Shown: piece after piece, positions 1 through 64,000 of the stretch
Numbering within the stretch: position 1 is the first letter of the stretch
How the letters are laid out: every line of letters starts with the position of its first letter
Source: an uncultured Methanosarcinales archaeon
GTDB taxonomy: Archaea > Nanobdellota > Nanobdellia > Woesearchaeales > DSVV01
Length of the DNA stretch: 64,000 nucleotides
Assembly: GCA_964556185.1 (NCBI GenBank)
Contig: CAZKVI010000001.1
Span: 7,165 to 71,164, forward strand
Reading direction: 5' to 3'
The notes under the pieces: generated by a model
Told to the model about the DNA's origin: nothing
The model's input: the letters and a program-made list of their open reading frames with translations, nothing else
Databases searched by the model: none
Made by a program: the position numbers and the translations under genes

Positions 1-3
1 GAT

Positions 4-3000
4 ATGATGGAGAACAATGCACCAGAGATAACTTTTTCAGGTGGACATTCATTAGATCGATATATTAGTTTAGTTGAAAGTGGTGTTTTGGAATTTGGTG
101 AACATTATACTAGTGTAAGTATTAATGGTATGGATTATAGAATATATTTCTTACAAAGCCAAGGTTATGATAATCAGATGTATATATCAGGATTTAGAAT
201 TTTCTTAAATATGGGTGAGATTGATTCAAGTGATGGAGAATTCTTTGAAACTTTAACATCTGTTACAGATTCTTTGTATATCCAAGTAGAAGATAGAGAA
301 GGAACAAAGATTGAGCCAGTAGTACTTGAGGAAGAAAGTGAAGCAAGTATTACAGATGTTGATGAAGCAGCACCATTAAGTTTAGAAACTGGAGAAGTTT
401 CTGTTGAATTACCAGTACAAGGACTTGTTGGTGCAGAACAACTTGGACCATTAGAAGAACCTGTTTTTGTAGATTATAGAGAAGCTCAAGAAATGACAGA
501 TCAAGCAAGTACTAATTTATTCTTACAATCTTTACCTTTATTAGAAGATGCAGTTGCAAGAGGTGATGATAATACGATATTAACAATATTAGAATCATTA
601 GCAAATATTGCTCCTAAAGTTGATCCAACTTTAATAAGTATGACAATTCCTTATTTAGTTGATGCGTTGGGGGTTGTTGAGGATGAAGTGACATTAAATT
701 CTGTTGCTTCTCTTATAGCAAATGTTGCAGAATATTCAACTACTCCAGAACTTCTTGAAGATTTAATTGTTCCATTAGTAAATGCATATGGCCTGGTTCA
801 TGATGGTGATAAACCATCAATAACTATGGCTCTTGCAGCTGTTGTTGTAGCAGTTGATAATCTTCCTATTCCTGAATTAGTAATAATAGATATATTAATT
901 GCTGATCTAAAACAAAATGAAAATGCACTAGTTATTTCTGCTCTTGGTAAAATTGGTGAATCAGCAATTGAACCATTAATTGAAGCTTTAAAAGAGACAA
1001 ATGGTGGCACATTTGCTCAAGATTTAGGTGAGATAGCAAAAACTACAAATTCAGAATTAATTCAACAATTGGTTGATTCATTAATTACTGATTTGAAAGA
1101 GACTAGTGATTATAATGAAGCAAAAAAACTTATTTCTATTCTTGGTAAAATAGCTGGACCAGCAATTGAACCAATGATCTCTTTATTAGGGCAAATGCCA
1201 GATGAGGTTTTAGAAGTTAAGCTTGCTCAAACTATTGGTAGGATTGGTGAACCAGCAATCGAACCTTTGCTTGCTGCATTAGGTGAAACAAATGATATTG
1301 ATGTAATCTCTGGAATTGGTTCTGCTTTAAGTAAAATAACTGGAACACTAATGGATGTAGAATTATTAGAACCAATGATTGAACCCTTGGCTACTGCTCT
1401 AGTAAAGGCAAATGAACAAAACAACGATGATGCTAGATATTCTATTGTTTCAACTTTAAATAAAATAGCAAAACAAGTCAATCCAGAATTATTAAGGCCA
1501 GCACTTGAACCAGTAGCAGATCTTTTGGAAACTTCAGGAGTAAAAGATGTTCGTCTGATGGCCATCGTATTCTTGAGAGAAGTAGCAGAACCAGCAATTC
1601 CTACTTTATATTCTAGATTAAAACAAGCAAGGGCTTCAGGAAATCTCGAATTACAAGAAAATATTATACTTTCTTTTACAGGTATGGAAGATTTTTCTTT
1701 AGTAGAATTAACTGACTTAATTAAAGCAGATAATGAACAAACCAAACAAGTTCTAGAACAACTTGAATCACAAGGTTATGAATTTAGACTTCAAGATTAT
1801 GGGATATTAACTTCTTATCCAGAAGTTTTATTAGGAATTCCTTTGGAAAGAGATGAGTTAATTGCTGCAATTAGAGAAATGATGCCAGCTGAGCATATAG
1901 AAAAAACAGTTCAACCTGGTTACGAATCACAGAATTTTGATGATTATGTTGGTGAAGGCTCTGTTAATCAATTAAGTATAGTAAGTTTAGCAAAACTATA
2001 TTTAATGTTAAATACACTAAGCAATCCATCATTTGTTGATCGAGTTGGTTTATTGATTATACAGGATTTCTTAAATACAGATACAGAAACAGGTGGAGTA
2101 GTTAGATTAGTTGATGGTTCTGTTGCTTTGGTTAATTTTGAGCCAAGTAAAAGGGGAAATTATAAGGTGTTTGCTTCTCCTACTGAAGTTAAAGTTTTAT
2201 CTTTTTATGAAGTAGGGGATTATCATCTACATGCTGGTACTGGAACAACCAAAGGTAATGCAGATCTTGCGGGACCAAGTGGATTTTTACATGGTTCAGA
2301 AGGTGATTTAGTAGTGGCTCATTTAGCTAAAAGAGATGGTGTTGTTATAACTCATTTAGGGGGAGAGCATGGAAGAAATTCATATAATGTTGTGTTTTAT
2401 ACTCCAACTGGTCAAGTTGTCGATCTTGGTGTTTATAGATGGAATGAAGAAAGTGTTCCTTGGTTGACTGCAGAGGAAGAAGTAGAAGTTAAAGCAGGTA
2501 TGGAAGAAAGAAGACAATTAGCAACACAAGTAGTACAGGCTGCATTGGGGGCCAGAGTTCAAGCAATGCAAGCTGCAGAGACTGATGTTGAAACTAATTT
2601 AGGAGAATTCTTAGAAGCTAATGGATTAGAAGATACTTGCAGTGATTGTATTTTATTAATTGGTCAAGTTAGACAATTAATTAAAGATGGTAAATTAGAT
2701 GAAGCAAGAGCTTTAATTGATAGAGAAATCAATGCACTTGTTCAAGGAGCTGGAAGTAGTTTTGTTGATATTGCTAATGCAGATTATGCAAGAGCAATTA
2801 CTGAATTAAATGGATTAATTTATCTAGTAGAAAGAGATGCATCTGCATCAATTGATTTATTGAGTAGTATTGGTCAACTAACTTATCAAATTGAATTAGT
2901 TCAAGCTAAACAAGAAAGATTGGCTGCTATTGAAGATGGTGATCTTATTGAACCTTGGGATTTTGTTGATGAAGTTTACGAAGATTCAGTAAGTAATTAT

Positions 3001-6000
3001 ATGGTTGAATTACAAGATTATTATATGTCTAAAGTTATGGTTGCTTTGGAAGGAATTATTCCTGCTGAATTTATTGAAATATCATTATCACATGGATTAA
3101 AACCACAAGATATAATTAGGTTCTTTTTAGATGATTATGTAACAGATGATAATTTAGATCAAATTTCTGTATTAGGGAATGCTTTAGAAGAATATGCAAT
3201 TGCTGCAGAAACAAATCCAGATTTATCAATGACTGCAGAAGAAGCAAGGGCATTAAAAGATTTTGTTTTAGCAGCTACATCCTTTTTTATTGAAGGAACA
3301 GTTAAAATAGGAGAAGATGAAACAGTTGTAGAAGGGCAACAACTATCTTTCTTGTCACGTTATGGACGAGCAGTTGCATCAGTTGCAGCAGGTGTATTAA
3401 CACTAGCAATTGCGAAACCTGTGTTTGCAGCGACTACAATTATTGCTAGTGGGACAGTCATGCCTGCACTTGGTATTGCAGGAGGAGCAATAGCTGCAAT
3501 TATTGGCGGTTATTTTGCATATACAAAAGTAATTAAGCCTTGGTGGTTGAGAAGGAACATAGATAGTCAACTAGAGGTGCTTGCGACTTCAGATGATCAA
3601 AATGAAATAGATACAGCAGTTCAAAACTTGGTAATAATAGGAGAGCCAGCAATAGAACCATTAATGACTTACATGGAAAAGTCATTTTTTAGGGATAAGA
3701 TATTTGCACAAGCTATTGTTGAAGTTTCTAATAATGTGGGGCCAGAAGTGATGGAAACTTTTATACCTCGTTTGATTGAAGATTCTCTTAAAATCTCTCC
3801 TGATGCAAGCTTTGAAATAGGTGAAGTCTTTTCTAAAATAGGAGAGCCAGCAATACAACTCTTGGTTGAGACATTAGAATCTGCAACACAAAGAAAAGAT
3901 TATTCTGCAAAAGAAAGAATAGTGAATACATTCTCTCAAATTGCTAAAACAAATGATCCGGCACTTTTATGGCCAGCAATAAAACCATTAATTGATTCTA
4001 TGCAGGCAGAACCATTCCTTCAAAATACTGGTACAAGAAATCTTCTTACAACTATTGGTGCACCTACCATGCCTTATTTAGTGGAAGCTTTAAGTTATAC
4101 AGAAGGAGATGTAAAAAAATATGTTATTATGACTATTAAATCTATTGCTGAAAAAGAAGATGTAACAGGAGAGGAATTAGAACAAGCAATTTTACCATTA
4201 GCTGAATCTTTTTCTACAGAAGATACTTGGACTACAGTTGAAGTTGAGTTAGGGCTAGAAATTAGTAAAGCACTTACAGAAATTGCTAAAAAGTCTGACA
4301 GCGAATTATTCTTGTATACAATTGCACCTTTGAGTAATGCTTTGCGAATAGGAGATTCTTTTTCAAAAGTAGAAGCAGCTCGTGCAGTTGCAGAGATTGC
4401 TAAAAAAGAAAATATTGATGGAAATTCATTAATGCCTACAGTTTATTCTTTGATGGATTCATTTGGTGGACTTAGAAAACATGAAGATAAGATTGTTGTA
4501 GCAGCAGCTATTGCAGAAGTTGCTAAAAAAGTAGATGGTGAATTATTTGTAGAAACAGTAGATTCGTTGGTTTACATGCTTGCAATAGATTTAAGAGTAC
4601 AGAATGATGAAAGAGAAATCATAAGCGATGCTCTTGCAGCAATAGGGGTGCCTGCAATTATACCTTTACTAAACTCATTGGGAGATAAAGAAGCACGTAG
4701 CACAGAAATCACTAACACAATTGCTAAGATGGGGGATTCTGCGATTCAACCAATAGTTGATTCATTGCCAGAGTTGAAATATGAACAATCAGTCTCTCGT
4801 GCTGCAGATATTCTTGCAGAATTTGGAGAAAAAGCGATTCCAGGTTTAGTTGAAGTATTACAAAAAGCAGAAGGACTTCAAATAAATAACATCCTTTGGT
4901 CTATTACTAAAATTGCTGGCAAAGAGGATGTTAGTAGAAGGGCATTAGAGCCACTAATACAACCACTAATAGATTTATTAATGGGTTCTTTTACTCCGGC
5001 ATTAGTTCATTCTACTTTTGGAGATATTGGACCATCAACAGTCCAACCTTTATTTGAAGCATTACAAGCAACAGAGGACCATGAAACAAAGCGCAAGATT
5101 CTTTTTTCTCTTTCATACGCTATTAAAAATGTAGATCCAGAGATTGCAGAGCCATTAATACAGCCAATGTTTGAAATTATGATGGAAGGCATCACAGGGG
5201 AAGGAGTTTCTAAGATTTCATCTGATGCAATGGAGGTCTTAATCAATATGGGAAAAACATCTGTTCCATTCTTATTACAAGAACTTGAAAAAACAAAACC
5301 TTGGTCAGAATTAGTAGAAGGCAGCAAAGAATGGATGGTCAAAAAGCAGATATCTGGTGCATTAATAAAGATAGCTCAAGAGATTATGGAATCTGACTTA
5401 GAATTTGTTATGGGAAGTATAATGGATATGTATGTTGAGCTTGCATTCGAAGTTGGTATGATTGCTGATGCATCAATCCAGTCAGAGATTATTAGAAGTG
5501 CCTCTAGTTTTATTTACATATTAAATAAGAATAATGCTTTGACAAGGATGGATCAAGATTACTTAAAACAAAAGATTATTGTTCCTTTTATTTCATTATT
5601 AAAAGAACAAGATACATTTATTGATCATGATGCATCATTTGTTTTGAAAATGCTTGGTTTACCAGCACTAGAAACCATACTTACTGATAAAGATATTAGT
5701 TTGGATGATAAAAAGAAAGCATTTAATTTGTTGAAAGATACTTTGCCTGCAGCAGATCAATTCTTTTATGAATTAATCTTTGAATTGGAATCAGAAGATC
5801 AAATAGGAATAGCTAGGAGAATTTATACAAAAGGCATAATGCCTACAAACTATCTTGTAGATAATTATGAAGAAGGTATTGAAGATGAATGGGAAGCAAC
5901 TTTAACTTCAATACAAACAAGAGAGACATCAATGGATTATGATAATCCATTACATGTTGCATTAATGTATACAGACTTTAGAGGAAAAATAGATTGTTGT

Positions 6001-9000
6001 TTCTCAAGACCAAGTAAGTATAATTATGAAACTTATCAAAGTATTATGCAAGACTTAGATGCTGATGCTGTACCAAGTTTATCAGGAGATCAAGAAGCAG
6101 AGTTAGTCTATGCTGGTTATGAAGCATATAGGGTTCATCAATATTTAGTAGAATTAAATGAAATGGCAAAACAAATGGGTAGGAAATTATTGGTTGTTCC
6201 AAATTATAGTTATGGAAGATTTATAATAGAACCTATTCAAAAAGATTTAGAACGTTTAGATAATATAATTATCCAACCAGCAAGAATTGGTTCAACAGAA
6301 GCACACTCAAATGATTATTTATTACATGCATCTAATACAAATAGGTTATTTGATGAAAATACAGAAAGAATGATTTTAGAAGAGCAACCTATTATTGTAA
6401 TGGTTGATGGAAGTAATAGTTATACTAGGGGAAGAGATGCTCGTTATCCAGATGCACAAAAAGGCTTTACTAATTGGGGTATTGTATTAAATGATGTTCT
6501 TGGTGTAGAACAAGGCGAAATGCAGAGGACAGATGATCATATAACTGGTTTAAGAGAAACATCAGCTTATGCAACATTAAGAACAAGAATGGAAGGTTAT
6601 GGTATTTCTGTAGAAGGTGCAGAACAATACAATGTGCATTATTGGAATCCAGCAGGAACTTCATTAGCTTTAACAAAAGGTAAGCATGCAACAAGAGTAG
6701 TGGAAACAAAAGTTCCTGTAACACAATCTTCTGAAATTGATGGTCCAGCAGTTGTAATAATTAATTCAGTGTTTAATGATGGTTATGATGATGTTAGTCT
6801 TCCTGCTGATGTAAAAGCAAAAGGAAATAACAAACAACATGAATCTGCTTATTATGATGATACACATCATATTCAAGATATATTATTCAAGAAAGGAAGC
6901 CATGGTATAGAAATACAAGATGAAATTTATGAAGCTATTAGGGACGAATTTACAGATTTTAAACATCAGAATTCTCCATTATATGTTGCAATAGAAGAAA
7001 CAGGAATCTTAACACATAAGCAAGCAACAGAAATGAGATTGCATAGATTACAACATTATTCTGTAGAGAGAGCTACAAGTAAATTATTAGGCAAGCTTTC
7101 AAGACGAGAAATTACTTTAAGTGCTGGTCAAATTGCAGATCTTATTGCAATAATACAAACTCAACAAATTTATGCAGATAGAGAAGTCAGTTCTTCAGAG
7201 GTTGCAAGAGATATTGCTGAGGAAGAAGTAAGAGAAGCAGCAGAGACTTATTTAAGAGATCCTGTTGTAATTGAATATGGAACTTCATGTAGAAGTGCTT
7301 GTGTAATTGGTGCAGAACTTGATGAAAGGGTTATAGGTGTTGAAGAAGGAAGACATGAAGATCTTGGTCCAGTTGTTGCATCAGATGGATATGGGTTATC
7401 AGTTGCTGCAGAGATTATTGATAACTTAGATGATCCTGCAAATGATGGTAATGAACAAGCATTAGTAGATTATGCATTTAGATTATTGGATCAGGTTGAT
7501 GGAGAAGCTCAAGAGGAAGCATTTGCAAGAGCTCAATTCTTGCAAGAAATAAAAGAATTAGAAGCAGAAGTTGCAGAAGAATCAGAAACATATGAAGATA
7601 CTGTTAGTAGTGATATGGTTGACTTACAAGAGTTCCATATATCTAAAGTTATGGTTGCATTGGAAGAGATTATTCCTGTTGAGGTTATTGATGAATTCTT
7701 TTCTCTTGATGTTTCTTTACAAGAGATATTTGATTATTATTTGAGTGCTTATGTGACAGAAGATAATCTTGATCAACTTATAGAATTAGAAGAATTAGAG
7801 TTTATTGGTAGATTGCGTGAAGCAATACTTGTTGATGATCTTGAACTGAGACTCGAGGATTCAACAGAAGTAAATATAATTGGTGCTGAACAAGAAATTT
7901 CAGAACTTGAAAGAACACTTGAGAGAGAGTTTTTTAGTTTTGATGGAATATCAGCAGAATTAGCAAGTAGAATTGTAGCTGTTGATCCTGAATTAACTCC
8001 ACGTGTAATAAGTGGAGAATACACTGATGTAGTTGAAGTAATTGATTCTAGTGTAAGACATACAATAAATGTTGATATAAGGGCAAGAGATAGAATACCT
8101 TTGTTTGTTATTGATAGATTAAGAGCAGGTAGGTCAATTAGTTTACATCAAGGAACTAGTGCAGAATCTATTGTACAATTAAGAAAAGAAGGATTTACAC
8201 AGTTTAACTCATTATCTCAATGGAGACCTAAGTTATGGGTAGCAACAAATGAAGACGGCGCTCTTACTTATTTCTTTGCAGATATTTATAGTGAAAGTAG
8301 ACTTAATGATGTCCAAGCATTGTTAAAACTTTTAGATGTTCCTTCGTCTAATGTTGATACATATGATTATGGACATGAGTATGTTGGAGAAATACGCGAA
8401 GCACTTGAAGGTATTCCTGATGAAAATAAACCAGATGTATTAATTATGGGAGATCAAACAGCTTTTATGCAAGGATATCTTAGAGATGGTTATATTGCAA
8501 GTACACTTGCAACTAATTTACAAGAATTGGTTCAAAGTCAATTAGCAGAAGGAAAACCAATTGTTGAAGCATTACAATCTTATTTTTCTGTAGAAGGTGA
8601 ATGGTTCGATAATTATTATAATGAAATTGTGTCAACTAATTCAATGAGAAATGTGTTAAGGGAACATTTTGTAGAAGTAGGAAGAGCACGTGAGTTAGGA
8701 AGTGTAATGGCGCAGATAAAAGAAAGAGGTTTTATTGATAGTGATTTCTTAGATGAACTTGATGTTCCAAGAGAAGCACAGGCAGAAATATTAAATGCTG
8801 AATATTATATTTCAAAAGATGGGTTTTATGAATCACAAATTCAGTCCTTAGTTAATGATTTGATTGATTTATTTGTTAGTAATCCAAATTATGATGCTTT
8901 ATTGGGTAGTAATCCAAAGGACTTGCTTAGGGATCGGGCTTTGGCAGCAGAATTTACAAAAGCATATGAAGAAGTAGTTAAAGTCTTGGATAAACATAAT

Positions 9001-9828
9001 CTGTTTCGTAGATTTAATACACTTCAAATGCCACAAACTTTTCTTGAAAAATATGAAACTCCTTTTATAGTTATGTATGGGTTTAAAATATTGACTTCAT
9101 CTGGAGAAGTTAAAAACATAATATTAACCCCTAATCCTTATGGGGATCTTGGAGGAGATGTAGTTGATGCAGCCTTGCAGTATAGTGAAGACCATGATTT
9201 AGAGGAAATATTGTTTATTGGTACAGGAGGAGCAATAGCATCCGAAGGTCTTGAAGTACATGATATATATTTTCCTGAATCTGTTGATGTGGAAATTGGC
9301 TACTTGAAAGTTCCAAATGCAATGGCGACAAGATATAAAAGAGGAGAATTACAAACAAAATATTCAGAAGTACATTTTACAAGACACGCTTCTATAGATA
9401 CTGTATTGGAAGAGACTTATCCATTTGTAGAAGCTTTACAAGAAGATGGAATAGAAACACTTGATGTTGAAATAAATACTATTGTTGCTAGTTATAGGCT
9501 TTATTTGGGTTTTGTTTCTCATGAGTTATCCAAATTTTTAACAGAACATCAATCTAAAGCAATAGATAATCATTTACAAAATGGAGAAAGTATTGATAGG
9601 ACTTTTTTAGAAGAACTTGGTATTTCTGAAAGAGAAGTACAAGATAGAGTTCTTTCTATTACGGATAAAGTTCCTAATTTGAGTATTGTTCAACATGTTT
9701 CTGATTTACCATTAGTTCCTGGTTTGACATTAGATGAATTAGGGTTTGGAACATCTCTTGGATTACAGAGAGATAAATATTCTAATTTAATACTTGAACA
9801 TCTTGATGTAGTAGCAGTTGAACCATAA
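4..9828 (+). CDS. Giant (3274 aa) HEAT/PBS-lyase-like repeat protein with a central transmembrane hairpin. It may be 5'-partial at the window edge. A possible C-terminal nucleoside-phosphorylase-like domain is noted.
   Basis: Single uninterrupted ORF. Many GEPAIEPL(I/L)EAL-type HEAT repeats occur in two blocks (about aa 190-620 and 1190-1740). Two hydrophobic helices lie around aa 1120-1185. An internal duplicated ~60-aa module (MVELQDYYMSKVMVALEGIIP / MVDLQEFHISKVMVALEEIIP) is present. The C-terminal ~250 aa contains FIGTGGA and a DVEINT motif reminiscent of the PNP/MTAN fold. Confidence 0.7.
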   Translation: MMENNAPEITFSGGHSLDRYISLVESGVLEFGEHYTSVSINGMDYRIYFLQSQGYDNQMYISGFRIFLNMGEIDSSDGEFFETLTSVTDSLYIQVEDREGTKIEPVVLEEESEASITDVDEAAPLSLETGEVSVELPVQGLVGAEQLGPLEEPVFVDYREAQEMTDQASTNLFLQSLPLLEDAVARGDDNTILTILESLANIAPKVDPTLISMTIPYLVDALGVVEDEVTLNSVASLIANVAEYSTTPELLEDLIVPLVNAYGLVHDGDKPSITMALAAVVVAVDNLPIPELVIIDILIADLKQNENALVISALGKIGESAIEPLIEALKETNGGTFAQDLGEIAKTTNSELIQQLVDSLITDLKETSDYNEAKKLISILGKIAGPAIEPMISLLGQMPDEVLEVKLAQTIGRIGEPAIEPLLAALGETNDIDVISGIGSALSKITGTLMDVELLEPMIEPLATALVKANEQNNDDARYSIVSTLNKIAKQVNPELLRPALEPVADLLETSGVKDVRLMAIVFLREVAEPAIPTLYSRLKQARASGNLELQENIILSFTGMEDFSLVELTDLIKADNEQTKQVLEQLESQGYEFRLQDYGILTSYPEVLLGIPLERDELIAAIREMMPAEHIEKTVQPGYESQNFDDYVGEGSVNQLSIVSLAKLYLMLNTLSNPSFVDRVGLLIIQDFLNTDTETGGVVRLVDGSVALVNFEPSKRGNYKVFASPTEVKVLSFYEVGDYHLHAGTGTTKGNADLAGPSGFLHGSEGDLVVAHLAKRDGVVITHLGGEHGRNSYNVVFYTPTGQVVDLGVYRWNEESVPWLTAEEEVEVKAGMEERRQLATQVVQAALGARVQAMQAAETDVETNLGEFLEANGLEDTCSDCILLIGQVRQLIKDGKLDEARALIDREINALVQGAGSSFVDIANADYARAITELNGLIYLVERDASASIDLLSSIGQLTYQIELVQAKQERLAAIEDGDLIEPWDFVDEVYEDSVSNYMVELQDYYMSKVMVALEGIIPAEFIEISLSHGLKPQDIIRFFLDDYVTDDNLDQISVLGNALEEYAIAAETNPDLSMTAEEARALKDFVLAATSFFIEGTVKIGEDETVVEGQQLSFLSRYGRAVASVAAGVLTLAIAKPVFAATTIIASGTVMPALGIAGGAIAAIIGGYFAYTKVIKPWWLRRNIDSQLEVLATSDDQNEIDTAVQNLVIIGEPAIEPLMTYMEKSFFRDKIFAQAIVEVSNNVGPEVMETFIPRLIEDSLKISPDASFEIGEVFSKIGEPAIQLLVETLESATQRKDYSAKERIVNTFSQIAKTNDPALLWPAIKPLIDSMQAEPFLQNTGTRNLLTTIGAPTMPYLVEALSYTEGDVKKYVIMTIKSIAEKEDVTGEELEQAILPLAESFSTEDTWTTVEVELGLEISKALTEIAKKSDSELFLYTIAPLSNALRIGDSFSKVEAARAVAEIAKKENIDGNSLMPTVYSLMDSFGGLRKHEDKIVVAAAIAEVAKKVDGELFVETVDSLVYMLAIDLRVQNDEREIISDALAAIGVPAIIPLLNSLGDKEARSTEITNTIAKMGDSAIQPIVDSLPELKYEQSVSRAADILAEFGEKAIPGLVEVLQKAEGLQINNILWSITKIAGKEDVSRRALEPLIQPLIDLLMGSFTPALVHSTFGDIGPSTVQPLFEALQATEDHETKRKILFSLSYAIKNVDPEIAEPLIQPMFEIMMEGITGEGVSKISSDAMEVLINMGKTSVPFLLQELEKTKPWSELVEGSKEWMVKKQISGALIKIAQEIMESDLEFVMGSIMDMYVELAFEVGMIADASIQSEIIRSASSFIYILNKNNALTRMDQDYLKQKIIVPFISLLKEQDTFIDHDASFVLKMLGLPALETILTDKDISLDDKKKAFNLLKDTLPAADQFFYELIFELESEDQIGIARRIYTKGIMPTNYLVDNYEEGIEDEWEATLTSIQTRETSMDYDNPLHVALMYTDFRGKIDCCFSRPSKYNYETYQSIMQDLDADAVPSLSGDQEAELVYAGYEAYRVHQYLVELNEMAKQMGRKLLVVPNYSYGRFIIEPIQKDLERLDNIIIQPARIGSTEAHSNDYLLHASNTNRLFDENTERMILEEQPIIVMVDGSNSYTRGRDARYPDAQKGFTNWGIVLNDVLGVEQGEMQRTDDHITGLRETSAYATLRTRMEGYGISVEGAEQYNVHYWNPAGTSLALTKGKHATRVVETKVPVTQSSEIDGPAVVIINSVFNDGYDDVSLPADVKAKGNNKQHESAYYDDTHHIQDILFKKGSHGIEIQDEIYEAIRDEFTDFKHQNSPLYVAIEETGILTHKQATEMRLHRLQHYSVERATSKLLGKLSRREITLSAGQIADLIAIIQTQQIYADREVSSSEVARDIAEEEVREAAETYLRDPVVIEYGTSCRSACVIGAELDERVIGVEEGRHEDLGPVVASDGYGLSVAAEIIDNLDDPANDGNEQALVDYAFRLLDQVDGEAQEEAFARAQFLQEIKELEAEVAEESETYEDTVSSDMVDLQEFHISKVMVALEEIIPVEVIDEFFSLDVSLQEIFDYYLSAYVTEDNLDQLIELEELEFIGRLREAILVDDLELRLEDSTEVNIIGAEQEISELERTLEREFFSFDGISAELASRIVAVDPELTPRVISGEYTDVVEVIDSSVRHTINVDIRARDRIPLFVIDRLRAGRSISLHQGTSAESIVQLRKEGFTQFNSLSQWRPKLWVATNEDGALTYFFADIYSESRLNDVQALLKLLDVPSSNVDTYDYGHEYVGEIREALEGIPDENKPDVLIMGDQTAFMQGYLRDGYIASTLATNLQELVQSQLAEGKPIVEALQSYFSVEGEWFDNYYNEIVSTNSMRNVLREHFVEVGRARELGSVMAQIKERGFIDSDFLDELDVPREAQAEILNAEYYISKDGFYESQIQSLVNDLIDLFVSNPNYDALLGSNPKDLLRDRALAAEFTKAYEEVVKVLDKHNLFRRFNTLQMPQTFLEKYETPFIVMYGFKILTSSGEVKNIILTPNPYGDLGGDVVDAALQYSEDHDLEEILFIGTGGAIASEGLEVHDIYFPESVDVEIGYLKVPNAMATRYKRGELQTKYSEVHFTRHASIDTVLEETYPFVEALQEDGIETLDVEINTIVASYRLYLGFVSHELSKFLTEHQSKAIDNHLQNGESIDRTFLEELGISEREVQDRVLSITDKVPNLSIVQHVSDLPLVPGLTLDELGFGTSLGLQRDKYSNLILEHLDVVAVEP

Positions 9829-10770
9829 TTAAGAAATAACTTCTATTTCTGCTGCATATTTTCTAACAGATGCCATAGTTCCTTTTGGTAATTGGATTCC
9901 AGTTCTTAATAAAAGGTCGAATTTTTGATGACCTTCACCCAATGTTCTATAATATTCAGATGCTGAAATATATCTTGCTAAATCATGTTTAGGGGGAATT
10001 ATTCTAACGAAATATTGGTGAGTTCCAGATTCATCTTGTTTTATTCCAATCCCTAATAAGTCTGGTGAATCAGATTGAAATGAACACCATTGAAGTACAA
10101 GAGAATCTAGTTGACCAGAACCAACACAATAAGTATCTGATGGTGGAAGTAAAGAATCCTCAGTGATCTTACTTCTAAAATATCTGCCTTCTAATTGAAT
10201 AACTTTATTGCTTTGCCAATAATCTTCAATAGAACCACCTTCCCACCATCCTTGTCTTTGTGGCTGGAGAATTGCTCCAGGTCTATGAAATGGAACAACT
10301 CCAGGATTTAACATATGTCCTTCTGATTCTCTTCCTCTAACTTCTACTAAATGATCTCCTCTAAATATTTCGATTGTTGGTAAATTAGTTTGTTCATAAG
10401 GAATTCCCTTATCTTCTAAATTTATTCTTGTAACTGCTCTTCTTATAGCAATGTCTTGTATGTGGGTAAGTTTTTCTTGGCCAACATCATAATCTAAGCC
10501 AGAATTTACATTATCAGGAGAAGTATCATAAACATCAGAAGCAGTAGAGACTAACCATTCTAATAGTTGTCTATCATTTTTTAAGAATTGATAATAAGAT
10601 TGTTCATATTGTCTTAGTGCTTCATTTCTTGATATTGCTTTTCCATCTAAGGTTTGGGCAATTCTTACAGAATTACCATAAAATCTTGAAAGAGAATCCA
10701 TAACTCTTTCATGTAATTTTCCAATATAACCTACTCTTGCAATTGTTGTCCAGTTTTCCTGTTCACTCAT
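9829..10770 (-). CDS. Hypothetical protein (313 aa), convergent with and abutting the giant gene.
   Basis: Long ORF with no recognisable motif. Its GC content is slightly elevated relative to its neighbours. Confidence 0.45.
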   Translation of the reverse strand: MSEQENWTTIARVGYIGKLHERVMDSLSRFYGNSVRIAQTLDGKAISRNEALRQYEQSYYQFLKNDRQLLEWLVSTASDVYDTSPDNVNSGLDYDVGQEKLTHIQDIAIRRAVTRINLEDKGIPYEQTNLPTIEIFRGDHLVEVRGRESEGHMLNPGVVPFHRPGAILQPQRQGWWEGGSIEDYWQSNKVIQLEGRYFRSKITEDSLLPPSDTYCVGSGQLDSLVLQWCSFQSDSPDLLGIGIKQDESGTHQYFVRIIPPKHDLARYISASEYYRTLGEGHQKFDLLLRTGIQLPKGTMASVRKYAAEIEVIS

Positions 10771-11089
10771 ATATCAAAGAACAGATAATTTATTTATAAA
10801 CCTTTCTAATTTTAACTACTATATAATAACCAATCATCTATAATCATCAATATCGACCTTTACAGGCCATGTATGTGTCCCTTATATATGGGGATCTTAC
10901 CCTGAAGTACTAAACAAGTTATTTATTAAGCAGTTGATAAAGAATATGATAATGAAGAATTAGAACAAAGAATGTCTGGTTCAGTAGATGACTCAAGATA
11001 TGTTGATGAAATTATGCGATCTTCAATAATCGCAGGAACAATAGCAGAAGAACAAGGAATAGCTGTCGCACCTTAATTTAATATATTTA

Positions 11090-12052
11090 TTATTGGTAAG
11101 TTATTGGAGCAGAAATTGTTCTCATAAACATTTCTTTTATTTGTGCTTGGTCTGCTTCATAAACAACCTTTACATTTTCACCATCTGAAAATCTGGTTTT
11201 ACTTCCTAATACTGTGACATCAACATTCCTTCTTACAATTTTTCCTAGATCTGGATTCACAACTAAAGCTAGTGTTAGAGGATCATGCATACAAGTAAAA
11301 TATACATCTGTTTCAAATACACCATCTCTATAATCAAACCAAACATCAGCCATTGAACAAACAGCTTGATTAACTTGATCAACCCCTCTTAATGTTTCTA
11401 ATTCTTTTCTATAAAGTCTACATTGTGTTGTTACATCTAATGGAACCATTGTCATTGGTATACCAGATCTCAGAACTTTTTTTGCAGCTAGTGTGTCAGT
11501 GTAAACATTATGTTCTTGTCTTGTTCTTCTATGATTTGGTCTTTCTAAATTTAATTGTTCTGGGTAAGAAATAGATCCAGCCATCATATAAAGATGTTTA
11601 ATTCTTTCTCTAATTCTTGGTTCTTTTTGTAATGCTCTTGCAATATTTGTTAAGCCACCAAGTGTAACTATATTATATTCTCCAGGATGTTCCATTATTT
11701 CTTGAACTAAGAAATCAACTGCTCCTGTTTGAATTCCTAGTTCTCTTATATCAGCTCTTGTTTCTTCAGAAGTTAGAATTCCTTCACCTTCTCTACCTGT
11801 TGTTGCAATTCTTCTATATCCAGATCCAAATAGAAATGGTTTTGCTTCACCAGTATAAACAGGAATATCTTGTCCAGCAAGATCTACTAATTTCTTAGCT
11901 ATTTTAGCTCTAAGGTCAACATTTCCATAGACAGTGGTTATGGCTGCAATATCTAAATTAGGATGTTTTAAGGCAAATAATAATGCAAATGCATCATCAA
12001 TATCTAGTCCTATTTCAGTATCTATAATTACTCTATTTTCCTTAGTCCCCAT
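11090..12052 (-). CDS. Inosine-uridine preferring nucleoside hydrolase family protein.
   Basis: N-terminal DTEIGLDIDDAFAL motif, which is the DxDxxxDD Ca-binding signature of IU-nucleoside hydrolases. Size is about 320 aa. Confidence 0.75.
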   Translation of the reverse strand: MGTKENRVIIDTEIGLDIDDAFALLFALKHPNLDIAAITTVYGNVDLRAKIAKKLVDLAGQDIPVYTGEAKPFLFGSGYRRIATTGREGEGILTSEETRADIRELGIQTGAVDFLVQEIMEHPGEYNIVTLGGLTNIARALQKEPRIRERIKHLYMMAGSISYPEQLNLERPNHRRTRQEHNVYTDTLAAKKVLRSGIPMTMVPLDVTTQCRLYRKELETLRGVDQVNQAVCSMADVWFDYRDGVFETDVYFTCMHDPLTLALVVNPDLGKIVRRNVDVTVLGSKTRFSDGENVKVVYEADQAQIKEMFMRTISAPITYQ

Positions 12053-12166
12053 ATGTTGGAGAAATCAATTACTATTTATAAGCTTTTGTATATTAATCTA
12101 CTGATTAGTAATGAAAACCAAAAAATATAGAAACCTATTTATATGGGTTAGTTTATAAGATAAAAC

Positions 12167-12736
12167 ATGGAAATTACACCAGAATTAAAAAAGGATTTAA
12201 GCAAATATATTGGAAAAGAGAGAAAAAGAGGGTTTTCTGATGATAAGATAAAGACAGCTCTAATTAAGGCAGGATATAAAAAGAAGGATCTTAATCCATT
12301 ATTTCAGAAGTCTGGGAAGGTTGAAGTTGCTAAATCTTTTGATATGAAAAATGTTGGAAAAGTATTAACTGTTATTTTTTTAGTACTTTTTATTGGATTT
12401 ATTGCTTATGCTTTTTTGAATAATGAATGTGATACAATTGATTGTTTTATAGAACATGCAAATGAGTGTAAACCAACTTCTTTAGAAGTTGATGATTCTG
12501 GAACAATACATTATTATGAAATACAAGATAATTGTGTATTTTATAGAGAATATACAAAATTAGCTGATGATGAACCTCAAGAGGTTGTTGATTTATTATT
12601 AGGTAAGAGTTTAACTTGTAATTATGCATTAGGTGAATTTAATACAGATTGGGTAAATACAATATCTATTGGATTAGAAGATTGCGAAGGTGAGTTAGTA
12701 GATAGTATGAATGTTATAATAGCAGCTGTTTCTTAG
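12167..12736 (+). CDS. Hypothetical membrane protein. Its N-terminal ~45-aa domain is paralogous to the 57414..58151 product.
   Basis: KRGFSDDKIKTALIKAGYKKKDL resembles TKGFTKDEIREKLLGSGWRTKDV in the other ORF. It is followed by a TM helix and a Cys-containing extracytoplasmic part. Confidence 0.45.
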   Translation: MEITPELKKDLSKYIGKERKRGFSDDKIKTALIKAGYKKKDLNPLFQKSGKVEVAKSFDMKNVGKVLTVIFLVLFIGFIAYAFLNNECDTIDCFIEHANECKPTSLEVDDSGTIHYYEIQDNCVFYREYTKLADDEPQEVVDLLLGKSLTCNYALGEFNTDWVNTISIGLEDCEGELVDSMNVIIAAVS

Positions 12737-12904
12737 GAATTGATAATATTGCCAAGCGTAGTCCAAGACTTATCTTAGAATTGAACGATCCTAGGTAAAC
12801 TTATAGAACTTTGTATTGACACGGAGCGCAATATTATCGCTTGTTTGTGCACGTACAACTTATTCTTTCTTTTTACTGTGCCCGTAAGAGTATACACACA
12901 AACC

Positions 12905-12977
12905 ACAGAAGTCTGCGATACAGAAGCTAAAGCTTCTTAGTTTCTTGCAGAAACCTTCTTGGTTTCCTAACGGAAAC
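12905..12977 (+). repeat. Cluster of three short tetraloop hairpins. It shares the motifs acagaagtct and tttcctaacggaaa with the copy at 31819..31856. It is either a terminator-like element after 12167..12736 or a leader of trpS.
   Basis: agaagc-taaa-gcttct (12922-12937), tttct-tgc-agaaa (12941-12953), gtttcc-taac-ggaaac (12962-12977). A 10-mer and a 14-mer are identical to the second locus. Confidence 0.5.
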
Positions 12978-13007
12978 TTTATTAATACATATATTAGATC
13001 ATATACT

Positions 13008-14132
13008 ATGGCATATACTGTAACACCTTGGAAAGTTCAAGGAGATGTAGATTATAATAAAGTAATCAAAGACTTTGGAGTTCAAGCTATTGATGATAAA
13101 CTAGCAAAAAGAATAAAGAAACACACTGGAGAACTTCATCATTTGCTTAGAAGAAATATATTCTTTGCTCATAGGGATTTAAAATTTATTCTAGATGAAT
13201 ATGAAAAAGGAAATAAATTCTTTTTATACACAGGAAGAGCTCCATCTGGAAATACACATATGGGCCATTTAGTGCCTTGGATGTTTACAAAATGGTTGCA
13301 AGATAAATTTGATGTAGAATTATGGTTTCAGTTTCCAGATGAAGAGAAGTTTTTGTTTAATGAAAAATTAACTTTAGAAGATACTGAAAAATATACAACA
13401 GAAAACATGTTAGATGTTATTGCTTTGGGTTTTAATCCAAAGAAAACACATTTTATTGTTGATACAAAGCATGCAAACTTAATGTATAAAGAAGCTTTGA
13501 AAGTTGCAAAGAAAATAACTTTCTCGACTGCAAAATCAGCATTCGGTTTTTCAAATGATCAAAACATTGGTTCAATATTTTACACAGCAATGCAAGCAGT
13601 GCCTGCATTTTTACCTTCTGTTATTAAGAAGAAAAATATTCCTTGTTTAATTCCACATGCTATTGATCAAGATCCGCATTTTAGAGTTTCTCGTGATGTT
13701 ATTCCAAAACTTGGTCATTATAAACCTGCTTCAATACAATGTAGATTTTTACCAGGATTAGGTGGGATGCATGGGGATGGAAAAATGTCTTCTTCATCTG
13801 GCGATAATGCAACAATATTTACAACAGATGATGAAAAAACAGTTAAGAAAAAAATAAATAAGTATGCTTTTTCAGGTGGCCAAGTAACTGTTGAAGAACA
13901 TAGAAAAAAAGGTGGAAACCCAGATGTTGATGTAAGTTTTCAATGGTTGCAATTCTTTGAAGAAGATGATAAGAAGTTGAAGAAATATTATGATGATTAT
14001 AAATCTGGGAAGCTATTGACTGGCGAATTAAAGGCAATATTGATTGATAAATTGAATAAATTCTTAGTAAAACATCAAAAAGCCAGAGAAAAGGCTAGAA
14101 GTAAACTAGATCAGTATATCTACAAGGTTTAA
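13008..14132 (+). CDS. trpS: Tryptophanyl-tRNA synthetase, archaeal/eukaryotic type.
   Basis: YTGRAPSGNTHMGHLVPWMFTKWLQD is the class I HIGH region, highly similar to eukaryotic/archaeal TrpRS GRGPSS-LHLGHL. KMSSSSG is the KMSKS motif. The start is placed at the in-frame ATG 13008 after the hairpin cluster; the ORF-track start 12945 would include the hairpin. Confidence 0.75.
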   Translation: MAYTVTPWKVQGDVDYNKVIKDFGVQAIDDKLAKRIKKHTGELHHLLRRNIFFAHRDLKFILDEYEKGNKFFLYTGRAPSGNTHMGHLVPWMFTKWLQDKFDVELWFQFPDEEKFLFNEKLTLEDTEKYTTENMLDVIALGFNPKKTHFIVDTKHANLMYKEALKVAKKITFSTAKSAFGFSNDQNIGSIFYTAMQAVPAFLPSVIKKKNIPCLIPHAIDQDPHFRVSRDVIPKLGHYKPASIQCRFLPGLGGMHGDGKMSSSSGDNATIFTTDDEKTVKKKINKYAFSGGQVTVEEHRKKGGNPDVDVSFQWLQFFEEDDKKLKKYYDDYKSGKLLTGELKAILIDKLNKFLVKHQKAREKARSKLDQYIYKV

Positions 14133-14207
14133 TTTCTATATATTAATTCTTACTTTTGAGTAGAAAGGTATATAAATATTGAACTATTTCTCTGTTTTGA
14201 GGGTGTT

Positions 14208-14966
14208 TTGATGGGAAATGATAGAACTGAAGTTGATGAGGGTAATATTTTTGGTATTTCTAGAGAATCTGAGCTATGTGATACTCCAATTCCAGACTCT
14301 TTAGTACTTCGAGATGTGAATGAGCCTGAAAACACTTTAGAAATGGTATTATCTGCTTCAGGAAGTGAGGATGGTGATGAAGTATCTATTGGAGGAGACA
14401 ATGGTGCAGGTAGACCATTAGAATTACAAGTAGGAGATGAAGATTCAGGAACTACTTATTCTAGTTACAATGTGTTATTTCTTTCTCATTGGATTCCTAA
14501 ATATATAGAAGGCCATAGATACACAGTTGTTGATCCATCAGGAGCTGAAATTAGATTGAATGTCACATTATTTCCTGCTTATAAAGGCAACAATGATGAT
14601 TTAATTGCAGCACAGAAAAATAGACCGTATGATTTACTTATTTCAACAACTTCTAAAGGAGAAGTTAATGATGAAGAAGAGAAAGGAACGATTACACAAA
14701 TAGCAAGAACACCAGGAAAAAAAACAAGAACACCAATAGTTCATAAGGGTGGACAAGTTTATCTTATAGTGGACCAAGATGTTTATGAAATAGCAGATGA
14801 ATTAGATGATACATCTGTGCGAAGTTCTCAACATGGTGAATTGTTATTGCCAAGAGCCACTATTCCAGGATCTTCAGATATAACATTAAATCTATTAGAA
14901 ATAATTTTAGATAATGTGCTTGGCTATCATCAAGAATATATAAATATATTACCTTCTACAGAGTAA
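14208..14966 (+). CDS. Hypothetical acidic protein (252 aa).
   Basis: ORF only. GC content is higher than the surrounding sequence. Confidence 0.35.
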   Translation: MMGNDRTEVDEGNIFGISRESELCDTPIPDSLVLRDVNEPENTLEMVLSASGSEDGDEVSIGGDNGAGRPLELQVGDEDSGTTYSSYNVLFLSHWIPKYIEGHRYTVVDPSGAEIRLNVTLFPAYKGNNDDLIAAQKNRPYDLLISTTSKGEVNDEEEKGTITQIARTPGKKTRTPIVHKGGQVYLIVDQDVYEIADELDDTSVRSSQHGELLLPRATIPGSSDITLNLLEIILDNVLGYHQEYINILPSTE

Positions 14967-15005
14967 TACTAAAACTTTTTATATTCAATCATTCTTAAGA
15001 CCTTT

Positions 15006-15218
15006 ATGACTAAACATACTAAGACAATCAAACAACCAGGTAAAGTACCTTTGAAGCAGTCATTCTTCTTAATGAGTATTATTGGATTTATTATATCTGC
15101 AGGGTTTACTATGTCTGGGAGGATTGATACAACATGGGGTTTTACTTTTAGTTTAGTATTTGTGATAATGTTTATTGCTTCTATAGTTAGTATGACTCCA
15201 GATGTGCCAAGGAATTAG
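15006..15218 (+). CDS. Small membrane protein (70 aa, two TM helices).
   Basis: Hydrophobic ORF, convergent with trmB-like gene. Confidence 0.3.
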   Translation: MTKHTKTIKQPGKVPLKQSFFLMSIIGFIISAGFTMSGRIDTTWGFTFSLVFVIMFIASIVSMTPDVPRN

Positions 15219-15967
15219 TTCTTTGCTATTGTCCACATGAATTTAAAGTAATTTCTAAATGAATCTGCAACTTTTTGATTTTTTACTCTGAAAGCAATTG
15301 GATTTTTTATCCAGAGAGCAATAAATGTCACATCTTTGTAAATGTTTATTGTTGCAGGTGTTTCTTGAGCAAGGAATTTGTTTTCTGTTATTGGTGATTG
15401 TTGTTCATATTGAAAAGTATCTCTTGCACTCTCATTGTAAATTATTTTCCATTTCATTTTCTTTTTTTCACATTTTTTAATGATCTTTGTTATTAATGTA
15501 TTAGTTCTTTCTTTATCCTCTCCAGCATATGCTCCAAGAACATACCATGTATCATTTTTACCCATTGCTTTTATGCCTTCATTGAATACAGTTTCAATAC
15601 CTTTCCATCCTTTGAATATCTCTGCTTCTGTTTCATCAACACCAAATGTTTGTTTTAGTTTTAATTCTGGTAAAATTTTAGAAATTTCTTTTTCTTGATC
15701 TTTAATTTTCTTTTTCTTATCATCTAAGAAATCAAGTAATCTATCAGGATCAACTGCTTTGAAATGTTTAGTGTTGGCCATGATTACATGAGTGACTAAT
15801 CCTTTGTCAGCTAATCTTTCTAATCCATCATACACTTTTGATGTATGTGTGCCTGTTTTCTTGATTATTGCTCCAGTAGTTGTAGAACCAAGTTCTAATA
15901 ATGCTAAGTATATCTTTATCTCATTCTTTGATAAACCTATTGATTCGAGGATATTCTCTATTGCCAT
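15215..15967 (-). CDS. TrmB-family transcriptional regulator.
   Basis: N-terminal wHTH (LSKNEIKIYLALLELGSTTTGAIIKKTGTHTSKVYDGLERLADKGLV) typical of TrmB, followed by a C-terminal effector domain. Confidence 0.65.
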   Translation of the reverse strand: MAIENILESIGLSKNEIKIYLALLELGSTTTGAIIKKTGTHTSKVYDGLERLADKGLVTHVIMANTKHFKAVDPDRLLDFLDDKKKKIKDQEKEISKILPELKLKQTFGVDETEAEIFKGWKGIETVFNEGIKAMGKNDTWYVLGAYAGEDKERTNTLITKIIKKCEKKKMKWKIIYNESARDTFQYEQQSPITENKFLAQETPATINIYKDVTFIALWIKNPIAFRVKNQKVADSFRNYFKFMWTIAKN

Positions 15968-16069
15968 GCTTTAAGTAGTATATATTTATTATATAAATCT
16001 TTCTATTGTTCTCCCTTTAGGGAAGAAGAACGTTTATATGGTTTTCATATGTACTAAATATGGTGTAAA

Positions 16070-16744
16070 ATGACAAAATTGTATGTTAAAGCTAGACCTT
16101 ATGATTATCAATTTGAACTAGATAAAACAGCGTTAATATTAGTTGATTTTCAAAGAGATTTTTTGTATTCTGGAGGATTTGGTGAAAGTCTCGGCAATGA
16201 TGTTTCGCTTCTCCAAAGAGCAGTTGAACCAACAAAAAGAGTATTAAAAGCAAGTAGGGATTATGGTTTGCAAATTTTTCATGTGAGGGAGGGCCATAAA
16301 CCAGATTTAAGTGATTGTCCAATCTCAAAAAGAACGCGAGGAAATTTTGAAAAGAGAATTGGTGATGTTGGTCAGATGGGAAGAATTCTTGTTAGAGGAG
16401 AGTATGGGCATGGGATAATTGATGAGTTGGCTCCAATAGACGGAGAAATGATTATTGATAAGCCAGGAAAATCTGCTTTTTATAAAACTAATCTGGCTGA
16501 AGAATTAGATCAAAGAGGAATTAGATATTTAATATTCACAGGCGTTACAACAGAAGTCTGTACATTAACAACAGTTGCTCAAGCAAATGATCATGGGTAT
16601 GAAGTACTTACTTTAGAAGACTGTGTAGGTTCTTACAAACCAGATTTACATGAATCAGCATTAAAGATGATTACATCTCAAGATGGAATCTTTGGGTGGG
16701 TAACTGAATCTAGGTATTTTTTGGATGTTGTTCAGGGATCGTAG
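16070..16744 (+). CDS. Isochorismatase-family cysteine hydrolase (nicotinamidase or N-carbamoylsarcosine amidase-like).
   Basis: LILVDFQRDF and FTGVTTEVCTLTTVAQANDHGYEV motifs, which are the catalytic Asp/Lys/Cys pattern of isochorismatase-like hydrolases. Confidence 0.7.
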   Translation: MTKLYVKARPYDYQFELDKTALILVDFQRDFLYSGGFGESLGNDVSLLQRAVEPTKRVLKASRDYGLQIFHVREGHKPDLSDCPISKRTRGNFEKRIGDVGQMGRILVRGEYGHGIIDELAPIDGEMIIDKPGKSAFYKTNLAEELDQRGIRYLIFTGVTTEVCTLTTVAQANDHGYEVLTLEDCVGSYKPDLHESALKMITSQDGIFGWVTESRYFLDVVQGS

Positions 16745-16800
16745 TTTTTAGCTACTTTTTGACCTATGGGTTTATATATAAAAAGTGATTTCTCTCTATT

Positions 16801-17577
16801 ATGTTAGTCGAAGATGGGGTAGCTCAAGCGTTTGAGGCTCTTCACCAAAGGAGTCAACATGGTCGCTTTGAGCAGGGTGCATTTGATACAATAACTCATT
16901 TGTTGCAGTTAGCTAGTGAGGGTCTCAAACTTAATCTAGATACAACTGTTTTAGATGTAGGTTCTGGTCCTGGTTATAGAACTAGAAGAGTTTTCAGAGA
17001 CTGTGATTTAACTCTTTTGGAATGTAGTGAAACTGCACTTCAACAAGCAAGAGATGATAGAATTGAAGGTAGTAAAGTAACTTTATTACAAGCAGATTAT
17101 TTTGATATTCCTTTAGAAGATGGATCAGTTGATCTTCTTGTGGCAAATGGGATAAATGAACATTATTTAGATCCAGTTAGACAACAATTATTTGAAGAAT
17201 TATATAGAATTGTTAGGCCCTGCGGTGGAAGAATGGCACTAATTGTTCCAAATGGATTAAATCCATTTCACGCACTTTGGAAAGGTATTGCAGAGCAAAG
17301 GGGAACATGGTCTTTTGGTCCACAATATGATTTTACTCCTGCTGAATTGTATGCTAGGATGTATCATGTGGGTTTTGATTATCTTGAATGTTTTGGAGTT
17401 GGAGCTTTTACATCTTGGGTAAGACTTTTCCCAAAATCATTACAAAGAGAGCTAGTAAAAAACCCAACGCCATCTAGAAGATTAAATGAGTTATTAGTTA
17501 ACTTAGATTCAACTTCTACTTCTAGATCAAATAGATATCTTGGAAGGGAAGTAATGGTTGTCGGATATAAAAATTAA
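16801..17577 (+). CDS. Class I SAM-dependent methyltransferase.
   Basis: LDVGSGPGY motif I and a downstream acidic motif. The 5' part is markedly GC-richer than the genomic background. Confidence 0.6.
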   Translation: MLVEDGVAQAFEALHQRSQHGRFEQGAFDTITHLLQLASEGLKLNLDTTVLDVGSGPGYRTRRVFRDCDLTLLECSETALQQARDDRIEGSKVTLLQADYFDIPLEDGSVDLLVANGINEHYLDPVRQQLFEELYRIVRPCGGRMALIVPNGLNPFHALWKGIAEQRGTWSFGPQYDFTPAELYARMYHVGFDYLECFGVGAFTSWVRLFPKSLQRELVKNPTPSRRLNELLVNLDSTSTSRSNRYLGREVMVVGYKN

Positions 17578-18881
17578 GAATACAACGGAAACCCTTCCAT
17601 CAATTCCTCAATCTCTTCTCGTGTTTTCTTAATCAATGTTTCATCGTTGTAATTATTAACAATCTTTGTTATCCATTCACCTACTGTTTTCATTTCAGAT
17701 TCTTTCATTCCTCTTTGAGTTAAAACAGGTGTTCCTAATCTAATTCCAGAAGGTTTGAATGGTGTGCTTGGATCGTATGGAATTGTGTTTCTGTTTGTGT
17801 AAATTCCAGCTCTGGCTAATGCTTCTGAGACATCAAAACCCAAGCCAGGACCCATTGGAGTTAAATCTATTAATAACAAATGATTATCTGTTCCACCAGA
17901 AACTAATTTAAGTCCATTTTCCATTAAACTATCTGCTAAAGCTTTCGCATTCTTTACAACTTGTTGAGCAAAGTCTTTGAATTCTGGTTGCATTGCTTGC
18001 TTGAATGCAACTGCTTTTGCAGCAATTACATGTTCAAGAGGACCGCCTTGCATTCCTGGGAAGACTGCTCTGTCAATTTTTCTTGCTAAATTTTTAGCAA
18101 ACTTAGCTTTTTTCTCTTCCATATCAGAAGTATCAACAATTCTATCTTCTTTTTTAGATAATATAATTGCAGATCTTGGTCCGCATAATGTTTTGTGTGT
18201 TGTAGTTGTTACAATATCTGTAAATGGTAAAGGTGATGGATGTGCTCCACCAACAACTAATCCAGAAATATGACTTATGTCTGCCATTGAATAAGCACCA
18301 ACTTCTTCACAAATCTCATGGAATTCTTTGAAATCATAAGTTCTTGGATATGCTGTTGCTCCGCTTACAATCATTTTTGGTTTTTCTTCTTTAGCAAGTT
18401 TACATAATTTATCCATATCAATTCTACATGTATCTTTTTCAACACAATATTGAACAAAGTTGTAAGTTTTTCCAGTGAAGTTAATTGGATGTCCGTGGGT
18501 TAAATGACCGCCCTGGTCTAATTTCAAACCCATTATTTTATCTCCTGGTTTTAATAATGCATAATAAACTTCTAAGTTAGCAGTGCTTCCAGAATGTGGT
18601 TGAACATTTGCATGCTCTGCATTAAATAGTTTTTTTGCTCTTGCAATTGCAATATTTTCTACAACATCAATATTCTCAAATCCAGTGTAATATCTTTTAC
18701 CTGAATAACCTTCTGCATATTTACTTGTTAAAACAGAACCAGTAGCTTGCATTATGGCTTTGCTAGCCATACTTTCGCTAGGAATCATTACTAAAGTCTT
18801 GTTAAGTCTTTGTTTTTCTTTGTCAATAAGGTCTTTGATCTCTGGATCTACATTATTTATATCAGCCATAAAGTTTGACAT
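17574..18881 (-). CDS. glyA: Serine hydroxymethyltransferase.
   Basis: HLTHGHPINFTGK and VTTTTHKTLCGPR (the PLP-Lys motif) match full-length SHMT. Its stop overlaps the convergent methyltransferase gene. Confidence 0.9.
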   Translation of the reverse strand: MSNFMADINNVDPEIKDLIDKEKQRLNKTLVMIPSESMASKAIMQATGSVLTSKYAEGYSGKRYYTGFENIDVVENIAIARAKKLFNAEHANVQPHSGSTANLEVYYALLKPGDKIMGLKLDQGGHLTHGHPINFTGKTYNFVQYCVEKDTCRIDMDKLCKLAKEEKPKMIVSGATAYPRTYDFKEFHEICEEVGAYSMADISHISGLVVGGAHPSPLPFTDIVTTTTHKTLCGPRSAIILSKKEDRIVDTSDMEEKKAKFAKNLARKIDRAVFPGMQGGPLEHVIAAKAVAFKQAMQPEFKDFAQQVVKNAKALADSLMENGLKLVSGGTDNHLLLIDLTPMGPGLGFDVSEALARAGIYTNRNTIPYDPSTPFKPSGIRLGTPVLTQRGMKESEMKTVGEWITKIVNNYNDETLIKKTREEIEELMEGFPLYS

Positions 18882-18959
18882 TCAACCACCTCAGTTTTTT
18901 GTAAAGAAATAAGCTCTTTACAATTTTGAGGATTCTGGGGTGTTTATAAAGTTTATTGA

Positions 18960-19358
18960 ATGGTTATAGAAACACTTAAATATTACAATTGCATCTCCAT
19001 TTTTATGGGAAAAAGTGTGATTGCGGCTATGGATGATATTCTATTTTCTTCAAGGATAGATAGTACTGCAAAATTCAACAAAATTAATGTAGATTTTGTC
19101 AAGTCTAGGGACGACTTATTTGAAAAAGCAAGAATGAATAATGCTAGTTTGATTTTATTGGATTTGGATTTTAAAGAATTCGGACCAATGCGAACAATTT
19201 CTCAATTAAAAAAAGATGCTGTTCTAAGAAATGCAACAGTGATTGGTTATCTAGAAGAACATAACACAGAAACAAAAGCAGAAGCAGTTGGCGCAGGAGT
19301 CGATGCAGTTATGCTGAAAGAAGAACTAGATGGCAAATTAAGTAAGATTTTGAGTTAG
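18960..19358 (+). CDS. Stand-alone CheY-like receiver-domain protein. The true start is probably the internal Met near 19008.
   Basis: AAMDDIL acidic pocket, LILLDLDF phospho-Asp region and a conserved K in AVMLKEEL. Confidence 0.5.
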   Translation: MVIETLKYYNCISIFMGKSVIAAMDDILFSSRIDSTAKFNKINVDFVKSRDDLFEKARMNNASLILLDLDFKEFGPMRTISQLKKDAVLRNATVIGYLEEHNTETKAEAVGAGVDAVMLKEELDGKLSKILS

Positions 19359-19450
19359 ATTTAATAACTGCAGTTTTTCATTCTAATTACTGCGTTTTTG
19401 TAAAAAAGTTAGTAGGAAGTTCTATATATACATTAGTATTTCTTTATTTT

Positions 19451-21214
19451 ATGGGTGTGATGCAATATTTATCTAGTTCAAATGTAGGGCAAAAGGTATA
19501 TGCATTAGCAGCAGTTGCAACACTAGCAGCAGGAATTGGTCTTACTAAGGAAATTATTTCTCCGCAACAAGCTTTTGCACAAGAAACAACACAACAATGT
19601 GAAAGAAAATATAATGCCCATGGCCATACTGTTTTAGATTCAGAACAAGATTTTGGAACTACTTGTGAAGATTACCAAGTTCTTGATGAAATAATTGATG
19701 AAGCCAGAGAAAGAATTGATTTTAGAGATGTTCAACTTAATTCTAGAGCTGATGCTGATGAAGCTGCGCAACAAGGTGGAAGGATCTTAAAAACAATTGA
19801 TCAGATTTTGAAAGAAAAAGGTTTTGAACATGATGTAAATCATTCTACTGGTACTTATTTTAATAATTCTCTTAAAACAAAAAAATTGGATTGTGATAAT
19901 TATTCTTTTATTTATTTATCTGTTGCAGATGTATTGGATCTTCCAGTATTTGCATCTCAAGCGCCATCACATGTTTTTGTTAGGTGGCATCAAGGGACAG
20001 AAGAAAGAGGTTTTTCTTTTAATTGGGAAACATTAACAGCTAGTAGTGTTGGTGATGACCATTATAAAAGTTCTTCTAATATGACAGATGAGTCTGTTGA
20101 TCAAGGAGTTTATTTGCGTAATCTGAATAGAGATGAGACCTTGTCAATTACTTATAGTCTTTTAGTTGAAGGTTATACTGAGAATGGTGACTTTGAAAAA
20201 GCAAAAGAAGCTGCATATAAAGCAATTGGATTAAATCAAAGAAATCCTGCTGCTTATTTGGCAGCTGGAAATTTAATGAGAGAACAAGGTGCTTTTGATA
20301 AAGCTCAAGAATTATATGATGGAGTAATTGCATTGGATGCTAATTGCACTTTAGCTTACGCAGCTAAAGCAAATGCTTATCATGCTAATGGTGATTTTGA
20401 AGAGGCTATTGTATTTTTTGAAAGAGCTTTGGAACTGGGTTCTAGATATCCAGGAACTTTTGATACAGTTTCTGCAATTGCTTTAATGGCTAATTCAATG
20501 GAACAAGCAGGTAAGCCACAAGGAGAAATTGATAAAGTTGTTAGTGATTTAGAAAGTACACTTCAAGGAGGAGATACAAAAGGAGATTCTTTTCATAATG
20601 TAGGTTTGTTAAAATTTGATCAAGGCGATTATCAAGGATCTCTTGATGCACTCAATAAAGCAATAGAATTATCTGCTAGTCCTAAGAGTTATAATGGTCG
20701 TTGTGCAACCAAAATGCAGCTTGGGGATTTAGAAGGAGCATTAGTTGATTGTGAAGAAGCAATGAATTTAGGTTTAGATAATTTTAATGTTAATTATAAC
20801 AGATGTAAAGTTTTATTTAAATTAGGTAGAAATAGTGAAGCAATTAAATATGCTGAAAAAGCAGTTTCTTTAGAGCCAGAAACTGCAGATGCTCATAATT
20901 TATTAGGTGCAGTTTTACATGAACAAGGAAATTTTGAAGGAGCACTTGAACATTATCAAACAGCAATTGATTTAGGAGAACTTGGTATATTTCATTATAA
21001 TTTAAGTGTTTTACAAAAAGAAATGGGAGATCTTGATGCAGCAAAAGTAAGTCTTAAAAGAGCAGCTGATTTAGATCAACAATACCAAGATGATTATTTT
21101 AGGTTTGTGGATGGTAAATCTAGATTAGATGATAGAAAAACAGGTAGGTATATTTTAGGTGGGATATTTGCTCTTTTGCTAGGAGCAGGAGCTTGGCTGG
21201 CAATGAGAAGATAA
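19451..21214 (+). CDS. Membrane-anchored transglutaminase-like cysteine-protease domain protein with TPR repeats.
   Basis: N-terminal signal/TM. CDNYSFIYLSVADVLDLPV...APSHVFVRWH is a Cys-His core typical of the transglutaminase-like fold. There are 8 or more TPR units (AYLAAGNLMREQGAFDKAQELYD, AYAAKANAYHANGDFEEAIVFFERALEL, etc.) and a C-terminal TM. Confidence 0.6.
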   Translation: MGVMQYLSSSNVGQKVYALAAVATLAAGIGLTKEIISPQQAFAQETTQQCERKYNAHGHTVLDSEQDFGTTCEDYQVLDEIIDEARERIDFRDVQLNSRADADEAAQQGGRILKTIDQILKEKGFEHDVNHSTGTYFNNSLKTKKLDCDNYSFIYLSVADVLDLPVFASQAPSHVFVRWHQGTEERGFSFNWETLTASSVGDDHYKSSSNMTDESVDQGVYLRNLNRDETLSITYSLLVEGYTENGDFEKAKEAAYKAIGLNQRNPAAYLAAGNLMREQGAFDKAQELYDGVIALDANCTLAYAAKANAYHANGDFEEAIVFFERALELGSRYPGTFDTVSAIALMANSMEQAGKPQGEIDKVVSDLESTLQGGDTKGDSFHNVGLLKFDQGDYQGSLDALNKAIELSASPKSYNGRCATKMQLGDLEGALVDCEEAMNLGLDNFNVNYNRCKVLFKLGRNSEAIKYAEKAVSLEPETADAHNLLGAVLHEQGNFEGALEHYQTAIDLGELGIFHYNLSVLQKEMGDLDAAKVSLKRAADLDQQYQDDYFRFVDGKSRLDDRKTGRYILGGIFALLLGAGAWLAMRR

Positions 21215-21275
21215 ACTTTTATGTATTATTCTAAGGTAATCTTTATATAATGAAACGTATTTCTCTACTTTTACA

Positions 21276-22313
21276 ATGGGTGCAATGGGATATATGGCAA
21301 AAGCAGTACAAAGTAGGCCTTTACAGATGTTAGCTTTAGCTTCTACCTTAATTATAGCATCAGCCGCATATTCTCGGGATGCGAATGCTCTTGAAGGACC
21401 AAGTACATCATATAATACTATTCAGGTAATAAAGTATTCACCTGGTCAAGCAGTTGAAAAAGGTTCTGATTCAGTTTCTGATGATGGACTCGCAATTCAA
21501 GGAGGAGGTAGTGGTGTTGGTTCTCAATCTGGTTCTGGATCGTATGGCAGGCAAGAAAGTGCTGATAGGGCTGAGCCAGTTACTGATACTTATTTAGCTC
21601 AACATGTTTATGGAGATGATGTTGCAGAACCTTCTGAGGTTTATCTTGAAGAACTTGCACAAACAAGCACACCAGTTGATACTTATGTTCCTGATAATCA
21701 ATGTAGAACTGATGATTCTTTGGATTCTTTGCTTGCAGGTGTTAAGACAGATGAAAAAGTTGAAATGACAACTGAAGAAAAATATATATTAGGTGGTGTT
21801 GCAATTTTTGCTATTTTATTCCTTGGAGCGTTTGGAACTTTTGCTTATTTTGATTCAAGAAAAGAAGAACAAAAATCAAGAAGAAGTTCAAGACAAGATA
21901 GATATACTACTTCACCAGCACTTCGAGATGAAAAAAGAAGAAAAAGAGAAGAAGATGAAGAACCTTCTGAACCAAAAGAACCATCAATATTGGAAAGAGA
22001 TATATTTGAGATGTTATCTTCAGCATATTCAAGTTGGTTTGGTGGTAAAGAAAGTTCAACTGAAACATCTGATTCAACATCTGGTGCTTCACAACCAGAT
22101 ACAAGTACAACTTATGTTGATCCGGAACCTGAACCAGCTCCTGATTATAGGGGTTTAAAAAGAGATCGTGGAGCAAGAGGTATCTGGTCTCGTTTTGCAA
22201 CACCCACATCTGAACAACAACCTACTGCAACTGTTGATCCTGAAGTTGCTGCAAGAAGAGAAAAAGAAAGAAAAAAGAAAAAAAGAAGACGAAAAAGGAA
22301 AAAAGGTTACTAA
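21276..22313 (+). CDS. Secreted single-pass membrane protein with a Gly/Ser-rich ectodomain and a K/R/E-rich cytoplasmic tail.
   Basis: Signal-like N-terminus, TM (YILGGVAIFAILFLGAFGTFAYF), C-terminal KERKKKKRRRKRKKGY. Confidence 0.4.
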   Translation: MGAMGYMAKAVQSRPLQMLALASTLIIASAAYSRDANALEGPSTSYNTIQVIKYSPGQAVEKGSDSVSDDGLAIQGGGSGVGSQSGSGSYGRQESADRAEPVTDTYLAQHVYGDDVAEPSEVYLEELAQTSTPVDTYVPDNQCRTDDSLDSLLAGVKTDEKVEMTTEEKYILGGVAIFAILFLGAFGTFAYFDSRKEEQKSRRSSRQDRYTTSPALRDEKRRKREEDEEPSEPKEPSILERDIFEMLSSAYSSWFGGKESSTETSDSTSGASQPDTSTTYVDPEPEPAPDYRGLKRDRGARGIWSRFATPTSEQQPTATVDPEVAARREKERKKKKRRRKRKKGY

Positions 22314-22315
22314 CT

Positions 22316-22846
22316 CTACTTAACTCCATTCTCTGTTACAATTAAATCCATTTTGATATCATGTTCTTCTTCAAAGACATTGTTTGTGATTTGGAAGTCA
22401 AAGCATACACCAATCTTAACACACTTTTTATCTTTCAGAAACTTGTCATAGTAACCTTTGCCCATTCCTATTCTCCAACCTTTTTTGTCAAAGGCTACGC
22501 CAGGAACAATTACAACGTCTATTTCTTCTTCAAATTTGTAAGTATCTGGTTCAAGAACATCGTATTTACCAAGAACAAACTTTTCAAAATCCTCGACCAC
22601 AAACGGAACTAATTCATTTTCAATTATTCTTGGTAATAATATTTTTTTACCATGTAAGAAATCTCTCATTAAAGGAAGTAAATCAACTTCTTTGTTAATA
22701 GGATAATAAAACATAATTGATTTAGCTTTCCAAACTCTATCTACTTCAGCTAATTTTGCAATTATCTTATCACTTTTATCTCTAATGTCTTCAGTAGATA
22801 AAAATAATCTTTTTTCTTTGAATTTATCTCTAATTTCTCGTTTCAT
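22316..22846 (-). CDS. 5-formyltetrahydrofolate cyclo-ligase.
   Basis: YYPINKEVDLLPL and VIVPGVAFDKKGWRIGMGKGYYDKFL motifs. It overlaps the purD stop by 4 nt, so the two are likely an operon. Confidence 0.65.
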   Translation of the reverse strand: MKREIRDKFKEKRLFLSTEDIRDKSDKIIAKLAEVDRVWKAKSIMFYYPINKEVDLLPLMRDFLHGKKILLPRIIENELVPFVVEDFEKFVLGKYDVLEPDTYKFEEEIDVVIVPGVAFDKKGWRIGMGKGYYDKFLKDKKCVKIGVCFDFQITNNVFEEEHDIKMDLIVTENGVK

Positions 22847-24153
22847 TGTCGTAATAAGTTCATGTGATCAATTCTTTTTTGTATTAAAGGAGCTGTTCCA
22901 ATATCTTCTCTATGGAAAATCTTTCCTTTTGCTTTTGAAACACCTTCCTCTGCAATTTTTTCAGCTTCTGCAATTGTATCTGCAATTCCTAAGAATGCGA
23001 TTGCTCGAGAAGTAGACATGTTTAATTTTCCATCTTCTTTGTCTACAGAAGCAAAATACATTCTTACATTAGATGGTACTTCAGAAATATCAACTTCTTC
23101 ACCTTTGACAGGATCATCTGGATACCCTTCTGGTACTGCGTATTTTACAACAGTTGCTTTATTCTCAAACTCAACATTTAAGTCTGCTAAAGTTCCAGCT
23201 ATAACAGCTCTACAAATTTCAGTAAAATCTGTTTTTAATAATGGTAAGACATTCATTGCTTCTGGATCACCAAATCTTGCATTGTATTCAATTAATTTAA
23301 CACCGTCTTTTGTTGCAATGAATCCACCATACATTACACCTTTGTATAAATCTTTGAATTCTTGATGTAATGCATTACAAACTTTTTGTGTAATTTCTAA
23401 TGCTTCATCAACATCTTTTTGTGTTAAAAATGGTAAAGAATGATTAGCATCACCATAGCAACCCATTCCACCTGTGTTTGGACCTTTGTCTCCAACATAA
23501 GCTCTTTTATGATCTTGTGCAATTGGTGAACCAATAACTGTTTTTCCATCTGTAATACATTGTAATGAAAATTCTTCACCTACTAATTTTTCTTCAATAA
23601 CTACTTTTCCAGATCTTTGAATGCAATGTTCTGCATAAGCAATTGCTTCTTCTTTGTTCTTAAGATGTTCACCCATTAATTTTACTCCTTTACCACCAAG
23701 TAAAGCATCGTATTTAACTACAAAGTCATTTCCTAAAGCTTCCATAAATTCTACAACACCTTCCATTGTATGGAAAACTTTGAATTCTGGATTTCCTGGA
23801 ATATTATATTTTGCTAAGATATTTCTTGTAAAAGATTTAGAAGTTTCTAATTGTGCTAAAACTTTTTTTGGACCAAATGAAGGAATATTAATTTCTTCTA
23901 ATAAATCAACTACACCTGCTTCTAAAGGTGCTTCTGGTGCAACTACTGCGAACTCTGGCTTGATTTTTTCAGCGAATTCTTTTATTGATTCTAAATCATC
24001 ATATTTTCCTACATAGAATTCTTCACTGTGTTCAATAACACCAGGATTTTTACCTGCTATATATGAATATAGCTTTACTTCGTTGTTTCTCTTCAATACT
24101 TCTGCTAAAGCATGTGCTCTTGCACTGTTTCCTAATAATAATACGTTTACCAT
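22843..24153 (-). CDS. purD: Phosphoribosylamine-glycine ligase (GAR synthetase).
   Basis: N-terminal VLLLGNSARAHALAEVL, ATP-grasp core and GARS C-domain. Length is 436 aa. Confidence 0.85.
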   Translation of the reverse strand: MVNVLLLGNSARAHALAEVLKRNNEVKLYSYIAGKNPGVIEHSEEFYVGKYDDLESIKEFAEKIKPEFAVVAPEAPLEAGVVDLLEEINIPSFGPKKVLAQLETSKSFTRNILAKYNIPGNPEFKVFHTMEGVVEFMEALGNDFVVKYDALLGGKGVKLMGEHLKNKEEAIAYAEHCIQRSGKVVIEEKLVGEEFSLQCITDGKTVIGSPIAQDHKRAYVGDKGPNTGGMGCYGDANHSLPFLTQKDVDEALEITQKVCNALHQEFKDLYKGVMYGGFIATKDGVKLIEYNARFGDPEAMNVLPLLKTDFTEICRAVIAGTLADLNVEFENKATVVKYAVPEGYPDDPVKGEEVDISEVPSNVRMYFASVDKEDGKLNMSTSRAIAFLGIADTIAEAEKIAEEGVSKAKGKIFHREDIGTAPLIQKRIDHMNLLRQ

Positions 24154-24209
24154 TGTAGTTTTTCCAGAAATGGGAATTTTTATAAAGTTTATGCTGCTTT
24201 TTCCTTAAT

Positions 24210-24788
24210 ATGGTAAATGATACAGTGAGTTTTTTAGATTCACCTGATAAATTCAAATATTTGTATGATTTAATCAGTCCTTTGTTTAGTCAGCTAGTAG
24301 TAGCTATTATTCTATTATTGATTGGTTTTGTTATTGGAAAAGTAATTGGTAGATTAATACAAAAAGCTTTGCAAGAAGTTGAATTAAATAAATTAGTTAG
24401 ACATACAGTAGGACTAAGATTAAGATTAGAACAAATTATATCTGGTTTTGTAACTTATTTTATTTATTTTGTATCGGTTGTTATGGCTTTAGAAGTCATG
24501 AATTTAAGATCAATAATTGTTTATTTGATCTCAGGTGGAGTAATATTGATAATTATATTGTCAGTTATATTAGGTATTAAAGATTTCATGCCAAACTTCT
24601 TTGCAGGACTAACTTTACACAGAAAAGGTTTGCTAAAAGAAGGAGATAAAGTAAGATTTGAGAATGTTAGTGGGAAAATAATTGATTTTACATTGAATGA
24701 TGTTAAGATAGAAGCAAAGAATGGCGATGTTATATTTGTACCAAATGCACAATTTCTAAAGAATAAGTTTGTTAAGTTGAAGAAGTAA
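24210..24788 (+). CDS. Small MscS-like mechanosensitive channel family protein.
   Basis: TM helices followed by a GKIIDFTLNDVKIEAKNGDVIFVPNAQF beta-domain motif, as in MscS. Confidence 0.5.
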   Translation: MVNDTVSFLDSPDKFKYLYDLISPLFSQLVVAIILLLIGFVIGKVIGRLIQKALQEVELNKLVRHTVGLRLRLEQIISGFVTYFIYFVSVVMALEVMNLRSIIVYLISGGVILIIILSVILGIKDFMPNFFAGLTLHRKGLLKEGDKVRFENVSGKIIDFTLNDVKIEAKNGDVIFVPNAQFLKNKFVKLKK

Positions 24789-24789
24789 A

Positions 24790-25185
24790 ATGGATGATTT
24801 AGATAAAGAAATCGAAGAGTTGTACATAAATAAGAAATATAATTGTTGTAGGACAGTGATGTTTATTCTTTCTAAGAAATTTGATATTGAATTATCTGAA
24901 GAAATGCAAAAGCTTTGTAGTTTTTATGGTGGAGGAATAGGAAGATCAGGATGTGTATGTGGTGCATTGATTGGTGCATTGAATATTGCTGCTTTAAAAC
25001 ATGGTGAAGTATCTGATGATCCTCAAAATAATGCATATAAAATAGCTAATCAAATTCATTCTGAGTTTATTAAGGCAAATGGATCTGCTTGTTGTAAGAT
25101 TTTAAGAGGAGATTTTTCTAAACCAGGAGAAAATTGTAAGAAAATAATAAAGAGTGCTGTTATCATATCTTCTAATTTGTTGTAA
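24790..25185 (+). CDS. C_GCAxxG_C_C family (putative redox-active) protein.
   Basis: Cys pattern NCCRT...CVCGALIGA...CCKIL. Confidence 0.55.
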   Translation: MDDLDKEIEELYINKKYNCCRTVMFILSKKFDIELSEEMQKLCSFYGGGIGRSGCVCGALIGALNIAALKHGEVSDDPQNNAYKIANQIHSEFIKANGSACCKILRGDFSKPGENCKKIIKSAVIISSNLL

Positions 25186-25278
25186 GCAAAAAACAAAACT
25201 TTTCGTCAGAAATTAACAAAATTTATAAAGAATTTTACTTTATTGTTTTTATACTTATTGGGGGAATTCTAGCTAAAA

Positions 25279-26112
25279 ATGAATGAAAATAAAGCTTTAG
25301 TTGTCTTTCAGGACAAAAAAATCAGGAGAACTTGGCATAAAGATGAATGGTATTTTTCAGTGGTTGATGTGGTCCAGGTTTTAACAAATAGTCCAACTCC
25401 AAGACAATATTGGGGCAAAGTGAAAGATCGTGAATTTAATGCTCTTCAACTGTCCCCAATTTGGGTACAGTTGAAATTGCCTGCAGAAGATGGTAAATTG
25501 AGGCTTACAGACTGTGCAGATACTAAATCTATGTTTAGACTTATTCAATCAATACCTTCAAAAAAAGCAGAACCTTTCAAGCAATGGCTTGCTAAAGTAG
25601 GTCATGAAAGAGTCCAAGAAATAGAAAATCCTGAATTAGCGCAAGATAGAGCAAGAAAATACTATGAATTAAAAGGTTATCCACAAGCTTGGATTGAGAA
25701 AAGATTGAGAGGAATAGCTATAAGACAAGATCTTACAAATGAATGGAATCAAAGAGGAGTACAAGAAGGCAAAGAGTTTGCAATTCTTACAAATGAAATT
25801 TCTAAAGCCACTTTTGGAATTCCAATTAAAGAACACAAAAGAGTAAAAGGTCTTGAACCAAAATACAAAAATCAAAATCTAAGGGACCATATGAATGATT
25901 TGGAAATAATATTTTCAATGCTTGGTGAAAAATTAGCAACAGAAACAACAAAGAAAAAAGATGCACAAGGCTTTAATGAAAACAAAGATGCGGCAGTTGA
26001 AGGAGGCAAAGTGGCAGGCAGAGCAAGAGTCGATGCGGAGAAAAGCCTTGGGATTAAAGTTGTTTCTGAAGATAATTATTTAGATGTTGATAAGAAGAAA
26101 GAGTTGAAGTGA
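25279..26112 (+). CDS. Bro-N domain protein (DinD / phage antirepressor-like).
   Basis: N-terminus ALVVFQDKKIRRTWHKDEWYFSVVDVVQVLT matches the Bro-N core (IRvv..dge.wFva.Dva.aL). Confidence 0.55.
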   Translation: MNENKALVVFQDKKIRRTWHKDEWYFSVVDVVQVLTNSPTPRQYWGKVKDREFNALQLSPIWVQLKLPAEDGKLRLTDCADTKSMFRLIQSIPSKKAEPFKQWLAKVGHERVQEIENPELAQDRARKYYELKGYPQAWIEKRLRGIAIRQDLTNEWNQRGVQEGKEFAILTNEISKATFGIPIKEHKRVKGLEPKYKNQNLRDHMNDLEIIFSMLGEKLATETTKKKDAQGFNENKDAAVEGGKVAGRARVDAEKSLGIKVVSEDNYLDVDKKKELK

Positions 26113-26179
26113 ATTATTTTTCATACTTTATATGTAATCCACAATAACCTTTATAAACAAAACACCCTTCTTCAGGCTA

Positions 26180-27754
26180 ATGGCAGATAAACCATTACAT
26201 TGGGCTGATCAGTTAGCAGCTAGAGTAATCCATCAGAAAGGTGATAAAGATGAATATACAGTAGCTGCTGGTATAACACCTTCTGGTACAGTTCATATAG
26301 GTAATTTCAGAGAAATCATAACAGTTGATATAGTTAGAAGGGCTTTAGAGCATGCTGGCAAAAAAACAAGATTCATATATTCCTGGGATGATTTTGATGT
26401 ATTTCGAAAGGTTCCTAAGAATATGCCTGCGCAAGATATTCTAAAAGAGTTTCTAAGAAAGCCAATAGTTGATACACCTGATACTTTTGATTGCAAACAT
26501 GATAGCTTTGCAGAGCATAATGAAAAAGAAGTTGAAGATGTATTGCCTTTAGTGGATGTTAATCCAACATATATAAGACAATCAGAACAATATCGAAAAT
26601 GTGTTTATGCAGATGGACTAAAAACAGCTTTAGAAAATACAAAACAAATTAAAGAAATCTTAGACAAATATAGAAAAGAAGATTTAGCAGATGATTGGTT
26701 ACCTGTTTCTATTTTCTGTGAAAAGTGTAAAAAAGATACAGTTACAAAAATTGAGTATAAAGGAAAATACAATCTCTACTACGAATGCGAATGTGGACAT
26801 AAAGATGAATTTGATTTTAGAAAAAAAGGTATTGCAAAACTGTTATGGAGAATTGATTGGCCAATGCGTTGGCAAAAAGAAGATGTTGATTTTGAACCAG
26901 CTGGAAAAGAACATTCAACACCTGGCGGAAGTCGAACAACTGCTGTAGAGATTGCAAAAGAAGTGTACAATCAAGAACCTCCTGTTTACCAAATGTATGA
27001 TTTTATAATTATAAAAGGTCAAGGAGGAAAAATGAGTTCTTCTCTTGGAAATGTTATTAGAATTAAAGATGCTTTGGATATTTATGAACCAACAATTTTA
27101 AGATGGTTGTTTGCAGGAACAAGACCAAATACAGAGTTTGCAATTTCTTTTGATTTAGATGTTCTAAAAATCTATGAAGACTTTGACAAATGCGAAAGAA
27201 TTTATTTTGGAGAACAAAAAGTAAAGAATGAAAAAGTTTTGGCAAATGAAAAAAGAATTTATGAATTAAGTCATGTTGGAAAAATACCAAAAACAATACC
27301 TTTCCAACCATCATTTAGACATTTAACAAATGTTTTGCAACAAAATCATTTAGATATTGAAAAATCAATTTCATATTATGAAAAACAATTGAAAAACAAA
27401 GAAGATAAAGAAAGATTACGAACAAGGGCAAAGTGTGCTGTCTGTTGGCTGCAAAAGTATGCTCCTGAGGATTTTAAATTTAGTTTGAATGATAAATTAC
27501 CAAAAGGATTGGAATTATCTAAAGATCAAGTTAAAGCATTAAAAGATGTTGCAAAGATTTTGAAAGAAAAAGAATGGGAAGATAAAGAACTACATGAAGA
27601 ATGTTATATTATAATAAAAAACAACAACTTAGAAATCAAAGACTTTTTTACTGCAGCTTACCAAGTTTTGATTGGCAAAGAAAAAGGACCTAAATTAGCA
27701 GCTTTTTTAATTGAAATTAAACCTAAAGCAATTGAGTTATTTGAAGCATTGTAA
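26180..27754 (+). CDS. lysK: Lysyl-tRNA synthetase, class I (archaeal type).
   Basis: PSGTVHIGNFREI is the HIGH motif, KMSSSLGN is the KMSKS motif, and the domain order is that of class I LysRS. Confidence 0.8.
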   Translation: MADKPLHWADQLAARVIHQKGDKDEYTVAAGITPSGTVHIGNFREIITVDIVRRALEHAGKKTRFIYSWDDFDVFRKVPKNMPAQDILKEFLRKPIVDTPDTFDCKHDSFAEHNEKEVEDVLPLVDVNPTYIRQSEQYRKCVYADGLKTALENTKQIKEILDKYRKEDLADDWLPVSIFCEKCKKDTVTKIEYKGKYNLYYECECGHKDEFDFRKKGIAKLLWRIDWPMRWQKEDVDFEPAGKEHSTPGGSRTTAVEIAKEVYNQEPPVYQMYDFIIIKGQGGKMSSSLGNVIRIKDALDIYEPTILRWLFAGTRPNTEFAISFDLDVLKIYEDFDKCERIYFGEQKVKNEKVLANEKRIYELSHVGKIPKTIPFQPSFRHLTNVLQQNHLDIEKSISYYEKQLKNKEDKERLRTRAKCAVCWLQKYAPEDFKFSLNDKLPKGLELSKDQVKALKDVAKILKEKEWEDKELHEECYIIIKNNNLEIKDFFTAAYQVLIGKEKGPKLAAFLIEIKPKAIELFEAL

Positions 27755-27792
27755 TACATAACTATAAATACTAATAAAAATAAATAAAGAAA

Positions 27793-28131
27793 ATGGCAAG
27801 AAAAACTATTGGATTATACGAAGACATTGAAATTCATGGTAAAAAGAAAGAAAAAACAGTAAAAGCTAGAATTGATACAGGTGCTACAAAGAGTTCAATA
27901 GATATGACTTTAGTTGCAGAATTAGGTCTTGGACCAGTAATTAACACAAGAATTGTTAAATCCACCCATGGAACAATGTTAAGACCAGTTATAAAAGTTG
28001 ATTTAACAATTGAAGGAGATAGAATTACTGCAGAGTTTACTGTTGCAGATCGTGGTCATATGAAATATAGAGTTTTAATTGGCCAAAATGTATTAAAAGC
28101 AGAAAAATTCATTATAGATCCTTTAAAATAA
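27793..28131 (+). CDS. Retropepsin-like aspartic protease (RimK-associated putative ATP-dependent zinc protease family).
   Basis: RIDTGATKSS is a DTGA catalytic motif. The 112-aa protein sits immediately upstream of the rimK-like gene. Confidence 0.55.
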   Translation: MARKTIGLYEDIEIHGKKKEKTVKARIDTGATKSSIDMTLVAELGLGPVINTRIVKSTHGTMLRPVIKVDLTIEGDRITAEFTVADRGHMKYRVLIGQNVLKAEKFIIDPLK

Positions 28132-28142
28132 AAGGTGGGGAA

Positions 28143-29231
28143 ATGAAAGCAGCATTAATAAGTTTAGGAAGTGTATCTTCACAATGGACAATTGAAGCTA
28201 TGAAAAAATACTTTGATGAAGTTGATGAAATAGATCTTAGAAGTATTGAAGTTAATCTAGGTAAGAAATCAGAACCAGTATTATTTGAAGGAGAACCACT
28301 AAAAGATTATGATTGTATTTTTGCAAAAGGATCATTTAGATATTCAGGGATATTACATTCTTTAACATTATTTTTACAAGGTAAATCATATATGCCAATA
28401 AATGCAGATGCATTTACTTATGCACATAATAAGTTATTAACACATTTATTATTACAAAAAGCAGAAGTACCAATGCCAAGGACTTATTTCTCTCCTACTG
28501 TTAAAGCAGCAAGGCAAATCTTAGAAAAAGTTAATTATCCAATTATTATGAAGTTTCCTCAAGGAACTCAAGGTAAAGGAGTAATGTTTGCAGATTCTTT
28601 TGCATCTGCATCTTCTGTTTTAGATGCCTTAGAAACATTAAAGCAACCATTTCTAGTTCAAGAATATGTTGAAACAGAAGGAACAGACATAAGGGCAATT
28701 GTTGTCGGAGATAAAGTTGTTGCAGCAATGGAAAGACAAGCCGTTAAGGGTGAAGCAAGAGCTAATATTCACGCTGGTGGTAAAGGAAAAGCAATTACAC
28801 TAGATAATTTTACAAAAAAGATTGCAGTGCAAGCATCAAGAGCAGTTGGTGCTGACATTTGCGGAGTTGATATTCTCGAAGGACCAAAAGGTCCTGTTGT
28901 TATTGAAGTTAATATTTCTCCTGGCTTACAAGGTATAACAGGCGTAACAAAGATTGATGTTGCTGACCATATTGCAAGATTTTTGTTTGCAAAAGCTCAA
29001 GATATGAAAACATCACAAGTAAAACCAACAGCTGATGAAATATTAAAAGAAGTTCTTGAACAAGATAAACCAAAAGAACAAAAAGATGAATTTATTTCAC
29101 AATTAGATTTCAGAGGAGAAAGAATATTGTTACCAGAGGTTGTTACAAAGCATGGTGGTTTTTCAGAAGATGATGAATACACAGTACATATTGAAAAAGG
29201 TAAATTAAGTATTAAGAAATTCATATTGTGA
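28143..29231 (+). CDS. RimK-family ATP-grasp alpha-L-glutamate ligase.
   Basis: ATP-grasp core (EYVETEGTDIRAIVVGDKVVAAMERQA, GVDILEGPKGPVVIEVNISPG). Confidence 0.7.
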   Translation: MKAALISLGSVSSQWTIEAMKKYFDEVDEIDLRSIEVNLGKKSEPVLFEGEPLKDYDCIFAKGSFRYSGILHSLTLFLQGKSYMPINADAFTYAHNKLLTHLLLQKAEVPMPRTYFSPTVKAARQILEKVNYPIIMKFPQGTQGKGVMFADSFASASSVLDALETLKQPFLVQEYVETEGTDIRAIVVGDKVVAAMERQAVKGEARANIHAGGKGKAITLDNFTKKIAVQASRAVGADICGVDILEGPKGPVVIEVNISPGLQGITGVTKIDVADHIARFLFAKAQDMKTSQVKPTADEILKEVLEQDKPKEQKDEFISQLDFRGERILLPEVVTKHGGFSEDDEYTVHIEKGKLSIKKFIL

Positions 29232-29272
29232 TGGTAGTTAAATTTAAATAGGATCTTTCCCAGAATTAATCT

Positions 29273-30508
29273 ATGGAACCATTAATCCTAATATTATTAT
29301 GCTTAGCAGCTTCGTTTATTATCTCAGAATTCTTTATAATCATAGGTATTCCAAGGGTAATTGGTCCATTATTAGTTGGATTGGTTTTGGGTTTGCCAAG
29401 TGTTTATGATTTCTTTTTTGTTCTTTCTCCAGAGAATTTAACACTATTAAATGCATTTGCAGAACTTGGTTTGATATTCTTTATGTTTTATATTGGATTA
29501 AAACATGATATTTCACCTTTTAGAAAACACAGAAAAGGACAAATATTTGGAATCTTCACAGCTTTAATTCCATTTTTGTTAGGGTCTATTACAACTTTTA
29601 TTCTTTTTAAAATAGGAGCAATTCCTATAAATGGAATGAGCAATATTGGAATATTTTTTGTTTCAGTTGTTGTTGGAGGATGTTTAGCTTTATCATCACA
29701 AGCAATTCCTGTAGAAATCTTAGAAGAATTAAAATTAGGCAGAACAAAAATTGGTTCTTATATTCTTGCAGCAGGTGTTTTTGATGATGCAATTGAAATT
29801 TTATTAGTAGCCGGTTTGGTTGCATTTGCTTTTGTTTCAACTGCAGCGCAAACATCATCTGCATTGTTAATTGTTTTTGAAGGAATTATTGGATTTATTT
29901 TATTATTGTTAGTTGCAAGATTTGTTTTTGTACCTTTTAGTCTTGGAATTGTTGAGAAAACAAAATCAAAGATTGATTTATTTGTAATGGCTTTAGTATT
30001 TGCAATATTTATGGCTATTGCAGCGGAATATTTTAAATTGGGTTTGATTTTAGGTGCTTTACTTGGAGGAACAATATTAAGAAAAGTATTTTCATTAGAT
30101 AAATTCCATGAAGATAATTTAGAACATTCTGTAACAGAGCTTATAAAAGTAATAACTTTATCATTTTTTGTACCTTTTTTCTTTATTTGGATTGGTATGA
30201 ATGCTTCATTAACTTCTTTTTTTGCAAGTCCTTTTTTAGCAATTGTTTTAACATTAGTAGCAATAATTGGAAAAGTTGGTGGTTCAATGATTGCTTCGGC
30301 AATGACAGGAGAAAATCGCTTGTTTGGTATTGTTGTTGGTTTTGGATTAAATGCAAGGGGTGCAGCAGAGTTAGTTGCAGCAAAAATAGCTTTAGAAGCT
30401 TCTATTATTCCAGAAAGTGTATTCTCAGCATTAGTGTTTATGACTTTGTTTACTACAATTGTTTCTCCAATAGTGTTTTCTTTTTTAGTAAAAAAAGCAA
30501 AGACATAA
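29273..30508 (+). CDS. Cation:proton antiporter (CPA2 / Na+-H+ exchanger family).
   Basis: About 11-12 TM helices, with sodium/hydrogen exchanger-like motifs (AGLVLGLP, FFMFYIGLK). Confidence 0.6.
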   Translation: MEPLILILLCLAASFIISEFFIIIGIPRVIGPLLVGLVLGLPSVYDFFFVLSPENLTLLNAFAELGLIFFMFYIGLKHDISPFRKHRKGQIFGIFTALIPFLLGSITTFILFKIGAIPINGMSNIGIFFVSVVVGGCLALSSQAIPVEILEELKLGRTKIGSYILAAGVFDDAIEILLVAGLVAFAFVSTAAQTSSALLIVFEGIIGFILLLLVARFVFVPFSLGIVEKTKSKIDLFVMALVFAIFMAIAAEYFKLGLILGALLGGTILRKVFSLDKFHEDNLEHSVTELIKVITLSFFVPFFFIWIGMNASLTSFFASPFLAIVLTLVAIIGKVGGSMIASAMTGENRLFGIVVGFGLNARGAAELVAAKIALEASIIPESVFSALVFMTLFTTIVSPIVFSFLVKKAKT

Positions 30509-30580
30509 CTCTTTATAAATGAATCAGCACCATTTTTATATAAATTATAAGGGTTAGTTTAATATATTATAATTACATAT

Positions 30581-30623
30581 TATGTACTGAAAGCAATTAA
30601 TAAATTAATTGCTTTAGTACATA
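30581..30623. promoter_or_regulatory. 43-bp near-perfect palindrome between the antiporter and response-regulator genes. It could be a rho-independent-like hairpin or a dimeric operator.
   Basis: tatgtactgaaagcaattaat-aa-attaattgctttagtacata has 18/17-nt arms with one indel. A second hairpin, aaagca-ttttc-tgcttt, follows. Confidence 0.55.
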
Positions 30624-30708
30624 CAAAAGCATTTTCTGCTTTTAGTATGTAGTAGGGGAAAAAGATAAATCTATTATTTAGATTACTAAACAACACGGAG
30701 GGAAAATA

Positions 30709-31089
30709 ATGACAGAGAAAAAGCGAGTACTTGTGGTTGATGATGAGCCACACATTGTGAAACTAGTGAAACTTAGTTTAGGAAACCAAAATTATGACAT
30801 TGTTGGTATAACTTCAGGTAAAGAAGCAATTTCATATGTAAATGATAATGCTCCTGATATTTTGGTATTAGATCTTATGATGCCAGGAGTTAATGGCTAT
30901 GAGGTTTGCCAAGCTGTACGTGAAAATCCTAAAACAAAAGGCATACCAATTATAATCTTATCAGCTAAGAGTCAAATGCTTGATAAATTAAATGCAATTG
31001 ATGTTGGAGCAGATGATTATATGTGTAAACCATTTGATCCAGATGAATTAGCTAGAAGAATCAAACTTAATTTAAGTATGGTTACATGA
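30709..31089 (+). CDS. CheY-like response regulator receiver protein (stand-alone).
   Basis: VLVVDDEPHIV, DLMMPGVNGYEV, ILSAKSQ, KPFDPDEL. Confidence 0.8.
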   Translation: MTEKKRVLVVDDEPHIVKLVKLSLGNQNYDIVGITSGKEAISYVNDNAPDILVLDLMMPGVNGYEVCQAVRENPKTKGIPIIILSAKSQMLDKLNAIDVGADDYMCKPFDPDELARRIKLNLSMVT

Positions 31090-31118
31090 TTAAGTATTTA
31101 CAAAAAGGGGTGGTTTTT

Positions 31119-31256
31119 ATGGAAGAAGGCCTATATTTGGACTTTAGTAATTTTGAAGAATTAAATTTAGATATAAATAATATAAAAAATATAGAAAATA
31201 GGCTTATTTCAGGTGAAATAACCAAAGAAGAGGCTCTTTTTCTTTTGAAGCACTAA
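31119..31256 (+). CDS. Possible 45-aa small ORF downstream of the response regulator.
   Basis: ATG-initiated ORF MEEGLYLDFSNFEELNLDINNIKNIENRLISGEITKEEALFLLKH. It is below the ORF-track cut-off and has no homology support. Confidence 0.2.
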   Translation: MEEGLYLDFSNFEELNLDINNIKNIENRLISGEITKEEALFLLKH

Positions 31257-31370
31257 ATGTGCTATTTTTGTTACTTTTTGGCGATTTATTCGTTAAATTT
31301 AAATATTAATAAGTCCAAGAAGTAGTTTATAGTACATATTACTGTGAAAAAGTAGATATGGAGGGATATT

Positions 31371-31793
31371 ATGAGAAAGATAATAGTAACATTATTGGTG
31401 ATTGCTTTGATGCTCACTATAGCAGGATGTGGTAAGGATGCAGAACCTGCACCAGTACCAGCACCAGCACCAGTAGTTGAGCCAGAACCAGTAGTAGAAC
31501 CAGAACCAGAACCTGAATTAGTTCCAATTGAAGTTGATGAAGAAGCAAAAACAACAGAAATTAAAGAAGAACTTTATGAAGAAGGTTCATGTGTTGATAC
31601 AGATGGTGGTGAAAACTACGCTGTAGCAGGAGAAGTCTGGGACACTGATGGTGGTCATGACGACGATACATGTAGTAGAAGTAAAGTTTACGAAAATAGA
31701 CTTTATGAAATGATTTGTGGCGAAGACGGCACAAAAGAAAGAATCACATACGAATGTCCAAATGGATGTGTCGATGGTGCATGTGTTGAATAA
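31371..31793 (+). CDS. Cysteine-rich secreted lipoprotein.
   Basis: Signal peptide plus lipobox LTIAGC, a Pro/Ala/Val/Glu-rich linker, and a C-terminal domain with 6 Cys. Confidence 0.55.
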   Translation: MRKIIVTLLVIALMLTIAGCGKDAEPAPVPAPAPVVEPEPVVEPEPEPELVPIEVDEEAKTTEIKEELYEEGSCVDTDGGENYAVAGEVWDTDGGHDDDTCSRSKVYENRLYEMICGEDGTKERITYECPNGCVDGACVE

Positions 31794-31818
31794 AAAGGTT
31801 AATTCCTTTTTTTCTTTT

Positions 31819-31856
31819 ACAGAAGTCTAACGACTTCTTACTTTCCTAACGGAAAG
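31819..31856 (+). terminator. Two tetraloop hairpins followed by an oligo-T tract. This is a terminator-like element and the second copy of the 12905..12977 motif.
   Basis: agaagtc-taac-gacttct (31821-31838) and ctttcc-taac-ggaaag (31841-31856), then tttctttttttattttt. Confidence 0.5.
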
Positions 31857-31929
31857 TTTCTTTTTTTATTTTTAAATATTAAATAGTTTTAAATATAATT
31901 AAAACAATACTTAATATTGGGTGTGATTA

Positions 31930-32115
31930 ATGTTTGAATTTTTCCAAGAACATAAAATATTAGTGGGGGTTATTGTAATAACTGTTTTATATTGGCTTTA
32001 TTATATTTATAAGAATCTAACTGCTAATAATATTCAAATTTCTGGCTTTGATCAAGAATATGATAAAGTTTTGAGTTCTAGAAAGTACAAAGTCAAAGGT
32101 AAGTTTGAAGAATAA
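31930..32115 (+). CDS. Small membrane protein (61 aa).
   Basis: Single TM ORF, unsupported otherwise. Confidence 0.25.
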   Translation: MFEFFQEHKILVGVIVITVLYWLYYIYKNLTANNIQISGFDQEYDKVLSSRKYKVKGKFEE

Positions 32116-32117
32116 AG

Positions 32118-33896
32118 TTAAGGGCCACCAGGTGCTGTAAGTGCTATATCATATCCAGTAACAGTGCTTATATCACCCATAATTTCTGTCATAAGTGGAT
32201 CTAAAGCACATTCACCACCAACTCTATAAGTTGTACCACCACAAGTAGCTGTTACATAATGTTCAAATGGTGCACCAGGACAAGTTCCACTTAAATCACT
32301 AGCTAGTCCAGAGAATCCATTATCTTCTAATGATTGTTCAAGTGTTTGTAATTGTGTTGCATCTAATGTTCCATTACCTGGAGGAAGTCCAGTCATATTT
32401 ATTGAGTAAGCTCCACTAGCATCAATTGAAATTTCAAGTGATCTTCCGCCTGCTGTTAATGTATATCCCATTGGTGCAGTACATGGGCCTGTTGGTCCAC
32501 TTGCTGTTGGTGTAACAGTACTTCCAGGAACACCTGTAGTTGTTGTGCCAGTAGCACCTGCAGCAGTTGTTGGTGTGTATACTGTTGGAGCATCTCCTCC
32601 AATTAAATATTCTACACCTTCTTGGAATACTTCAGGATTTGGATTTCTAGGAATACCTTCAACTTCAATATCAAATTCATATATACAATCAGGAGCTGTT
32701 GCTTCAGCTGCTTCTAAAGGATTAATAACTACATGTACATTATTATCAGGAGAATGTGAATAAACCCATTGAACATTAAATCTTCTTTGATTAGCAGCTC
32801 CAGGTCCGCATTTGAATACATATCTTGCACTTACTTCTAAGTTTCCATCATCATTCCAATATTTGTTAGTTATTCTTCGAACTCCTGCTGCGTCAGCACC
32901 ATCAGGATTACCTATTACTCTATAATTTCCTTGATCTCCTCTAGTTATTCTTGGTAAGCTTGCTCCAGAACTTTCTGTTGGTAAATAAACAACCCTTAAA
33001 TCTTTTCTTTCTTCTGGAATTATACCAGCTAGTTCTATTCTTCTAGCTAAGTCTGCATCTTCTTCAGCTGTTCTTGCAGCTCTTAATGCAATTCTTGCTT
33101 CTGTTATTTCAGTTCTTTCTTCTTCATATGCTTCTGTTGTAGCATCAATAATTCCTTGAACAGCAATTAAATCTTGAGCATAATGAGTTAATGTTTCTTG
33201 AGCAGCTACCTTAGCATTTTCTATTCCATCTTCATAAAAATCAATATCAACCCATTGTCCACCAACATAAATTAATTTATTTCTCTCTCCTGAAACTGGT
33301 ACAGGACTTTGTTCATATCCAGCAACTAGGCTAGGATTTTTTGTTAATGTAATTGTTGTTGCTTCAAAATTACCTATTGTTACAACATCATATCTTTTTT
33401 TGTGTTCTATTCTAGATTTTCTAGCATGTCCATTTAATTCATTTGCTAAATGCCCAAATCCATCTACATTAGTATAAACATCAATTGCAATTCTTTTTTC
33501 AGTTGGTGTTTCACAATCAGTTGCTTCAGTAGTTACTGGATTGCATTCATCTGTACCAGCCACATCAGTAGTAAGTACATATTCACTAGAAGCAAAAACA
33601 TAAGCAGTGTGTGTATTTCTATCAAAGAATCTGTATTCTGTTCCATTTAAAGAATTAATTTTTCGAACATCGTAATTACTTAAACTATCAACAATTGCTT
33701 CTCTTATATTATCATGAGAATTTCTGTATATTCCTTCTAACATATCACCAAGTTCTCCTTGGTTTGGTATTTCAAATTCAGGTGTTGCAGTTGCAGTAGT
33801 TGCTTGAGCTTTTGCACCAGTATTTACAGGAAGTAATGTACTTGCTCCTAGTAATAATAATGCTGCTGCTTTTGCTAAAAAACCTTTAACTCTCAT
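32118..33896 (-). CDS. Secreted protein with a signal peptide and a Thr/Gly/Pro-rich C-terminal region.
   Basis: MRVKGFLAKAAALLLLGASTLLPVNTGAKA signal peptide. Its GC content is higher than its neighbours. Confidence 0.5.
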   Translation of the reverse strand: MRVKGFLAKAAALLLLGASTLLPVNTGAKAQATTATATPEFEIPNQGELGDMLEGIYRNSHDNIREAIVDSLSNYDVRKINSLNGTEYRFFDRNTHTAYVFASSEYVLTTDVAGTDECNPVTTEATDCETPTEKRIAIDVYTNVDGFGHLANELNGHARKSRIEHKKRYDVVTIGNFEATTITLTKNPSLVAGYEQSPVPVSGERNKLIYVGGQWVDIDFYEDGIENAKVAAQETLTHYAQDLIAVQGIIDATTEAYEEERTEITEARIALRAARTAEEDADLARRIELAGIIPEERKDLRVVYLPTESSGASLPRITRGDQGNYRVIGNPDGADAAGVRRITNKYWNDDGNLEVSARYVFKCGPGAANQRRFNVQWVYSHSPDNNVHVVINPLEAAEATAPDCIYEFDIEVEGIPRNPNPEVFQEGVEYLIGGDAPTVYTPTTAAGATGTTTTGVPGSTVTPTASGPTGPCTAPMGYTLTAGGRSLEISIDASGAYSINMTGLPPGNGTLDATQLQTLEQSLEDNGFSGLASDLSGTCPGAPFEHYVTATCGGTTYRVGGECALDPLMTEIMGDISTVTGYDIALTAPGGP

Positions 33897-34039
33897 AGTG
33901 TCACCTTTATGATCCAGGGGAACTCATTCCAGTATATAAACCTTTCCCTTTATAGCTCCTTATGAGTGGTAAATCAATTTATACACTAATATTGCAATAG
34001 ATTTATATATTCAAGTATTATTATATTGTTAAGGGGAAA

Positions 34040-35536
34040 ATGGGAGTAAGCATTCGAACAAAGATAATTATGGTTGTGTTGTTTTTAGTACTTTCTTCTA
34101 CAATGATTGTTGGGTTTTATGTTGCACATTTGAAACTACAAGAAATACTAACTCCTACTCTTACAGGGATTTTATTGCAAAAAGAGACATTGTTGATTAT
34201 AGCAATTACATTTATTATGGCGTTTATTATTGCGATAGCATTTTCTTATACAATTACTAAACCTATTGATGATCTGATTTTAGGTACACAATTGGTTTCA
34301 GCTGGTAAATTAGATAGAGAGATTGATAAATTTACAGATGATGAGATTGGGAGATTAGTGGACGCTTTTAATGAGATGAATGTTAATTTAATGCATACAA
34401 CAGAGCAAAAAACAAAGTTTTCAGAAGAAGCTATATTAGAGAAAAATAAAGCAGAACTTATAATCCAGAGCATGGGTGATGGGGTTATTGTGACTGATAA
34501 AGATCAAAAAATTGTTTTGTTTAATCAAGGTGCAGAGAATATCTTTGAAATTGAAGCAAAAAAAGTTTTAGGAAATCATCTTCTTCATTATAAAAGACTT
34601 TTTGGTTTAGAAAAGAATATCTTGGATAGAATTTATAACCCAGATTTTATAAAGAAAAAACAGTCTTTGTCGACGGAAATAGAATTATTGCAACCAACAC
34701 ATACTGTGCTTAAAGTTGATATTGCACCTCTAAAAAATGAGAAGGGTAATGTTCTTGGAACAGTTTTGGTTTGGCATGATATTACACAACAAAAAGAAAT
34801 TGAAAATATGAAAACAGAATTCGTTTCTATGGTAAGTCATGAATTAAGAACACCATTGACAAGTATTAAAGGTTATGCTGCTTTATTACAGGATCCTAAG
34901 CTTGGATTATTGACAGAAAAACAAAATCGAGCTATTTTAATTATTAACAAAGAGTCAGATAGATTAACTTATTTGATTAATGATATTTTGGATTTAAGTA
35001 AATTAGAAGCAGGAAAAATTAAGTTAAATATAGAACCAGTGAACCTCGAAGAATGTATAGATAATGCTGCATCTTTAGAAGATGTTAAAAAGAAAAATAT
35101 CTCTTTTAGAAAGAGAATTCCAAAAAATATGCCTTTAGTCCCTGCAGATAAAGGAAAAATAACACAAGTATTTACAAATCTAATTAGTAATGCAGCTAAG
35201 TTTACTAAACCAAAAGGAAAGATTATGGTTATGTTATCTAATAGAGAAAAAGATGATTTTGTCGTCGTAAAAGTTAAAGATACTGGTATTGGTATTGCAA
35301 AAAAACATATTCCAAATCTTTTCAATAAATTTTATCAAGTTGAGTCACATTTAAGGAGAAATGTTGGCGGAACAGGATTAGGGTTACCAATTGTAAAAGA
35401 GATTGTAACACTTCATAAAGGAGAAATCTCTGTTAAAAGTAAAATAAAACAAGGTACATCTATAATTTTTAAATTACCTAAATTAAAGGAGAAAAAAGAT
35501 GAAGAAGAAAAAGATAAAAAACAAAAAACAAAGTAA
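34040..35536 (+). CDS. Membrane sensor histidine kinase (TM-HAMP-PAS-HisKA-HATPase).
   Basis: Two TM helices, HELRTPLTSIKGYA H-box and N/G1/G2 boxes (NLISNAAKFT, DTGIGI, GGTGLGL). Confidence 0.85.
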   Translation: MGVSIRTKIIMVVLFLVLSSTMIVGFYVAHLKLQEILTPTLTGILLQKETLLIIAITFIMAFIIAIAFSYTITKPIDDLILGTQLVSAGKLDREIDKFTDDEIGRLVDAFNEMNVNLMHTTEQKTKFSEEAILEKNKAELIIQSMGDGVIVTDKDQKIVLFNQGAENIFEIEAKKVLGNHLLHYKRLFGLEKNILDRIYNPDFIKKKQSLSTEIELLQPTHTVLKVDIAPLKNEKGNVLGTVLVWHDITQQKEIENMKTEFVSMVSHELRTPLTSIKGYAALLQDPKLGLLTEKQNRAILIINKESDRLTYLINDILDLSKLEAGKIKLNIEPVNLEECIDNAASLEDVKKKNISFRKRIPKNMPLVPADKGKITQVFTNLISNAAKFTKPKGKIMVMLSNREKDDFVVVKVKDTGIGIAKKHIPNLFNKFYQVESHLRRNVGGTGLGLPIVKEIVTLHKGEISVKSKIKQGTSIIFKLPKLKEKKDEEEKDKKQKTK

Positions 35537-37199
35537 AGAATCTGGAAAAAAAAGAAAATTACTAACACACTCAGAGCTTGCAAAGCATGAGGGTTATAAG
35601 TATTTATTCGATTGTGCAGTAGATGGCTTTTTTGTTTCAACTAGAAATGGAATTTATATTGATGCAAATAAAAAAAGTTGTAGAATGTTAGGAAGACCTC
35701 TAAATTGGATTATAGGAAAGCATTTTACAGAATTAATGGCAGAAGAGGTAAGAAAAGAAGCTAGAAAAGGCCATAGGGAACTTTGTAAAAAAGGAAAAAC
35801 AAGGGGAGAAAGAATCTTTTTGAGAAAAGATGGCTCGCTTCTTTATGTTGATTTAAAAGCTAGACAGTTTAATGTTGGAAATAGGCGTTATTATATCTCA
35901 ATGATAAGAGATATTAGTAAAAGAAAGAAATATGAATGGGAATTAGAAGAGAGGAATAAAAGTCTTAATACTTTATTGGAAATTGATAATATTCTTGGTT
36001 CAACTCAAGAGACAGATAAGGCTTTAAAATTAATTTTAGATAAAACTGTTAAGTTTACAGAGTCAGATGCTGGATCACTTGTATTAGTTGAAGAAGGAAA
36101 TCTTGTTATTAAATATATGAAAGGTTATAAAAGAGAAGATATAACTCCTGGAGTAACTTTTAGAAAAGGTATTGTAAAAACAGCAGTTGAAAATAAAGAA
36201 TCGCTTTATGTTCCTGATACAAAAAAAGATAAAAGGGTTGTGAAGTTAGTAATTCCAGCTAGATCAGAAGTAGCAATTCCATTAAAAGTAAAAGGAAAAG
36301 TTATTGGTGTATTAGATTTAGAGAGTAAAAAAGTAGATAATTATTCTAAATTTAAACCTTATCTTAATTTATTAACAAAACATATTTCAATGGTTATTGA
36401 GAATTCTAGATTAGTAGATGAGGTTAGTGATTTTAATGAAAGATTACAGGATGAAGTTTATCAAGCAACTAAGGAATTAAGGATTAAAAATTTAGAATTA
36501 CAAAGATTAGATCAATTAAAATCAGACTTTGTTAGTAGTGTTAGTCATGAATTAAGAACTCCTTTAACAAGTGTAGCAGGTTATGCAAAAGTTCTTTATA
36601 GAGGAAAACAAGGAGAACTAACAGAAGATCAAAAAGATTCATTAAATATAATTATTGAAGAAGCTGAAAGATTAACTAGGTTGATTAATGATGTTTTAGA
36701 CTTGAGTAAGTTAGAGACAGGTAGAATTCGTTTTAAATTAGAAAAAGTTAATTTGGTTGAGAGATTAAAACAATGTGTTGATGTTGTTAAAGCATCTGCA
36801 GAAGAGAGTGGAATAAAACTGACTCTTAAAACTTCAAAAAGTCTTCCACTTATTAATGGAAATAATGATCTTCTTGGTCAAGTTTTCATGAATCTTTTAA
36901 GTAATGCCTTGAAATTTACTGATAAAGGTGGTTTTATTTCTATAATTGTTAGAAAAAAAGAGGATTATCTTCGTACAATTGTTAAAGATAGTGGGTGCGG
37001 AATTCCAGATGAAATGCTTCCAAAATTATTTAACAAATTTTACCAAGCAGATATGTCTATGTCAAGAAAACACGGTGGTACTGGTCTAGGATTGCCTATT
37101 GTTAAACATATTATACAAATTCATAAAGGAAATATTACAGTAGAATCAGAAGTTGGAAAAGGAAGTAGTTTTATTATTGATATTCCAATAAATAGATAG
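35499..37199 (+). CDS. Cytoplasmic sensor histidine kinase (PAS-GAF-HisKA-HATPase). The start is uncertain.
   Basis: HELRTPLTSVAGYA H-box, GAF-like middle region, GGTGLGLPIV G2 box. The 5' end overlaps the upstream kinase gene inside a poly-A/Lys-codon tract. Confidence 0.8.
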   Translation: MKKKKIKNKKQSKESGKKRKLLTHSELAKHEGYKYLFDCAVDGFFVSTRNGIYIDANKKSCRMLGRPLNWIIGKHFTELMAEEVRKEARKGHRELCKKGKTRGERIFLRKDGSLLYVDLKARQFNVGNRRYYISMIRDISKRKKYEWELEERNKSLNTLLEIDNILGSTQETDKALKLILDKTVKFTESDAGSLVLVEEGNLVIKYMKGYKREDITPGVTFRKGIVKTAVENKESLYVPDTKKDKRVVKLVIPARSEVAIPLKVKGKVIGVLDLESKKVDNYSKFKPYLNLLTKHISMVIENSRLVDEVSDFNERLQDEVYQATKELRIKNLELQRLDQLKSDFVSSVSHELRTPLTSVAGYAKVLYRGKQGELTEDQKDSLNIIIEEAERLTRLINDVLDLSKLETGRIRFKLEKVNLVERLKQCVDVVKASAEESGIKLTLKTSKSLPLINGNNDLLGQVFMNLLSNALKFTDKGGFISIIVRKKEDYLRTIVKDSGCGIPDEMLPKLFNKFYQADMSMSRKHGGTGLGLPIVKHIIQIHKGNITVESEVGKGSSFIIDIPINR

Positions 37200-37247
37200 T
37201 GTATTTAATTAAATAATATGTTAGTAATTAATTGAGAGAATAAGTGA

Positions 37248-37532
37248 TTATCTTCTGCCTCTGGTATTTCTTCCACCCATTCTATTGGGTCTTCTATCAG
37301 ATCTTGTTGGATCATCAATTGGTACAGCTCTTCTAGGTCTTTCTTTACCTTCTGTTTTCTTTAATCTAGTAGCATACCCAGCAATAACATTTCTTAATTT
37401 CTTAGATTCAGTATGAATAAGTTCGTCAACTATCTTTTTGTTTTCATCAAAATCCTTAGTTACTCTATCACCATGCTCTTTCATAAGCTGAGTTGTGTTT
37501 CTTTTGATTAAAGATGTTTTAATTCTTCCCAT
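37248..37532 (-). CDS. rps17e: Ribosomal protein eS17 (S17e) with an Arg-rich C-terminal extension.
   Basis: MGRIKTSLIKRNTTQLMKEHGDRVTKDFDENKKIVDELIHTESKKLRNVIAGYATRL matches the S17e core. The tail is ...RRPNRMGGRNTRGRR. Confidence 0.75.
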   Translation of the reverse strand: MGRIKTSLIKRNTTQLMKEHGDRVTKDFDENKKIVDELIHTESKKLRNVIAGYATRLKKTEGKERPRRAVPIDDPTRSDRRPNRMGGRNTRGRR

Positions 37533-37583
37533 GAATTTGCAAGAGAAAGAGGGTATTTATAAAGGTTATTGTTAAATATTATC

Positions 37584-38273
37584 TTAAGCTACTTTTCTGA
37601 GTACACGAGGAGCCCATGATCCAGGTTCAAGATCTTTAGCAGCCCTGGTTTTTTCTTCATCAAGAACAAGTTCATCGGGAAGACCATATTTTCCAAGCAT
37701 GCTCCAGCAAGTATAAATTCTTCCACTAATAGGTAAGTTTGAAGCTATGCTAGCTAATGCTTCTAAAACCAATCTTCTACTTTGTTTCCTGTGCCTTAAA
37801 GTCCATCCACTTACTTTTGCATTTGAGGCATAAATTTTAGTAACACTTTCAATAGTTGCTCCAAGAGCAAAGATATCGTCACCTGAAGCAAATTCTAATC
37901 TATCTAATTTACTTCTAATTTGTTCAAGGCGGCCTTCTTCACAGAAATATCTTCTTCTTAATCTAGTACGGTCTTCTAAAATTGCATCAGAAAGACGGAA
38001 AGTTGAACAACCTCTTGAATGATAAGGAGCTATTGATAAAAATGTTTCATAGTCTCCTCTACTTAGTGCTTCTACTCTTTCACGAACATATGCAATTTGA
38101 TGGGGATTTTTATCACAAACAATTACTCTTCCTGCATTCTCTAGCATTGCAAGAGCTTGGTCACCTCCACTTGTCACAGTTAATATGGTGTCTGAAGTAG
38201 AAGGTTCTAATCCTGCCATGATTGCGTTAACATTTTCATTTGTTGCAAAATATTCTAATCCAGGTCTGCTCAT
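37584..38273 (-). CDS. Hypothetical Rossmann-like protein (possible SAM-binding / DUF3419-like). The gene is GC-elevated.
   Basis: ILTVTSGGDQALAMLENAGRVIVCDKNP resembles a nucleotide-binding beta1-loop-alpha1 followed by an acidic beta2 end. GC is about 42% against a ~31% background. Confidence 0.3.
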   Translation of the reverse strand: MSRPGLEYFATNENVNAIMAGLEPSTSDTILTVTSGGDQALAMLENAGRVIVCDKNPHQIAYVRERVEALSRGDYETFLSIAPYHSRGCSTFRLSDAILEDRTRLRRRYFCEEGRLEQIRSKLDRLEFASGDDIFALGATIESVTKIYASNAKVSGWTLRHRKQSRRLVLEALASIASNLPISGRIYTCWSMLGKYGLPDELVLDEEKTRAAKDLEPGSWAPRVLRKVA

Positions 38274-38312
38274 AATTGTAAAGAATTAAGTTTTATTATA
38301 ATAGTCTTTTGT

Positions 38313-38981
38313 TTATTCTAACCCAATAACATCATCAATATTGACAACTGGTTTGTTGAATTTCTCGTATTCGTCGATTGCTATTCTTGGGCAGGCAGTG
38401 TTTACCCAGACTTCTACAAATGGGAAGTTTTCTAATTGACTAAAATCTACATTATCACATAAGAAAAAGTAACAAGTTTTGCCTTTTGCTTCAATCTTTT
38501 GTTTTAGTTTTTCTGCGTCTTTTAGTCTATTCTGACCAGGTTTTGTAGTAATTATAACACCAATTTCATCTGCTGTTAAGAATTTTAATATTGCTCCTTT
38601 GATCTTTTTCTTTGTTTTCTCAATGTCTTTCTCGTCGATAATTACTAATGTTTCAGTTCTTGGATCATATGCAAAAACTGGTTTCTCATTTTGCATCATT
38701 AAAGCTTGTGGATGAAATAAACCATCTCCAACATAAAGAAAAGCAGGAACATCGCATTTTATTGTTTCGCAGCCTAATATTTGGCCACTATATTTTGTAT
38801 GTTTTCCATCAATAATATGCACTTTAATGCCAGCTTTTTCTAATTGGGCTTTTATTGCTTCAAAAGAATTTATATATTGGACTGTTGTGAATAATGCTAG
38901 TTCTTTAGGAAGGGCTTTTATAACTTCTTTAGATAGTAAAAATGTCTTATTTGCTCTTGCTTCTAACCATAGGGTTTTCAT
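38313..38981 (-). CDS. dph2: Dph2-family diphthamide-synthesis protein (2-(3-amino-3-carboxypropyl)histidine synthase), short form lacking the first domain.
   Basis: GQILGCE, LYVGDGLFHP and FPFVEVWVNTACPRIAIDEY align with Dph2 domains 2 and 3 (GQVLGCN / LFIGSGIFHP / VVVACPRVPLDDY in Pyrococcus Dph2). There is no room upstream for domain 1. Confidence 0.7.
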   Translation of the reverse strand: MKTLWLEARANKTFLLSKEVIKALPKELALFTTVQYINSFEAIKAQLEKAGIKVHIIDGKHTKYSGQILGCETIKCDVPAFLYVGDGLFHPQALMMQNEKPVFAYDPRTETLVIIDEKDIEKTKKKIKGAILKFLTADEIGVIITTKPGQNRLKDAEKLKQKIEAKGKTCYFFLCDNVDFSQLENFPFVEVWVNTACPRIAIDEYEKFNKPVVNIDDVIGLE

Positions 38982-39197
38982 GGTTTTAAGGTACTAGTGG
39001 GTCTTTAAAAACCTTACTATATGATTATAGTACCCATATAGGAGTTATATGCCTTATCTACTTATAAGTAGTATAAAATAGAAAGGTTTATATACTCTAC
39101 TAGAATTCCTAATGTATTGATTTAGTCAATATTATGTATAAAAAGACAAACACTAGGGGGTGTGAATTTGGGGCTTTAAGCGCCTTAAAACGTCAAA

Positions 39198-41261
39198 ATG
39201 AAAAAATCACTATTATTCCTTATCATTGCAATCTTTTTTGTAATAAATACATCTTTTGTTTTAGCTCAGTTAAATGTTTCAGCTCCTGCAAATGTATTTG
39301 GTGAAGCAGAAGAAAATACATGGATGTGGGTATTTGCAGCTGAGTTATCTGATCCAACTCTTAATTTAAGTATTGAATGGGATTTTGGTGATGGGGATAC
39401 TGCGACTGGTTCAGAATTATCTTATTATAATTCTGTTACTGAGATGTGGATTTATGCTATACCTCATGTTTATCAACAATCACAAGGTTATCTTGCATGG
39501 GTAAGTGTTACTAATCCAAATACAGGAGAAGTGCATAGTGAAAATATTGAAGTAATTGTAGAAGAACCTAATGATCCACCTGTTGTTATTATTGATCCAG
39601 CAGAAATTGTAATACCGGTAGGAGATATTGTTGATTTTGATGCATCACAAACATATGATGATCATGATGCTACAGCAGACTTACTTTATTATTGGGATGC
39701 TGATGGAGATGGAACTTTTGAACAAGATGGACAAGGACTTATGAATGTACAAACTCAATTCAATAATTCTGGAGATTATACAATTACATTAGTTGTTTTT
39801 GATTTAGATACAACTTTTTTTTATGGCCATGATGTTTCAACACCTGAATGGGGAATGAATACATCAATTGTTCATGTTAATGAAGGCCCAATTGCAGAAG
39901 CAAACGGAGATTATTATTCAGAATTTGGTAATGATATTCAATTTGATTCAACAGGTAGTTATGATCCAGAAGGATCCCCTCTGGTTTATGAATGGGATTT
40001 TGATAATGATGGAATTGTAGATAGTAATGATGCAAATCCATTGTATGCTTATCCAGATAGTGGAGATTACACTCCTCAACTTTGTGTATATGATGATTAT
40101 AATTTCCAAGATTGTGATACAGCAGATGTTGTTGTTAATTTACCACCTGTAGCAGAAGCAAATGGACCTTATTATTATGAACATAATGAAAAAATTAAAT
40201 TAGATTCAACAGCAAGATATGAAAAAGAAGGAAACAGAGGTTATGACTATTTGAGGTTTGCATGCACAACAATTCCAGATAGTTATGATGAAAGTCCATC
40301 AATTTATTATGAAAATTATGGTGATTATTCAGTAGAATTATGTGTTGAAGATGACGACGGTGCAAGAGATTGTGATGTTGCAGAAATTTCAGTGAATATT
40401 GGACCTGTTGCAGAAGCAAACGGACCTTATGAAGCAAGACCAGATGAAAATATACAATTTAATTCAACAGGAAGTTATGATATTGATGGAAATATTACAG
40501 CTTTTAATTGGGATTTTGATAATGATGGTAATGTAGATAGTTATGATGAACATCCTGAATATGATTATGATGATGAAGGAAATTATACTGCTCAACTTTG
40601 TGTTGAAGATAATGATGGAGCTATTGGTTGTGATACTGCAGAAGTTTCAGTTGTAAGAAATGAAGCACCTGTTGCAGAAGCAAATGGACCTTATGTTTAT
40701 GAATTAAATGAGACTGTTCAATTAAATTCCTCAGGAAGTTATGATCCAGAAGGTGGAGTCTTAATATATGAATGGTATATTGATAATGATGGTTTTGTCG
40801 ACAGTTATGATGAGAATCCATTAGTTAATTATGGAAGTGCAGGAGAATATGATGTAGAACTTTGTGTTGAAGATGACGAAGGAGCTAGAGATTGTGATAC
40901 TGCAGTTGTTTTAATTAGCGAAGACTTAAGCAATGATCCAAGAAGAATAATTTTTATTGATGGAATTAGATTCATGGTTGATGAACTTGAAGTTGAACCA
41001 GGAGATGAATTACCAATTCATGTTGCTATTGAAAACATTGGAAGTTATGATATAAAGAATATTAAGATCTCTGCAGCAATCTTAGAATTTGGAGAATATG
41101 TTCCATGTACTGAGTTTGAGTTTGAAATGAGAAACAAAGAATCTCAAATAATTACTCTTATTATTCCAGAAGATGCTAATCCAGGGTGGTATGATGTTAG
41201 ATTCACAGTAAGTGATGACGACGTTAGAAGAGTTAAACACAGAGACTTCTTAGTTATTTAA
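39198..41261 (+). CDS. Secreted surface protein with about five tandem PKD-like domains.
   Basis: Signal peptide. Repeating ~85-aa units: EANGPY..., SYDP(E/D)G..., WDFDNDG.VDS.D.NP.Y.Y...G.YT..LCV.DD.GA.DCDTA. Confidence 0.65.
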   Translation: MKKSLLFLIIAIFFVINTSFVLAQLNVSAPANVFGEAEENTWMWVFAAELSDPTLNLSIEWDFGDGDTATGSELSYYNSVTEMWIYAIPHVYQQSQGYLAWVSVTNPNTGEVHSENIEVIVEEPNDPPVVIIDPAEIVIPVGDIVDFDASQTYDDHDATADLLYYWDADGDGTFEQDGQGLMNVQTQFNNSGDYTITLVVFDLDTTFFYGHDVSTPEWGMNTSIVHVNEGPIAEANGDYYSEFGNDIQFDSTGSYDPEGSPLVYEWDFDNDGIVDSNDANPLYAYPDSGDYTPQLCVYDDYNFQDCDTADVVVNLPPVAEANGPYYYEHNEKIKLDSTARYEKEGNRGYDYLRFACTTIPDSYDESPSIYYENYGDYSVELCVEDDDGARDCDVAEISVNIGPVAEANGPYEARPDENIQFNSTGSYDIDGNITAFNWDFDNDGNVDSYDEHPEYDYDDEGNYTAQLCVEDNDGAIGCDTAEVSVVRNEAPVAEANGPYVYELNETVQLNSSGSYDPEGGVLIYEWYIDNDGFVDSYDENPLVNYGSAGEYDVELCVEDDEGARDCDTAVVLISEDLSNDPRRIIFIDGIRFMVDELEVEPGDELPIHVAIENIGSYDIKNIKISAAILEFGEYVPCTEFEFEMRNKESQIITLIIPEDANPGWYDVRFTVSDDDVRRVKHRDFLVI

Positions 41262-41274
41262 TTCTTTTTTGTTT

Positions 41275-41952
41275 TTAGAATATAATTGCAGTAGATAAAT
41301 ACATTACAAGAATGAATCTAGTTATTCTTGGAATAAATGCAAAGATTACAAAGTTTAGTAAGCTTAACTTAAATATGCCAGAAATCCAACAAAATGGAAC
41401 ATAAGGTACAGGAGAAATAGCAGCAACTGCTAAGCTAAGTTTACCCCATTTTGCATACATTTTTTTCCATTTTTCATATTTTGTTTCACTATAAAGCATT
41501 TTAATTCCAAACTCTCCATAGAAGTTTCCTAATAAATAACCAACTAAGCTTGCAACAATACTCCCTGATACAGCAGCAAGAAATGCATAATATGGATTAA
41601 TACCACCTAATATTCCGCCAATTAAAGGAACATCTGGACCAATTGGTTGCATTACCATGTCTGCAGCAAAAGCAACAACAAATATACCTATAACTCCATA
41701 TGTTTGAGCGAAAAAAGTTGCTTCATCTTCAAAATGTTTGTAATTGATAATAACTATTGTAAAAACAATAATCATTAGAATGATGAAAATAAGTCCTGTG
41801 TTCTTTGCAAGCTTTTTTTGATATTCAAGTCTTTTTTTATTTATAGCAGAACCACCACTAATAATACCTTTTTCAATAGCTTTTTCTCCTCTTTTAAGAG
41901 CACTTTCACTTGTTTTTAGAACTCTTTTCCCTTTTCTAATAATTCTACTCAT
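41275..41952 (-). CDS. DedA / SNARE-associated (VTT domain) family membrane protein (tentative).
   Basis: Multi-TM protein with a G-rich re-entrant segment (PIGPDVPLIGGILGGINPYYAFLAAVSG). Confidence 0.4.
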   Translation of the reverse strand: MSRIIRKGKRVLKTSESALKRGEKAIEKGIISGGSAINKKRLEYQKKLAKNTGLIFIILMIIVFTIVIINYKHFEDEATFFAQTYGVIGIFVVAFAADMVMQPIGPDVPLIGGILGGINPYYAFLAAVSGSIVASLVGYLLGNFYGEFGIKMLYSETKYEKWKKMYAKWGKLSLAVAAISPVPYVPFCWISGIFKLSLLNFVIFAFIPRITRFILVMYLSTAIIF

Positions 41953-42055
41953 ATGTTCTTATGAGTATATGTATTTTAAATACTTTGTTAAAAATTAGAT
42001 TATTTTAGTATAATAAACACAAATAATTTAAAACCAAGTCGTGATAAATTAAGCT

Positions 42056-44083
42056 ATGCCAGAAATAGGAGAACCTCCAAAGCCAAAAAGAGTATCAGCT
42101 GATAAGTTCTTAGAGCAAGAAGAAGAAAGACATTATGTACATTCTCCTGGGGAAGCTCAACAATCAGAAGGAGAAGAACCTCAATTAGAAAAAGTACTTA
42201 GTTATCCTGTTATTTTACTTATTACTATAAATTCCATCATGGGTACTGGAATATTCTTTTTGCCTGCTGTTGGAGCAAGTTTAGCAGGTCCAGCTTCATT
42301 AATAGCATGGGCTGTTATGGCAATAATTGCTATTTATATTTCAATGATTTTTGCAGAATTAACATCTATGTTTCCAGAAGCAGGTGGAATTTATGAGTTT
42401 TGTAAGCAAGCTTATGGTTATTTTTGGAGTTTCTTAATAGGATGGGGAACTTTAATAGCTGGAAATATAACAATAGCGATGTTAGTTGTTGGTGCTATAC
42501 AATATTTAGTTCCTGTAGAAGCACCTTTGGTTACAATACCAATTGCATTATTCTTTTTGTTTATGTTTAATTATATTGCATATAAAGGTATGAAAACTTC
42601 AGCAGTTATGTTGGTTGCTTTTGCAATAATAACATTTTGTGCAATACTTGGTTTAGCAATTCCTGGTGCACTTTCATTTCATCCAGAAAATTTTACTCCA
42701 TTTTTTATCGGGCCAATGTCATTGATAATAATAACTATTTTTAGTATTTCTGAAACATTCTTTGGTTGGGAAACTGCTACATTCTTAGCAGCAGAAACAA
42801 AAGATGGAGCAAGAGTAATGCCAAAAGCATTGATTTGGGGAACAGTAATAATTGCAGTGATTGTTCTTTTTTCTGTTTTTACTAGTCTAAATGCAATTAA
42901 TTGGGAAGTATTTGGAGGTTCTTCTGCTCCATTATCTGATTTAGCAGCTGTGCATTATGGTGATCTTGGTGTAAAAATATTTACAATTATTGTTTATTTA
43001 GCTATTATTGGGTCAGTTGCTGGTTGGATTGTTTCAGCACCTAGATTAATATTAGCAATGGCTCAAGATAAATTATTTTTAAGTCAATTATCTAAAATTC
43101 ATCCTGTCTATAAAACTCCTTACAAAGCAATTATTTTTCAAACAATTGTTACGTCGATTTTAGTTATAATTGGAGGTGGAGCATATAAAACTCTATTACA
43201 TTTACTTGTTCCATTAGTTTTAATTCTTTATAGTGCAGTAATTCTTAGTTTATTGTTTTTAAGAAAGAAATTACCAGACCATACTCGTCATTTTACAACA
43301 CCTTTTGCATGGCCTGGGTGTATTATTGTAATCTTGTTTTTATTGTTCTTAATAGTTATGTGGTTAATAACAACAGCGCATGCAGTACCAATTTTCTTAT
43401 TGGCATTATCTTTGTTGTTTTTTGGAATACCAATCTATATTTTGTTAAAGGTTTATTATGATCCAGATGCTGCAGTTAGTTTAAATAATTATATTGCACC
43501 ATTGTCATTTTTATTTGATAGGTTCTTTATTTTAAAGTCTGTGAAGCAAGAAATATTTGATCTTATCGACGAGGAAATTGAAGGCAAAAGAGTTCTTGAA
43601 TATGGCTCATCTGTTGGTACATTAACTAAAGAAATTGCTTCTAGGGCAGGAAGTGATGGAGAAGTTTATGCAACAGAAATCTCAGCTAATGCAATTAAAA
43701 TAGCAAAATGGAGATTAAAAAGATTAAATTTAGAGAATGTTGAGTTTTTCCATGATCCTCATCAAGTTAATCAAGTACATCAAGGAGTTCCAAGAGTGCA
43801 TGCAATTGTTTCAATGGGCATGTTTGGTTATATGCAAGATATTGAGAAGGTTTTGAGAGAGATGCATGAAAGACTTCCTGATGGCGGAAAGATTTGTTTT
43901 TGTGATTATGTTGATTTCTTTCATATGCTTCCAAATGCAGGTTGGTTAGCAAACGAAGATATGATTAAGGATATATTTGATAAAGTTGGCTTCAGAGTAA
44001 TTATTAGAAAGAAAAAGTCTTTGTTCTGGAATTATTTATTTATCTATGGAATTAAGTCTGAGGATGAAGTTCCGTTTGCATAG
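42056..44083 (+). CDS. Fusion protein: an APC-family amino acid permease joined to a C-terminal class I SAM-dependent methyltransferase domain.
   Basis: About 12 TM helices with APC signature (ITINSIMGTGIFFLP). After about aa 480 come VLEYGSSVGTLT (motif I) and DGEVYATEIS. Confidence 0.6.
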   Translation: MPEIGEPPKPKRVSADKFLEQEEERHYVHSPGEAQQSEGEEPQLEKVLSYPVILLITINSIMGTGIFFLPAVGASLAGPASLIAWAVMAIIAIYISMIFAELTSMFPEAGGIYEFCKQAYGYFWSFLIGWGTLIAGNITIAMLVVGAIQYLVPVEAPLVTIPIALFFLFMFNYIAYKGMKTSAVMLVAFAIITFCAILGLAIPGALSFHPENFTPFFIGPMSLIIITIFSISETFFGWETATFLAAETKDGARVMPKALIWGTVIIAVIVLFSVFTSLNAINWEVFGGSSAPLSDLAAVHYGDLGVKIFTIIVYLAIIGSVAGWIVSAPRLILAMAQDKLFLSQLSKIHPVYKTPYKAIIFQTIVTSILVIIGGGAYKTLLHLLVPLVLILYSAVILSLLFLRKKLPDHTRHFTTPFAWPGCIIVILFLLFLIVMWLITTAHAVPIFLLALSLLFFGIPIYILLKVYYDPDAAVSLNNYIAPLSFLFDRFFILKSVKQEIFDLIDEEIEGKRVLEYGSSVGTLTKEIASRAGSDGEVYATEISANAIKIAKWRLKRLNLENVEFFHDPHQVNQVHQGVPRVHAIVSMGMFGYMQDIEKVLREMHERLPDGGKICFCDYVDFFHMLPNAGWLANEDMIKDIFDKVGFRVIIRKKKSLFWNYLFIYGIKSEDEVPFA

Positions 44084-44085
44084 GT

Positions 44086-45057
44086 TTAATCAGTCTGTTG
44101 CTGTCTAAGGTCATACAATGCACCGAGAGCAACTTTACCAGCAGTCATTAAGTTTTCTTCATGATTATCATCCCAGATTCCTTCTCTTCTATTATTAACA
44201 GCAGGACAAATACATCCAACATTATATCCTTGGTCTGCCATAAGATAAATTAGAATGGATGCCTCCATTTCCATATTCTCAAATCTTAATCCATCAATTT
44301 CTGGGTTTAACTCTGCAAACATTCTATCTAAATCTGGAACAGTGGGACGAGTTCTAAAAATATCTCTGCCTTGGGCTGCCCAAAATCCAGGACAAGAAAC
44401 AGTTATTCCTTTTTTATAATCAACATCATATTTTCCTGCAGCTCTTTCTAATGCATCAACAACACTTTGTGTTGCTTTTGCACTATATGGGTGGAATTTT
44501 CCTTCATGTCTTTCTCCACTTGGTGTTGCATCGTTAATAGCATTTTCTACTAATCTTTCAAGTTGTGGACAACAATCATCTGAGATTGCTGCACTATAAT
44601 ATAATCCAGCAGCATCCAAACCTACAACATATTTAGTAATAAGAGCTGATCCAAGTTGGGTTTCTTCTCTTAGTCCTCCAGATGTTCCTAGTCTTATTAT
44701 ATTAATTTGATCCCACGTTTCTTTTCTTTTCTTAGTTTCCCAAATTAATTCATTTAAAATAATAAGTTCTCCAAATATAATATCTGCAGAAGGAGTGCCC
44801 ATACCATGTGTAACAAAAGATACATATTGGCCAGTGTCTTTTGTTTTTCCTGTTACGGTTCTTAAGCCTCTATGTTCATGTGTAAAATAATCTGGTTCTA
44901 AATATTCATCAGCAAGGGTGGTAGTTCTATCAGGATCACCGACAACTATAATATCAGGAGCAATATCTCCAGGTTTTACATCTAAATGATACACTTTTCC
45001 CCCATCTGGTGAAGTTGGTAAGTCTGCTGGAGGAAAAGGTCCTGGATTCTTTACCAT
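44086..45057 (-). CDS. PNP/UDP-family nucleoside phosphorylase (uridine or purine nucleoside phosphorylase-like).
   Basis: HLDVKPGDIAPDIIVVGDPDR, THGMGTPS and RLGTSGGL motifs. The gene is GC-elevated. Confidence 0.55.
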   Translation of the reverse strand: MVKNPGPFPPADLPTSPDGGKVYHLDVKPGDIAPDIIVVGDPDRTTTLADEYLEPDYFTHEHRGLRTVTGKTKDTGQYVSFVTHGMGTPSADIIFGELIILNELIWETKKRKETWDQINIIRLGTSGGLREETQLGSALITKYVVGLDAAGLYYSAAISDDCCPQLERLVENAINDATPSGERHEGKFHPYSAKATQSVVDALERAAGKYDVDYKKGITVSCPGFWAAQGRDIFRTRPTVPDLDRMFAELNPEIDGLRFENMEMEASILIYLMADQGYNVGCICPAVNNRREGIWDDNHEENLMTAGKVALGALYDLRQQQTD

Positions 45058-45058
45058 T

Positions 45059-46660
45059 TTAGCCTCTTGTTGGTCTTGGTGTGTGTCTGTAACCCATTAC
45101 GCATGGAGATATAAACTCAAACAAATATTCTTTACTGCCTGCTTTTTTGTTTGTGCCAGATTTACCATCGCCGCCGAATGGTTGTCTTGCTACGTCTGCT
45201 GCAGTTGTTTTTCTATTAACATATAAATTTCCAGCATTGTTAATAAAAATAGGCAAGTATTTTTCTAATTTTGTTGGATTTTTTATGTAAGCACTGCCTG
45301 TTAATTTGTATCCATTTTCATCAAGTGCTTTTAATGTGTCTGCTTCATCCTCGTCGTCAAAACCATAAATTGCAATTACTGGACCAAAGATTTCTTCTTG
45401 CATTAATTTATGTCTTTTGTCTGTAACTGCAATAACTGTTGGTTTTATGTAATAACCAGAAGATTTGTCAAATGTTCCTCCTGAAATAATTGTGCAATTA
45501 GGATCTTGTTTTGCTTCTTCAATGTATGAAGTAATTTTATTAAATGCTTTTTCATTTATTACAGGACCCATATTAACTTTATTAGTTGTAGGATCTCCTG
45601 TTGTAAAATTATCAAGTCTTTGTTTTAATAATTCTAATAATGTTGGTAATAAACTTTTGTGAACATAAGCTCTGCTGTTTGCAGAACATTTTTGTCCAGA
45701 TCTTCCATAAGCTCCTGCAACAATTTGGTCTGCAACATCATCTAACCAAGGTTCTGCAGATACATCAACCCACATAAAATCTTTTCCACCTGTTTCTGCA
45801 ATTACTCGAGGGAAATGTAATCTTTTTCCAGAGCCTTCGACAATTTGTTTAATTGCCCAAGCTGTATCATAACTTCCTGTAAAATTTACTGCACTTAATT
45901 CTGGATGTTTTAATACAACATTTCCAAATTCTATCCCTGGACAAGGTATCATATTAATAACACCATCTGGGAATCCAGCGTCTTTTAAACATTGCATGAA
46001 TAAATATGAAACTAAGATTGCATCACTGCTTGGTTTCCAAACAACAACATTTCCTGTCATAGCCATTACAACAGGTAAATTATAACCAATTGCAATTGGG
46101 AAATTAAATGGAGTTATTGCAGTTGTAAATCCTTTTAATGGTCTATGTACAATTGAATTTGTTTCATCAGGACTATCTTTTAATTGTTGTTGTAAAAGTT
46201 CATGATAGAAAAATGGATTAAATCGCATAAAATCAATCATTTCTGCATAACCACCTTCTGCTTCAATAGCATTGTAACCGCATTCTAACATACCAGCTGC
46301 AATAATATCTTCGTGTCTTTGTAATAAGATCTTTTCTAAATCTTTCATTAATAGAATTCTTGTTTCTGGTTTTAATGCAGCCCAATCTTTTTTAGCTTTT
46401 AATGCAGCATCAACTGCAGCTTTCATTTCAATCTCACTACCTTTGTGGCCTATTGCTACAGTGCTTAAATTTGAAGGATTTATTGAGTTAAAAGTGTTAT
46501 TTGTTTTGATTTCTTTTCCATTGATGATTATTGGAACTTCAATAGGACCTTTTTCTTGGTATTGTCTAATTTTGTTGATTAAAGATTCCCATTTTGCATT
46601 GTCACCATAATAATTTTCAAAAGCTTGATTTTCTGGTTGTTTTATAGAAAGTATTGTCAT
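45059..46660 (-). CDS. Aldehyde dehydrogenase superfamily protein, probably 1-pyrroline-5-carboxylate dehydrogenase.
   Basis: ALDH Rossmann/catalytic motifs. IAETGGKDF matches the P5CDH-type GETGGKNF, and a Cys nucleophile (GQKCSANSRAYV) is present. Length is 533 aa. Confidence 0.65.
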   Translation of the reverse strand: MTILSIKQPENQAFENYYGDNAKWESLINKIRQYQEKGPIEVPIIINGKEIKTNNTFNSINPSNLSTVAIGHKGSEIEMKAAVDAALKAKKDWAALKPETRILLMKDLEKILLQRHEDIIAAGMLECGYNAIEAEGGYAEMIDFMRFNPFFYHELLQQQLKDSPDETNSIVHRPLKGFTTAITPFNFPIAIGYNLPVVMAMTGNVVVWKPSSDAILVSYLFMQCLKDAGFPDGVINMIPCPGIEFGNVVLKHPELSAVNFTGSYDTAWAIKQIVEGSGKRLHFPRVIAETGGKDFMWVDVSAEPWLDDVADQIVAGAYGRSGQKCSANSRAYVHKSLLPTLLELLKQRLDNFTTGDPTTNKVNMGPVINEKAFNKITSYIEEAKQDPNCTIISGGTFDKSSGYYIKPTVIAVTDKRHKLMQEEIFGPVIAIYGFDDEDEADTLKALDENGYKLTGSAYIKNPTKLEKYLPIFINNAGNLYVNRKTTAADVARQPFGGDGKSGTNKKAGSKEYLFEFISPCVMGYRHTPRPTRG

Positions 46661-46738
46661 TTTCTCACCTTTATTTGTTGATTTTATTAGGAATTAGAAA
46701 TTCTATTCTATATATAAATATTTAGATTCGAAATATCA

Positions 46739-47623
46739 TTATTCTAGGAGGCTTTTTAAATAGTCTCCTTTGAATTTGAAGCCTTTTTTCTTAGCAATCT
46801 TTGCAAGAATTCTGTCAAACTTACTTCCGTATTGTGCTGCTTTCTTTTTTCGCCAGGCGAATTCATCTGGAAGACCTTCTTCTTCTGCGATTTCTCTTAA
46901 GATTATTTTTTTTTGATCTTCATCAAGTTTATCTTTATCTGGCCAGAGCATTGCTTCAATAATTAATTCTTTATCTAAAAAAGGAGTCATTAATTCTACA
47001 TTGAAAAACTTGGCTAGGGTGTAATCTCTTACAAAATCTCTTTCCCACATATTTTTTAAGCCAGACCAACATTCTTCTGTTACATTTTCTGCAAGACCAT
47101 GTCTATCATAGCCTGCAAAGATTTCTTCAGAACCAAGTCCACTAAATAGAACATTGATGTTATCTTCTTTAGCAAGTTCAGCTGCAGCATAAACAACGCA
47201 ACCAACTCCAACTTTTACAACATTTGAATTATTGAGTGTTTTTACAGTTAGTTTTATGACTTTTTCTAATTCTTCTTCTGTTAATATTTTGTATTTTAAC
47301 TCTAGGCCAATTTCATCAGCGAGCTTTCTAGCGTATTCAACATCAGGAGAACCTTCAACACCAACTGAATAACAAATAAAATCACATTTTAGTTTTTTAG
47401 CAACTAATGCAATAAATGAACTATCAACACCACCTGATAAAAGAATTCCGAATTTGCCTTTGCAACGTGTTTTGATTGCATTAAGTAATGTTTGTCTTAG
47501 TTTTTCTTTATCTGGATCATCTGTAATTGTTTCTATTTCAGTTTTTAGATTATTGATGTATTCTTTCCAAGCTTTTTCTTCAATCAATTTTCCATTTATT
47601 ATGATGTTGGATTTTTCAGTCAT
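46739..47623 (-). CDS. PP-loop ATP pyrophosphatase, asparagine-synthetase-domain-like (no glutaminase domain).
   Basis: ILLSGGVDSSFIA is the SGGxDS PP-loop. Confidence 0.6.
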   Translation of the reverse strand: MTEKSNIIINGKLIEEKAWKEYINNLKTEIETITDDPDKEKLRQTLLNAIKTRCKGKFGILLSGGVDSSFIALVAKKLKCDFICYSVGVEGSPDVEYARKLADEIGLELKYKILTEEELEKVIKLTVKTLNNSNVVKVGVGCVVYAAAELAKEDNINVLFSGLGSEEIFAGYDRHGLAENVTEECWSGLKNMWERDFVRDYTLAKFFNVELMTPFLDKELIIEAMLWPDKDKLDEDQKKIILREIAEEEGLPDEFAWRKKKAAQYGSKFDRILAKIAKKKGFKFKGDYLKSLLE

Positions 47624-47710
47624 ATCTCTTAGATTGAGTAGAATATTTATAAAGACCTATATACTGCAGTATATAAATCGTTATATATGTTAGAAGGTAT
47701 ATAAGAGTAG

Positions 47711-48169
47711 TTGAGGGGAATGAAAAAACGTATTTTAATAGCGGATGATGAATATACAATCAGAGAACTAATAGAAATGACACTAGAGTCTGATTATGAG
47801 GTAATTAAGGCAGAAGATGGTCTAGAAGCCCTTAAAATGGCTCAATCTAAGCCTGATTTGATAATTCTTGATATTATGATGCCAAAATTAGATGGTTTTG
47901 AAGTGTGTAAGAGATTGAAATCAGATAGAGAAACTAGAGAAATTCCAATTATTATGCTTACAGCAAAGCATCAAATGGAGGATGTTAATAATGCAACATC
48001 TTGTGGTGTTGATGAATATATTACAAAACCATTTGAACCAGAGTTCTTAAAAAAGAGAATTGATGTAAATTTTAAACAAGTTGATGAGAATTTACCAGCT
48101 GAAAAGAAATTGTTTAGATATGGTAAAAGTTTGCATTACATTAAAGGCAGACAAAACGTTCCTAATTAG
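47711..48169 (+). CDS. CheY-like response regulator receiver protein (stand-alone).
   Basis: ILIADDEYTIRELI, DLIILDIMMPKLDGFEV, MLTAKHQ, TKPFEPEFL. Confidence 0.8.
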   Translation: MRGMKKRILIADDEYTIRELIEMTLESDYEVIKAEDGLEALKMAQSKPDLIILDIMMPKLDGFEVCKRLKSDRETREIPIIMLTAKHQMEDVNNATSCGVDEYITKPFEPEFLKKRIDVNFKQVDENLPAEKKLFRYGKSLHYIKGRQNVPN

Positions 48170-48531
48170 TTTTACTAGGTTCTGCTAAAACATTAGAATT
48201 ATTTTTCTTTTCTTGTTTGTACAATCTAAAAGCAGTTAAATGATCTTTGGCTTTTGGAAACATTAGTGCATATTGTATTGCAGAGAATAATTTACCTAAA
48301 ATAATGCCAGTTACTAAACATGCAAAACATGTTGCATACCATTGCAATACTGTAAATGCCATGTATTTAGAATGCTTCTGTTTAATATAAGCCTGTCCTA
48401 GGTGGAGTACGAAGATTCCGTACTGTACTTAGTTATACTTATAAAATTAATTGTAATTAAGAATAATATTATTAGAACTAACTAGAATATAATTACTAAC
48501 CCACTAACTATCCACTTTTGTCGTCGACAGT

Positions 48532-49359
48532 TTACAAAACCATCTTTGTTATAGACCAATCAATAAACACATCTGATATTGCATTCAAGTGATTGTAAAT
48601 TCTTTTCATTTCTTTTTCATTTATTAAATTAAAGAAAGTTTTGCATGCTTCAATATCTGAATCTTTCATAACTTTCTGAATTAATTTTAATATTTCTGAT
48701 AATTGTTTAAGTTCTTCTTTTGAAAGATCTCCTTTTACAACATGGTCTGCTATTTTTTCTAATTGAGCAGAAATTTCAACAATATAAAATAATTCAATAT
48801 GTTTTAATTTTGAAGGTCTTTTGAAAGTTAAGGTTCCCATTGCTGATTTTCTAATTGAAATATTATTTCTGTCAATTTCTTCTTCATATCTTTCAACAAG
48901 GTCTTTATTATGATCATCACTTATCAAATTAATCATGCTTAACATTTTTCTTACAATCATTGATAATAATACATCAGGTTCTTCAGAATATGTTGGACTT
49001 TCGCAAGTAATTTCTTTATTATTAAATTCAACAAAGTCAATACCTCCCATGTGTTCTTTAAAATGTAAAATATCTGCTGGGTTAATATCTTTGTCTAATT
49101 TGATTTTAAATGATTTTAATGGATTTAAGAAAGCTGCTTTAATGTAATTGTTGATGAATCTAGAGTCTCCATTTGGAACATTAATAACTAAGGATTCTTC
49201 TGGTTTTTCAGTGCCAAATACAGATAGCATTAATTTTCCATCTGGAGAGACATTTAGTTCAACTTTAGAATCCAATGCTATACTATTTTCCTTGCACCAC
49301 TGCGCTGGTAAGTACACATAATATGTACTTCCTGATCTTTGTATATTTCTTAGTTCCAT
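48532..49359 (-). CDS. AbrB/SpoVT-type DNA-binding domain protein with a PhoU-like C-terminal region (archaeal PhoU-type regulator, tentative).
   Basis: MELRNIQRSGSTYYVYLPAQWCKENSIALDSKVEL is a swapped-hairpin N-domain typical of archaeal PhoU homologues. EEEIDRNNISI resembles the PhoU motif. Confidence 0.45.
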   Translation of the reverse strand: MELRNIQRSGSTYYVYLPAQWCKENSIALDSKVELNVSPDGKLMLSVFGTEKPEESLVINVPNGDSRFINNYIKAAFLNPLKSFKIKLDKDINPADILHFKEHMGGIDFVEFNNKEITCESPTYSEEPDVLLSMIVRKMLSMINLISDDHNKDLVERYEEEIDRNNISIRKSAMGTLTFKRPSKLKHIELFYIVEISAQLEKIADHVVKGDLSKEELKQLSEILKLIQKVMKDSDIEACKTFFNLINEKEMKRIYNHLNAISDVFIDWSITKMVL

Positions 49360-49501
49360 ATATACAAGTAGCTAGGGGTGCCTATTTAAGGCTACCCTAT
49401 ATAGTCTACGGAATCTATATATATTACGAATAGTACTTATATCACTAAGAGGTGGTAGAATATATAAGAAAAAGTAAAAAAGCGCTAAAATAGCCGAAAT
49501 C

Positions 49502-51157
49502 CTACATCCCAGGCATTCCACCCATTGGAGGCATGCCTCCTGGTGGCATATCTCCGCCTTTGGCTCCGCCTGATGCAATTACATCGTCGATTCTAAGTAT
49601 CATCTGTGCGACTTCTGCTGCAGAACTTACTGCTTGTGTTTTAATACGTAAAGGTTCTACAACGTCTTTTTTCCAGGCATCAACTACTTTGCCTGTAAAA
49701 ACATCTACACCAGCCCATTTCTTTAGTTTGTCATGAGATGATTTTAACTCAGTTAAGACATCAATTGGATCTAAGCCTGCATTTTCTGCAAGTGTTCTTG
49801 GAATTACTTCAACTGCATCTGCAAAAGCAGTAACAGCTAATTGTTCTCTACCAGATAAACTTTCTGCGAACTTTCGTAAATTCCTGCTAAGTTCCATTTC
49901 AACAGAACCAGCGCCTGCAACGACTTTTCCATCTTGTAATGCTGCACGAACATCTCCAAGAGCATCTTCAACAGCTCTTTCAACTTCGTCAGTAACATGT
50001 TCTGTTCCACCTCGAAGTAAGATTGTAACAGCTTTTGGGTTTTTGCAATTTTCAATATAAACCATTTCTTCGTCGCCAACTTTTCTCTCGTCAACTGCTC
50101 CGCATTTTCCAAGATCATTTTTGCTTAGATCTTCTAAATTTGTAACAATTTTTGCACCAGTTGCTCTTGCTAATGCTTCCATATCTGATTTTTTTACACG
50201 TCTAGTGGCAAAGATTCCTTCTTTTGCTAAGAAGTGTTGTGCAAGATCATCAATTCCTTTTTGGCAAAATATTACAGTTGCTCCAGAATCTTTTATTTTT
50301 GCAACCATGTTTTTTAACATTGTTTCTTCTTGATCCATAAATTGTTGTATTTGAGCTGGATCTGTAATTTGTATCTTTGCATCAATTTCAGTGCTTTTAA
50401 TTTCTAATGCAGAATCAACTAATGCAATTTTTGCATTGTCTACACGTCTTGGCATTCCTGAATGAACTTTTTCTTTATCTAAAACAATTCCTTTTATCAT
50501 TTCAGATTGTTCAATAGATGCACCTGTTTTTTTCTCAAGTTTTACATCTTCACTATCTATTAACAATTCGTTGTTTTCTTTTTCCATTACTGCTTTTGTT
50601 GCTTTAACAACTAAATCAGCAAGATGTTCTTTAGAAGTTTCTGCACCTTTACCTGTCATTGCAGTTATTGCAATCTTTCTTAATACTTTGTCATCATTCT
50701 CACTTATTTTTTCAGCAACATTTTCTAAAATTGTTTGTGCTTTTTCTGCTGCTAATCTATATCCTCTTGCAATTAATGTAGGATGAATATTTTTTTCAAT
50801 TAAGTCTTCTGCATTTTTCAGTAATTCGCCTGCTAAGACTACTGCAGTTGTTGTACCATCACCAACTTCATTTTCTTGGGTTTTTGCTACCTCAACTATC
50901 ATTTTAGCTGCTGGATGCTCAATTTGCATTTCTTCTAGAATTGTGACTCCATCGTTTGTAACAACTACATCTCCTAATGAATCTACTAACATTTTATCCA
51001 TTCCTTTTGGACCTAAAGTTGTTCTAACTGTCTCAGCTACTAGTTTAGCAGCCATAATATTGTTTCTTTGAGCTGTTCTACCAGTTGTCCTCTGACTTCC
51101 TTCTGGTAAGATAAAGATTGGTTGTACTTGATCATTTGCCATATTAATTTCCCCCAT
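49502..51157 (-). CDS. ths: Thermosome subunit (group II chaperonin).
   Basis: [45 protein letters not shown] and a C-terminal [12 protein letters not shown] tail. Confidence 0.92.
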
Positions 51158-51268
51158 TTGATAATTATTTCTTATAGGCAGTGAATTTAGGGTATTTTAT
51201 AAATCTTTGTCTTATTTTAAGGTAAATTAGGATAAACTTTTTATATGTGAACCACACTGAAATATTAC

Positions 51269-53383
51269 ATGAAAAAGGGATGGGTAATTTTAGCATTGAT
51301 TATTTTGTTTCTAGTACCTATAGTTAGTGCGAAAATCACTATTTTGAGTCAATATAATGATTTTTATAATTACGGGGATACTCTAAGTATAGATGGTTAT
51401 ATTTTGGCAGAGACTAATATTGATGATGATGTTAAAATAACTTTAGATTGTGAAGACTTTTCAGATGAAAAGACTTATGATCTTGTTACAATAGCTGGGC
51501 AAAAGGTTGATTTCTCTACTTTTGGAGCAGAAGACTTTACAATTCCAGATAATGCAGGCAAACAAGAATGTAAATTTCAAATTACATATGGGCCAGATGG
51601 TGTTAATTCAGAATTATTTGAAATTACTAAAGATTTAGATGGATTTTTTGTATTAGAAAATTCAGAATTAGAATTAGGAGATAATTTAGTTGTGAATGGG
51701 TATGTGTTTAAACAAAATGGAGAAAATGTGGAGTCAGGAGATGCAGTAATATTTGTAGATGAGGGTGATGAATTAAAATCATTAGGAAGTGTTGAAATAT
51801 TAGATGGGCTTTTAAGTTTTAATGAACAATTAGTGGATATTAGTGCAGGGGTTTATTCTTATGGTGTTAGGGTTACAGATGATAATGGAAATAGTTATGA
51901 GTTTGAAGATTATGGAATATTTAGTGTTGAAAGTCATATTGATTTTACTGTAGAAGTTTCTGATGATGTATTAAATCCAGGGGAAGAATTTACAGTTTAT
52001 GGACAAGTTGAATCTGATAATGCAGTAACTGTATCAGTGTTATATGATGAAGTTTATGAAGCAGAAGTAGCAGAAGACAATTCTTATTCTGTTACATTGA
52101 CTGTTCCAGATAATGCTGCACCACAAGTACATGAAGTTCAAGTTACAGTAGAAGATAGTTTTGGGAATTCAGGTACAAGTTCAACTGTTATATATGTAAA
52201 TCAAGTTGCAACATCATTGGAAAATGTATTAAGTAGTGTAGATTTTTTACCAGCTGAAACTTTAACAGCAGCTACAAAAATACTTGATCAAACAGGAGCA
52301 GAAATGACAGGAAAGGTAGATATTGTGGTTTATGATCCTAATGGAGGAGAACTTTATTCTGGTCAACATTCTGCTGGAGAAGAGATTGAATTTGTATTTG
52401 CAAAATATAGTTTACCAGGAAAATATGAGTATGATGCAAGGTATGAAGAACTTGAAAAACTTACTGAGTTAGAGATTGCAAAAGTTGAAGAAACATCATA
52501 TTATGTTAGAGGAGATGTTTTATATTTTACAAATGAAGGAAATGTTTTGTATGAAGATACTGTAACTGTATATTTAATTAGTGTTGTTGATGGTGATAAA
52601 AGAACTTATGTTGTTGAAGAAGATGTTTCATTACAACCAGGAGGAAAAACACAAATAGATCTTTCTGAAGAAGTTCCATCTGGGGAATATGAAGTTGTCG
52701 TCGACGATGGCTTAGGCACAATAGATATTAGTAAAATAGATGAGGAAAGTTTAGCTACAGTAATTGAATCAGAAATTCCAGAAGAAGAAATTGAAACTGT
52801 TGAAGTAAGTTCTGATAATAGACCACTTATGAAGAAATTTAATCAAGGCATTTCATCTGTAACAGGTGCAGCAGTTATTGAAACAGAAGAGAAAGGTATT
52901 TTTTCAACTTTGTTGTATATTTTAGTAATTGTGTTAGTTGTAGGGGTATTAGGAACATATGTTTATAGGAATTATGATGGTTGGATGGATGGATTGAATA
53001 ATTGGTTAGAAAAAGATATGAAAAAACCAACTGGAAAGAGTCAGGTTTTTGATAAAGGAGTAGCATACAAACAACCATTTAAATTATTAAATGAAAAAGA
53101 AGAAGTTAGGAAAACTGTTGTTGCTCCAGAACCAGTTAATGTAGATGAAGCAATTCCTACAGAGAAAAAAGGTTTTGATCCTTCAACAATTAAAAGACCA
53201 GAGTGGCCAGGTGAAGAAGATAAGCCAGAGATAAAAGACAAAGAATCAGTTGAAGAAGAACAAGGTGAAAAGACTGAAGAGACTACTGAAGGTAAGTTCT
53301 GGGATGAGAATGCTAAAAAAGCACCATTAATTGATGATCTTGATCAATTAGAAAAAGATTTTATTGATGAAAAAGATGTTTAA
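51269..53383 (+). CDS. Secreted surface (S-layer-like) protein with a C-terminal TM anchor and an acidic cytoplasmic tail.
   Basis: Signal peptide, long Ig-like beta-rich ectodomain, TM (LLYILVIVLVVGVLGTYVY). Confidence 0.45.
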   Translation: MKKGWVILALIILFLVPIVSAKITILSQYNDFYNYGDTLSIDGYILAETNIDDDVKITLDCEDFSDEKTYDLVTIAGQKVDFSTFGAEDFTIPDNAGKQECKFQITYGPDGVNSELFEITKDLDGFFVLENSELELGDNLVVNGYVFKQNGENVESGDAVIFVDEGDELKSLGSVEILDGLLSFNEQLVDISAGVYSYGVRVTDDNGNSYEFEDYGIFSVESHIDFTVEVSDDVLNPGEEFTVYGQVESDNAVTVSVLYDEVYEAEVAEDNSYSVTLTVPDNAAPQVHEVQVTVEDSFGNSGTSSTVIYVNQVATSLENVLSSVDFLPAETLTAATKILDQTGAEMTGKVDIVVYDPNGGELYSGQHSAGEEIEFVFAKYSLPGKYEYDARYEELEKLTELEIAKVEETSYYVRGDVLYFTNEGNVLYEDTVTVYLISVVDGDKRTYVVEEDVSLQPGGKTQIDLSEEVPSGEYEVVVDDGLGTIDISKIDEESLATVIESEIPEEEIETVEVSSDNRPLMKKFNQGISSVTGAAVIETEEKGIFSTLLYILVIVLVVGVLGTYVYRNYDGWMDGLNNWLEKDMKKPTGKSQVFDKGVAYKQPFKLLNEKEEVRKTVVAPEPVNVDEAIPTEKKGFDPSTIKRPEWPGEEDKPEIKDKESVEEEQGEKTEETTEGKFWDENAKKAPLIDDLDQLEKDFIDEKDV

Positions 53384-53397
53384 TGTAGTTCTATAAT

Positions 53398-53940
53398 TTG
53401 ATTAAAATGATAATAACAATTTCAGGTTCAGCAGGTTCTGGAAAGAGCACTGTGGCTAAATATATTGCAGACAAATTAGATCTAACTCATTATTCTAATG
53501 GAGATTTAATGAGGCAAATGGCTAAAGAAAAAGGGGTTTCTATTTTAGAATTAAATAAATTAAGTGAGAATGACAAGAGTATTGATAAAGAATTAGATGA
53601 AAGACAAATAAGATTAGGTAAAGATGATAATAATTTTGTAATTGATTCTAGATTGGGGTTTCATTTTATACCAAATTCTTTCAAAGTATTTTTGAAGGCT
53701 GATTTACGAGTTAGGGCTGAGCGTATTTTTGGCGATCAAAGAGCAGAAGAGCGTAATACAGATATTATGCACACAATTGAGAATATTGAGAAACGCCAAG
53801 AATCTGAGAAACTTAGATATAAAGAATTGTATGGAATTGATTATACAGATGAAGCTAATTTTGATCTAGTTGTAAATACTACTGATAAGACTATTGATGA
53901 AGTAGGCGAAGAAGTTCTGAAGGCAGTTAAAGGCATTTAA
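53398..53940 (+). CDS. cmk: Cytidylate kinase, archaeal type.
   Basis: P-loop ITISGSAGSGKSTVAK. Size and architecture match archaeal CMP kinase. Confidence 0.6.
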   Translation: MIKMIITISGSAGSGKSTVAKYIADKLDLTHYSNGDLMRQMAKEKGVSILELNKLSENDKSIDKELDERQIRLGKDDNNFVIDSRLGFHFIPNSFKVFLKADLRVRAERIFGDQRAEERNTDIMHTIENIEKRQESEKLRYKELYGIDYTDEANFDLVVNTTDKTIDEVGEEVLKAVKGI

Positions 53941-54039
53941 ATAGTAATCTTTATAAATAACCACTTCTAAACATCAATTTAGACTTCTTGAGAACTTTCG
54001 GGAGGTAGTTTTGAGAATCATAATAAAAGGTAATGAAAA

Positions 54040-54687
54040 ATGGCAATAAAAGAAAAAGATTTTGTTGAAATTGAATATACAGGTAAGTTAAAAGACGAGG
54101 ATTTAGTCTTTGATACAACAGATGAGAAACTGAGCAAAGAAGCAGGTATTCATAATGAGAATACCACATATGGACCAGTTGTAGTATGTATTGGTGAAGG
54201 TCAACTTCTTAAAGGTCTTGATGATGACTTAATTGGTAAAGAAGCTGGCAAAGAATATACAGTAGATATTCAACCAGAAGATGGTTTTGGTAAGAAAAAA
54301 GCAGACCTAATCCATTTAATAGGTACATCAAAGTTCAAAAAAGAAGGAATTAATCCAGCACCTGGTATGCAAGTTAATGTTGATGGTGCTTTAGGTATAA
54401 TCAAAACAGTAACTGGTGGTAGAACATTAGTTGATTTTAATCATCCTTTATCTTCAAAAGAATTAGTCTATACATTTAAGGTTAATAAAATTGTAGATGA
54501 TGACTTAGAAAAAGCTAGTGCTTATCTAAAAGTCCAAACAGGGGCAAAAGATGTCACTGCTACATTAGAAAACAATGAGCTTAAAGTGAAGATTGGAGAA
54601 GAAATTCCAGAGGAGTTTCAGGAAAAAATGAATGAGAAATTAACAGGACTTATACCTGCTATAAAGAAAGTTACTTTTTCAAAGTAA
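54040..54687 (+). CDS. FKBP-type peptidyl-prolyl cis-trans isomerase (long archaeal SlyD-like form).
   Basis: DFVEIEYTGKL...VFDTT...GPVVVCIGEGQLLKGLDDDLIGKEAG...LVDFNHPL is strongly similar to archaeal FKBPs. Confidence 0.75.
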   Translation: MAIKEKDFVEIEYTGKLKDEDLVFDTTDEKLSKEAGIHNENTTYGPVVVCIGEGQLLKGLDDDLIGKEAGKEYTVDIQPEDGFGKKKADLIHLIGTSKFKKEGINPAPGMQVNVDGALGIIKTVTGGRTLVDFNHPLSSKELVYTFKVNKIVDDDLEKASAYLKVQTGAKDVTATLENNELKVKIGEEIPEEFQEKMNEKLTGLIPAIKKVTFSK

Positions 54688-54755
54688 GTAAGGAAAACCT
54701 TTAAATAAATAAACATCTAGGAGATTTTTGGGAAAGAGAGGGAAGATCCTTTGAG

Positions 54756-56156
54756 GTGGAATTAATGGAATCCTTTATAAATAATGCAATGGAAAGAGAT
54801 AAAGAAGAACAAGAAGATAATCAAGAAGAAAATAATCCAGTAATTAAAGATCTGGATGAAACCCAAACTTCTGAAGATGAATATCCAAAAGATGACTATG
54901 TTAATGAATATAGTAAACCAGAGGAAGCTCAAGTTCAAGAAGAAGAATCAGTAGTTGAAACTGATCCAGAACCAGTTGTAGAAGAAGAGAAACAAGAAGA
55001 GGTTAAGGAAGAAGAACCTGAACCTGAAAAACCTGAAGTTAAAAGAGAAATACCAGAGGTTAAATCTGTGCCAAAACAAGAAGTAAGAACAACATCAAAA
55101 CCAATGAGACAACATGAACTTGATGCAGAGCTTGAAATGTTATTAGCTAAGCAAAAAGCAACTGTTAAAGTTATTGGAACAGGTGGTGGTGGTAATAATA
55201 CTATTAATAGAATTACAGAAGTTGGAATTGAAGGTTCTGAAACAATTGCAATGAATACAGATGCTCAAGATTTATTATACACAACAGCTGATAAGAAAAT
55301 TTTGCTAGGAAGGGAATTAACAGGTGGCCTTGGTGCTGGAAGTATTCCAAAGATTGGTGAAGAAGCTGCTATGGAAAGTGAACAAGATATTAAGCATGCA
55401 TTACAAGGAGCAGATATGGTCTTTGTTACATGTGGTCTTGGAGGAGGAACCGGTACAGGTAGTGCACCAGTTGTTGCATCTGTTGCAAAAAAATTAGGAG
55501 CATTAACTGTAGCTATTGTTACTTTACCATTTTCAATGGAAGGTAATAGAAGATATGATAATGCAATTCTTGGATTAGAAAGACTCCAAGAAACAGTAGA
55601 CACATTAATTGTTATTCCAAATGATAAATTACTGGAATTAGCACCAGATTTACCAATGCAAACAGCATTTAAAGTAGCTGATGAAATTTTAACTAATGCA
55701 GTTAAAGGTATTGCAGAATTAGTTACAAAAGCAGGGCTAGTTAATCTAGATTTTGCAGATATTAGGGCTGTTATGGGTAATGGTGGAGTTGCTTTAATTG
55801 GTGTTGGAGAAAGTGACACTGAAAATAGAGCAACTGAAGCAGTTGAAAGAGCTATTAATAATCCTTTACTTGATGCAGACATTACAGGAGCTAATGGAGC
55901 TTTGATTAATGTTGCAGGTGGTCCTGATATGACTTTAGAAGAAGCAAGACGAGTTGTTGAAAGTGTTTCAGAAAAACTCGATGAAGATGCTAGAGTTATT
56001 TGGGGAGCACAAATTGCTGAAGATCTTTCAGGTATGATAAGAACAATGCTTATTGTAACTGGAGTTAAATCTAGTCAAATTCTTGGCGGAGTTAAAAAAC
56101 CAAAAACAAAAGACCAGAAAGAAGCAGAAATGGAGTTAGGAATCGAATTTATGTGA
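54756..56156 (+). CDS. ftsZ: Cell division GTPase FtsZ with a ~130-aa acidic N-terminal extension.
   Basis: [13 protein letters not shown], the tubulin signature [18 protein letters not shown] and the T7 loop. Confidence 0.88.
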
Positions 56157-56168
56157 TTAATAAAAAGA

Positions 56169-56369
56169 GTGATAACCATGGAAGAAGTAAAACCATCATT
56201 AATGAACAAAGGAATGGCATTTCTTCGTGAATGCCGAAGAGTATTAACAGTTACAAAGAAACCAACATCAGAAGAATTTAAAGCTATTGTTAAAGTTTCA
56301 GCTTTAGGTATGGCAGTAATTGGTTTAATTGGTTTTACAATCCAAATGATAAAGATATATTTCTTTTAG
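56169..56369 (+). CDS. secE: Protein translocase subunit SecE / Sec61-gamma.
   Basis: 66-aa protein with a single C-terminal TM. It sits in the conserved ftsZ-secE-nusG position. Confidence 0.6.
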   Translation: MITMEEVKPSLMNKGMAFLRECRRVLTVTKKPTSEEFKAIVKVSALGMAVIGLIGFTIQMIKIYFF

Positions 56370-56378
56370 GTGTAAAAA

Positions 56379-57299
56379 ATGTCAGATGAAAACAATGAAC
56401 AAGAAAAGGTCAATGAACCTGAACAAGAATCAACAGAAGTTTCCGAAGGAAACGAAGAAGTCGAAAAGACTTCTGAAGTAGTTGTTGAAGAGAAAGTAGA
56501 AGAACCAACAAAAGAAGAAGCAACAGAAGAAGTGAAAGCTCCAGCAGAAGAGAAGAAAGAAGAAGCAGTTGAAGAAGAAACAGAAAACAAAGAAGAAGAA
56601 CCAGCTGTTGACGAAGTCAACAAAGAAGCGCCAGCTTCTGTTGAAGAACCTCAAGAAGCTCCTGAGGTTGTCGACGAAACAGAGAAAGAATTCCTTGCTT
56701 CTGTAAAAGAAGATGTAGAAGAAGCAAAGAAAGAAAAAGAAGAAAAGAAAGCTGAAGAAGAGAAAGAAAAAGCTGAAGCTGAAGAAGCATCTGATAAAGA
56801 AGAAGATGAACACTCAATCTCTACAAAAATATTTGCATTAAGAACAACTGCAAATAGAGAAGATCAAGTTATGGATTTCTTAGGAAGTAATATTACAAAG
56901 AAAAAACTTGCAGTTTATTCTATCATAAGACCTCATGGAATGAGGGGTTACATTTTTATGGAAGCAGACAAAAGGATTGAAGCAGAACAAGCTGCATTTA
57001 ATGTTCCTTATGCTAGAGGAGTTTTAGCAAATGAAATTCAATACAAAGAAATTGAACATATGTTAGAACAAGTCAAAAAAGATGTCAATATTCAAAAGAA
57101 TGACATTGTTGAACTTATTTCAGGTCCTTTCAAAAGAGAAAAAGCAAAAGTTAGTAGAATTGATAAAACCAAGGAAGAAGTTGTTGTTGAATTACTTGAA
57201 GCAGCAGTACCAATTCCAATTACTGTTAGATTAGATGCAGTAAAGGTTATTAGAAGAGATACTGAAGAATCTGAAGAAGGCGAAGAACAAGAAGAGTGA
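56379..57299 (+). CDS. spt5: Transcription elongation factor Spt5 (NusG) with a ~140-aa Glu/Lys-rich N-terminal extension.
   Basis: NGN domain (ISTKIFALRTTANREDQVMDFL...GYIFMEAD) and KOW (GPFKREKAKVSRIDKTKEEVVVELL). Confidence 0.75.
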   Translation: MSDENNEQEKVNEPEQESTEVSEGNEEVEKTSEVVVEEKVEEPTKEEATEEVKAPAEEKKEEAVEEETENKEEEPAVDEVNKEAPASVEEPQEAPEVVDETEKEFLASVKEDVEEAKKEKEEKKAEEEKEKAEAEEASDKEEDEHSISTKIFALRTTANREDQVMDFLGSNITKKKLAVYSIIRPHGMRGYIFMEADKRIEAEQAAFNVPYARGVLANEIQYKEIEHMLEQVKKDVNIQKNDIVELISGPFKREKAKVSRIDKTKEEVVVELLEAAVPIPITVRLDAVKVIRRDTEESEEGEEQEE

Positions 57300-57413
57300 G
57301 CTCTTCTATTTTATTTTCTTTATTTTTTCATTTATTCTATATATTTAATTATTAATCATATATGTCATATCGAAGAATATTTATATTAAAACTTCTAGAT
57401 TATTGTAAAAGAG

Positions 57414-58151
57414 GTGAATAAGATAGATGTTGAAGATACTTTAAGGCTTATTAAATATATAAAGCAAGAACAAACCAAGGGTTTTACTAAAGATGAGATA
57501 AGGGAAAAACTACTTGGTTCTGGTTGGCGTACTAAGGATGTTGATAAGTATCTTACAGATTATGTTTTGGAAGGAGACCTTGAGAAAGCCTCTGCTGATA
57601 CTATTGAATTATTTGCAAAATATGGTAAATTCTTATTACCAGGTGAGCAGATTAAATCAACACACATGGTTGGTTTTTATAATGTTGTTTTTACTGAAAA
57701 TAGAGTTATTTTATTAAAGAAATTCCCTAAAAACATATTAGAATTTAATTTCAAAGATATTGAATTAGTTGAATATTATACAGACATACAATGGCTACAT
57801 TTACTTTATTTTCTTGGTTATTTAGTTGGTTCTATGGTTTTCTTTTTTTATCATAGTTTTCTTTGGGAGAATATTGTAATGTTTGCCTCAATTACACAAA
57901 GATTCTTTGATTTCCAACCTTTTTTAGGAATGAATGTTTTAGCTATTTTGATATTTGTATATTTAATTTATATGGCATTAAGAGATCTATATTATTTTAT
58001 AGCTTCTTTTACAGGTAAATTTAGGATAATGCCAAGGGTTATGGGGCCTACAGATATTATGTGTAAGCTTACTGGAGATGTAGAAAGAGTTATCCAAGTA
58101 ATTGAAGAAAAGATCCATGATTATGAGAAAATAGATAGGAAAACTTTATGA
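57414..58151 (+). CDS. Hypothetical membrane protein. Its N-terminal domain is paralogous to the 12167..12736 product.
   Basis: Shared N-terminal ~45-aa motif, a PH-like middle part and 3 TM helices. Confidence 0.4.
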   Translation: MNKIDVEDTLRLIKYIKQEQTKGFTKDEIREKLLGSGWRTKDVDKYLTDYVLEGDLEKASADTIELFAKYGKFLLPGEQIKSTHMVGFYNVVFTENRVILLKKFPKNILEFNFKDIELVEYYTDIQWLHLLYFLGYLVGSMVFFFYHSFLWENIVMFASITQRFFDFQPFLGMNVLAILIFVYLIYMALRDLYYFIASFTGKFRIMPRVMGPTDIMCKLTGDVERVIQVIEEKIHDYEKIDRKTL

Positions 58152-58256
58152 CTCAAATGTTAATCATATAAATCATTCTTAATTGTTTCAAGAATTAATT
58201 ATATTTTCCTATCACAAAATAGAAAAACATTTATATGCTCTCACGTCGACAAGACT

Positions 58257-59534
58257 GTGATTTATATGGTTTCTAATTTAAAATTAAAAAAATCTGATTG
58301 GCAAAAGATTATTTTAGGAATTAGAAAAAAGTTAAATTTGAGTCAAACTAAATTAGCACGAAAGCTTTGTCTAAGTAGACAAACTATTAGCAGATTTGAA
58401 TCTAAACAAAGAATTCCAAATCATAGTTATCAAAAAAAGATCTTGGATCTTATTAGTAATGAAGATTTAGATATTTGTGAGTTAATAAATGAAGGTACAA
58501 AGTATTCCAAAGAGTACATTAAAAGACAGAAAAACGAGAAACTAGATCTAAAAAGATCAGTTGAATTAGCAGAATTAATAGGAATTATTCTTGGTGATGG
58601 TGAAATAATAAGGGATGGTACAATGAGAATCTCTTTTGATCCTAAAAAAGATAAAAATTTCCTTAATAGAAGAGTTATTTTTCTTATAAAACAATTATTA
58701 AACAAGAAAATTACTTATGAAAGCAATAAAAGAATTGCTTTTGGAAATATTGCTTTTGTAAGGTATTTAGAACAAGATTGTGGTTTAAAACCAGGAAGTA
58801 AGTTTGAAAATAATTCACAAATACCTAAGTGGTGTTTTGAAAAACAAGAGTATATTTCAGCTGTTTTAAGAGGATTATTTGATACTGATGGTTATTTTGG
58901 GTATTATGATTTCACTACAGAAATAATGTATGGAAGATTTTCAGATAAATGTACTAATTTAGTTCAAGATATAATAAAAAGCCTTAAGATACTGGGGTTG
59001 AATTCCAGTGTAAAACATACTAAAGATGGAAGATTTAAAATCAGAATATGTAAAAGAACAGATGTTTTGACTTTTTTTGAGAAAATTGGAACCTCAAATA
59101 TAAAACACATTGTTCGGTTCTTATTATGGAGATTTAATAGGTATGAAGCCAAGATTGAATTAGAAGGATTAGCAAACTTAATATTGAAAACAAGGTCCCT
59201 TTACCCAAATATAGAAGCTATACAACTGCCTTTCTTCTGGAATTTGGATAATATATGCTTCAAATCTTATGTACTAGAAGATTTGAATGAAATAGAAGGA
59301 GCACAAATTAAAAATATTTATAAATGGGACATAGTTTCTCGAGACTTAATTAAATATATGGGTAACAATAAGTTAGCAAATATATTTAATATAAATAACA
59401 GAAGTGTTAGAAAATGGCGTGAAGGGAGAAGAATTCCTTCTGACATAAATGCTTCGAAATTGATCAAATTATTAAAAGAGCATAATTTGACTCCAAGTGA
59501 TTATATAATGAAAAATGGCAAAGGAAACAATTGA
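58257..59534 (+). CDS. LAGLIDADG homing-endonuclease-like protein flanked by N- and C-terminal HTH domains.
   Basis: Two LAGLIDADG motifs ~97 aa apart (LIGIILGDGEI and LRGLFDTDGYF). N-terminal XRE-type HTH (LNLSQTKLARKLCLSRQTISRFE) and a C-terminal HTH-like segment (NRSVRKWREGRRIPS). Confidence 0.7.
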   Translation: MIYMVSNLKLKKSDWQKIILGIRKKLNLSQTKLARKLCLSRQTISRFESKQRIPNHSYQKKILDLISNEDLDICELINEGTKYSKEYIKRQKNEKLDLKRSVELAELIGIILGDGEIIRDGTMRISFDPKKDKNFLNRRVIFLIKQLLNKKITYESNKRIAFGNIAFVRYLEQDCGLKPGSKFENNSQIPKWCFEKQEYISAVLRGLFDTDGYFGYYDFTTEIMYGRFSDKCTNLVQDIIKSLKILGLNSSVKHTKDGRFKIRICKRTDVLTFFEKIGTSNIKHIVRFLLWRFNRYEAKIELEGLANLILKTRSLYPNIEAIQLPFFWNLDNICFKSYVLEDLNEIEGAQIKNIYKWDIVSRDLIKYMGNNKLANIFNINNRSVRKWREGRRIPSDINASKLIKLLKEHNLTPSDYIMKNGKGNN

Positions 59535-60311
59535 TGCTCTTATTGAAGGAGGCAAAGCAACTGCAGCTCCGCCCCTTGGGCCAGCATTTTAGGTCTCAAA
59601 ACCTATGCTAGAGGACCTGTAGGGGTTAACATCGGCGAAGTTGTAGCTGAAATCAATAAGAGAACTGCTGATTTTAAAGGTATGAAAGTACCTGTTAAGG
59701 TTATAGTAGATACAGATACAAAACAGTTTGAAATTGAAGTAGGTACTCCACCAGCTGCTCAACTTATTAAAACAGAAGCTAAAATTCAAAAAGCAGCATC
59801 TAATCCATTAACAGACAAAGTAGCAGATCTAAAGATCGAGCAAATTATTAAAATATCTAAAATGAAGGAATCTTCTTTATTAGGAAAAGATAATTTCCAA
59901 AGAGTAAAAGAAATTTGTGGAACATGTCAAAGTATGGGTGTTATGGTTGAAGGTAAACCAGCAAATGAAACTATTGCAGACATTAACAAAGGTTCTTTTA
60001 AAGAAAAGATTGAGTCTGGTAAGACTGAATTAAGTGCAGATGAACTTAAAGAAATGGAAGAAGAAAAGAAGAGACTACAAGAAGAACTTGAAAAGAAACG
60101 AACAGAATTCGAAGCAACTGGTAAACAAATTATGAAAGAAATGGAAGGCAAAGAATCTAAAGCAATCAGAGCAAAGATGGTAGAAGAAGGTCTTCCACAA
60201 CAAATTGTTGATCAATTAATGCCAACTGAAAAAGAAGGCGAAGGCGCTGCAAAAGGTGGAGAAGCTAAAGAAGGCGCACCTGCTGAAGCTAATGGCGATA
60301 AGAAAGAATAA
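59515..60311 (+). CDS. rpl11: Ribosomal protein uL11 (L11), with its reading frame interrupted by a 23-nt element near 59589-59612. It carries a ~95-aa charged C-terminal extension.
   Basis: Frame 1 reads MAKETIDALIEGGKATAAPPLGPAF then TAG. Frame 0 continues (LGLKTYAR)GPVGVNIGEVVAEINKRTADFKGMKVPVKVIVDTDTKQFEIEVGTPPAAQLIK... Both halves match the L11 N-domain consensus (GGKATAGPPLGPALGPLGVNI...). The 5' end overlaps the LAGLIDADG ORF by 20 nt. Confidence 0.75.
59589..59611 (+). other. 23-nt frame-disrupting intervening element inside rpl11. Candidates are a BHB/BHL-type mini-intron, a translational bypass element or an indel artefact.
   Basis: Removing ttaggtctcaaaacctatgctag (or the 1-nt-shifted equivalent) restores PPLGPA(L/F)GPVGVNI. 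The UAG stop lies at the base of a potential hairpin (59590-59597 pairing with 59611-59619). Confidence 0.45.
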
Positions 60312-60390
60312 TTCTTTATTTTTAGTTTATATATTATTTTATCATTAAAAAGTACTAATCTTTATATAGAATAGGGTATTCCCAATTGTT

Positions 60391-62520
60391 ATGGGGTTGA
60401 CAGATTTATTAAAAGGTAAAGAAAGAAAAAAACAAGAACAGGCAGCAGTAGAAAGAATTGCAGAAGTTGCAGGGATGGAAAGTGCAGAACTTCTTGGGTA
60501 TCTTCCTGCTAGTCTTATTTATGATCGTGTAAAAACCTTAGAAGGAATTTGTGAAAACGTTAAAGTTGATGGGGAAATTGGAATTAAACGAATTCTTGAT
60601 TCATTATCAAATACTCAAAAATTATTAAGAAAAAATCCAAAGGGTTTGGTTGCTCTTGTAGATAAATATAAAGAACACACATGGGGATTATTAGATGCAT
60701 TTGGAAATAATGCTGTAAGACTAGAAAGAAGGAAGAAATATGGAAGAATTATTCGAGCAGTAAAAGAAAATGCAGGTAGTGATGTAGGAATTGCATTTTC
60801 TTATTTAAAAGTTCCAGTGATGCGTAAATATGGAGATTTGTTAATTTATGCTACTCATTCAGCAGGAGAAAACACAGGCACTATGTTTGATCGTATGAAT
60901 GATTTTTTTGAGGATTATAGAAATAGAAGAACGATTAGAAAGGTTACTGGAATAAGTGCTATGGTTGGTATGGCACTTTTTACAGTTGTAGGATTATTTG
61001 CTTCTTATTCAGATGGATTTACATTATCAAAGCGAGAAGCTTGGGAAGCTTTTACAGATGATGTTAGTGAAGTATCCCATGAAGTTAGAGATATTGGAGA
61101 GGCAGTAGGTCCAAGTTCAAGTGTACCTTTTGTAGGGGGAGAGAAAGAAGACCCCTATATTCGTATGTATCCTTCTTTAACTCCTCCGGGTGGAAATGTA
61201 GGAGTTAATGCAAGGGTTTCAGCTTTTACAGAATTTGGTTTTGAACCTGGAACTATTCCAAGAACACCAGAAAAAAGATATGGATTAGAATTATATGGAG
61301 ATCATGAATTAGTTTTTAATTCTTTTTCTGTTGAAGATGATTGTAGAGAAACATTTTCTTCTGAAGGATATACTATATTTGAATGTAGGAATGATGAAGT
61401 AGATGTTTCTTTTTCAACTGGTTCTTCTAATTTTGAAGATTATTTTCATATTAATGTAGGTTATTCAGTTAATTATACGGAGCCAGGACAACATACATAT
61501 TTATTTAGGGTGTTTGATAGAAATCAAACACTTGCTTCAGATATGGTTACAGTTACATTTACAGGAGAAGAAATGGATTTACATCCTTATTTTACTTCTT
61601 TTTCATTTTGTGATGAAGATGATGTAAATAGTGCAAGTTCTTTGTGTTCACGAGAAGGTGACTTAGGAATGAAAGTTGAGGATATAGGTGATAATCCTGA
61701 CTTAGATAGAGTAGAAGTTTTTCTAAATGGTAAAAAAGTAGGCACACAGAAGATAACAAACCCAGAATCTATTGGAGAAGTTAAGGAGACTGCTTTAGTT
61801 ACTTATGATACATCTGGTCTAACTTTAAATCCAGGAGATTTTGTTACAGCACATGTTTTTGATGGTTCTGGACAATTTGGAAGTGTACGTCCTCTTAAAG
61901 TTGAGGTTGCTTCAAAACCTTCAACTTTAGAACTTGAAGAACTAGTTATTGCAGATGCTGAAGTAAGCGTCGACGATGCAAAACTTCCAGTTTTAAATAC
62001 TACTCAACTCTTTCATGATGCTGAAGAATCATCTAGAGAAACAGTAGAAACAACTCCTACAGAACCAGGAGTTTTCAATGGTTATGAACCTGGATTTAAT
62101 TTTGCTAGAAGATCTCAACAAGAATATAAAGATAGAATTGGTGCTTATGCAAGAGATACTTTTTTTGTTCCAGAGGGAAGAGCAATTAATTATCTTGAAA
62201 CTGATGAAAGTAGTGTTTTCTTTAGACGTTATGCTGAGAACACAACAATGAGTACATATTTTTATTGTAATGGCCCTGATGGTAATCCAGAAAAAGAAAA
62301 GATAATATTTTCTTTCATAGATACTGAATCTGGACACAGATTTGACTACCATATATTCCAAGACGGAAGAACAAGAGAGATTATAACAGACCAAGATGGA
62401 AATAGATCAACAGAAAGTGACGCTGAAACTACTCGCCAGCATCTTGCAGCTATTTTCCAATACTTTGTAAACTCTGGAGAAGTATTAGAAAGTGTACCTG
62501 TTCCAGGTCCAATTGAATAA
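60391..62520 (+). CDS. Hypothetical large protein (709 aa) with one TM helix near aa 185-205.
   Basis: ORF only. It occupies the position where rpl1 would normally follow rpl11. Confidence 0.4.
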   Translation: MGLTDLLKGKERKKQEQAAVERIAEVAGMESAELLGYLPASLIYDRVKTLEGICENVKVDGEIGIKRILDSLSNTQKLLRKNPKGLVALVDKYKEHTWGLLDAFGNNAVRLERRKKYGRIIRAVKENAGSDVGIAFSYLKVPVMRKYGDLLIYATHSAGENTGTMFDRMNDFFEDYRNRRTIRKVTGISAMVGMALFTVVGLFASYSDGFTLSKREAWEAFTDDVSEVSHEVRDIGEAVGPSSSVPFVGGEKEDPYIRMYPSLTPPGGNVGVNARVSAFTEFGFEPGTIPRTPEKRYGLELYGDHELVFNSFSVEDDCRETFSSEGYTIFECRNDEVDVSFSTGSSNFEDYFHINVGYSVNYTEPGQHTYLFRVFDRNQTLASDMVTVTFTGEEMDLHPYFTSFSFCDEDDVNSASSLCSREGDLGMKVEDIGDNPDLDRVEVFLNGKKVGTQKITNPESIGEVKETALVTYDTSGLTLNPGDFVTAHVFDGSGQFGSVRPLKVEVASKPSTLELEELVIADAEVSVDDAKLPVLNTTQLFHDAEESSRETVETTPTEPGVFNGYEPGFNFARRSQQEYKDRIGAYARDTFFVPEGRAINYLETDESSVFFRRYAENTTMSTYFYCNGPDGNPEKEKIIFSFIDTESGHRFDYHIFQDGRTREIITDQDGNRSTESDAETTRQHLAAIFQYFVNSGEVLESVPVPGPIE

Positions 62521-63348
62521 TTAAATTTTCTTAAATTCCAATTTTAATTCTTCAAGAAGTAATTTTATTTGTTCTTTGTAAATTTTTAGGCCTTTCCAGT
62601 CTAAGTAGATTGTTTTGCAGTCTTCAACTGTCTTTTCCATGGCTTGCAAAATCATTTCTTTGTCTAGATTTTCTAGATTGTATTTTGGACAGCAGTGAGC
62701 AAAAGCAATATCTGTTGTTTTTTCATAATATTTTGTAAAGTTTGGCATAGTGTGTAATCCACCAATTGCTAATACTGCTTTGCATTCTTTGATTTTACTT
62801 GTTGTTAAGTGATGTATTGTTTTTGCAATTATGTTTCCACAATCTTTTCTTATCCATTGTTCTTTTGTACTTCCAATTTCAATAAACATTACTGGTTTTT
62901 GTAAAAAAGGACCATGGTGAGTGCATTCTTGGACTACATCAAAGTTTAAATTGTTTAATTCTTTTAGTTTTAAGAATGCTGCTCTTAAATATGAACTTGG
63001 AGCATTACATAATTTTCTATCTTCTCCACCTGCTTCTGCTTTTGTCCAATTTCCAGGAGAATGACAACTTAATGAAGGAATTCCAGACTTGCTTTGGTGT
63101 TTTGTTGCGAAGATGAATAAGTCTGCATCTATTTTGTCGTCGATGTTTTCGCAGAATATTGATGTAATGTCTGTTGTGTAGAGTTTAGTTTGTTTGTTTA
63201 TGTTTGATTTGTTTTCGAGTTGGTAGATTTCATTTCCACCGAATTCTTTGTCTGTTTTATTCCATTTGTATAACTCTAATAAGCATTTTTTAATATTTAC
63301 AGAAGCAGTATCATCTGTTGTTGTAATGATTGCGATTTTTTTGAACAT
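62521..63348 (-). CDS. D-aminoacyl-tRNA deacylase, archaeal DTD2-like (tentative).
   Basis: The N-terminus IAIITTTDDTASVNIKK and the size (~275 aa) resemble the DTD2 family. This rests on weak motif-level recall only. Confidence 0.4.
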   Translation of the reverse strand: MFKKIAIITTTDDTASVNIKKCLLELYKWNKTDKEFGGNEIYQLENKSNINKQTKLYTTDITSIFCENIDDKIDADLFIFATKHQSKSGIPSLSCHSPGNWTKAEAGGEDRKLCNAPSSYLRAAFLKLKELNNLNFDVVQECTHHGPFLQKPVMFIEIGSTKEQWIRKDCGNIIAKTIHHLTTSKIKECKAVLAIGGLHTMPNFTKYYEKTTDIAFAHCCPKYNLENLDKEMILQAMEKTVEDCKTIYLDWKGLKIYKEQIKLLLEELKLEFKKI

Positions 63349-63438
63349 TTACATACCCAAGTGATTAATTTTTACAAATTAATAACTTTGTATATTCTAA
63401 AATTTTAATAATATGTTTATTTACTAATTTTAGAATAT

Positions 63439-63999
63439 CTACTTTTTTGTTTTTCTACTTTTACTTGTTCTTTTCTTAACTACTTTCTTCTTACTCTTGG
63501 TTTTAGTCTTTTTGGTTTTTGTTTTAATTCTCTTTTTCGGTCTTTTCTTTGGTTTTTTTATTTCTGTGTATTTTGCATGCACAAGTTTTCTCATTTTGTT
63601 TAATTCTTTTACATATGGGCAAACTATTTTTATTGGATAGATTTCTCTTCCGTCGAATTCAAAAGCCATGATTTTTACAAAAAACTTACTTCCAATGTTT
63701 CCAGAGACACTTAAGTCTTTATGAACTTTCCATCTTCTATGTTTTCGTGTTTTCTTGACAACAACAAGAACAGATAGAGGTGTTCCACTTCTTGCAATTT
63801 CATCATAATCAGTATCACTTAAGTATTCTGGTCCATCTGGATGAGAATGAAAATCACCAATAACTCTTAAGTCAGTTACTCTTTTAAGAACATAATTCAT
63901 TCTTTTTACTTTATTTGGAGTAACAGAAACTTCAACATAACCTCTTTTTGCACTTTGATAATTTATTGTATCAATTACCATATAATGTTTTCTGTGCAT
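63439..63999 (-). CDS. JAB1/MPN/Mov34 (JAMM) metalloprotease with a Lys-rich C-terminal tail.
   Basis: GDFHSHPDGPEYLSDTD is the JAMM motif H-x-H-x7-S-x2-D. The C-terminus is KKPKKRPKKRIKTKTKKTKTKSKKKVVKKRTSKSRKTKK. Confidence 0.65.
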   Translation of the reverse strand: MHRKHYMVIDTINYQSAKRGYVEVSVTPNKVKRMNYVLKRVTDLRVIGDFHSHPDGPEYLSDTDYDEIARSGTPLSVLVVVKKTRKHRRWKVHKDLSVSGNIGSKFFVKIMAFEFDGREIYPIKIVCPYVKELNKMRKLVHAKYTEIKKPKKRPKKRIKTKTKKTKTKSKKKVVKKRTSKSRKTKK

Positions 64000-64000
64000 T

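What the first reader, a model, noticed from the sequence alone, without database searches (positions are those of the whole stretch)
4..9828. 3274-aa HEAT-repeat giant membrane protein with a possible C-terminal nucleoside-phosphorylase-like module and an internal segmental duplication
Contents of the single ~9.8-kb ORF:
- two large arrays of PBS-lyase/HEAT repeats (GEPAIEPL...);
- a central two-helix membrane hairpin (around nt 3350-3560);
- a C-terminal ~250 aa containing FIGTGGA...VEINT motifs reminiscent of the PNP/MTAN fold.

A ~60-aa module is duplicated within the protein at nt ~2990-3200 and ~7610-7800, with roughly 80% nucleotide identity.

Giant proteins of this type are characteristic of small-genome symbiotic archaea, and their functions are unknown. 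An IU-nucleoside hydrolase gene lies 1.3 kb downstream, hinting at a nucleoside-scavenging context.
Basis: partly seen in the sequence, partly recalled or inferred. Interest (0 to 1): 0.6.

Follow-up and report, generated by a model that had tools for sequence, protein, structure and literature searches.

The report
Giant archaeal multi-enzyme membrane protein
The 9.8-kb reading frame is real, but it is only the last 58% of a membrane protein of at least 5,660 residues from a tiny symbiotic-type (Woesearchaeota/DPANN) archaeon, which strings HEAT-repeat scaffolds together with enzyme-like modules and ends in a genuine nucleoside-phosphorylase/MTAN-fold domain paired with a conserved neighbouring gene.

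Summary
The ORF at 4..9828 is real. It is cut by the window edge: the same DNA on public contigs continues upstream to a gene of at least 5,662 codons whose frame is still open at the contig end.

- two HEAT arrays
- the two-helix membrane hairpin (nt 3370-3522)
- the internal 65-aa duplication (74% nt, 54% aa identity)
- a DPANN origin

Not supported: the size, a functional link to the IU-nucleoside hydrolase, and misassembly.

New findings:
- The upstream part carries Fic, PHP and Metallophos/FBPase-like modules.
- aa 2040-2340 is an unmodelled PRTase-like domain shared with Omnitrophota giant HEAT proteins.
- The last 650 aa is a portable cassette (unknown domX, helical linker, nucleosidase).
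- In 5 of 5 giant-gene loci this cassette has a conserved ~300-aa gene downstream on the opposite strand (ORF 9829-10770).
- A close relative swaps the cassette exactly at the duplicated module.

Best reading: an Archaeovorin-like, modular host-interaction protein with a hydrolytic N-ribosidase cassette. Architecture is well supported; substrate and role are inferred.

The parts
4..9828 (+). C-terminal 3274 codons plus stop of a giant gene of at least 5,662 codons. The 5' part lies outside the window.
4..483 (+). Small beta-rich region (aa 1-160) that follows the third membrane segment cluster of the full protein. No family match.
   Evidence: no Pfam hit; sequence context.
481..1683 (+). HEAT / PBS-lyase-like repeat array 1 (aa ~160-560).
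   Evidence: HEAT_2 39.1 bits, HEAT_PBS 26.3 bits; internal repeats.
1681..2973 (+). Unassigned region (aa 560-990). It contains an HxH...S..D motif at aa 740-775 that resembles JAB/MPN by eye, followed by a helical stretch.
   Evidence: No Pfam hit, no PDB hit, no homologues in the word-index search.
2977..3165 (+). Copy 1 of the duplicated ~65-aa helical module (aa 990-1054).
3370..3522 (+). Two-helix membrane hairpin (aa 1123-1173).
   Evidence: Hydropathy.
3526..5313 (+). HEAT-like repeat array 2 (aa ~1175-1770).
   Evidence: Similarity to array 1; GEPAIxxL motifs.
5311..6123 (+). Unassigned helical region (aa 1770-2040).
   Evidence: nothing significant.
6121..7023 (+). 'dom230' (aa 2040-2340): a phosphoribosyltransferase-like domain with no Pfam or NCBIfam model. 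About 100 relatives were found, many in Omnitrophota giant HEAT proteins.
7021..7584 (+). Helical linker (aa 2340-2527), shared only with the close relative P0002.
7591..7779 (+). Copy 2 of the duplicated module (aa 2528-2592). The 82%-identical relative P0002 diverges into an unrelated C-terminus at its start.
7993..8499 (+). domX (aa 2664-2832): a conserved alpha/beta domain of unknown fold class that always precedes the nucleosidase domain in this family.
   Evidence: No PDB or Pfam match.
8500..9045 (+). Helical linker of the cassette (aa 2833-3014).
   Evidence: secondary structure of the model.
9046..9825 (+). NP-I (PNP/MTAN/UP) fold nucleosidase-like domain (aa 3015-3274). Family-invariant residues are E3137, E3156 (in DVE) and D3234 (in VSD). 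A ~65-aa helical insertion lies between E3156 and D3234.
9829..10770 (-). Conserved partner gene (313 aa, no family model), convergent and abutting the giant gene's stop. Homologues (40-45% identity by tblastn) lie downstream on the opposite strand in all four other loci that encode a giant protein with this cassette.

Best explanation
The feature is the C-terminal 58% of one very long gene (at least 5,684 open codons, 5' end still unknown) of a Woesearchaeota-type DPANN archaeon. The product is a multi-pass membrane, modular 'scaffold plus enzymes' protein, built on the same plan as the Archaeovorin giant proteins of Omnitrophota.

Layout:
- HEAT-repeat arrays and helical linkers separate enzyme-like modules.
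- Membrane segments occur at four places; the one inside the window is a two-helix hairpin.
- Modules outside the window: Fic, PHP phosphoesterase, Metallophos/FBPase-like.
- Modules inside the window: a PRTase-like domain and a terminal cassette of domX, helical linker and an NP-I (PNP/MTAN) fold domain.

The cassette is portable. It occurs in other DPANN giant proteins with unrelated N-termini, and in shorter form as stand-alone ~600-aa proteins. A close relative carries a different C-terminus from the duplicated 65-aa module onward.

Most likely chemistry of the cassette: cleavage of an N-ribosidic bond of a nucleoside or nucleotide. This would be by hydrolysis rather than phosphorolysis, because the acidic catalytic motifs are kept while the phosphate-binding arginine of PNPs is never present. 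It probably acts together with, or under control of, the conserved ~300-aa protein encoded convergently downstream.

Most likely biological role: interaction with a host or neighbouring cell, either harvesting or depleting nucleotide/ribosyl compounds at the membrane.

Shown: gene extent, domain architecture, folds, cassette portability, partner-gene linkage.
Inferred: catalytic activity, hydrolase versus phosphorylase, topology, substrate, host-directed role.
For: Gene extent and reality:
- establish the extent.
- Identical sequence appears in independent JGI and ENA assemblies.
- GC (0.33) and GC3 (0.13) match the housekeeping genes.

Organism:
- Archaeal TrpRS, class I LysRS, TrmB and a thermosome are present.
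- The nearest TrpRS sequences are from Woesearchaeota/Nanoarchaeota MAGs.

Modules:
- HEAT.
- Fic, PHP, Metallophos and FBPase_2 above Pfam cutoffs in the N-terminal part.
- Four clusters of hydrophobic segments.

PRTase-like domain:
- Model pLDDT 87.6.
- Relatives sit in Omnitrophota HEAT giants.

NP-I fold:
- Model pLDDT 90.1, pTM 0.84.
- Foldseek top 50 hits are all MTAN/PNP/UP, best E 3e-7.
- The family profile hits DeoD-type PNP at E 1.2e-6, AMP nucleosidase at 6e-4 and MTAN at 1e-3, with the VGTxG, VExE and SD motifs aligned.
- Relatives P0119, P0124 and P0128 pass PF01048 at the aligned place.
- E3137, E3156 and D3234 are invariant or nearly so in 18 family members.
- The position of the phosphate-binding Arg is F/Y/L/V/Q in all 18.

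Portability:
- P0003, P0004, P0006 and P0007 share only the cassette.
- P0002 diverges at aa 2529.

Partner gene:
- Present in 5 of 5 giant loci with the cassette.
- Present in 0 of 80 TrpRS-anchored related loci.

Archaeovorin description: bioRxiv 10.1101/2023.11.21.568195.
Against: - No activity, substrate or localisation has been measured.
- The window sequence itself gives no PF01048 hit, even at E<=10, so the domain is very divergent.
- domX and several long regions remain unassigned.
- The N-terminus is missing, so a signal or secretion domain and the overall topology cannot be read.
- Fic and PRTase-type chemistry need ATP or PRPP. That fits a cytoplasmic location, or delivery into another cell, better than an exposed surface.
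- No synteny with other Woesearchaeota was found near TrpRS, so conservation of the whole protein is unknown.
- Only about five cassette-bearing giants were found among 1.84 billion representatives.
Confidence: 0.55

Rival explanations
1. Conflict effector. The C-terminal cassette is an exchangeable toxin that depletes nucleotides, like the PNP-domain ATP nucleosidases Cap17 and DtcC. The giant protein delivers or presents it to a host or competitor. The convergent 313-aa gene encodes its inhibitor, immunity protein or regulator.
For: - The cassette is swapped in a close relative at a defined joint, and the same cassette sits on unrelated giant proteins.
- A tightly linked partner gene is present in 5 of 5 loci.
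- PNP domains are proven ATP-cleaving effectors that are toxic when expressed alone (10.1101/2023.01.24.525353).
- Fic, another classic toxin domain, is on the same polypeptide.
- Bacterial relatives of the cassette are fused to NTP_transf_2/MdcG nucleotidyltransferases.
Against: - No PADLOC defence or effector model hits the cassette or its relatives' PNP part.
- The partner is large (300 aa) and as conserved as the cassette (40-45% by tblastn, 41-48% in the alignment, against 31-42%). It is on the opposite strand, and in two loci it is not adjacent. This is unlike typical immunity genes.
- Full-length partner homologues occur in bacteria without any cassette nearby.
- In P0003 and P0006 the cassette is internal, not terminal.
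Confidence: 0.2
2. Nucleoside or base scavenging for the archaeon's own metabolism. The PNP-like module and the nearby IU-nucleoside hydrolase together salvage bases and ribose from external nucleosides.
For: - An NP-I fold domain is present, and an IU_nuc_hydro gene lies 1.26 kb away.
- The giant protein also carries a PRTase-like module, a fold used in base salvage.
- DPANN archaea commonly depend on salvage (general knowledge).
Against: - IU-NH is on the opposite strand, separated by another gene. It is absent from the other four cassette loci and from 80 related TrpRS neighbourhoods.
- The window encodes GARS (purD) and SHMT, so at least part of de novo purine synthesis is present.
- Housekeeping salvage enzymes are small soluble oligomers, not the termini of 5,700-aa membrane proteins.
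- The PRTase-like domain lacks the canonical PRPP loop (sequence).
Confidence: 0.1
3. Envelope-glycan assembly or remodelling machine. The PRTase-like domain is a CriT-type PRPP-dependent ribofuranosyltransferase, the phosphoesterase modules trim the product, and the HEAT arrays hold the polymer, as in multi-enzyme capsule polymerases.
For: - In relatives, dom230 is followed directly by a HAD phosphatase motif in 15 of 37 copies that have downstream sequence. This mirrors the CriT-CrpP pair of Bcs3 (PMC10299916).
- Archaeovorins are rich in glycosyltransferases.
Against: - This protein has no HAD motif I anywhere.
- No glycosyltransferase family was detected in it.
- This model does not explain the nucleosidase cassette, Fic, or the partner gene.
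Confidence: 0.1
4. Artefact: a chimeric or collapsed assembly of repeats, or a non-coding open frame.
For: - The gene contains HEAT repeats and a 190-nt internal duplication.
- All public contigs break near the same upstream point.
Against: - Contigs from different samples and assemblers are 100% identical over 15-21 kb, including both repeat copies.
- The two copies are only 74% identical, so they cannot collapse.
- A 3,274-codon open frame in 33% GC DNA cannot arise by chance.
- Four separate domains have detectable homologues or confident folds.
Confidence: 0.02

Closest known systems
Archaeovorin-type giant proteins of Omnitrophota (West-Roberts et al., bioRxiv 10.1101/2023.11.21.568195)
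   Same: - One very long ORF in an ultra-small, host-dependent prokaryote.
- HEAT repeats as the commonest domain.
- Interspersed transmembrane segments.
- A string of unrelated enzyme domains, including FBPase-like ones.
- The dom230 PRTase-like domain of the window protein has direct homologues inside Omnitrophota HEAT giants.
   Different: - The host is archaeal (Woesearchaeota-type), not Omnitrophota.
- At least 5.7 kaa, against the 10-85 kaa discussed there.
- No glycosyltransferase, TPR or lytic transglycosylase domains were detected.
- The enzyme set centres on nucleotide and phospho-ribosyl chemistry.
- It ends in a nucleosidase cassette with a dedicated partner gene.
NP-I superfamily: MTA/SAH nucleosidase (MTAN), hexameric PNP (DeoD), uridine phosphorylase, AMP nucleosidase
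   Same: - The glycine-rich 'xGTxGG' strand-loop is aligned.
- The acidic [DE]-V-E motif corresponds to E-M-E of MTAN/PNP.
- The S-D motif corresponds to the catalytic Asp.
   Different: - About 10-15% sequence identity, and no PF01048 hit on the window sequence.
- No phosphate-binding Arg.
- A ~65-aa helical insertion before the SD motif.
- Always preceded by domX and a ~180-aa helical linker.
- Part of a giant membrane protein rather than a small soluble oligomer.
Cap17 / Detocs DtcC PNP-domain ATP nucleosidases (Rousset et al., 10.1101/2023.01.24.525353)
   Same: A PNP-fold domain used as a C-terminal module fused to non-metabolic domains. That work sets the precedent that such domains cleave ATP/dATP rather than nucleosides and act as effectors.
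   Different: - No PADLOC model matched the cassette.
- No sensor domains (SAVED, response regulator, NLR) and no defence-gene neighbourhood.
- Phylogenetic placement relative to the Cap17 clade was not tested.
CriT-CrpP module of the Hib capsule polymerase Bcs3 (PMC10299916) and the T. composti ribofuranosyl transferase (7shg)
   Same: dom230 has a PRTase-like fold, and these are its top structural matches. In many relatives dom230 is followed by a HAD phosphatase, like CriT followed by CrpP.
   Different: - A non-canonical PRPP loop ('VMVDGSNS').
- The window protein has no HAD domain.
- No polymerase (TagF-like) domain.
SPEARE giant proteins of Nanohaloarchaeota (Hamm et al. 2019; from my own knowledge, not examined here)
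   Same: Multi-thousand-residue, multi-domain proteins of DPANN archaea proposed to mediate host interaction.
   Different: SPEARE proteins are described with protease, adhesion and restriction-endonuclease domains. None of these was found here, and no sequence comparison was made.

Membership tests
NP-I / PNP_UDP_1 (PF01048) superfamily | Three-layer alpha/beta/alpha NP-I fold | tested here: met
   [not shown]
NP-I / PNP_UDP_1 (PF01048) superfamily | Sequence passes the Pfam PF01048 gathering score | tested here: not met
   No hit on the window sequence even at E<=10. Relatives aligned to the same region pass: P0119 45.9 bits, P0124 41.4, P0128 38.8. The family profile hits DeoD at E 1.2e-6.
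NP-I / PNP_UDP_1 (PF01048) superfamily | Conserved acidic active-site residues (ribose-binding Glu of E-M-E; catalytic Asp of S-D) | tested here: met
   E3156 (DVE) is invariant and D3234 (VSD) is at least 90% conserved in 18 family members. Both align to VEME and SD of DeoD.
Nucleoside phosphorylases proper (DeoD/UP type) | Phosphate-binding Arg two residues before the G of the 'RxGS/T' strand | tested here: not met
   This position is F3071 in the window protein and F/Y/L/V/Q in all 18 members. That resembles hydrolytic MTAN. The role of this Arg comes from my own knowledge of PNP structures.
NP-I / PNP_UDP_1 (PF01048) superfamily | N-glycosidic bond cleavage activity | not testable with these tools
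   Needs an enzyme assay.
Cap17/DtcC-type immune ATP nucleosidases | Match to defence-system effector models, or a defence-gene neighbourhood | tested here: not met
   There are no PADLOC hits for the cassette or its stand-alone relatives. The neighbours are housekeeping genes. I did not verify that PADLOC v2 contains Cap17/DtcC models.
HEAT / PBS-lyase HEAT-like repeat proteins | Pfam HEAT_2 / HEAT_PBS above gathering score, in tandem arrays | tested here: met
   HEAT_2 scores 39.1 bits (cutoff 27.7) and HEAT_PBS 26.3 bits (cutoff 20.9). Two arrays are related to each other.
Archaeovorin-type giant proteins | Single giant ORF with HEAT repeats, TM segments and many unrelated enzyme domains | tested here: met
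   A homologous domain is shared with Omnitrophota giants.
Archaeovorin-type giant proteins | Encoded by Omnitrophota; >10,000 aa ('large') or >=30,000 aa ('giant') in the authors' terms | tested here: not met
   The genome context is archaeal. The known length is at least 5,684 codons, with the 5' end missing.
Type I phosphoribosyltransferases / CriT-like ribofuranosyltransferases | PRTase core fold | tested here: inconclusive
   [not shown]
Type I phosphoribosyltransferases / CriT-like ribofuranosyltransferases | Canonical PRPP-binding loop (hydrophobic x4, two acidic residues, then T/S-G-x-T) | tested here: not met
   The sequence is 'IIVMVDGSNSYTRG' and the family consensus is 'VVDGT', with one acidic residue and no TGxT.
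Polymorphic toxin / effector systems | Variable C-terminal module on a conserved body | tested here: met
   P0002 is 82% identical up to aa 2529 and unrelated afterwards. The cassette is shared by otherwise unrelated giants.
Polymorphic toxin / effector systems | Small immunity gene immediately downstream on the same strand | tested here: not met
   The linked gene is 300 aa, well conserved and on the opposite strand.
Polymorphic toxin / effector systems | N-terminal secretion or trafficking domain | not testable with these tools
   The N-terminus is missing from all available contigs.
ADP-ribosyltransferase fold (considered for domX) | Detectable similarity to ART families (H-Y-E or R-S-E) | tested here: not met
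   [not shown]

The most novel reading that the evidence does not exclude
DPANN archaea carry a previously undescribed two-gene module. One part is an exchangeable 'domX + helical linker + hydrolytic NP-I nucleosidase' cassette at the end of giant membrane proteins. The other is a dedicated ~300-aa partner protein, whose N-terminal 190-aa domain is itself an unmodelled, widespread family fused elsewhere to NMNAT-like, NUDIX and PTH2 enzymes.

Together they would form a host-directed system that cleaves nucleotides or NAD-type compounds. The ~65-aa insertion found only in the giant-protein version of the nucleosidase would be the docking site for the partner. The giant protein would then be an archaeal counterpart of Omnitrophota Archaeovorins, built from at least three domain families that no database yet models.
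Probability: 0.3. Interest if true: 0.75.

Novelty: new variant of a known kind. Interest (0 to 1): 0.6.

Why it matters
How DPANN archaea with tiny genomes attach to and exploit their hosts is largely unknown, and their giant proteins are almost entirely unannotated. This locus supplies concrete, testable parts:
- a confidently folded nucleosidase cassette with identifiable catalytic residues
- a genetically linked partner protein
- a PRTase-like domain family shared between archaeal and Omnitrophota giants

The shared domain suggests that two unrelated lineages of ultra-small cells build their giant proteins from a common pool of modules.

Each part is small enough to express and assay. That turns 'giant protein of unknown function' into specific experiments. 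Three or four domain families could also be added to Pfam or NCBIfam.

Tried and rejected
Searches that gave nothing:
- A whole-protein search of the 5.8-billion protein index timed out.
- Searches with the C-terminal 685 aa and with aa 560-1120 returned nothing, not even the protein itself. The word index seems unable to retrieve this giant protein. The exhaustive representative search was what worked.
- A genome-contig scan with the last 1200 aa found no relative.
- A metagenome-contig scan with the first 499 aa found no relative.
- Pfam and NCBIfam on the window protein and on eight sub-segments gave only HEAT.
- PADLOC gave nothing.
- PDB searches of aa 650-910 and aa 1770-2075 gave nothing.
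- The window contains no tRNA or Rfam features.

Ideas tested and not supported:
- Synteny. None of 80 Woesearchaeota-type loci around TrpRS contains a homologue of the giant gene, ORF313 or IU-NH.
- A JAB/MPN-like motif at aa 740-775. No profile support.
- A partner gene next to the stand-alone domX-PNP proteins or in bacterial ORF313 loci. None found.
- The 108.9-kb contig listed for the partner protein was not returned by the contig look-up, so the 5' end of the giant gene could not be reached.
Full report

The window holds one uninterrupted frame from nt 4 to the stop at 9826-9828, 3274 codons. The three bases before the ATG are GAT, not a stop.

An exact-sequence look-up of the neighbouring IU-nucleoside hydrolase found the same locus on a 33.4-kb JGI contig and a 23.2-kb ENA scaffold. 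There the gene is called at 5,662 and 5,663 residues. The exhaustive search of 1.84 billion representatives returned that product as P0001. The window protein is identical to P0001 residues 2389-5662, with 0 mismatches.

On the JGI contig the frame is still open in the 22 codons between the contig end and the called GTG start. The ENA gene call also runs to its contig end. The real protein is therefore at least about 5,684 residues, and its N-terminus is unknown. The '3274-aa protein' is an effect of the window edge.

The sequence is not a misassembly:
- Contigs from different samples are 100% identical to the window over 15-21 kb, including both copies of the internal repeat.
- The two copies are only 74% identical.
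- GC (0.33) and GC3 (0.13) match the surrounding housekeeping genes.

**2.

- *HEAT arrays.* Pfam HEAT_2 (39.1 bits) and HEAT_PBS (26.3 bits) pass their cutoffs in aa ~300-440. Chunked self-BLAST shows array 1 (aa ~160-560) and array 2 (aa ~1175-1770) are related to each other, with E down to 2e-10. GEPAIEPL-type motifs occur in both.
- *Membrane hairpin.* Two hydrophobic stretches lie at aa 1123-1173, nt 3370-3522.
- *Duplication.* nt 2977-3165 matches nt 7591-7779 at 74% over 190 nt, E 2.5e-27. aa 990-1054 matches aa 2528-2592 at 54%, E 3e-17.
- *IU-nucleoside hydrolase.* It lies at 11090-12052 on the minus strand (Pfam E 2e-58).

**3. The organism**

The window encodes archaeal-type TrpRS, class I LysRS, TrmB, a thermosome, GARS and SHMT. 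The TrpRS is 62-80% identical to those of MAGs mostly labelled Woesearchaeota, Nanoarchaeota or Pacearchaeota.

None of those 80 loci has a homologue of the giant gene within 10 kb of TrpRS. None has the IU-NH or the 313-aa ORF either.

**4. The C-terminal PNP-like module**

Pfam gives no PF01048 hit on the window sequence, even at E<=10. Three independent lines nevertheless confirm the fold.

- *Transitive homology.* Window aa ~3031-3167 match P0090, P0118-P0120, P0124, P0128 and P0129. Several of these pass PF01048 at exactly the aligned place: 45.9, 41.4 and 38.8 bits.
- *Family profile against the PDB.* A profile of an 18-member alignment (A1) finds DeoD-type PNP at E 1.2e-6, AMP nucleosidase at 6e-4 and MTAN at 1.2e-3. 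The VGTxG, V-E-x-E and S-D motifs are in register.

E3137 and E3156 (in 'DVE') are invariant and D3234 (in 'VSD') is at least 90% conserved in the family.

The residue aligned to the phosphate-binding Arg of hexameric PNPs is F3071. It is never Arg in any of the 18 members. From what is known of MTAN versus PNP, this points to hydrolysis rather than phosphorolysis. That is an inference, not a test.

The giant-protein subfamily has a ~65-aa helical insertion between E3156 and D3234.

**5. What else is in the protein**

*Upstream of the window*:
- Fic at P0001 371-414
- PHP at 607-661
- Metallophos at 1415-1600, overlapping an FBPase_2 hit at 1564-1775
- all four above Pfam cutoffs

Further hydrophobic segments lie at ~910, ~1313 and ~2287.

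*Inside the window, aa 2040-2340 ('dom230')* has about 100 relatives among the representatives but no Pfam or NCBIfam model.
- Its AlphaFold model is confident: pLDDT 87.6, pTM 0.86.
- Named relatives are HEAT-repeat giants of Candidatus Omnitrophota.
- In 15 of the 37 copies with enough downstream sequence, the domain is followed directly by a HAD motif I. This recalls the CriT-CrpP pair of the Hib capsule polymerase (PMC10299916).
- The window protein has no HAD motif.

*Still unassigned:* aa 1-160, 560-990, 1770-2040 and 2340-2620.

**6. The C-terminal 650 aa is a cassette**

P0003, P0004 (a Nanoarchaeota protein), P0006 and P0007 are 1.6-4.2 kaa. They share only window aa ~2620-3272 with this protein, at 31-42% identity.

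The same two domains, domX and the nucleosidase, also occur elsewhere:
- with a much shorter linker in stand-alone ~600-aa proteins, for example an Altiarchaeales hypothetical protein
- in ~1,000-1,300-aa (probably bacterial) proteins with NTP_transf_2/MdcG domains

P0002 is 82% identical to window aa 2123-2529. It becomes unrelated exactly where the second copy of the duplicated 65-aa module begins. The C-terminus has therefore been exchanged between close relatives at that joint.

domX (aa 2664-2832) is well predicted but matched nothing in the PDB or Pfam. My idea that it is an ADP-ribosyltransferase fold rests only on motifs seen by eye and found no support.

**7. A linked gene**

The 313-aa ORF at 9829-10770 on the minus strand abuts the giant gene's stop. 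It has no family match.

Homologues (40-45% identity by tblastn; 41-48% in the three-way alignment) lie downstream on the opposite strand in all four other loci that encode a cassette-bearing giant. Two are immediately adjacent, and two follow after one or two intervening genes. That is 5 of 5 loci, against 0 of 80 TrpRS-anchored related loci.

A profile search found 215 relatives.
- Most cover only the N-terminal ~190 aa.
- That region exists as a stand-alone ~180-aa protein in Woesearchaeota, CPR bacteria and Asgard archaea.
- It is fused to PTH2, cytidylyltransferase-like (NMNAT-type), NUDIX or MBL-fold domains.

Full-length homologues in an Elusimicrobiota MAG are not next to a cassette.

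**8. Interpretation**

The architecture matches the published description of Omnitrophota 'Archaeovorins': HEAT as the commonest domain, membrane segments, and many unrelated enzyme domains including FBPase-like ones. At least one domain family is shared between the two. I therefore read this as an archaeal variant of that kind of protein.

Its recognisable modules all act on nucleotides or phospho-ribosyl compounds in their characterised relatives. Its terminal cassette most likely cleaves an N-ribosidic bond hydrolytically, together with or controlled by the partner protein.

Whether it harvests nucleotides for the archaeon or depletes them in another cell cannot be decided here. PNP-domain ATP nucleosidases such as Cap17 and DtcC set a precedent for depletion, but PADLOC models did not match.

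The nucleoside-scavenging link to IU-NH is weak. That gene is convergent, non-adjacent and not conserved with the cassette.

**9. Novelty and score**

Giant HEAT-rich proteins are known, and the NP-I fold is textbook. The following appear undescribed, and none has a Pfam or NCBIfam model:
- the archaeal host
- the nucleotide-centred module set
- the portable domX-nucleosidase cassette
- its linked partner gene
- the PRTase-like family shared with Omnitrophota giants

I rate this a new variant of a known kind, interest 0.6.

Noticed in passing
window 9829-10770 (-); L088 15803-16696 (-); L089 12784-13698 (-); L090 15179-16048 (-); L091 6059-7039 (-): A ~300-aa ORF with no family model lies downstream on the opposite strand in all 5 loci that encode a giant protein with the domX-nucleosidase cassette (40-45% identity by tblastn; 41-48% in the three-way alignment). 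It is absent from 80 related TrpRS-anchored loci.
   Followed up: yes
window 10200-10770 (-), the N-terminal ~190 aa of the 313-aa ORF; relatives P0142-P0253: The N-terminal ~190 aa of the partner protein is a widespread unmodelled domain, with 215 hits. It occurs as stand-alone ~180-aa proteins in Woesearchaeota, CPR and Asgard archaea. It is also fused to PTH2, cytidylyltransferase-like (NMNAT-type), NUDIX and MBL-fold domains, which hints at nucleotide or NAD-related chemistry.
   Followed up: partly
window 6121-7023 (+) and relatives P0009, P0010, P0017, P0022, P0026 and others: The PRTase-like 'dom230' has no Pfam or NCBIfam model. In Omnitrophota giant proteins it is followed directly by a HAD-IIB phosphatase in 15 of 37 informative copies, like the CriT-CrpP pair of capsule polymerase Bcs3. 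The window protein lacks the HAD part.
   Followed up: partly
window 7585-7779 (+) versus P0002 residues 405-977: A relative that is 82% identical over aa 2123-2529 switches to an unrelated 570-aa C-terminus exactly at the start of the second copy of the duplicated 65-aa module. The module may mark a recombination joint.
   Followed up: partly
window 2221-2330 (+), aa 740-775: 'YHLHAGTGTTKGNADLAGPSGFLHGSEGDL' resembles a JAB/MPN HxH...S..D metal site by eye. There was no Pfam, PDB or homologue support.
   Followed up: partly
L085 1-130 (upstream of the window; JGI contig Ga0118720_1001621): Both longer public contigs (JGI and ENA) end within ~70 nt of each other inside the giant gene. This suggests a shared assembly break, from a repeat or strain variation, just upstream. 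The called GTG start is probably not the real start.
   Followed up: partly
window 42056-44083 (+): One ORF fuses an amino-acid permease (AA_permease_2, E 6e-43) to a C-terminal class I SAM methyltransferase domain. This is an unusual combination.
   Followed up: no
window 34040-37199 (+): Two adjacent, slightly overlapping sensor histidine kinases (HAMP-PAS-HisKA-HATPase and PAS-GAF-HisKA-HATPase), plus a response-regulator-like ORF near 18960. This is a lot of two-component signalling for a DPANN-type genome.
   Followed up: no
window 32118-33896 (-), 60391-62520 (+), 21276-22313 (+), 14208-14966 (+): Several sizeable ORFs (592, 709, 345 and 252 aa) have no Pfam match. Surface-type proteins with PKD and Big_13 domains lie at 39198-41261 and 51269-53383.
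   Followed up: no
loci L005, L007, L012 and others: Many GTDB records whose TrpRS is 70-80% identical to this Woesearchaeota-type gene are titled 'uncultured Methanosarcinales archaeon'. One is titled Acidobacteriota and one Omnitrophota. These are probably mislabelled or contaminated MAGs.
   Followed up: no
L087 3109-5711 (next to the stand-alone domX-nucleosidase protein P0090): The stand-alone cassette homologue P0090 has a DHH/DHHA1 phosphoesterase and two HD-domain proteins nearby. This may be a nucleotide-signalling context.
   Followed up: no

Follow-up and report, generated by a model that had tools for sequence, protein, structure and literature searches.

Two intergenic loci in a 64,000-nt stretch of archaeal DNA, which was analyzed in its full length and is here called the window, carry the same short sequences in the form of adjacent hairpins, and this raises the question of what kind of element stands behind the likeness. 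The first-pass annotation had proposed either a small dispersed repeat or a binding site for a specific protein. The genes of the window, among them archaeal TrpRS, TrmB, Spt5, SecE, FtsZ, thermosome, class-I LysRS and diphthamide synthase, point by their sequences to a DPANN archaeon, and their closest named homologues belong to Woesearchaeota, Nanoarchaeia and Woesearchaeales MAGs. The window starts within a giant ORF, which comprises 5662 aa in contig L001 and has Fic, PHP and HEAT-like matches. The features relevant to the repeat are the following, where CM denotes the covariance model R1 described below.

12905–12919, plus strand: extra 5′ half-copy ACAGAAGTCTGCGAT, the 5′ arm of an AGAAGTC-type hairpin 1 with no adjacent partner arm
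12920–12939, plus strand: hairpin 1 of locus 1, AC-AGAAGC-TAAA-GCTTCT-TA, stem 12922–12927 with 12932–12937
12940–12960, plus strand: tandem duplicate of "hairpin 2 + CTTCTT", namely GTTTCT-TGC-AGAAAC (hairpin 12940–12954) and then CTTCTT
12962–12977, plus strand: hairpin 2 of locus 1, GTTTCC-TAAC-GGAAAC, CM score 45 bits
31792–31818, plus strand: separate hairpin AAAAAGG-TTAATT-CCTTTTT with T-run, overlapping the stop codon of ORF 31371–31793
31819–31857, plus strand: locus 2, canonical 39-nt copy, AC-AGAAGTC-TAAC-GACTTCT-T-ACTTTCC-TAAC-GGAAAGT, CM score 73 bits
31858–31875, plus strand: T-run following locus 2, TTCTTTTTTTATTTTT, with 9 T among its first 10 bases
56429–56480, minus strand: third copy, antisense within the Spt5 ORF 56379–57299, CM score 33.6 bits, E ~2e-7
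57290–57330, plus strand: single hairpin AGAAGAG-TGAG-CTCTTCT with T-run, the Spt5 stop codon in its loop

The two stretches originally described as shared are present as exact matches, the 10-mer ACAGAAGTCT at 12905–12914 and 31819–31828 and the 14-mer TTTCCTAACGGAAA at 12963–12976 and 31842–31855; a third occurrence of the 10-mer at 16550, within a gene, is probably due to chance. The accompanying statement that such identity is not expected by chance does not hold for the 14-mer taken alone, as about 54 repeated exact 14-mers are expected in a 64-kb window of 32% GC according to Markov simulations, and the 14-mer pattern at 2 mismatches finds at least two matches in 19% of shuffles. Both loci read ACAGAAG...CTTCTTnnTTTCCTAACGGAAA, and the statement does hold for their common block CTTCTTnnTTTCCTAACGGAAA, which with 20 specified bases is longer than first noted and is not matched in any shuffle of the window, even at 3 mismatches. 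For this reason the match of the two loci is considered real. Both loci also fold more stably than shuffled sequences (z = -4.8 for locus 1 and z = -4.4 for locus 2), and of TAAC-loop hairpins with stems of 5 bp or more the window contains just three, all of them within these two loci.

Locus 2 represents the simple form of the element. As RNA it reads AGAAGUC-UAAC-GACUUCU followed by ACUUUCC-UAAC-GGAAAGU, it is situated 25 nt past the stop codon of a gene for a small secreted protein, and the T-run sets in at the next base. The hairpin at 31792–31818, which with its own T-run precedes the element, is a resident terminator-like structure and not part of the repeat; sister strains without the hairpin pair still have it, though its stem sequence is changed.

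Locus 1, in contrast, is neither a simple succession of two stem-loops nor directly downstream of a gene. It contains the extra 5′ half-copy as well as the tandem duplicate of hairpin 2, and it lies 168 nt past the upstream gene since about 170 nt of other DNA are inserted there. Comparison with the orthologous site of a sister strain (contig L019) shows that the half-copy is missing in the latter, that the tandem duplicate represents an insertion of about 22 nt (direct sequence comparison), and that hairpin 1 is identical (L019:508–527). In the MFE fold of locus 1 the half-copy pairs with 12949–12960, leading to a long composite hairpin. On the downstream side a TATA-like sequence, TTTATTAATA (12978–12987), directly abuts hairpin 2, and the locus ends 31 nt before the start codon of TrpRS (ATG at 13008). 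A T-box or other leader of TrpRS was considered and rejected: the organism is archaeal, and hairpin 2 is positioned upstream of the TATA-like box and hence outside the TrpRS transcript, which is probably leaderless.

A second repeat, element X, measures about 100 nt (12740–12839) and directly precedes locus 1. Further copies form an adjacent inverted pair (L013:587–685 and 696–795) and a single unit (L014:5647–5746); none was found in the other contigs examined or in viral contigs. Element X has a terminal stem of 11–12 bp in which transitions between the copies are compensated on the other arm, 7 of its approximately 19 predicted pairs covary in only four sequences, and the blocks GCUCCGU, CCUAGGAUCG and ACUACGCUUGG are conserved. 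Folding supports both orientations equally. The sister strains lack element X at their orthologous sites, and it has no Rfam match. As a further structure of the window, a palindrome of 43 nt with perfect arms is present at 30581–30623.

More copies of the hairpin pair were found by three routes. An exact-pattern scan of metagenome contigs with CTTCTNNNTTTCCTAACGGAAA, which finds only copies with the canonical hairpin 2 and is thus biased in its sample, picked up four contigs, all from the metagenome Ga0233437; on each of them a stop codon is followed directly by an entire two-hairpin unit, and the loop of hairpin 1 is different every time. On one of these contigs BLAST revealed a diverged copy, L012:1381–1418, whose hairpin 2 (CUUUAC-UGGC-GUAAAG) carries a compensated change. 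The covariance model R1, built from seven copies and run with filters off, gave ten matches of 33–75 bits, three in the window and seven on contigs of closely related strains, so that the outcome named beforehand as speaking against a repeat, a motif restricted to the two loci, was not observed. Nine of the ten copies are intergenic and one is intragenic. Besides the contigs from the metagenome scan, sister-strain contigs had been gathered via homologues of window proteins; counting sequence not chosen for the motif, that is three copies in the 64 kb of the window, none in a 5-kb extension of the same genome and three in about 38 kb of syntenic sister contigs, the density amounts to about one copy per 15–20 kb.

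Outside this group of strains the searches gave no related copies. The exact-pattern scan across one genome per GTDB species yielded six bacterial matches, about the number expected by chance, in unrelated contexts and without hairpin 1. Two scans of IMG/VR viral contigs returned either nothing or only hairpin-1-like chance matches of 21 bits, and a viral origin is therefore not supported. No Rfam family matched at gathering level in the whole window, with nothing but noise at E<=10 for both loci and the L013 copy; together with the absence of any ARAGORN prediction in the window, this led to the rejection of a tRNA or another known RNA family.

The repeat unit measures about 39–45 nt and is composed of hairpin 1, a 2-nt spacer, which in locus 2 amounts to one or two unpaired bases, and hairpin 2, thus of two palindromes of 16–18 nt each, whose stems contain only 2–3 GC pairs among 6–7 bp. 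In hairpin 1 the base (AGAAG/CUUCU) does not vary, while the inner pairs and the loop do. Hairpin 2 usually corresponds to (A/G)(C/G)UUUCC-UAAC-GGAAAG(U), and sometimes to a compensated variant or to a different hairpin. Throughout the ten copies the foot of hairpin 1, ACAGAAG/CUUCUU, and the UUU/AAA of hairpin 2 are invariant.

The covariance analysis suggested at the outset bears out the pairing of both stems. In the ten-copy alignment (A9, fitted to model R1, its sequences being few and related) 99.3% of 137 pair cells hold standard pairs, a G-U pair occurs at only one position, and compensatory changes affect 5 of 14 pairs (11 cells). The covariation score was reached by none of 500 shuffles, controls with slid partners scored about 0, and an independent MAFFT alignment gave the same picture. 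Contig L012 carries hairpin 2 both as UUUCC/GGAAA and as UUUAC/GUAAA, each compensated, and at L055:7542–7568 hairpin 2 is swapped for an unrelated palindrome. Intrastrand pairing of both stems is under selection. As the stems are perfect palindromes, either strand, in the form of RNA or of single-stranded DNA, fits this observation.

The placement of the copies is rather uniform. Nine non-redundant intergenic loci were compared, namely locus 1 and locus 2 of the window as well as L019, L012a, L012b, L013 (the same site as L055:10895), L014, L017 and L055:7518. All nine are oriented in the same direction as the upstream ORF, and with the exception of locus 1 they start 3–42 nt past its stop codon. 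Five of them are followed by a T-run (8–9 T in 10 nt), and in the remaining four a TATA-like box of the following gene adjoins the element. Since L012a, L012b and L017 are part of one tandem or paralogous gene family that has promoter and 5′ UTR in common, and locus 1 and L019 are orthologs, the number of independent loci is about 5–6, which corresponds to p ~0.02–0.03 for the orientation. No common function links the flanking genes, which encode TrpRS, Spt5, small secreted proteins and large surface proteins. Judged from the flanking sequences, a reading as archaeal terminators would fit only the five intergenic copies with a T-run. A generic terminator of the organism was rejected as well, most of the 50 window genes having no comparable downstream hairpin and a terminator scan remaining at chance level.

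The third copy of the window, which on the minus strand reads CAGAAGTC-TTTTC-GACTTCT-TC-GTTTCC-TTC-GGAAAC, is located in the low-complexity acidic N-terminal extension of Spt5, where the reading frame is kept (...STEVSEGNEEVEKTSEV...). An artefact of composition was dismissed, as the sequence-specific pattern did not occur in any of 20000 codon shuffles and any two adjacent perfect hairpins in this region arose in 6 of 20000. Between identical flanks, the Spt5 gene of the sister strain contains an unrelated segment of 56 nt in place of the element-bearing one of 44 nt, and the left junction of the copy lies within a pre-existing ACAGAAG. This copy alone has a CAGAAGT/ACTTCTG end pair, in part pre-existing gene sequence. 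Judging from its junctions, the Spt5 copy looks like a replacement via microhomology rather than a cut-and-paste insertion. Owing to its antisense orientation, it would not provide a sense-strand hairpin with U-tract in the Spt5 mRNA.

Comparison of orthologous sites between strains whose flanking proteins are 88–95% identical reveals turnover: four such sites hold the element in one strain, while in the sister it is missing or has been replaced or rebuilt. In L019 (TrpRS 93% identical) it is found in simple form 11 nt past the stop codon of the orthologous upstream gene, with hairpin 2 changed to GUUUGC-UAGC-GCAAAC, a compensated C-G to G-C change relative to locus 1, and the promoter region behind it differs from that of the window at 1 of 34 positions. 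Locus 1 with its compensatory stem changes is thus conserved in a relative, contrary to the second outcome that was to count against a repeat. The pair of locus 2 is missing in five sister contigs (L026–L030), where the orthologous protein is 95% identical and the first hairpin and T-run are kept, with unrelated AT-rich sequence in its place. Behind Spt5 the sister strain has a full pair (L013:511–552, L055:10895–10947) as well as two copies of another repeat, at a site where the window shows just the single hairpin AGAAGAG-UGAG-CUCUUCU and a T-run; the latter hairpin is possibly related to the repeat. In the sister strain an extra copy follows an extra 219-aa gene that the window lacks, and the N-terminal Spt5 copy is absent there. 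No copies were found in about 78 kb of more distant contigs (L020, L023–L025 and L031–L033), which encode either a TrpRS 80–82% identical or a more distant homologue; the more distant genome among them has a homologue of the locus 2 gene that is 53% identical. The loci accordingly belong to a multi-copy family that is confined to a narrow Woesearchaeales-like DPANN clade, and closely related strains differ by gain, loss, duplication and partial replacement of its copies. This supports the small dispersed repeat that had been proposed first.

In order to place this family among known elements, its properties were compared with those of described small repeats and terminators. The family resembles REP, BIME and REPIN elements, which are short (20–40 nt) imperfect palindromes in multiple copies, extragenic, typically located at gene 3′ ends or between operon genes, and species- or strain-specific; 9 of its 10 copies are intergenic. 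REP elements stabilize the upstream mRNA and sometimes terminate transcription. The present host is an archaeon, however, the two tandem hairpins differ from each other and keep one orientation instead of forming inverted doublets, a conserved GTAG-type 5′ tetranucleotide was not identified, and the copy number is low so far. REPIN-like inverted doublets were not found in a CM search of both strands, in which all copies were single units of one orientation, and neither a RAYT gene nor a Y1_Tnp domain is present in the window or in the sister contigs examined.

The pneumococcal SPRITE is a dispersed intergenic repeat that resembles a hairpin-plus-U terminator and lies near other small repeats (PMC10969869), and the hairpin pair likewise clusters with element X in two loci. 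The context of SPRITE is that of a bacterial RNA polymerase, for which hairpin and U-tract are sufficient, whereas an archaeal requirement for the hairpin is not known (PMC8716108). A sense hairpin with U-tract, the layout of bacterial intrinsic terminators, is found in 5 of the 9 intergenic copies, the other four being devoid of a T-run; the stems are only moderately GC-rich, and for archaea this mechanism is not established (PMC8716108). Archaeal terminators that depend on aCPSF1/FttA share with these five the T-run just past the stop codon, but those known consist of the U-tract alone with no conserved upstream hairpin or sequence (PMC8716108).

MITEs, among them the archaeal ones of Sulfolobus, Halobacterium and Haloquadratum, are non-coding, short, multi-copy, stably structured, preferentially intergenic or in 3′ UTRs, and polymorphic between strains (PMC10969869), traits shared by the family described here with its ten copies and four polymorphic sites. 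In this broad sense of a short non-coding dispersed repeat the initial "MITE-like" label was apt; its strict sense is not borne out, as terminal inverted repeats (TIRs) are missing, no clear target-site duplications were seen, no related autonomous IS was found in the window or the sister contigs, and the length is about 40 nt compared to the usual 50–500 nt. The ends, ACAGAAG... and ...GGAAAG(T), do not pair with each other, each arm pairing within its own hairpin. At locus 2, L012b and L014 T-rich sequence flanks the copy on either side, which makes short flanking repeats indistinguishable from composition, and filled versus empty sites indicate replacement and not clean insertion. Rickettsia palindromic elements (RPEs) resemble the Spt5 copy in being inserted in frame within a gene that stays intact (PMC10969869); they measure about 100–150 bp and are frequently intragenic, whereas here a single copy of ten lies within a gene, in an acidic extension of low complexity. 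As neither the TIRs and clear target-site duplications of MITEs nor the doublets of REPINs were found, the family is described as REP- or SPRITE-like in its presumed way of working and assigned to no named family. On the basis of this comparison, its behaviour appears closest to that of bacterial REP and SPRITE. A limited literature search found no description of such repeats for DPANN or Woesearchaeales.

The explanation that we favour, if by no wide measure of confidence, is that the loci are copies of a lineage-specific REP/SPRITE-like repeat which would act as a transcript 3′-end module and would have spread by copying at the DNA level. A role on the RNA level is suggested by the constant placement and orientation and by the U-tract that often follows. 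The repeat occupies the short gap that separates the stop codon of a gene from the promoter behind it and points in the direction of the upstream gene, whose transcript would then carry the hairpins and have its 3′ end protected by them, for example from 3′ exonucleases. Where a U-tract follows, the hairpins might in addition help to define termination and thereby insulate a promoter only tens of bases away. Spreading could have taken place by non-autonomous transposition or by insertion into AGAAG- and T-rich stretches through microhomology or template switching; no enzyme for it was identified in the sequence covered. According to Term-seq studies of archaea, termination proceeds via U-tracts and aCPSF1 and no hairpin is required (PMC8716108), which implies that the hairpins are not needed for termination per se. 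This dependence of known archaeal termination on U-tract and aCPSF1, along with the four copies without T-run, makes it less likely that the repeat is a terminator in the strict sense.

The main rival is a selfish palindromic DNA element without host function, mobilized as a single-stranded DNA hairpin by a transposase acting in trans, in which case the bias in position and orientation would merely reflect where insertions are tolerated. We consider it rather unlikely, even though several observations would be in line with it: the presence/absence polymorphism at the four orthologous sites, the one in-frame insertion or replacement in a coding region, which recalls Rickettsia palindromic elements (PMC10969869), the narrow taxonomic range, and the partial and duplicated copies at locus 1. 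An invariant hairpin foot (ACAGAAG/CTTCTT) beneath a variable inner stem is also what a recognition site would look like. Contrary to such an element, the insertions are not clean and flanking sequence is replaced, TIRs and clear target-site duplications are missing, and the intergenic loci, nine out of nine, follow the orientation of the upstream gene. Furthermore, a transposase, RAYT or TnpA domain was found neither among the Pfam-scanned ORFs of the window nor in the precomputed Pfam annotation of some 150 kb of sister contigs, an absence that covers about 70 kb of this genome plus the sister contigs and thus a fraction of the genome.

A hairpin-dependent 3′-end signal in an archaeon, either a portable intrinsic terminator of bacterial style or a module on which a lineage-specific 3′-end factor docks, and copied between genes by template-switch or microhomology at AGAAG- or T-rich sequence without any transposase, is decidedly improbable in our view. 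If true, it would mean that DPANN archaea with their tiny intergenic spaces insulate neighbouring genes by a mobile terminator cassette.

The recognition site of a sequence-specific protein, be it an RNA-binding protein at 3′ UTRs or a DNA regulator upstream of the next TATA box, would define a regulon or a processing signal, and we hold it to be quite improbable. In its favour are the outer stem AGAAG/CTTCT and the TTT/AAA of hairpin 2, which do not vary in ten copies, the recurrent UAAC loop, and the four loci where hairpin 2 abuts a TATA-like box in the position of a BRE. Against these stand the two copies on L012 with different, compensated versions of hairpin 2 and the one copy with an unrelated hairpin 2. 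Such compensation indicates pairing of a nucleic acid and not the reading of half-sites by a dimer; the half-site conservation within one genome that a dimeric operator would show is lacking, TTTCC facing TTTAC on one and the same contig. In addition, the flanking genes have no function in common, and gain and loss between near-identical strains are unlike a conserved regulon. A site for a transcription factor on double-stranded DNA is consequently disfavoured, and a site for a protein binding RNA or single-stranded DNA may be considered. An origin recognition box, a TTCCAGTGGAAA-like dyad, was rejected in view of the different spacing, the single sites, the variation of hairpin 2 and the absence of Orc1/Cdc6 among the ORFs scanned, and so was a CRISPR repeat (GTTTC...GAAAC ends), the copies being isolated and not forming an array.

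A family of independent small non-coding RNA genes with their own transcription would account for a compact, stable and conserved structure with covariation and for the 3′ U-run in 5 copies, and nevertheless we regard it as very improbable, given that no promoter-like TATA precedes the copies, of which several start 3–13 nt past a stop codon, that about 40 nt is very short, that Rfam gave nothing beyond noise and that one copy resides inside a coding region. A chance likeness of two AT-rich terminator hairpins, for which the expected 54 or so repeated 14-mers and the 19% of shuffles with a two-mismatch pair of matches might be cited, is practically negligible in the face of the 20-base block that no shuffle produced and of eight more copies with the same architecture.

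Neither the hairpin pair nor element X showed a bulge-helix-bulge (BHB) motif when inspected. A candidate for such a motif is found elsewhere in the window, where the gene of ribosomal protein L11 is interrupted within its conserved PPLGPALGP motif by 23 nt (59589–59611). Three independent assemblies carry the very same insert, which the sister strain lacks, and removal of exactly these 23 nt restores an ORF of 254 aa. The MFE fold displays a canonical helix-bulge-helix-bulge-helix arrangement, with a 3-nt bulge UUU, a 4-bp helix AGCA/UGCU and a 3-nt bulge AGA. In archaeal BHB introns cleavage takes place between the second and third bulge residues (PMC2738675), and this rule applied to the L11 fold excises exactly the 23 nt. 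On the strength of the predicted fold, the insert is likely a 23-nt BHB intron. Directly upstream of L11 lies an ORF with HTH_3 and LAGLIDADG domains (58257–59534), which is absent from the sister strain. Splicing of mRNA by the archaeal tRNA endonuclease is accepted only for cbf5 and one Haloferax gene (PMC10485636). The predicted mini-intron may attract wider interest than the repeat.

Palindromic repeats at gene ends, such as REP, SPRITE and MITE-like elements, are well known in bacteria for their effects on mRNA stability, termination and genome plasticity, and very little is known of them in archaea. The family described here is a compact, structured example whose gain and loss can be traced between near-identical environmental strains, including the in-frame copy in Spt5. 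The element together with model R1 is usable as a strain marker of this lineage in metagenomes. If the hairpins do aid termination or 3′ protection, the family would bear on the question of hairpin-assisted termination in archaea, for which current data point to U-tracts and aCPSF1.

In the sister population, large genes of about 600 aa, which are tandem or paralogous, carry a common conserved promoter/5′-UTR block (caaatacCTCTAGAGAATAG...cGGAGGgatttattATG) in the following regions of two contigs:

L012:1420-1496, promoter/5′-UTR block of a ~600-aa gene
L012:3585-3680, promoter/5′-UTR block of a ~600-aa gene
L017:2950-3030, promoter/5′-UTR block of a ~600-aa gene

Besides this block the genes have the ~40-nt hairpin pair in common, which indicates that some copies of the repeat were propagated by gene-family duplication. 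The Spt5 gene of the window is closed by a single hairpin, AGAAGAG-TGAG-CTCTTCT (57290-57330), with the stop codon in its loop and a T-run next to it. Its foot, AGAAG/CTTCT, is that of hairpin 1 of the repeat, and the corresponding site of the sister strain harbors the full repeat.

The pattern used to search for the repeat also has chance matches in three bacterial contigs (Bacteroidia/Flavobacteriia):

L007:5991-6012, chance match
L010:1637-1658, chance match
L018:5712-5733, chance match

All three matches lie in one and the same conserved stretch of about 100 nt (…aacaacgtgtataaaaaattgctac…CTTCTGATTTTCCTAACGGAAAatcctcgcac…), which suggests a conserved non-coding element of those bacteria, unrelated to the repeat.

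Between the stop codon of the upstream gene and the hairpin pair at 12905-12977, a second dispersed element of about 100 nt is located, denoted element X, with these copies:

Window 12740-12839, element X
L013:587-685, element X
L013:696-795, element X
L014:5647-5746, element X

Copies beyond these four were not found in the window, the related-strain contigs and the viral contigs searched, nor is the element present at orthologous sites in the sister strains. The copies share the conserved blocks GCTCCGT, CCTAGGATCG and ACTACGCTTGG, and their terminal stem of 11-12 bp covaries by compensated transitions. Element X is without match to any Rfam family, and folding supports its two orientations equally. 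It may represent either a small RNA with a defined structure or a mobile element.

A near-perfect palindrome of 43 nt (window 30581-30623; core AAAGCAATTAA-TAAA-TTAATTGCTTT, arms of 11 bp) is placed in the 200-nt spacer that separates the genes for a Na+/H+ exchanger and a response regulator. The window start falls inside a giant ORF (4-9828, >3274 aa) extending upstream, which is called as 5662 aa in contig L001 with weak matches to Fic, PHP, metallophosphatase and HEAT-repeat domains.

The ribosomal protein L11 gene (59515-60311) is split by an insert of 23 nt, TTAGGTCTCAAAACCTATGCTAG, at 59589-59611, which falls within its conserved motif PPLGPALGP. Three independent assemblies (the window, L059 and L060) agree on this insert to the base, and it is missing from the sister-strain gene (L055:12013-12777). 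An ORF of 425 aa with HTH_3 and homing-endonuclease-like LAGLIDADG_3 domains (58257-59534) lies 55 nt upstream of the insert, its stop overlapping the L11 start; it occupies a 1.4-kb insertion separating L11 from a 245-aa gene, whereas in the sister strain just 24 nt lie between the two. Removal of precisely the inserted 23 nt from L11 recovers an ORF of 254 aa. The minimum free energy fold is a canonical bulge-helix-bulge, in which a helix of 4 bp (AGCA/UGCU) separates two bulges of 3 nt, UUU and AGA. Such motifs are cleaved between the second and third bulge residues (PMC2738675), and application of this rule to the L11 fold excises precisely the inserted 23 nt. The insert is a candidate for an intron that the tRNA endonuclease removes from a protein-coding mRNA in a DPANN archaeon.

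Follow-up and report, generated by a model that had tools for sequence, protein, structure and literature searches.

How can an archaeal diphthamide synthesis enzyme work when its first domain, and with it a catalytic cysteine, is missing from the gene? Dph2 is a [4Fe-4S] enzyme that uses SAM to attach a 3-amino-3-carboxypropyl group to one histidine of elongation factor 2 (EF2). The canonical protein has three domains, each providing one cysteine to the [4Fe-4S] cluster (Cys59, Cys163 and Cys287 in the P. horikoshii enzyme, PhDph2; PMC11048331). The window, the 64,000-nucleotide stretch of DNA analyzed here, is from a Woesearchaeota-type genome and encodes a Dph2-like protein of only 222 aa (Dph2C), together with a 229-aa protein and ribosomal protein eS17. 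All three predicted ORFs at the locus are real and are located on the minus strand (Table 1).

Table 1. Genes and promoter-like elements at the Dph2C locus, in window coordinates.
Feature	Position	Strand	Basis
Dph2C gene: probable C-terminal subunit of a split archaeal Dph2, domains 2 and 3, 222 aa	38313..38981	-	PF01866, TIGR03682, 6bxm alignment, AF2 model
229-aa gene: small protein with class I SAM-methyltransferase fold, DUF3419-like family	37584..38273	-	DUF3419 match, AF2/Foldseek
Ribosomal protein eS17 gene, 94 aa, Arg/Gly-rich C-terminal tail	37248..37532	-	PF00833, NF002242
TATA-like box TTTTTAAAG, -30 to -22 from the Dph2C ATG	39003..39011	-	read from sequence; putative promoter role
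TATA-like box TATTATAATA, -30 to -21 from the ATG of the 229-aa gene	38294..38303	-	read from sequence; putative promoter
TATA-like box TTTATAAATA, -31 to -22 from the eS17 ATG	37554..37563	-	read from sequence

Dph2C matched PF01866 with an E-value of 1.6e-50 (profile positions 82-285 of 302; 172.7 bits, cutoff 33.2) and the TIGR00322 domain model with 166.9 bits (cutoff 35). By curated cutoffs it thus qualifies as an archaeal Dph2 (PF01866/TIGR03682/arCOG04112) through PF01866 and TIGR00322. The full-length equivalog model TIGR03682 was matched at positions 74-292 of 308; the score of 176.1 bits stays below the cutoff of 202.8, a shortfall due to the missing N-terminus. Dph2C aligned to residues 93-304 of PDB 6bxm, its residue 4 corresponding to residue 93, so that canonical Dph2 has ~90 further residues at its N-terminus. 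The motifs GQILGCE and VNTACPR start at residues 66 and 193, and the cluster ligands C71 and C197 are equivalent to C163 and C287 of PhDph2. Domain 1 and an equivalent of Cys59 are absent both from the protein and from the DNA upstream, where the reading frame is closed by a stop 5 codons ahead of the ATG and only 216 bp separate Dph2C from a divergent gene. These results confirm the initial annotation in its view that the protein consists of Dph2 domains 2 and 3, that domain 1 and its Fe-S cysteine are absent, and that there is no coding space upstream for them.

The part that is retained keeps its catalytic residues. The SAM-pocket residues published for CmnDph2 (G158, H180, Q237, V265, R285, D289 and D290; PMC10669111) map to G70, H90, Q150, V178, R199, D203 and E204 of Dph2C, with six of the seven identical and the last a change from Asp to Glu. 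In an alignment of 17 sequences C71 and C197 were invariant, as were G70, H90, Q150, R199 and D203. The AF2 model (pLDDT 86.6) retrieved Dph2 structures as all of its top 15 Foldseek matches in the PDB (E 2.5e-16 to 3.7e-13, query TM 0.70-0.81), the next match having an E-value of 0.05. Compared with the canonical homodimers (P. horikoshii 3LZD, Ca. Methanoperedens 6BXM/6BXN, M. smithii 6Q2D), to which it is 28-35% identical, Dph2C shares the fold of domains 2 and 3 (query TM 0.75-0.81), the two cysteines and the SAM pocket, but lacks the first ~90 residues with Cys59. Note that, with a third of the target left unmatched, the target TM reaches only 0.51-0.58.

The short form is not peculiar to the window. 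More than 120 Dph2C homologues (47-100% identity) are 214-255 aa long, and relatives are encoded in at least 575 candidate stretches of GTDB species genomes; the 80 best of these all have the same short form, nearly all of them titled Woesearchaeota or Nanoarchaeota. Uniform length and a start of the MKTLFIEA type are common to the related species genomes examined. A clade-wide AAA-nn-TTT-WW-AAA pattern is present at -35 to -23 of the ATG, and 65 of 76 C-terminal loci that are unlinked to an N-terminal gene have a TATA-like hexamer whose first base falls between -35 and -26. Dph2C is thus a conserved stand-alone C-terminal gene beginning at the boundary between domains 1 and 2, that is, an intact, conserved Dph2 without domain 1. 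In three relatives with the same short Dph2 (L043, L052 and L084), EF2 is encoded near the unlinked C-terminal gene and keeps HEDAIHRGPAQ, the motif which holds the diphthamide histidine. An EF2 gene was not found in the window.

Lacking domain 1 and its cysteine, Dph2C needs a partner. An N-terminal gene was sought throughout the 64-kb window, and neither such a gene nor a remnant was detected. Pfam searches of ten small ORFs, phmmer and jackhmmer searches with the N-terminus of P. horikoshii Dph2, and a profile HMM derived from 97 stand-alone N-terminal proteins all gave no match. In tblastn at E<=50 with six N-terminal-domain queries, the best hit anywhere in the window had an E-value of 0.38. 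Of the 80 related C-terminal loci, 78 likewise lacked an N-terminal gene out to ±10 kb. When ORFs were clustered from the 4 kb around each of 84 C-terminal loci, no conserved neighbor resembled the N-terminal domain. The only conserved neighbors were a fusion of an amino-acid permease with a methyltransferase, a membrane protein of 90 aa, and uS7-like and aIF1A-like families.

Separate N-terminal genes do exist. In several DPANN genomes Dph1/2 is divided between two genes, one for the N-terminal and one for the C-terminal part (Narrowe et al. 2018; PMC6143161), and the window resembles this arrangement in having a C-terminal-only Dph2 gene in a Woesearchaeota-type genome, a break at the domain 1/2 boundary and stand-alone N-terminal genes in the same group. 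The N-terminal genes found here encode 80-108 aa (roughly 85 aa) and contain the Cys59 equivalent, with Q24, P26, D27, K30, G57, C59, D60, P62, G77 and H78 invariant. At most metagenome loci the N-terminal gene is directly upstream of, or within ~1.1 kb of, the C-terminal gene, and Pacearchaeota-type genomes keep the halves adjacent. In contrast, the halves are unlinked in the clade of the window, a feature beyond the two genes described in PMC6143161. Four loci (L155, L169, L172 and L179) carry an N-terminal gene with no C-terminal gene within 5-10 kb; the unlinked N-terminal genes are named Candidatus Woesearchaeota at NCBI, and the QLPDGLK, CFGACD and GH motifs are strictly conserved in their clade. 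In neighbor-joining trees without support values, the N-terminal one based on a short alignment, 79 unlinked C-terminal genes including that of the window separated cleanly from 55 of the adjacent type, and 8 of 9 unlinked N-terminal genes fell within a 15-member clade that contained 0 of 62 adjacent-type genes. The unlinked N-terminal clade therefore appears to mirror the unlinked C-terminal clade to which the window belongs.

We consider it likely that Dph2C is the large subunit of a Dph2 split in two genes, the N-terminal gene residing elsewhere in the genome and the two halves assembling. Of the three cluster cysteines Dph2C contains two, along with the SAM pocket, while the third cysteine (CFGACD) and the QLPDGLK motif would be supplied by a domain 1 polypeptide of roughly 85 aa, most likely encoded by a separate gene in the same Woesearchaeota-type genome outside the window. 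The small subunit would bind the large one non-covalently, rebuilding the three-domain active site, and the assembly would probably be a dimer of heterodimers. We infer from the relatives that an N-terminal gene is present in the genome of the window and that the two polypeptides assemble. The initial annotation had argued that a two-domain Dph2 requires a different cluster ligand or a partner; on our reading it needs a partner, most likely the separately encoded N-terminal domain.

Other explanations have to be weighed against the split enzyme. That the 222-aa ORF is what remains of a decaying, once full-length Dph2 could be suspected from its short length and its score below the TIGR03682 cutoff, but a pseudogene would hardly recur in related species genomes with the same length and start, invariant catalytic residues, a conserved promoter-like box and a confident structure model. 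Conservation rules this reading out, and we assign it next to no probability. A true loss of domain 1 in the woesearchaeal clade is also unlikely, though less so. The two-domain Dph2 would then work alone, its two cysteines being complemented by another ligand, for instance a small molecule or a residue contributed by the other chain of the dimer. The lack of a nearby N-terminal gene in the window and at nearly all related loci is compatible with such an enzyme, as is the retained part, which still has every SAM-pocket residue and two of the cluster cysteines. Single Cys-to-Ala mutants of P. horikoshii Dph2, described by Zhang et al. in Nature in 2010, reportedly keep activity, which would point in the same direction. 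However, the unlinked N-terminal genes of Woesearchaeota-named MAGs, forming their own clade with strictly kept motifs, are hard to explain without a distant C-terminal partner, and both halves were found in DPANN genomes by Narrowe et al. (PMC6143161). A clade devoid of any domain 1 gene, with a minimal two-domain, two-cysteine Dph2, or in a weaker variant an 85-aa subunit that serves as a dissociable, separately regulated switch of EF2 modification, strikes us as decidedly improbable.

The adjacent 229-aa protein might instead be the partner of the short Dph2, contributing SAM binding or a cluster ligand from an operon with eS17. The two genes adjoin on the same strand, 39 bp apart, and their order is repeated in four further metagenome contigs of the same organism. 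Moreover, BtaA transfers a 3-amino-3-carboxypropyl group from SAM to diacylglycerol, and the 229-aa protein is DUF3419-like. BtaA, the canonical gene of DGTS synthesis, belongs to the DUF3419 family (PMC6642084). Yet in the syntenic relative L006 a Dph2C with 74% identity is followed directly by eS17 and the 229-aa gene is missing, and an HMM of the 229-aa family gave no hit across 97 other loci around Dph2 genes. The SAM pocket is already complete in Dph2C, and no cysteine is found among the five invariant columns of a 50-sequence family alignment (M1, E13, D28, D54 and S150). The DUF3419 profile is matched over its first 20% only, and the 229-aa gene has a TATA-like box of its own. As its linkage to Dph2 is not conserved, this partnership is largely refuted, and we regard it as highly improbable. 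The initial annotation correctly described a DUF3419-like protein with a SAM-binding Rossmann fold, whereas the tie to Dph2 has to be given up.

The split enzyme is not the new, non-canonical 3-amino-3-carboxypropyl transferase that had been proposed for this locus, because division of Dph2 into two genes is already known for DPANN archaea (PMC6143161). For annotation, a DPANN "diphthamide synthesis protein" of roughly 220 aa is to be read as half an enzyme, neither a fragment nor a new enzyme. To our knowledge, no natural split in which an 85-aa polypeptide gives one of three catalytic [4Fe-4S] ligands in trans has been reconstituted. The biochemical interest is modest but real: a cluster ligand would be provided in trans, from two genes that are no longer neighbors in the clade of the window. 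Narrowe et al. further pointed out that the split distorts marker-gene estimates of genome completeness (PMC6143161).

The 229-aa protein belongs to an uncharacterized family of small DUF3419-like SAM-binding proteins, which may catalyze methyl or aminocarboxypropyl transfer and which nothing found here ties to diphthamide. It matched DUF3419 (PF11899) with an E-value of 2.8e-10 and 40.4 bits (gathering score 28.2), at profile positions 10-86 of 385, rather than over the full-length domain. The part that exceeds the Pfam cutoff is the N-terminal ~75 residues, the region of the SAM-binding motif; unlike BtaA, the protein has 229 aa compared to a 385-position model, and its predicted fold is closest to class I methyltransferases acting on small molecules and rRNA. 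At E<=1e-3 the family has 573 cluster representatives, which align along the full length and are ~210-260 aa long. Among 50 members, 48 matched DUF3419 and 12 Methyltransf_25, and G37, D38 and Q39 were nearly invariant. The AF2 model (pLDDT 91.5) has the Rossmann-like alpha/beta fold of class I SAM-dependent methyltransferases; its motif I (TSGGDQ) is rich in glycine, and strand 2 is followed by an acidic residue (VIVCD). Foldseek returned INMT (2a14), NNMT (2iip) and AviRa (1o9g) as the best matches, and also TrmN, with probability 1.0 and TM 0.4-0.5; the identity to INMT, NNMT and AviRa is 12-17%. The protein itself matched no curated methyltransferase family and nothing in NCBIfam, where its relatives gave only weak generic methyltransferase matches. 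PADLOC gave a single weak match (E 0.0017, 15 bits) and PHROGs none.

The 229-aa gene had been described as compositionally foreign, with ~42% GC. The measured value is 37.1%, compared to a mean of 32.1 ± 3.0% for window genes of >=100 aa. Its third-codon-position GC (0.161) equals the gene mean (0.161 ± 0.039), so the excess stems from amino-acid content and not from foreign codon usage; synonymous sites are typical. A search for repeats flanking the inserted gene gave only short matches at chance level. Absent from L006, where the intergenic regions were compared directly with those of the window, and from the 97 other Dph2 loci, the 229-aa gene is apparently a recent, lineage-specific insertion without relation to Dph2.

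Each of the three genes is preceded by its own TATA-like box, a sequence pattern 22-31 nt before the ATG, which makes an operon unlikely and leaves the proposed translation-factor modification operon with eS17 unsupported. The box of Dph2C suggests an independent, leaderless transcript, and Dph2C, the 229-aa gene and eS17 look like separate leaderless transcription units. The locus as a whole is largely ordinary, with eS17 simply an ancestral neighbor of Dph2C. The eS17 assignment rests on PF00833 (E 2.8e-15) and NF002242 (84.4 bits, cutoff 72, residues 1-63), and an identical TTTATAAATA is also present upstream of eS17 in L006.

The locus at 37248-38981 comprises three ORFs, all on the minus strand, and encodes the large subunit of the known split Dph2 of DPANN archaea, beside an unrelated, uncharacterised gene for a protein with a methyltransferase fold. 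The 222-aa protein (Dph2C) is a Dph2 without domain 1. Its match to Pfam PF01866 (E 1.6e-50) is confined to positions 82-285 of the 302-position profile; that to TIGR03682, the equivalog model of archaeal Dph2, spans positions 74-292 of 308. In alignments, its residue 4 corresponds to residue 93 of the Ca. Methanoperedens Dph2 chain 6bxm_A, and residue 21 to residue 148 (native residue 112) of the P. horikoshii chain 3lzc_A. The Fe-S ligands of P. horikoshii Dph2 (PhDph2) are Cys59, Cys163 and Cys287 (PMC11048331); the second and third are present in the window protein as C71 and C197, and the first is absent. The SAM-pocket residues of CmnDph2, G158, H180, Q237, V265, R285, D289 and D290 (PMC10669111), map to G70, H90, Q150, V178, R199, D203 and E204, indicating that the pocket as defined in that work lies wholly inside the retained part. 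The AlphaFold2 model (pLDDT 86.6) matched Dph2 structures only, with query TM-scores of 0.70-0.81; as a third of each target is left unmatched, target TM-scores were lower (0.51-0.58). An in-frame stop lies five codons before the ATG, the divergent gene is 216 bp away, and small-ORF, profile and translated searches found no trace of domain 1 anywhere in the 64-kb window. Thus, the initial annotation had correctly recognized domains 2 and 3 of Dph2, the loss of domain 1 with its cysteine, and the lack of coding space upstream.

Coordinates of the features discussed, in the window and in related loci
Feature	Sequence	Position	Strand
Dph2-like 222-aa protein (Dph2C)	window	38313-38981	minus
229-aa protein	window	37584-38273	minus
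eS17, 94 aa	window	37248-37532	minus
12-nt direct repeat, one copy	window	38251-38262	
12-nt direct repeat, other copy	window	38314-38325	
Giant ORF, at least 3274 aa	window	4-9828	plus
Response regulator	window	18960-19358	
277-aa protein with Bro-N domain	window	25279-26112	plus
Response regulator	window	30709-31089	
HAMP/PAS/GAF histidine kinase	window	34040-35536	plus
HAMP/PAS/GAF histidine kinase	window	35499-37199	plus
687-aa protein, five PKD domains	window	39198-41261	plus
VTT-domain gene	window	41275-41952	
Permease-methyltransferase fusion	window	42056-44083	plus
Probable response regulator (by eye only)	window	47720-48169	
EF2-bearing relative with short Dph2	L043	4639-6822	
EF2-bearing relative with short Dph2	L052	2800-4980	
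EF2-bearing relative with short Dph2	L084	3655-5754	
Unlinked N-terminal gene, 82 aa	L179 (JBDRIN010000003.1)	6543-6791	

Conservation marks the short Dph2C as a genuine gene and not as a fragment. Among 5.8 billion proteins searched, more than 120 homologues had lengths of 214-255 aa (47-100% identity), those with a named source being labelled Candidatus Woesearchaeota or Nanoarchaeota. When one genome per GTDB species was scanned, at least 575 candidate stretches encoded Dph2C relatives; the best 80 had the same short form, nearly all of them titled Woesearchaeota or Nanoarchaeota. From these labels, we assign the window to a Woesearchaeota-type DPANN archaeon. Both cysteines and most SAM-pocket residues were invariant in a 17-sequence alignment, and the N-terminus MKTLFIEA was common to the proteins. 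Upstream, a TATA-like hexamer starts between -35 and -26 of the Dph2C ATG in 65 of 76 loci, the position-specific consensus being AAA-nn-TTT-WW-AAA at -35 to -23; the window carries the TATA-like TTTTTAAAG at -30 to -22. An archaeal TATA box lies ~26 nt before the transcription start. With this spacing, transcription would begin at the ATG or close to it, suggesting a leaderless Dph2C mRNA.

A split Dph2, its N- and C-terminal parts encoded by two genes in several genomes, has already been described for DPANN archaea (Narrowe et al., PMC6143161), which removes the non-canonical novelty initially proposed for the locus. Using the P. horikoshii Dph2 N-terminus (identical to 3LZC) as a first probe, we found an 88-aa ORF directly upstream of the C-terminal gene in 2 of 80 related loci (L063 and L075). 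This ORF, and later a profile of 62 sequences, served as queries that brought up many free-standing N-terminal proteins of 80-108 aa. Their invariant residues (Q24, P26, D27, K30, G57, C59, D60, P62, G77 and H78) take in two motifs, QLPDGLK and CFGACD, the latter carrying the Cys59 equivalent. On Pacearchaeota-type contigs, the N-terminal gene lies directly before the C-terminal gene (~246-249 aa) or within ~1.1 kb of it. In a minority of loci (L155, L169 and L172), no C-terminal gene was found within the 5-10 kb flank on each side of the N-terminal gene; a further unlinked case, L179, has its N-terminal gene on a 22-kb contig, starting 2 bases past the end of eS1 and lying upstream of topoisomerase I. 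The unlinked N-terminal proteins are named Candidatus Woesearchaeota at NCBI. Among the records compared, such N-terminal and C-terminal halves were not found together on any contig or in any assembly. The ribosomal-protein neighbours of the C-terminal half are eS17 or a uS7-like family; with eS1 beside the N-terminal gene, both halves tend to sit by ribosomal-protein genes. Note that a Woesearchaeota-type short Dph2 occurs in many TPA assemblies bearing the title 'uncultured Methanosarcinales archaeon' (L008, L009, L011 and others), that one C-terminal gene is in a MAG titled Aminicenantes bacterium (L015), and that one N-terminal protein (P0128) is named Acidobacteriota; mislabelling or mis-binning of contigs is the probable cause.

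The 79 C-terminal proteins without a nearby N-terminal gene, the window's included, grouped as one clade of a neighbour-joining tree, and the 55 adjoining an N-terminal gene grouped as the other. Mean identity was 45% within the unlinked clade, 56% within the adjacent clade and 37% between the two. For the N-terminal proteins, the tree put 8 of the 9 unlinked ones into a 15-member clade containing none of the 62 adjacent-type proteins, and its members end mostly in GHS.W or GHT.W, not GHNRY.K..EW. Matching orphan-half clades in the same taxon are most simply explained by a single enzyme, the genes for its two halves having drifted apart. Given trees computed without support values and a short N-terminal alignment, the mirror clades are supportive, not decisive. 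The alternative, a true two-domain Dph2 without a separate domain 1 gene, would be interesting if true. A window free of domain 1 is compatible with it, and the matching clades point instead to a separate N-terminal gene, which this genome likely carries.

The 229-aa gene had been described as compositionally foreign, with ~42% GC. We measured 37.1% (window mean 32.0%), which exceeds the gene mean by ~1.7 SD and ranks third among 56 window ORFs; at third codon positions, its GC of 0.161 equals the mean over genes. The excess thus reflects Arg/Gly/Ala content, not foreign codon usage. Its product matched Pfam DUF3419 (E 2.8e-10; 40.4 bits, cutoff 28.2), although the match is limited to positions 10-86 of the 385-position profile. 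BtaA is an enzyme that uses SAM as its aminocarboxypropyl donor. R. sphaeroides BtaA, a canonical DGTS-synthesis gene, matches DUF3419 strongly (PMC6642084). An exhaustive HMMER search gave 573 cluster representatives of the 229-aa family, 337 of them at E<=1e-10. Members are ~210-260 aa and many align full length; none exceeds ~47% identity, except a 106-aa fragment (P0278) identical to the N-terminal half of the window protein. Among aligned members, 48 of 50 matched DUF3419 and 12 of 50 Methyltransf_25, and one is named "DUF3419 family protein [Nanoarchaeota archaeon]". The confident AlphaFold2 model (pLDDT 91.5) resembled the class I SAM methyltransferases INMT, NNMT, AviRa and TrmN (probability 1.0), sharing their fold at TM-scores of only 0.4-0.5. 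By our reading of the alignment, the conserved TSGGDQ would be SAM-binding motif I and VIVCD would contain the acidic residue after strand 2, in line with the Rossmann-type, SAM-binding character first suggested. We conclude that the product is a small putative SAM-binding protein; methyl and aminocarboxypropyl donor chemistry are both compatible with its sequence.

The relative L006 encodes a Dph2C with 74% identity and is syntenic with the window in its VTT-domain gene, eS17 and two histidine kinases; there, Dph2C is followed directly by eS17 after a 50-bp spacer, with no 229-aa gene between. The family HMM found no member in the other 97 loci (~1.1 Mb) around Dph2 C- or N-terminal genes, and other Dph2C relatives have quite different neighbours. 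The order Dph2C, 229-aa gene, eS17 occurs only on contigs whose Dph2C is identical to the window's. The 229-aa gene and eS17 have their own TATA-like boxes (TATTATAATA at -30 to -21 and TTTATAAATA at -31 to -22, respectively). Thus, the 229-aa gene is a lineage-specific insertion into the Dph2C-eS17 spacer, and its adjacency to Dph2C is best read as coincidence. Absent from L006 and the 97 other loci and preceded by its own box, it is rejected as the source of the Dph2C partner. The initial annotation was largely accurate in its observations, the GC figure and "foreign" excepted, and right that a partner is needed; it erred on which partner, and on novelty.

A direct repeat of 12 nt, which reads GG(A/G)TTAGAATA in coding-strand orientation, has one copy over the last Dph2C codons (GLE-stop) and the other over codons 5-8 of the 229-aa gene (GLEY). 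It may be due to chance or may mark microhomology where the insertion was joined. The VTT-domain gene and Dph2C are adjacent in L006, making the intervening 687-aa PKD gene of the window a second insertion/deletion difference at the locus. The N-terminus of this PKD protein is hydrophobic and signal-like by eye.

No EF2 gene was found in the 64-kb window. In three relatives with unlinked short Dph2 (L043, L052 and L084), the EF2 gene is 5-7 kb off, placing enzyme gene near substrate gene there, and keeps HEDAIHRGPAQ, the motif that holds the diphthamide histidine. Together with the Woesearchaeota Dph5 homologues reported by Narrowe et al. (PMC6143161), this motif suggests that the diphthamide pathway is in use in the group. 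The uS7-like family, present in 18 loci, lies near short Dph2 in several relatives; its uS7 identity is putative, read by eye.

The curated eS17 model spans residues 1-63 of the window protein, the last ~30 residues forming an Arg/Gly/Pro-rich tail; another gene call of the same locus (L089) gives 78 aa. Other window genes encode class I LysRS, a thermosome subunit, FtsZ, Spt5, uL11 and archaeal-type D-aminoacyl-tRNA deacylase. The giant ORF begins 3 bases from the left window edge, and its true start may lie upstream; its sole Pfam signal is a weak HEAT-repeat match (residues ~311-442). The Bro-N domain is typical of viral or mobile-element proteins. The two histidine kinase genes are tandem and overlapping. 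The commonest neighbour of short Dph2, within 4 kb in 26 of 84 loci, is the gene for the fusion protein, in which an amino-acid permease carries a class I methyltransferase domain at its C-terminus.
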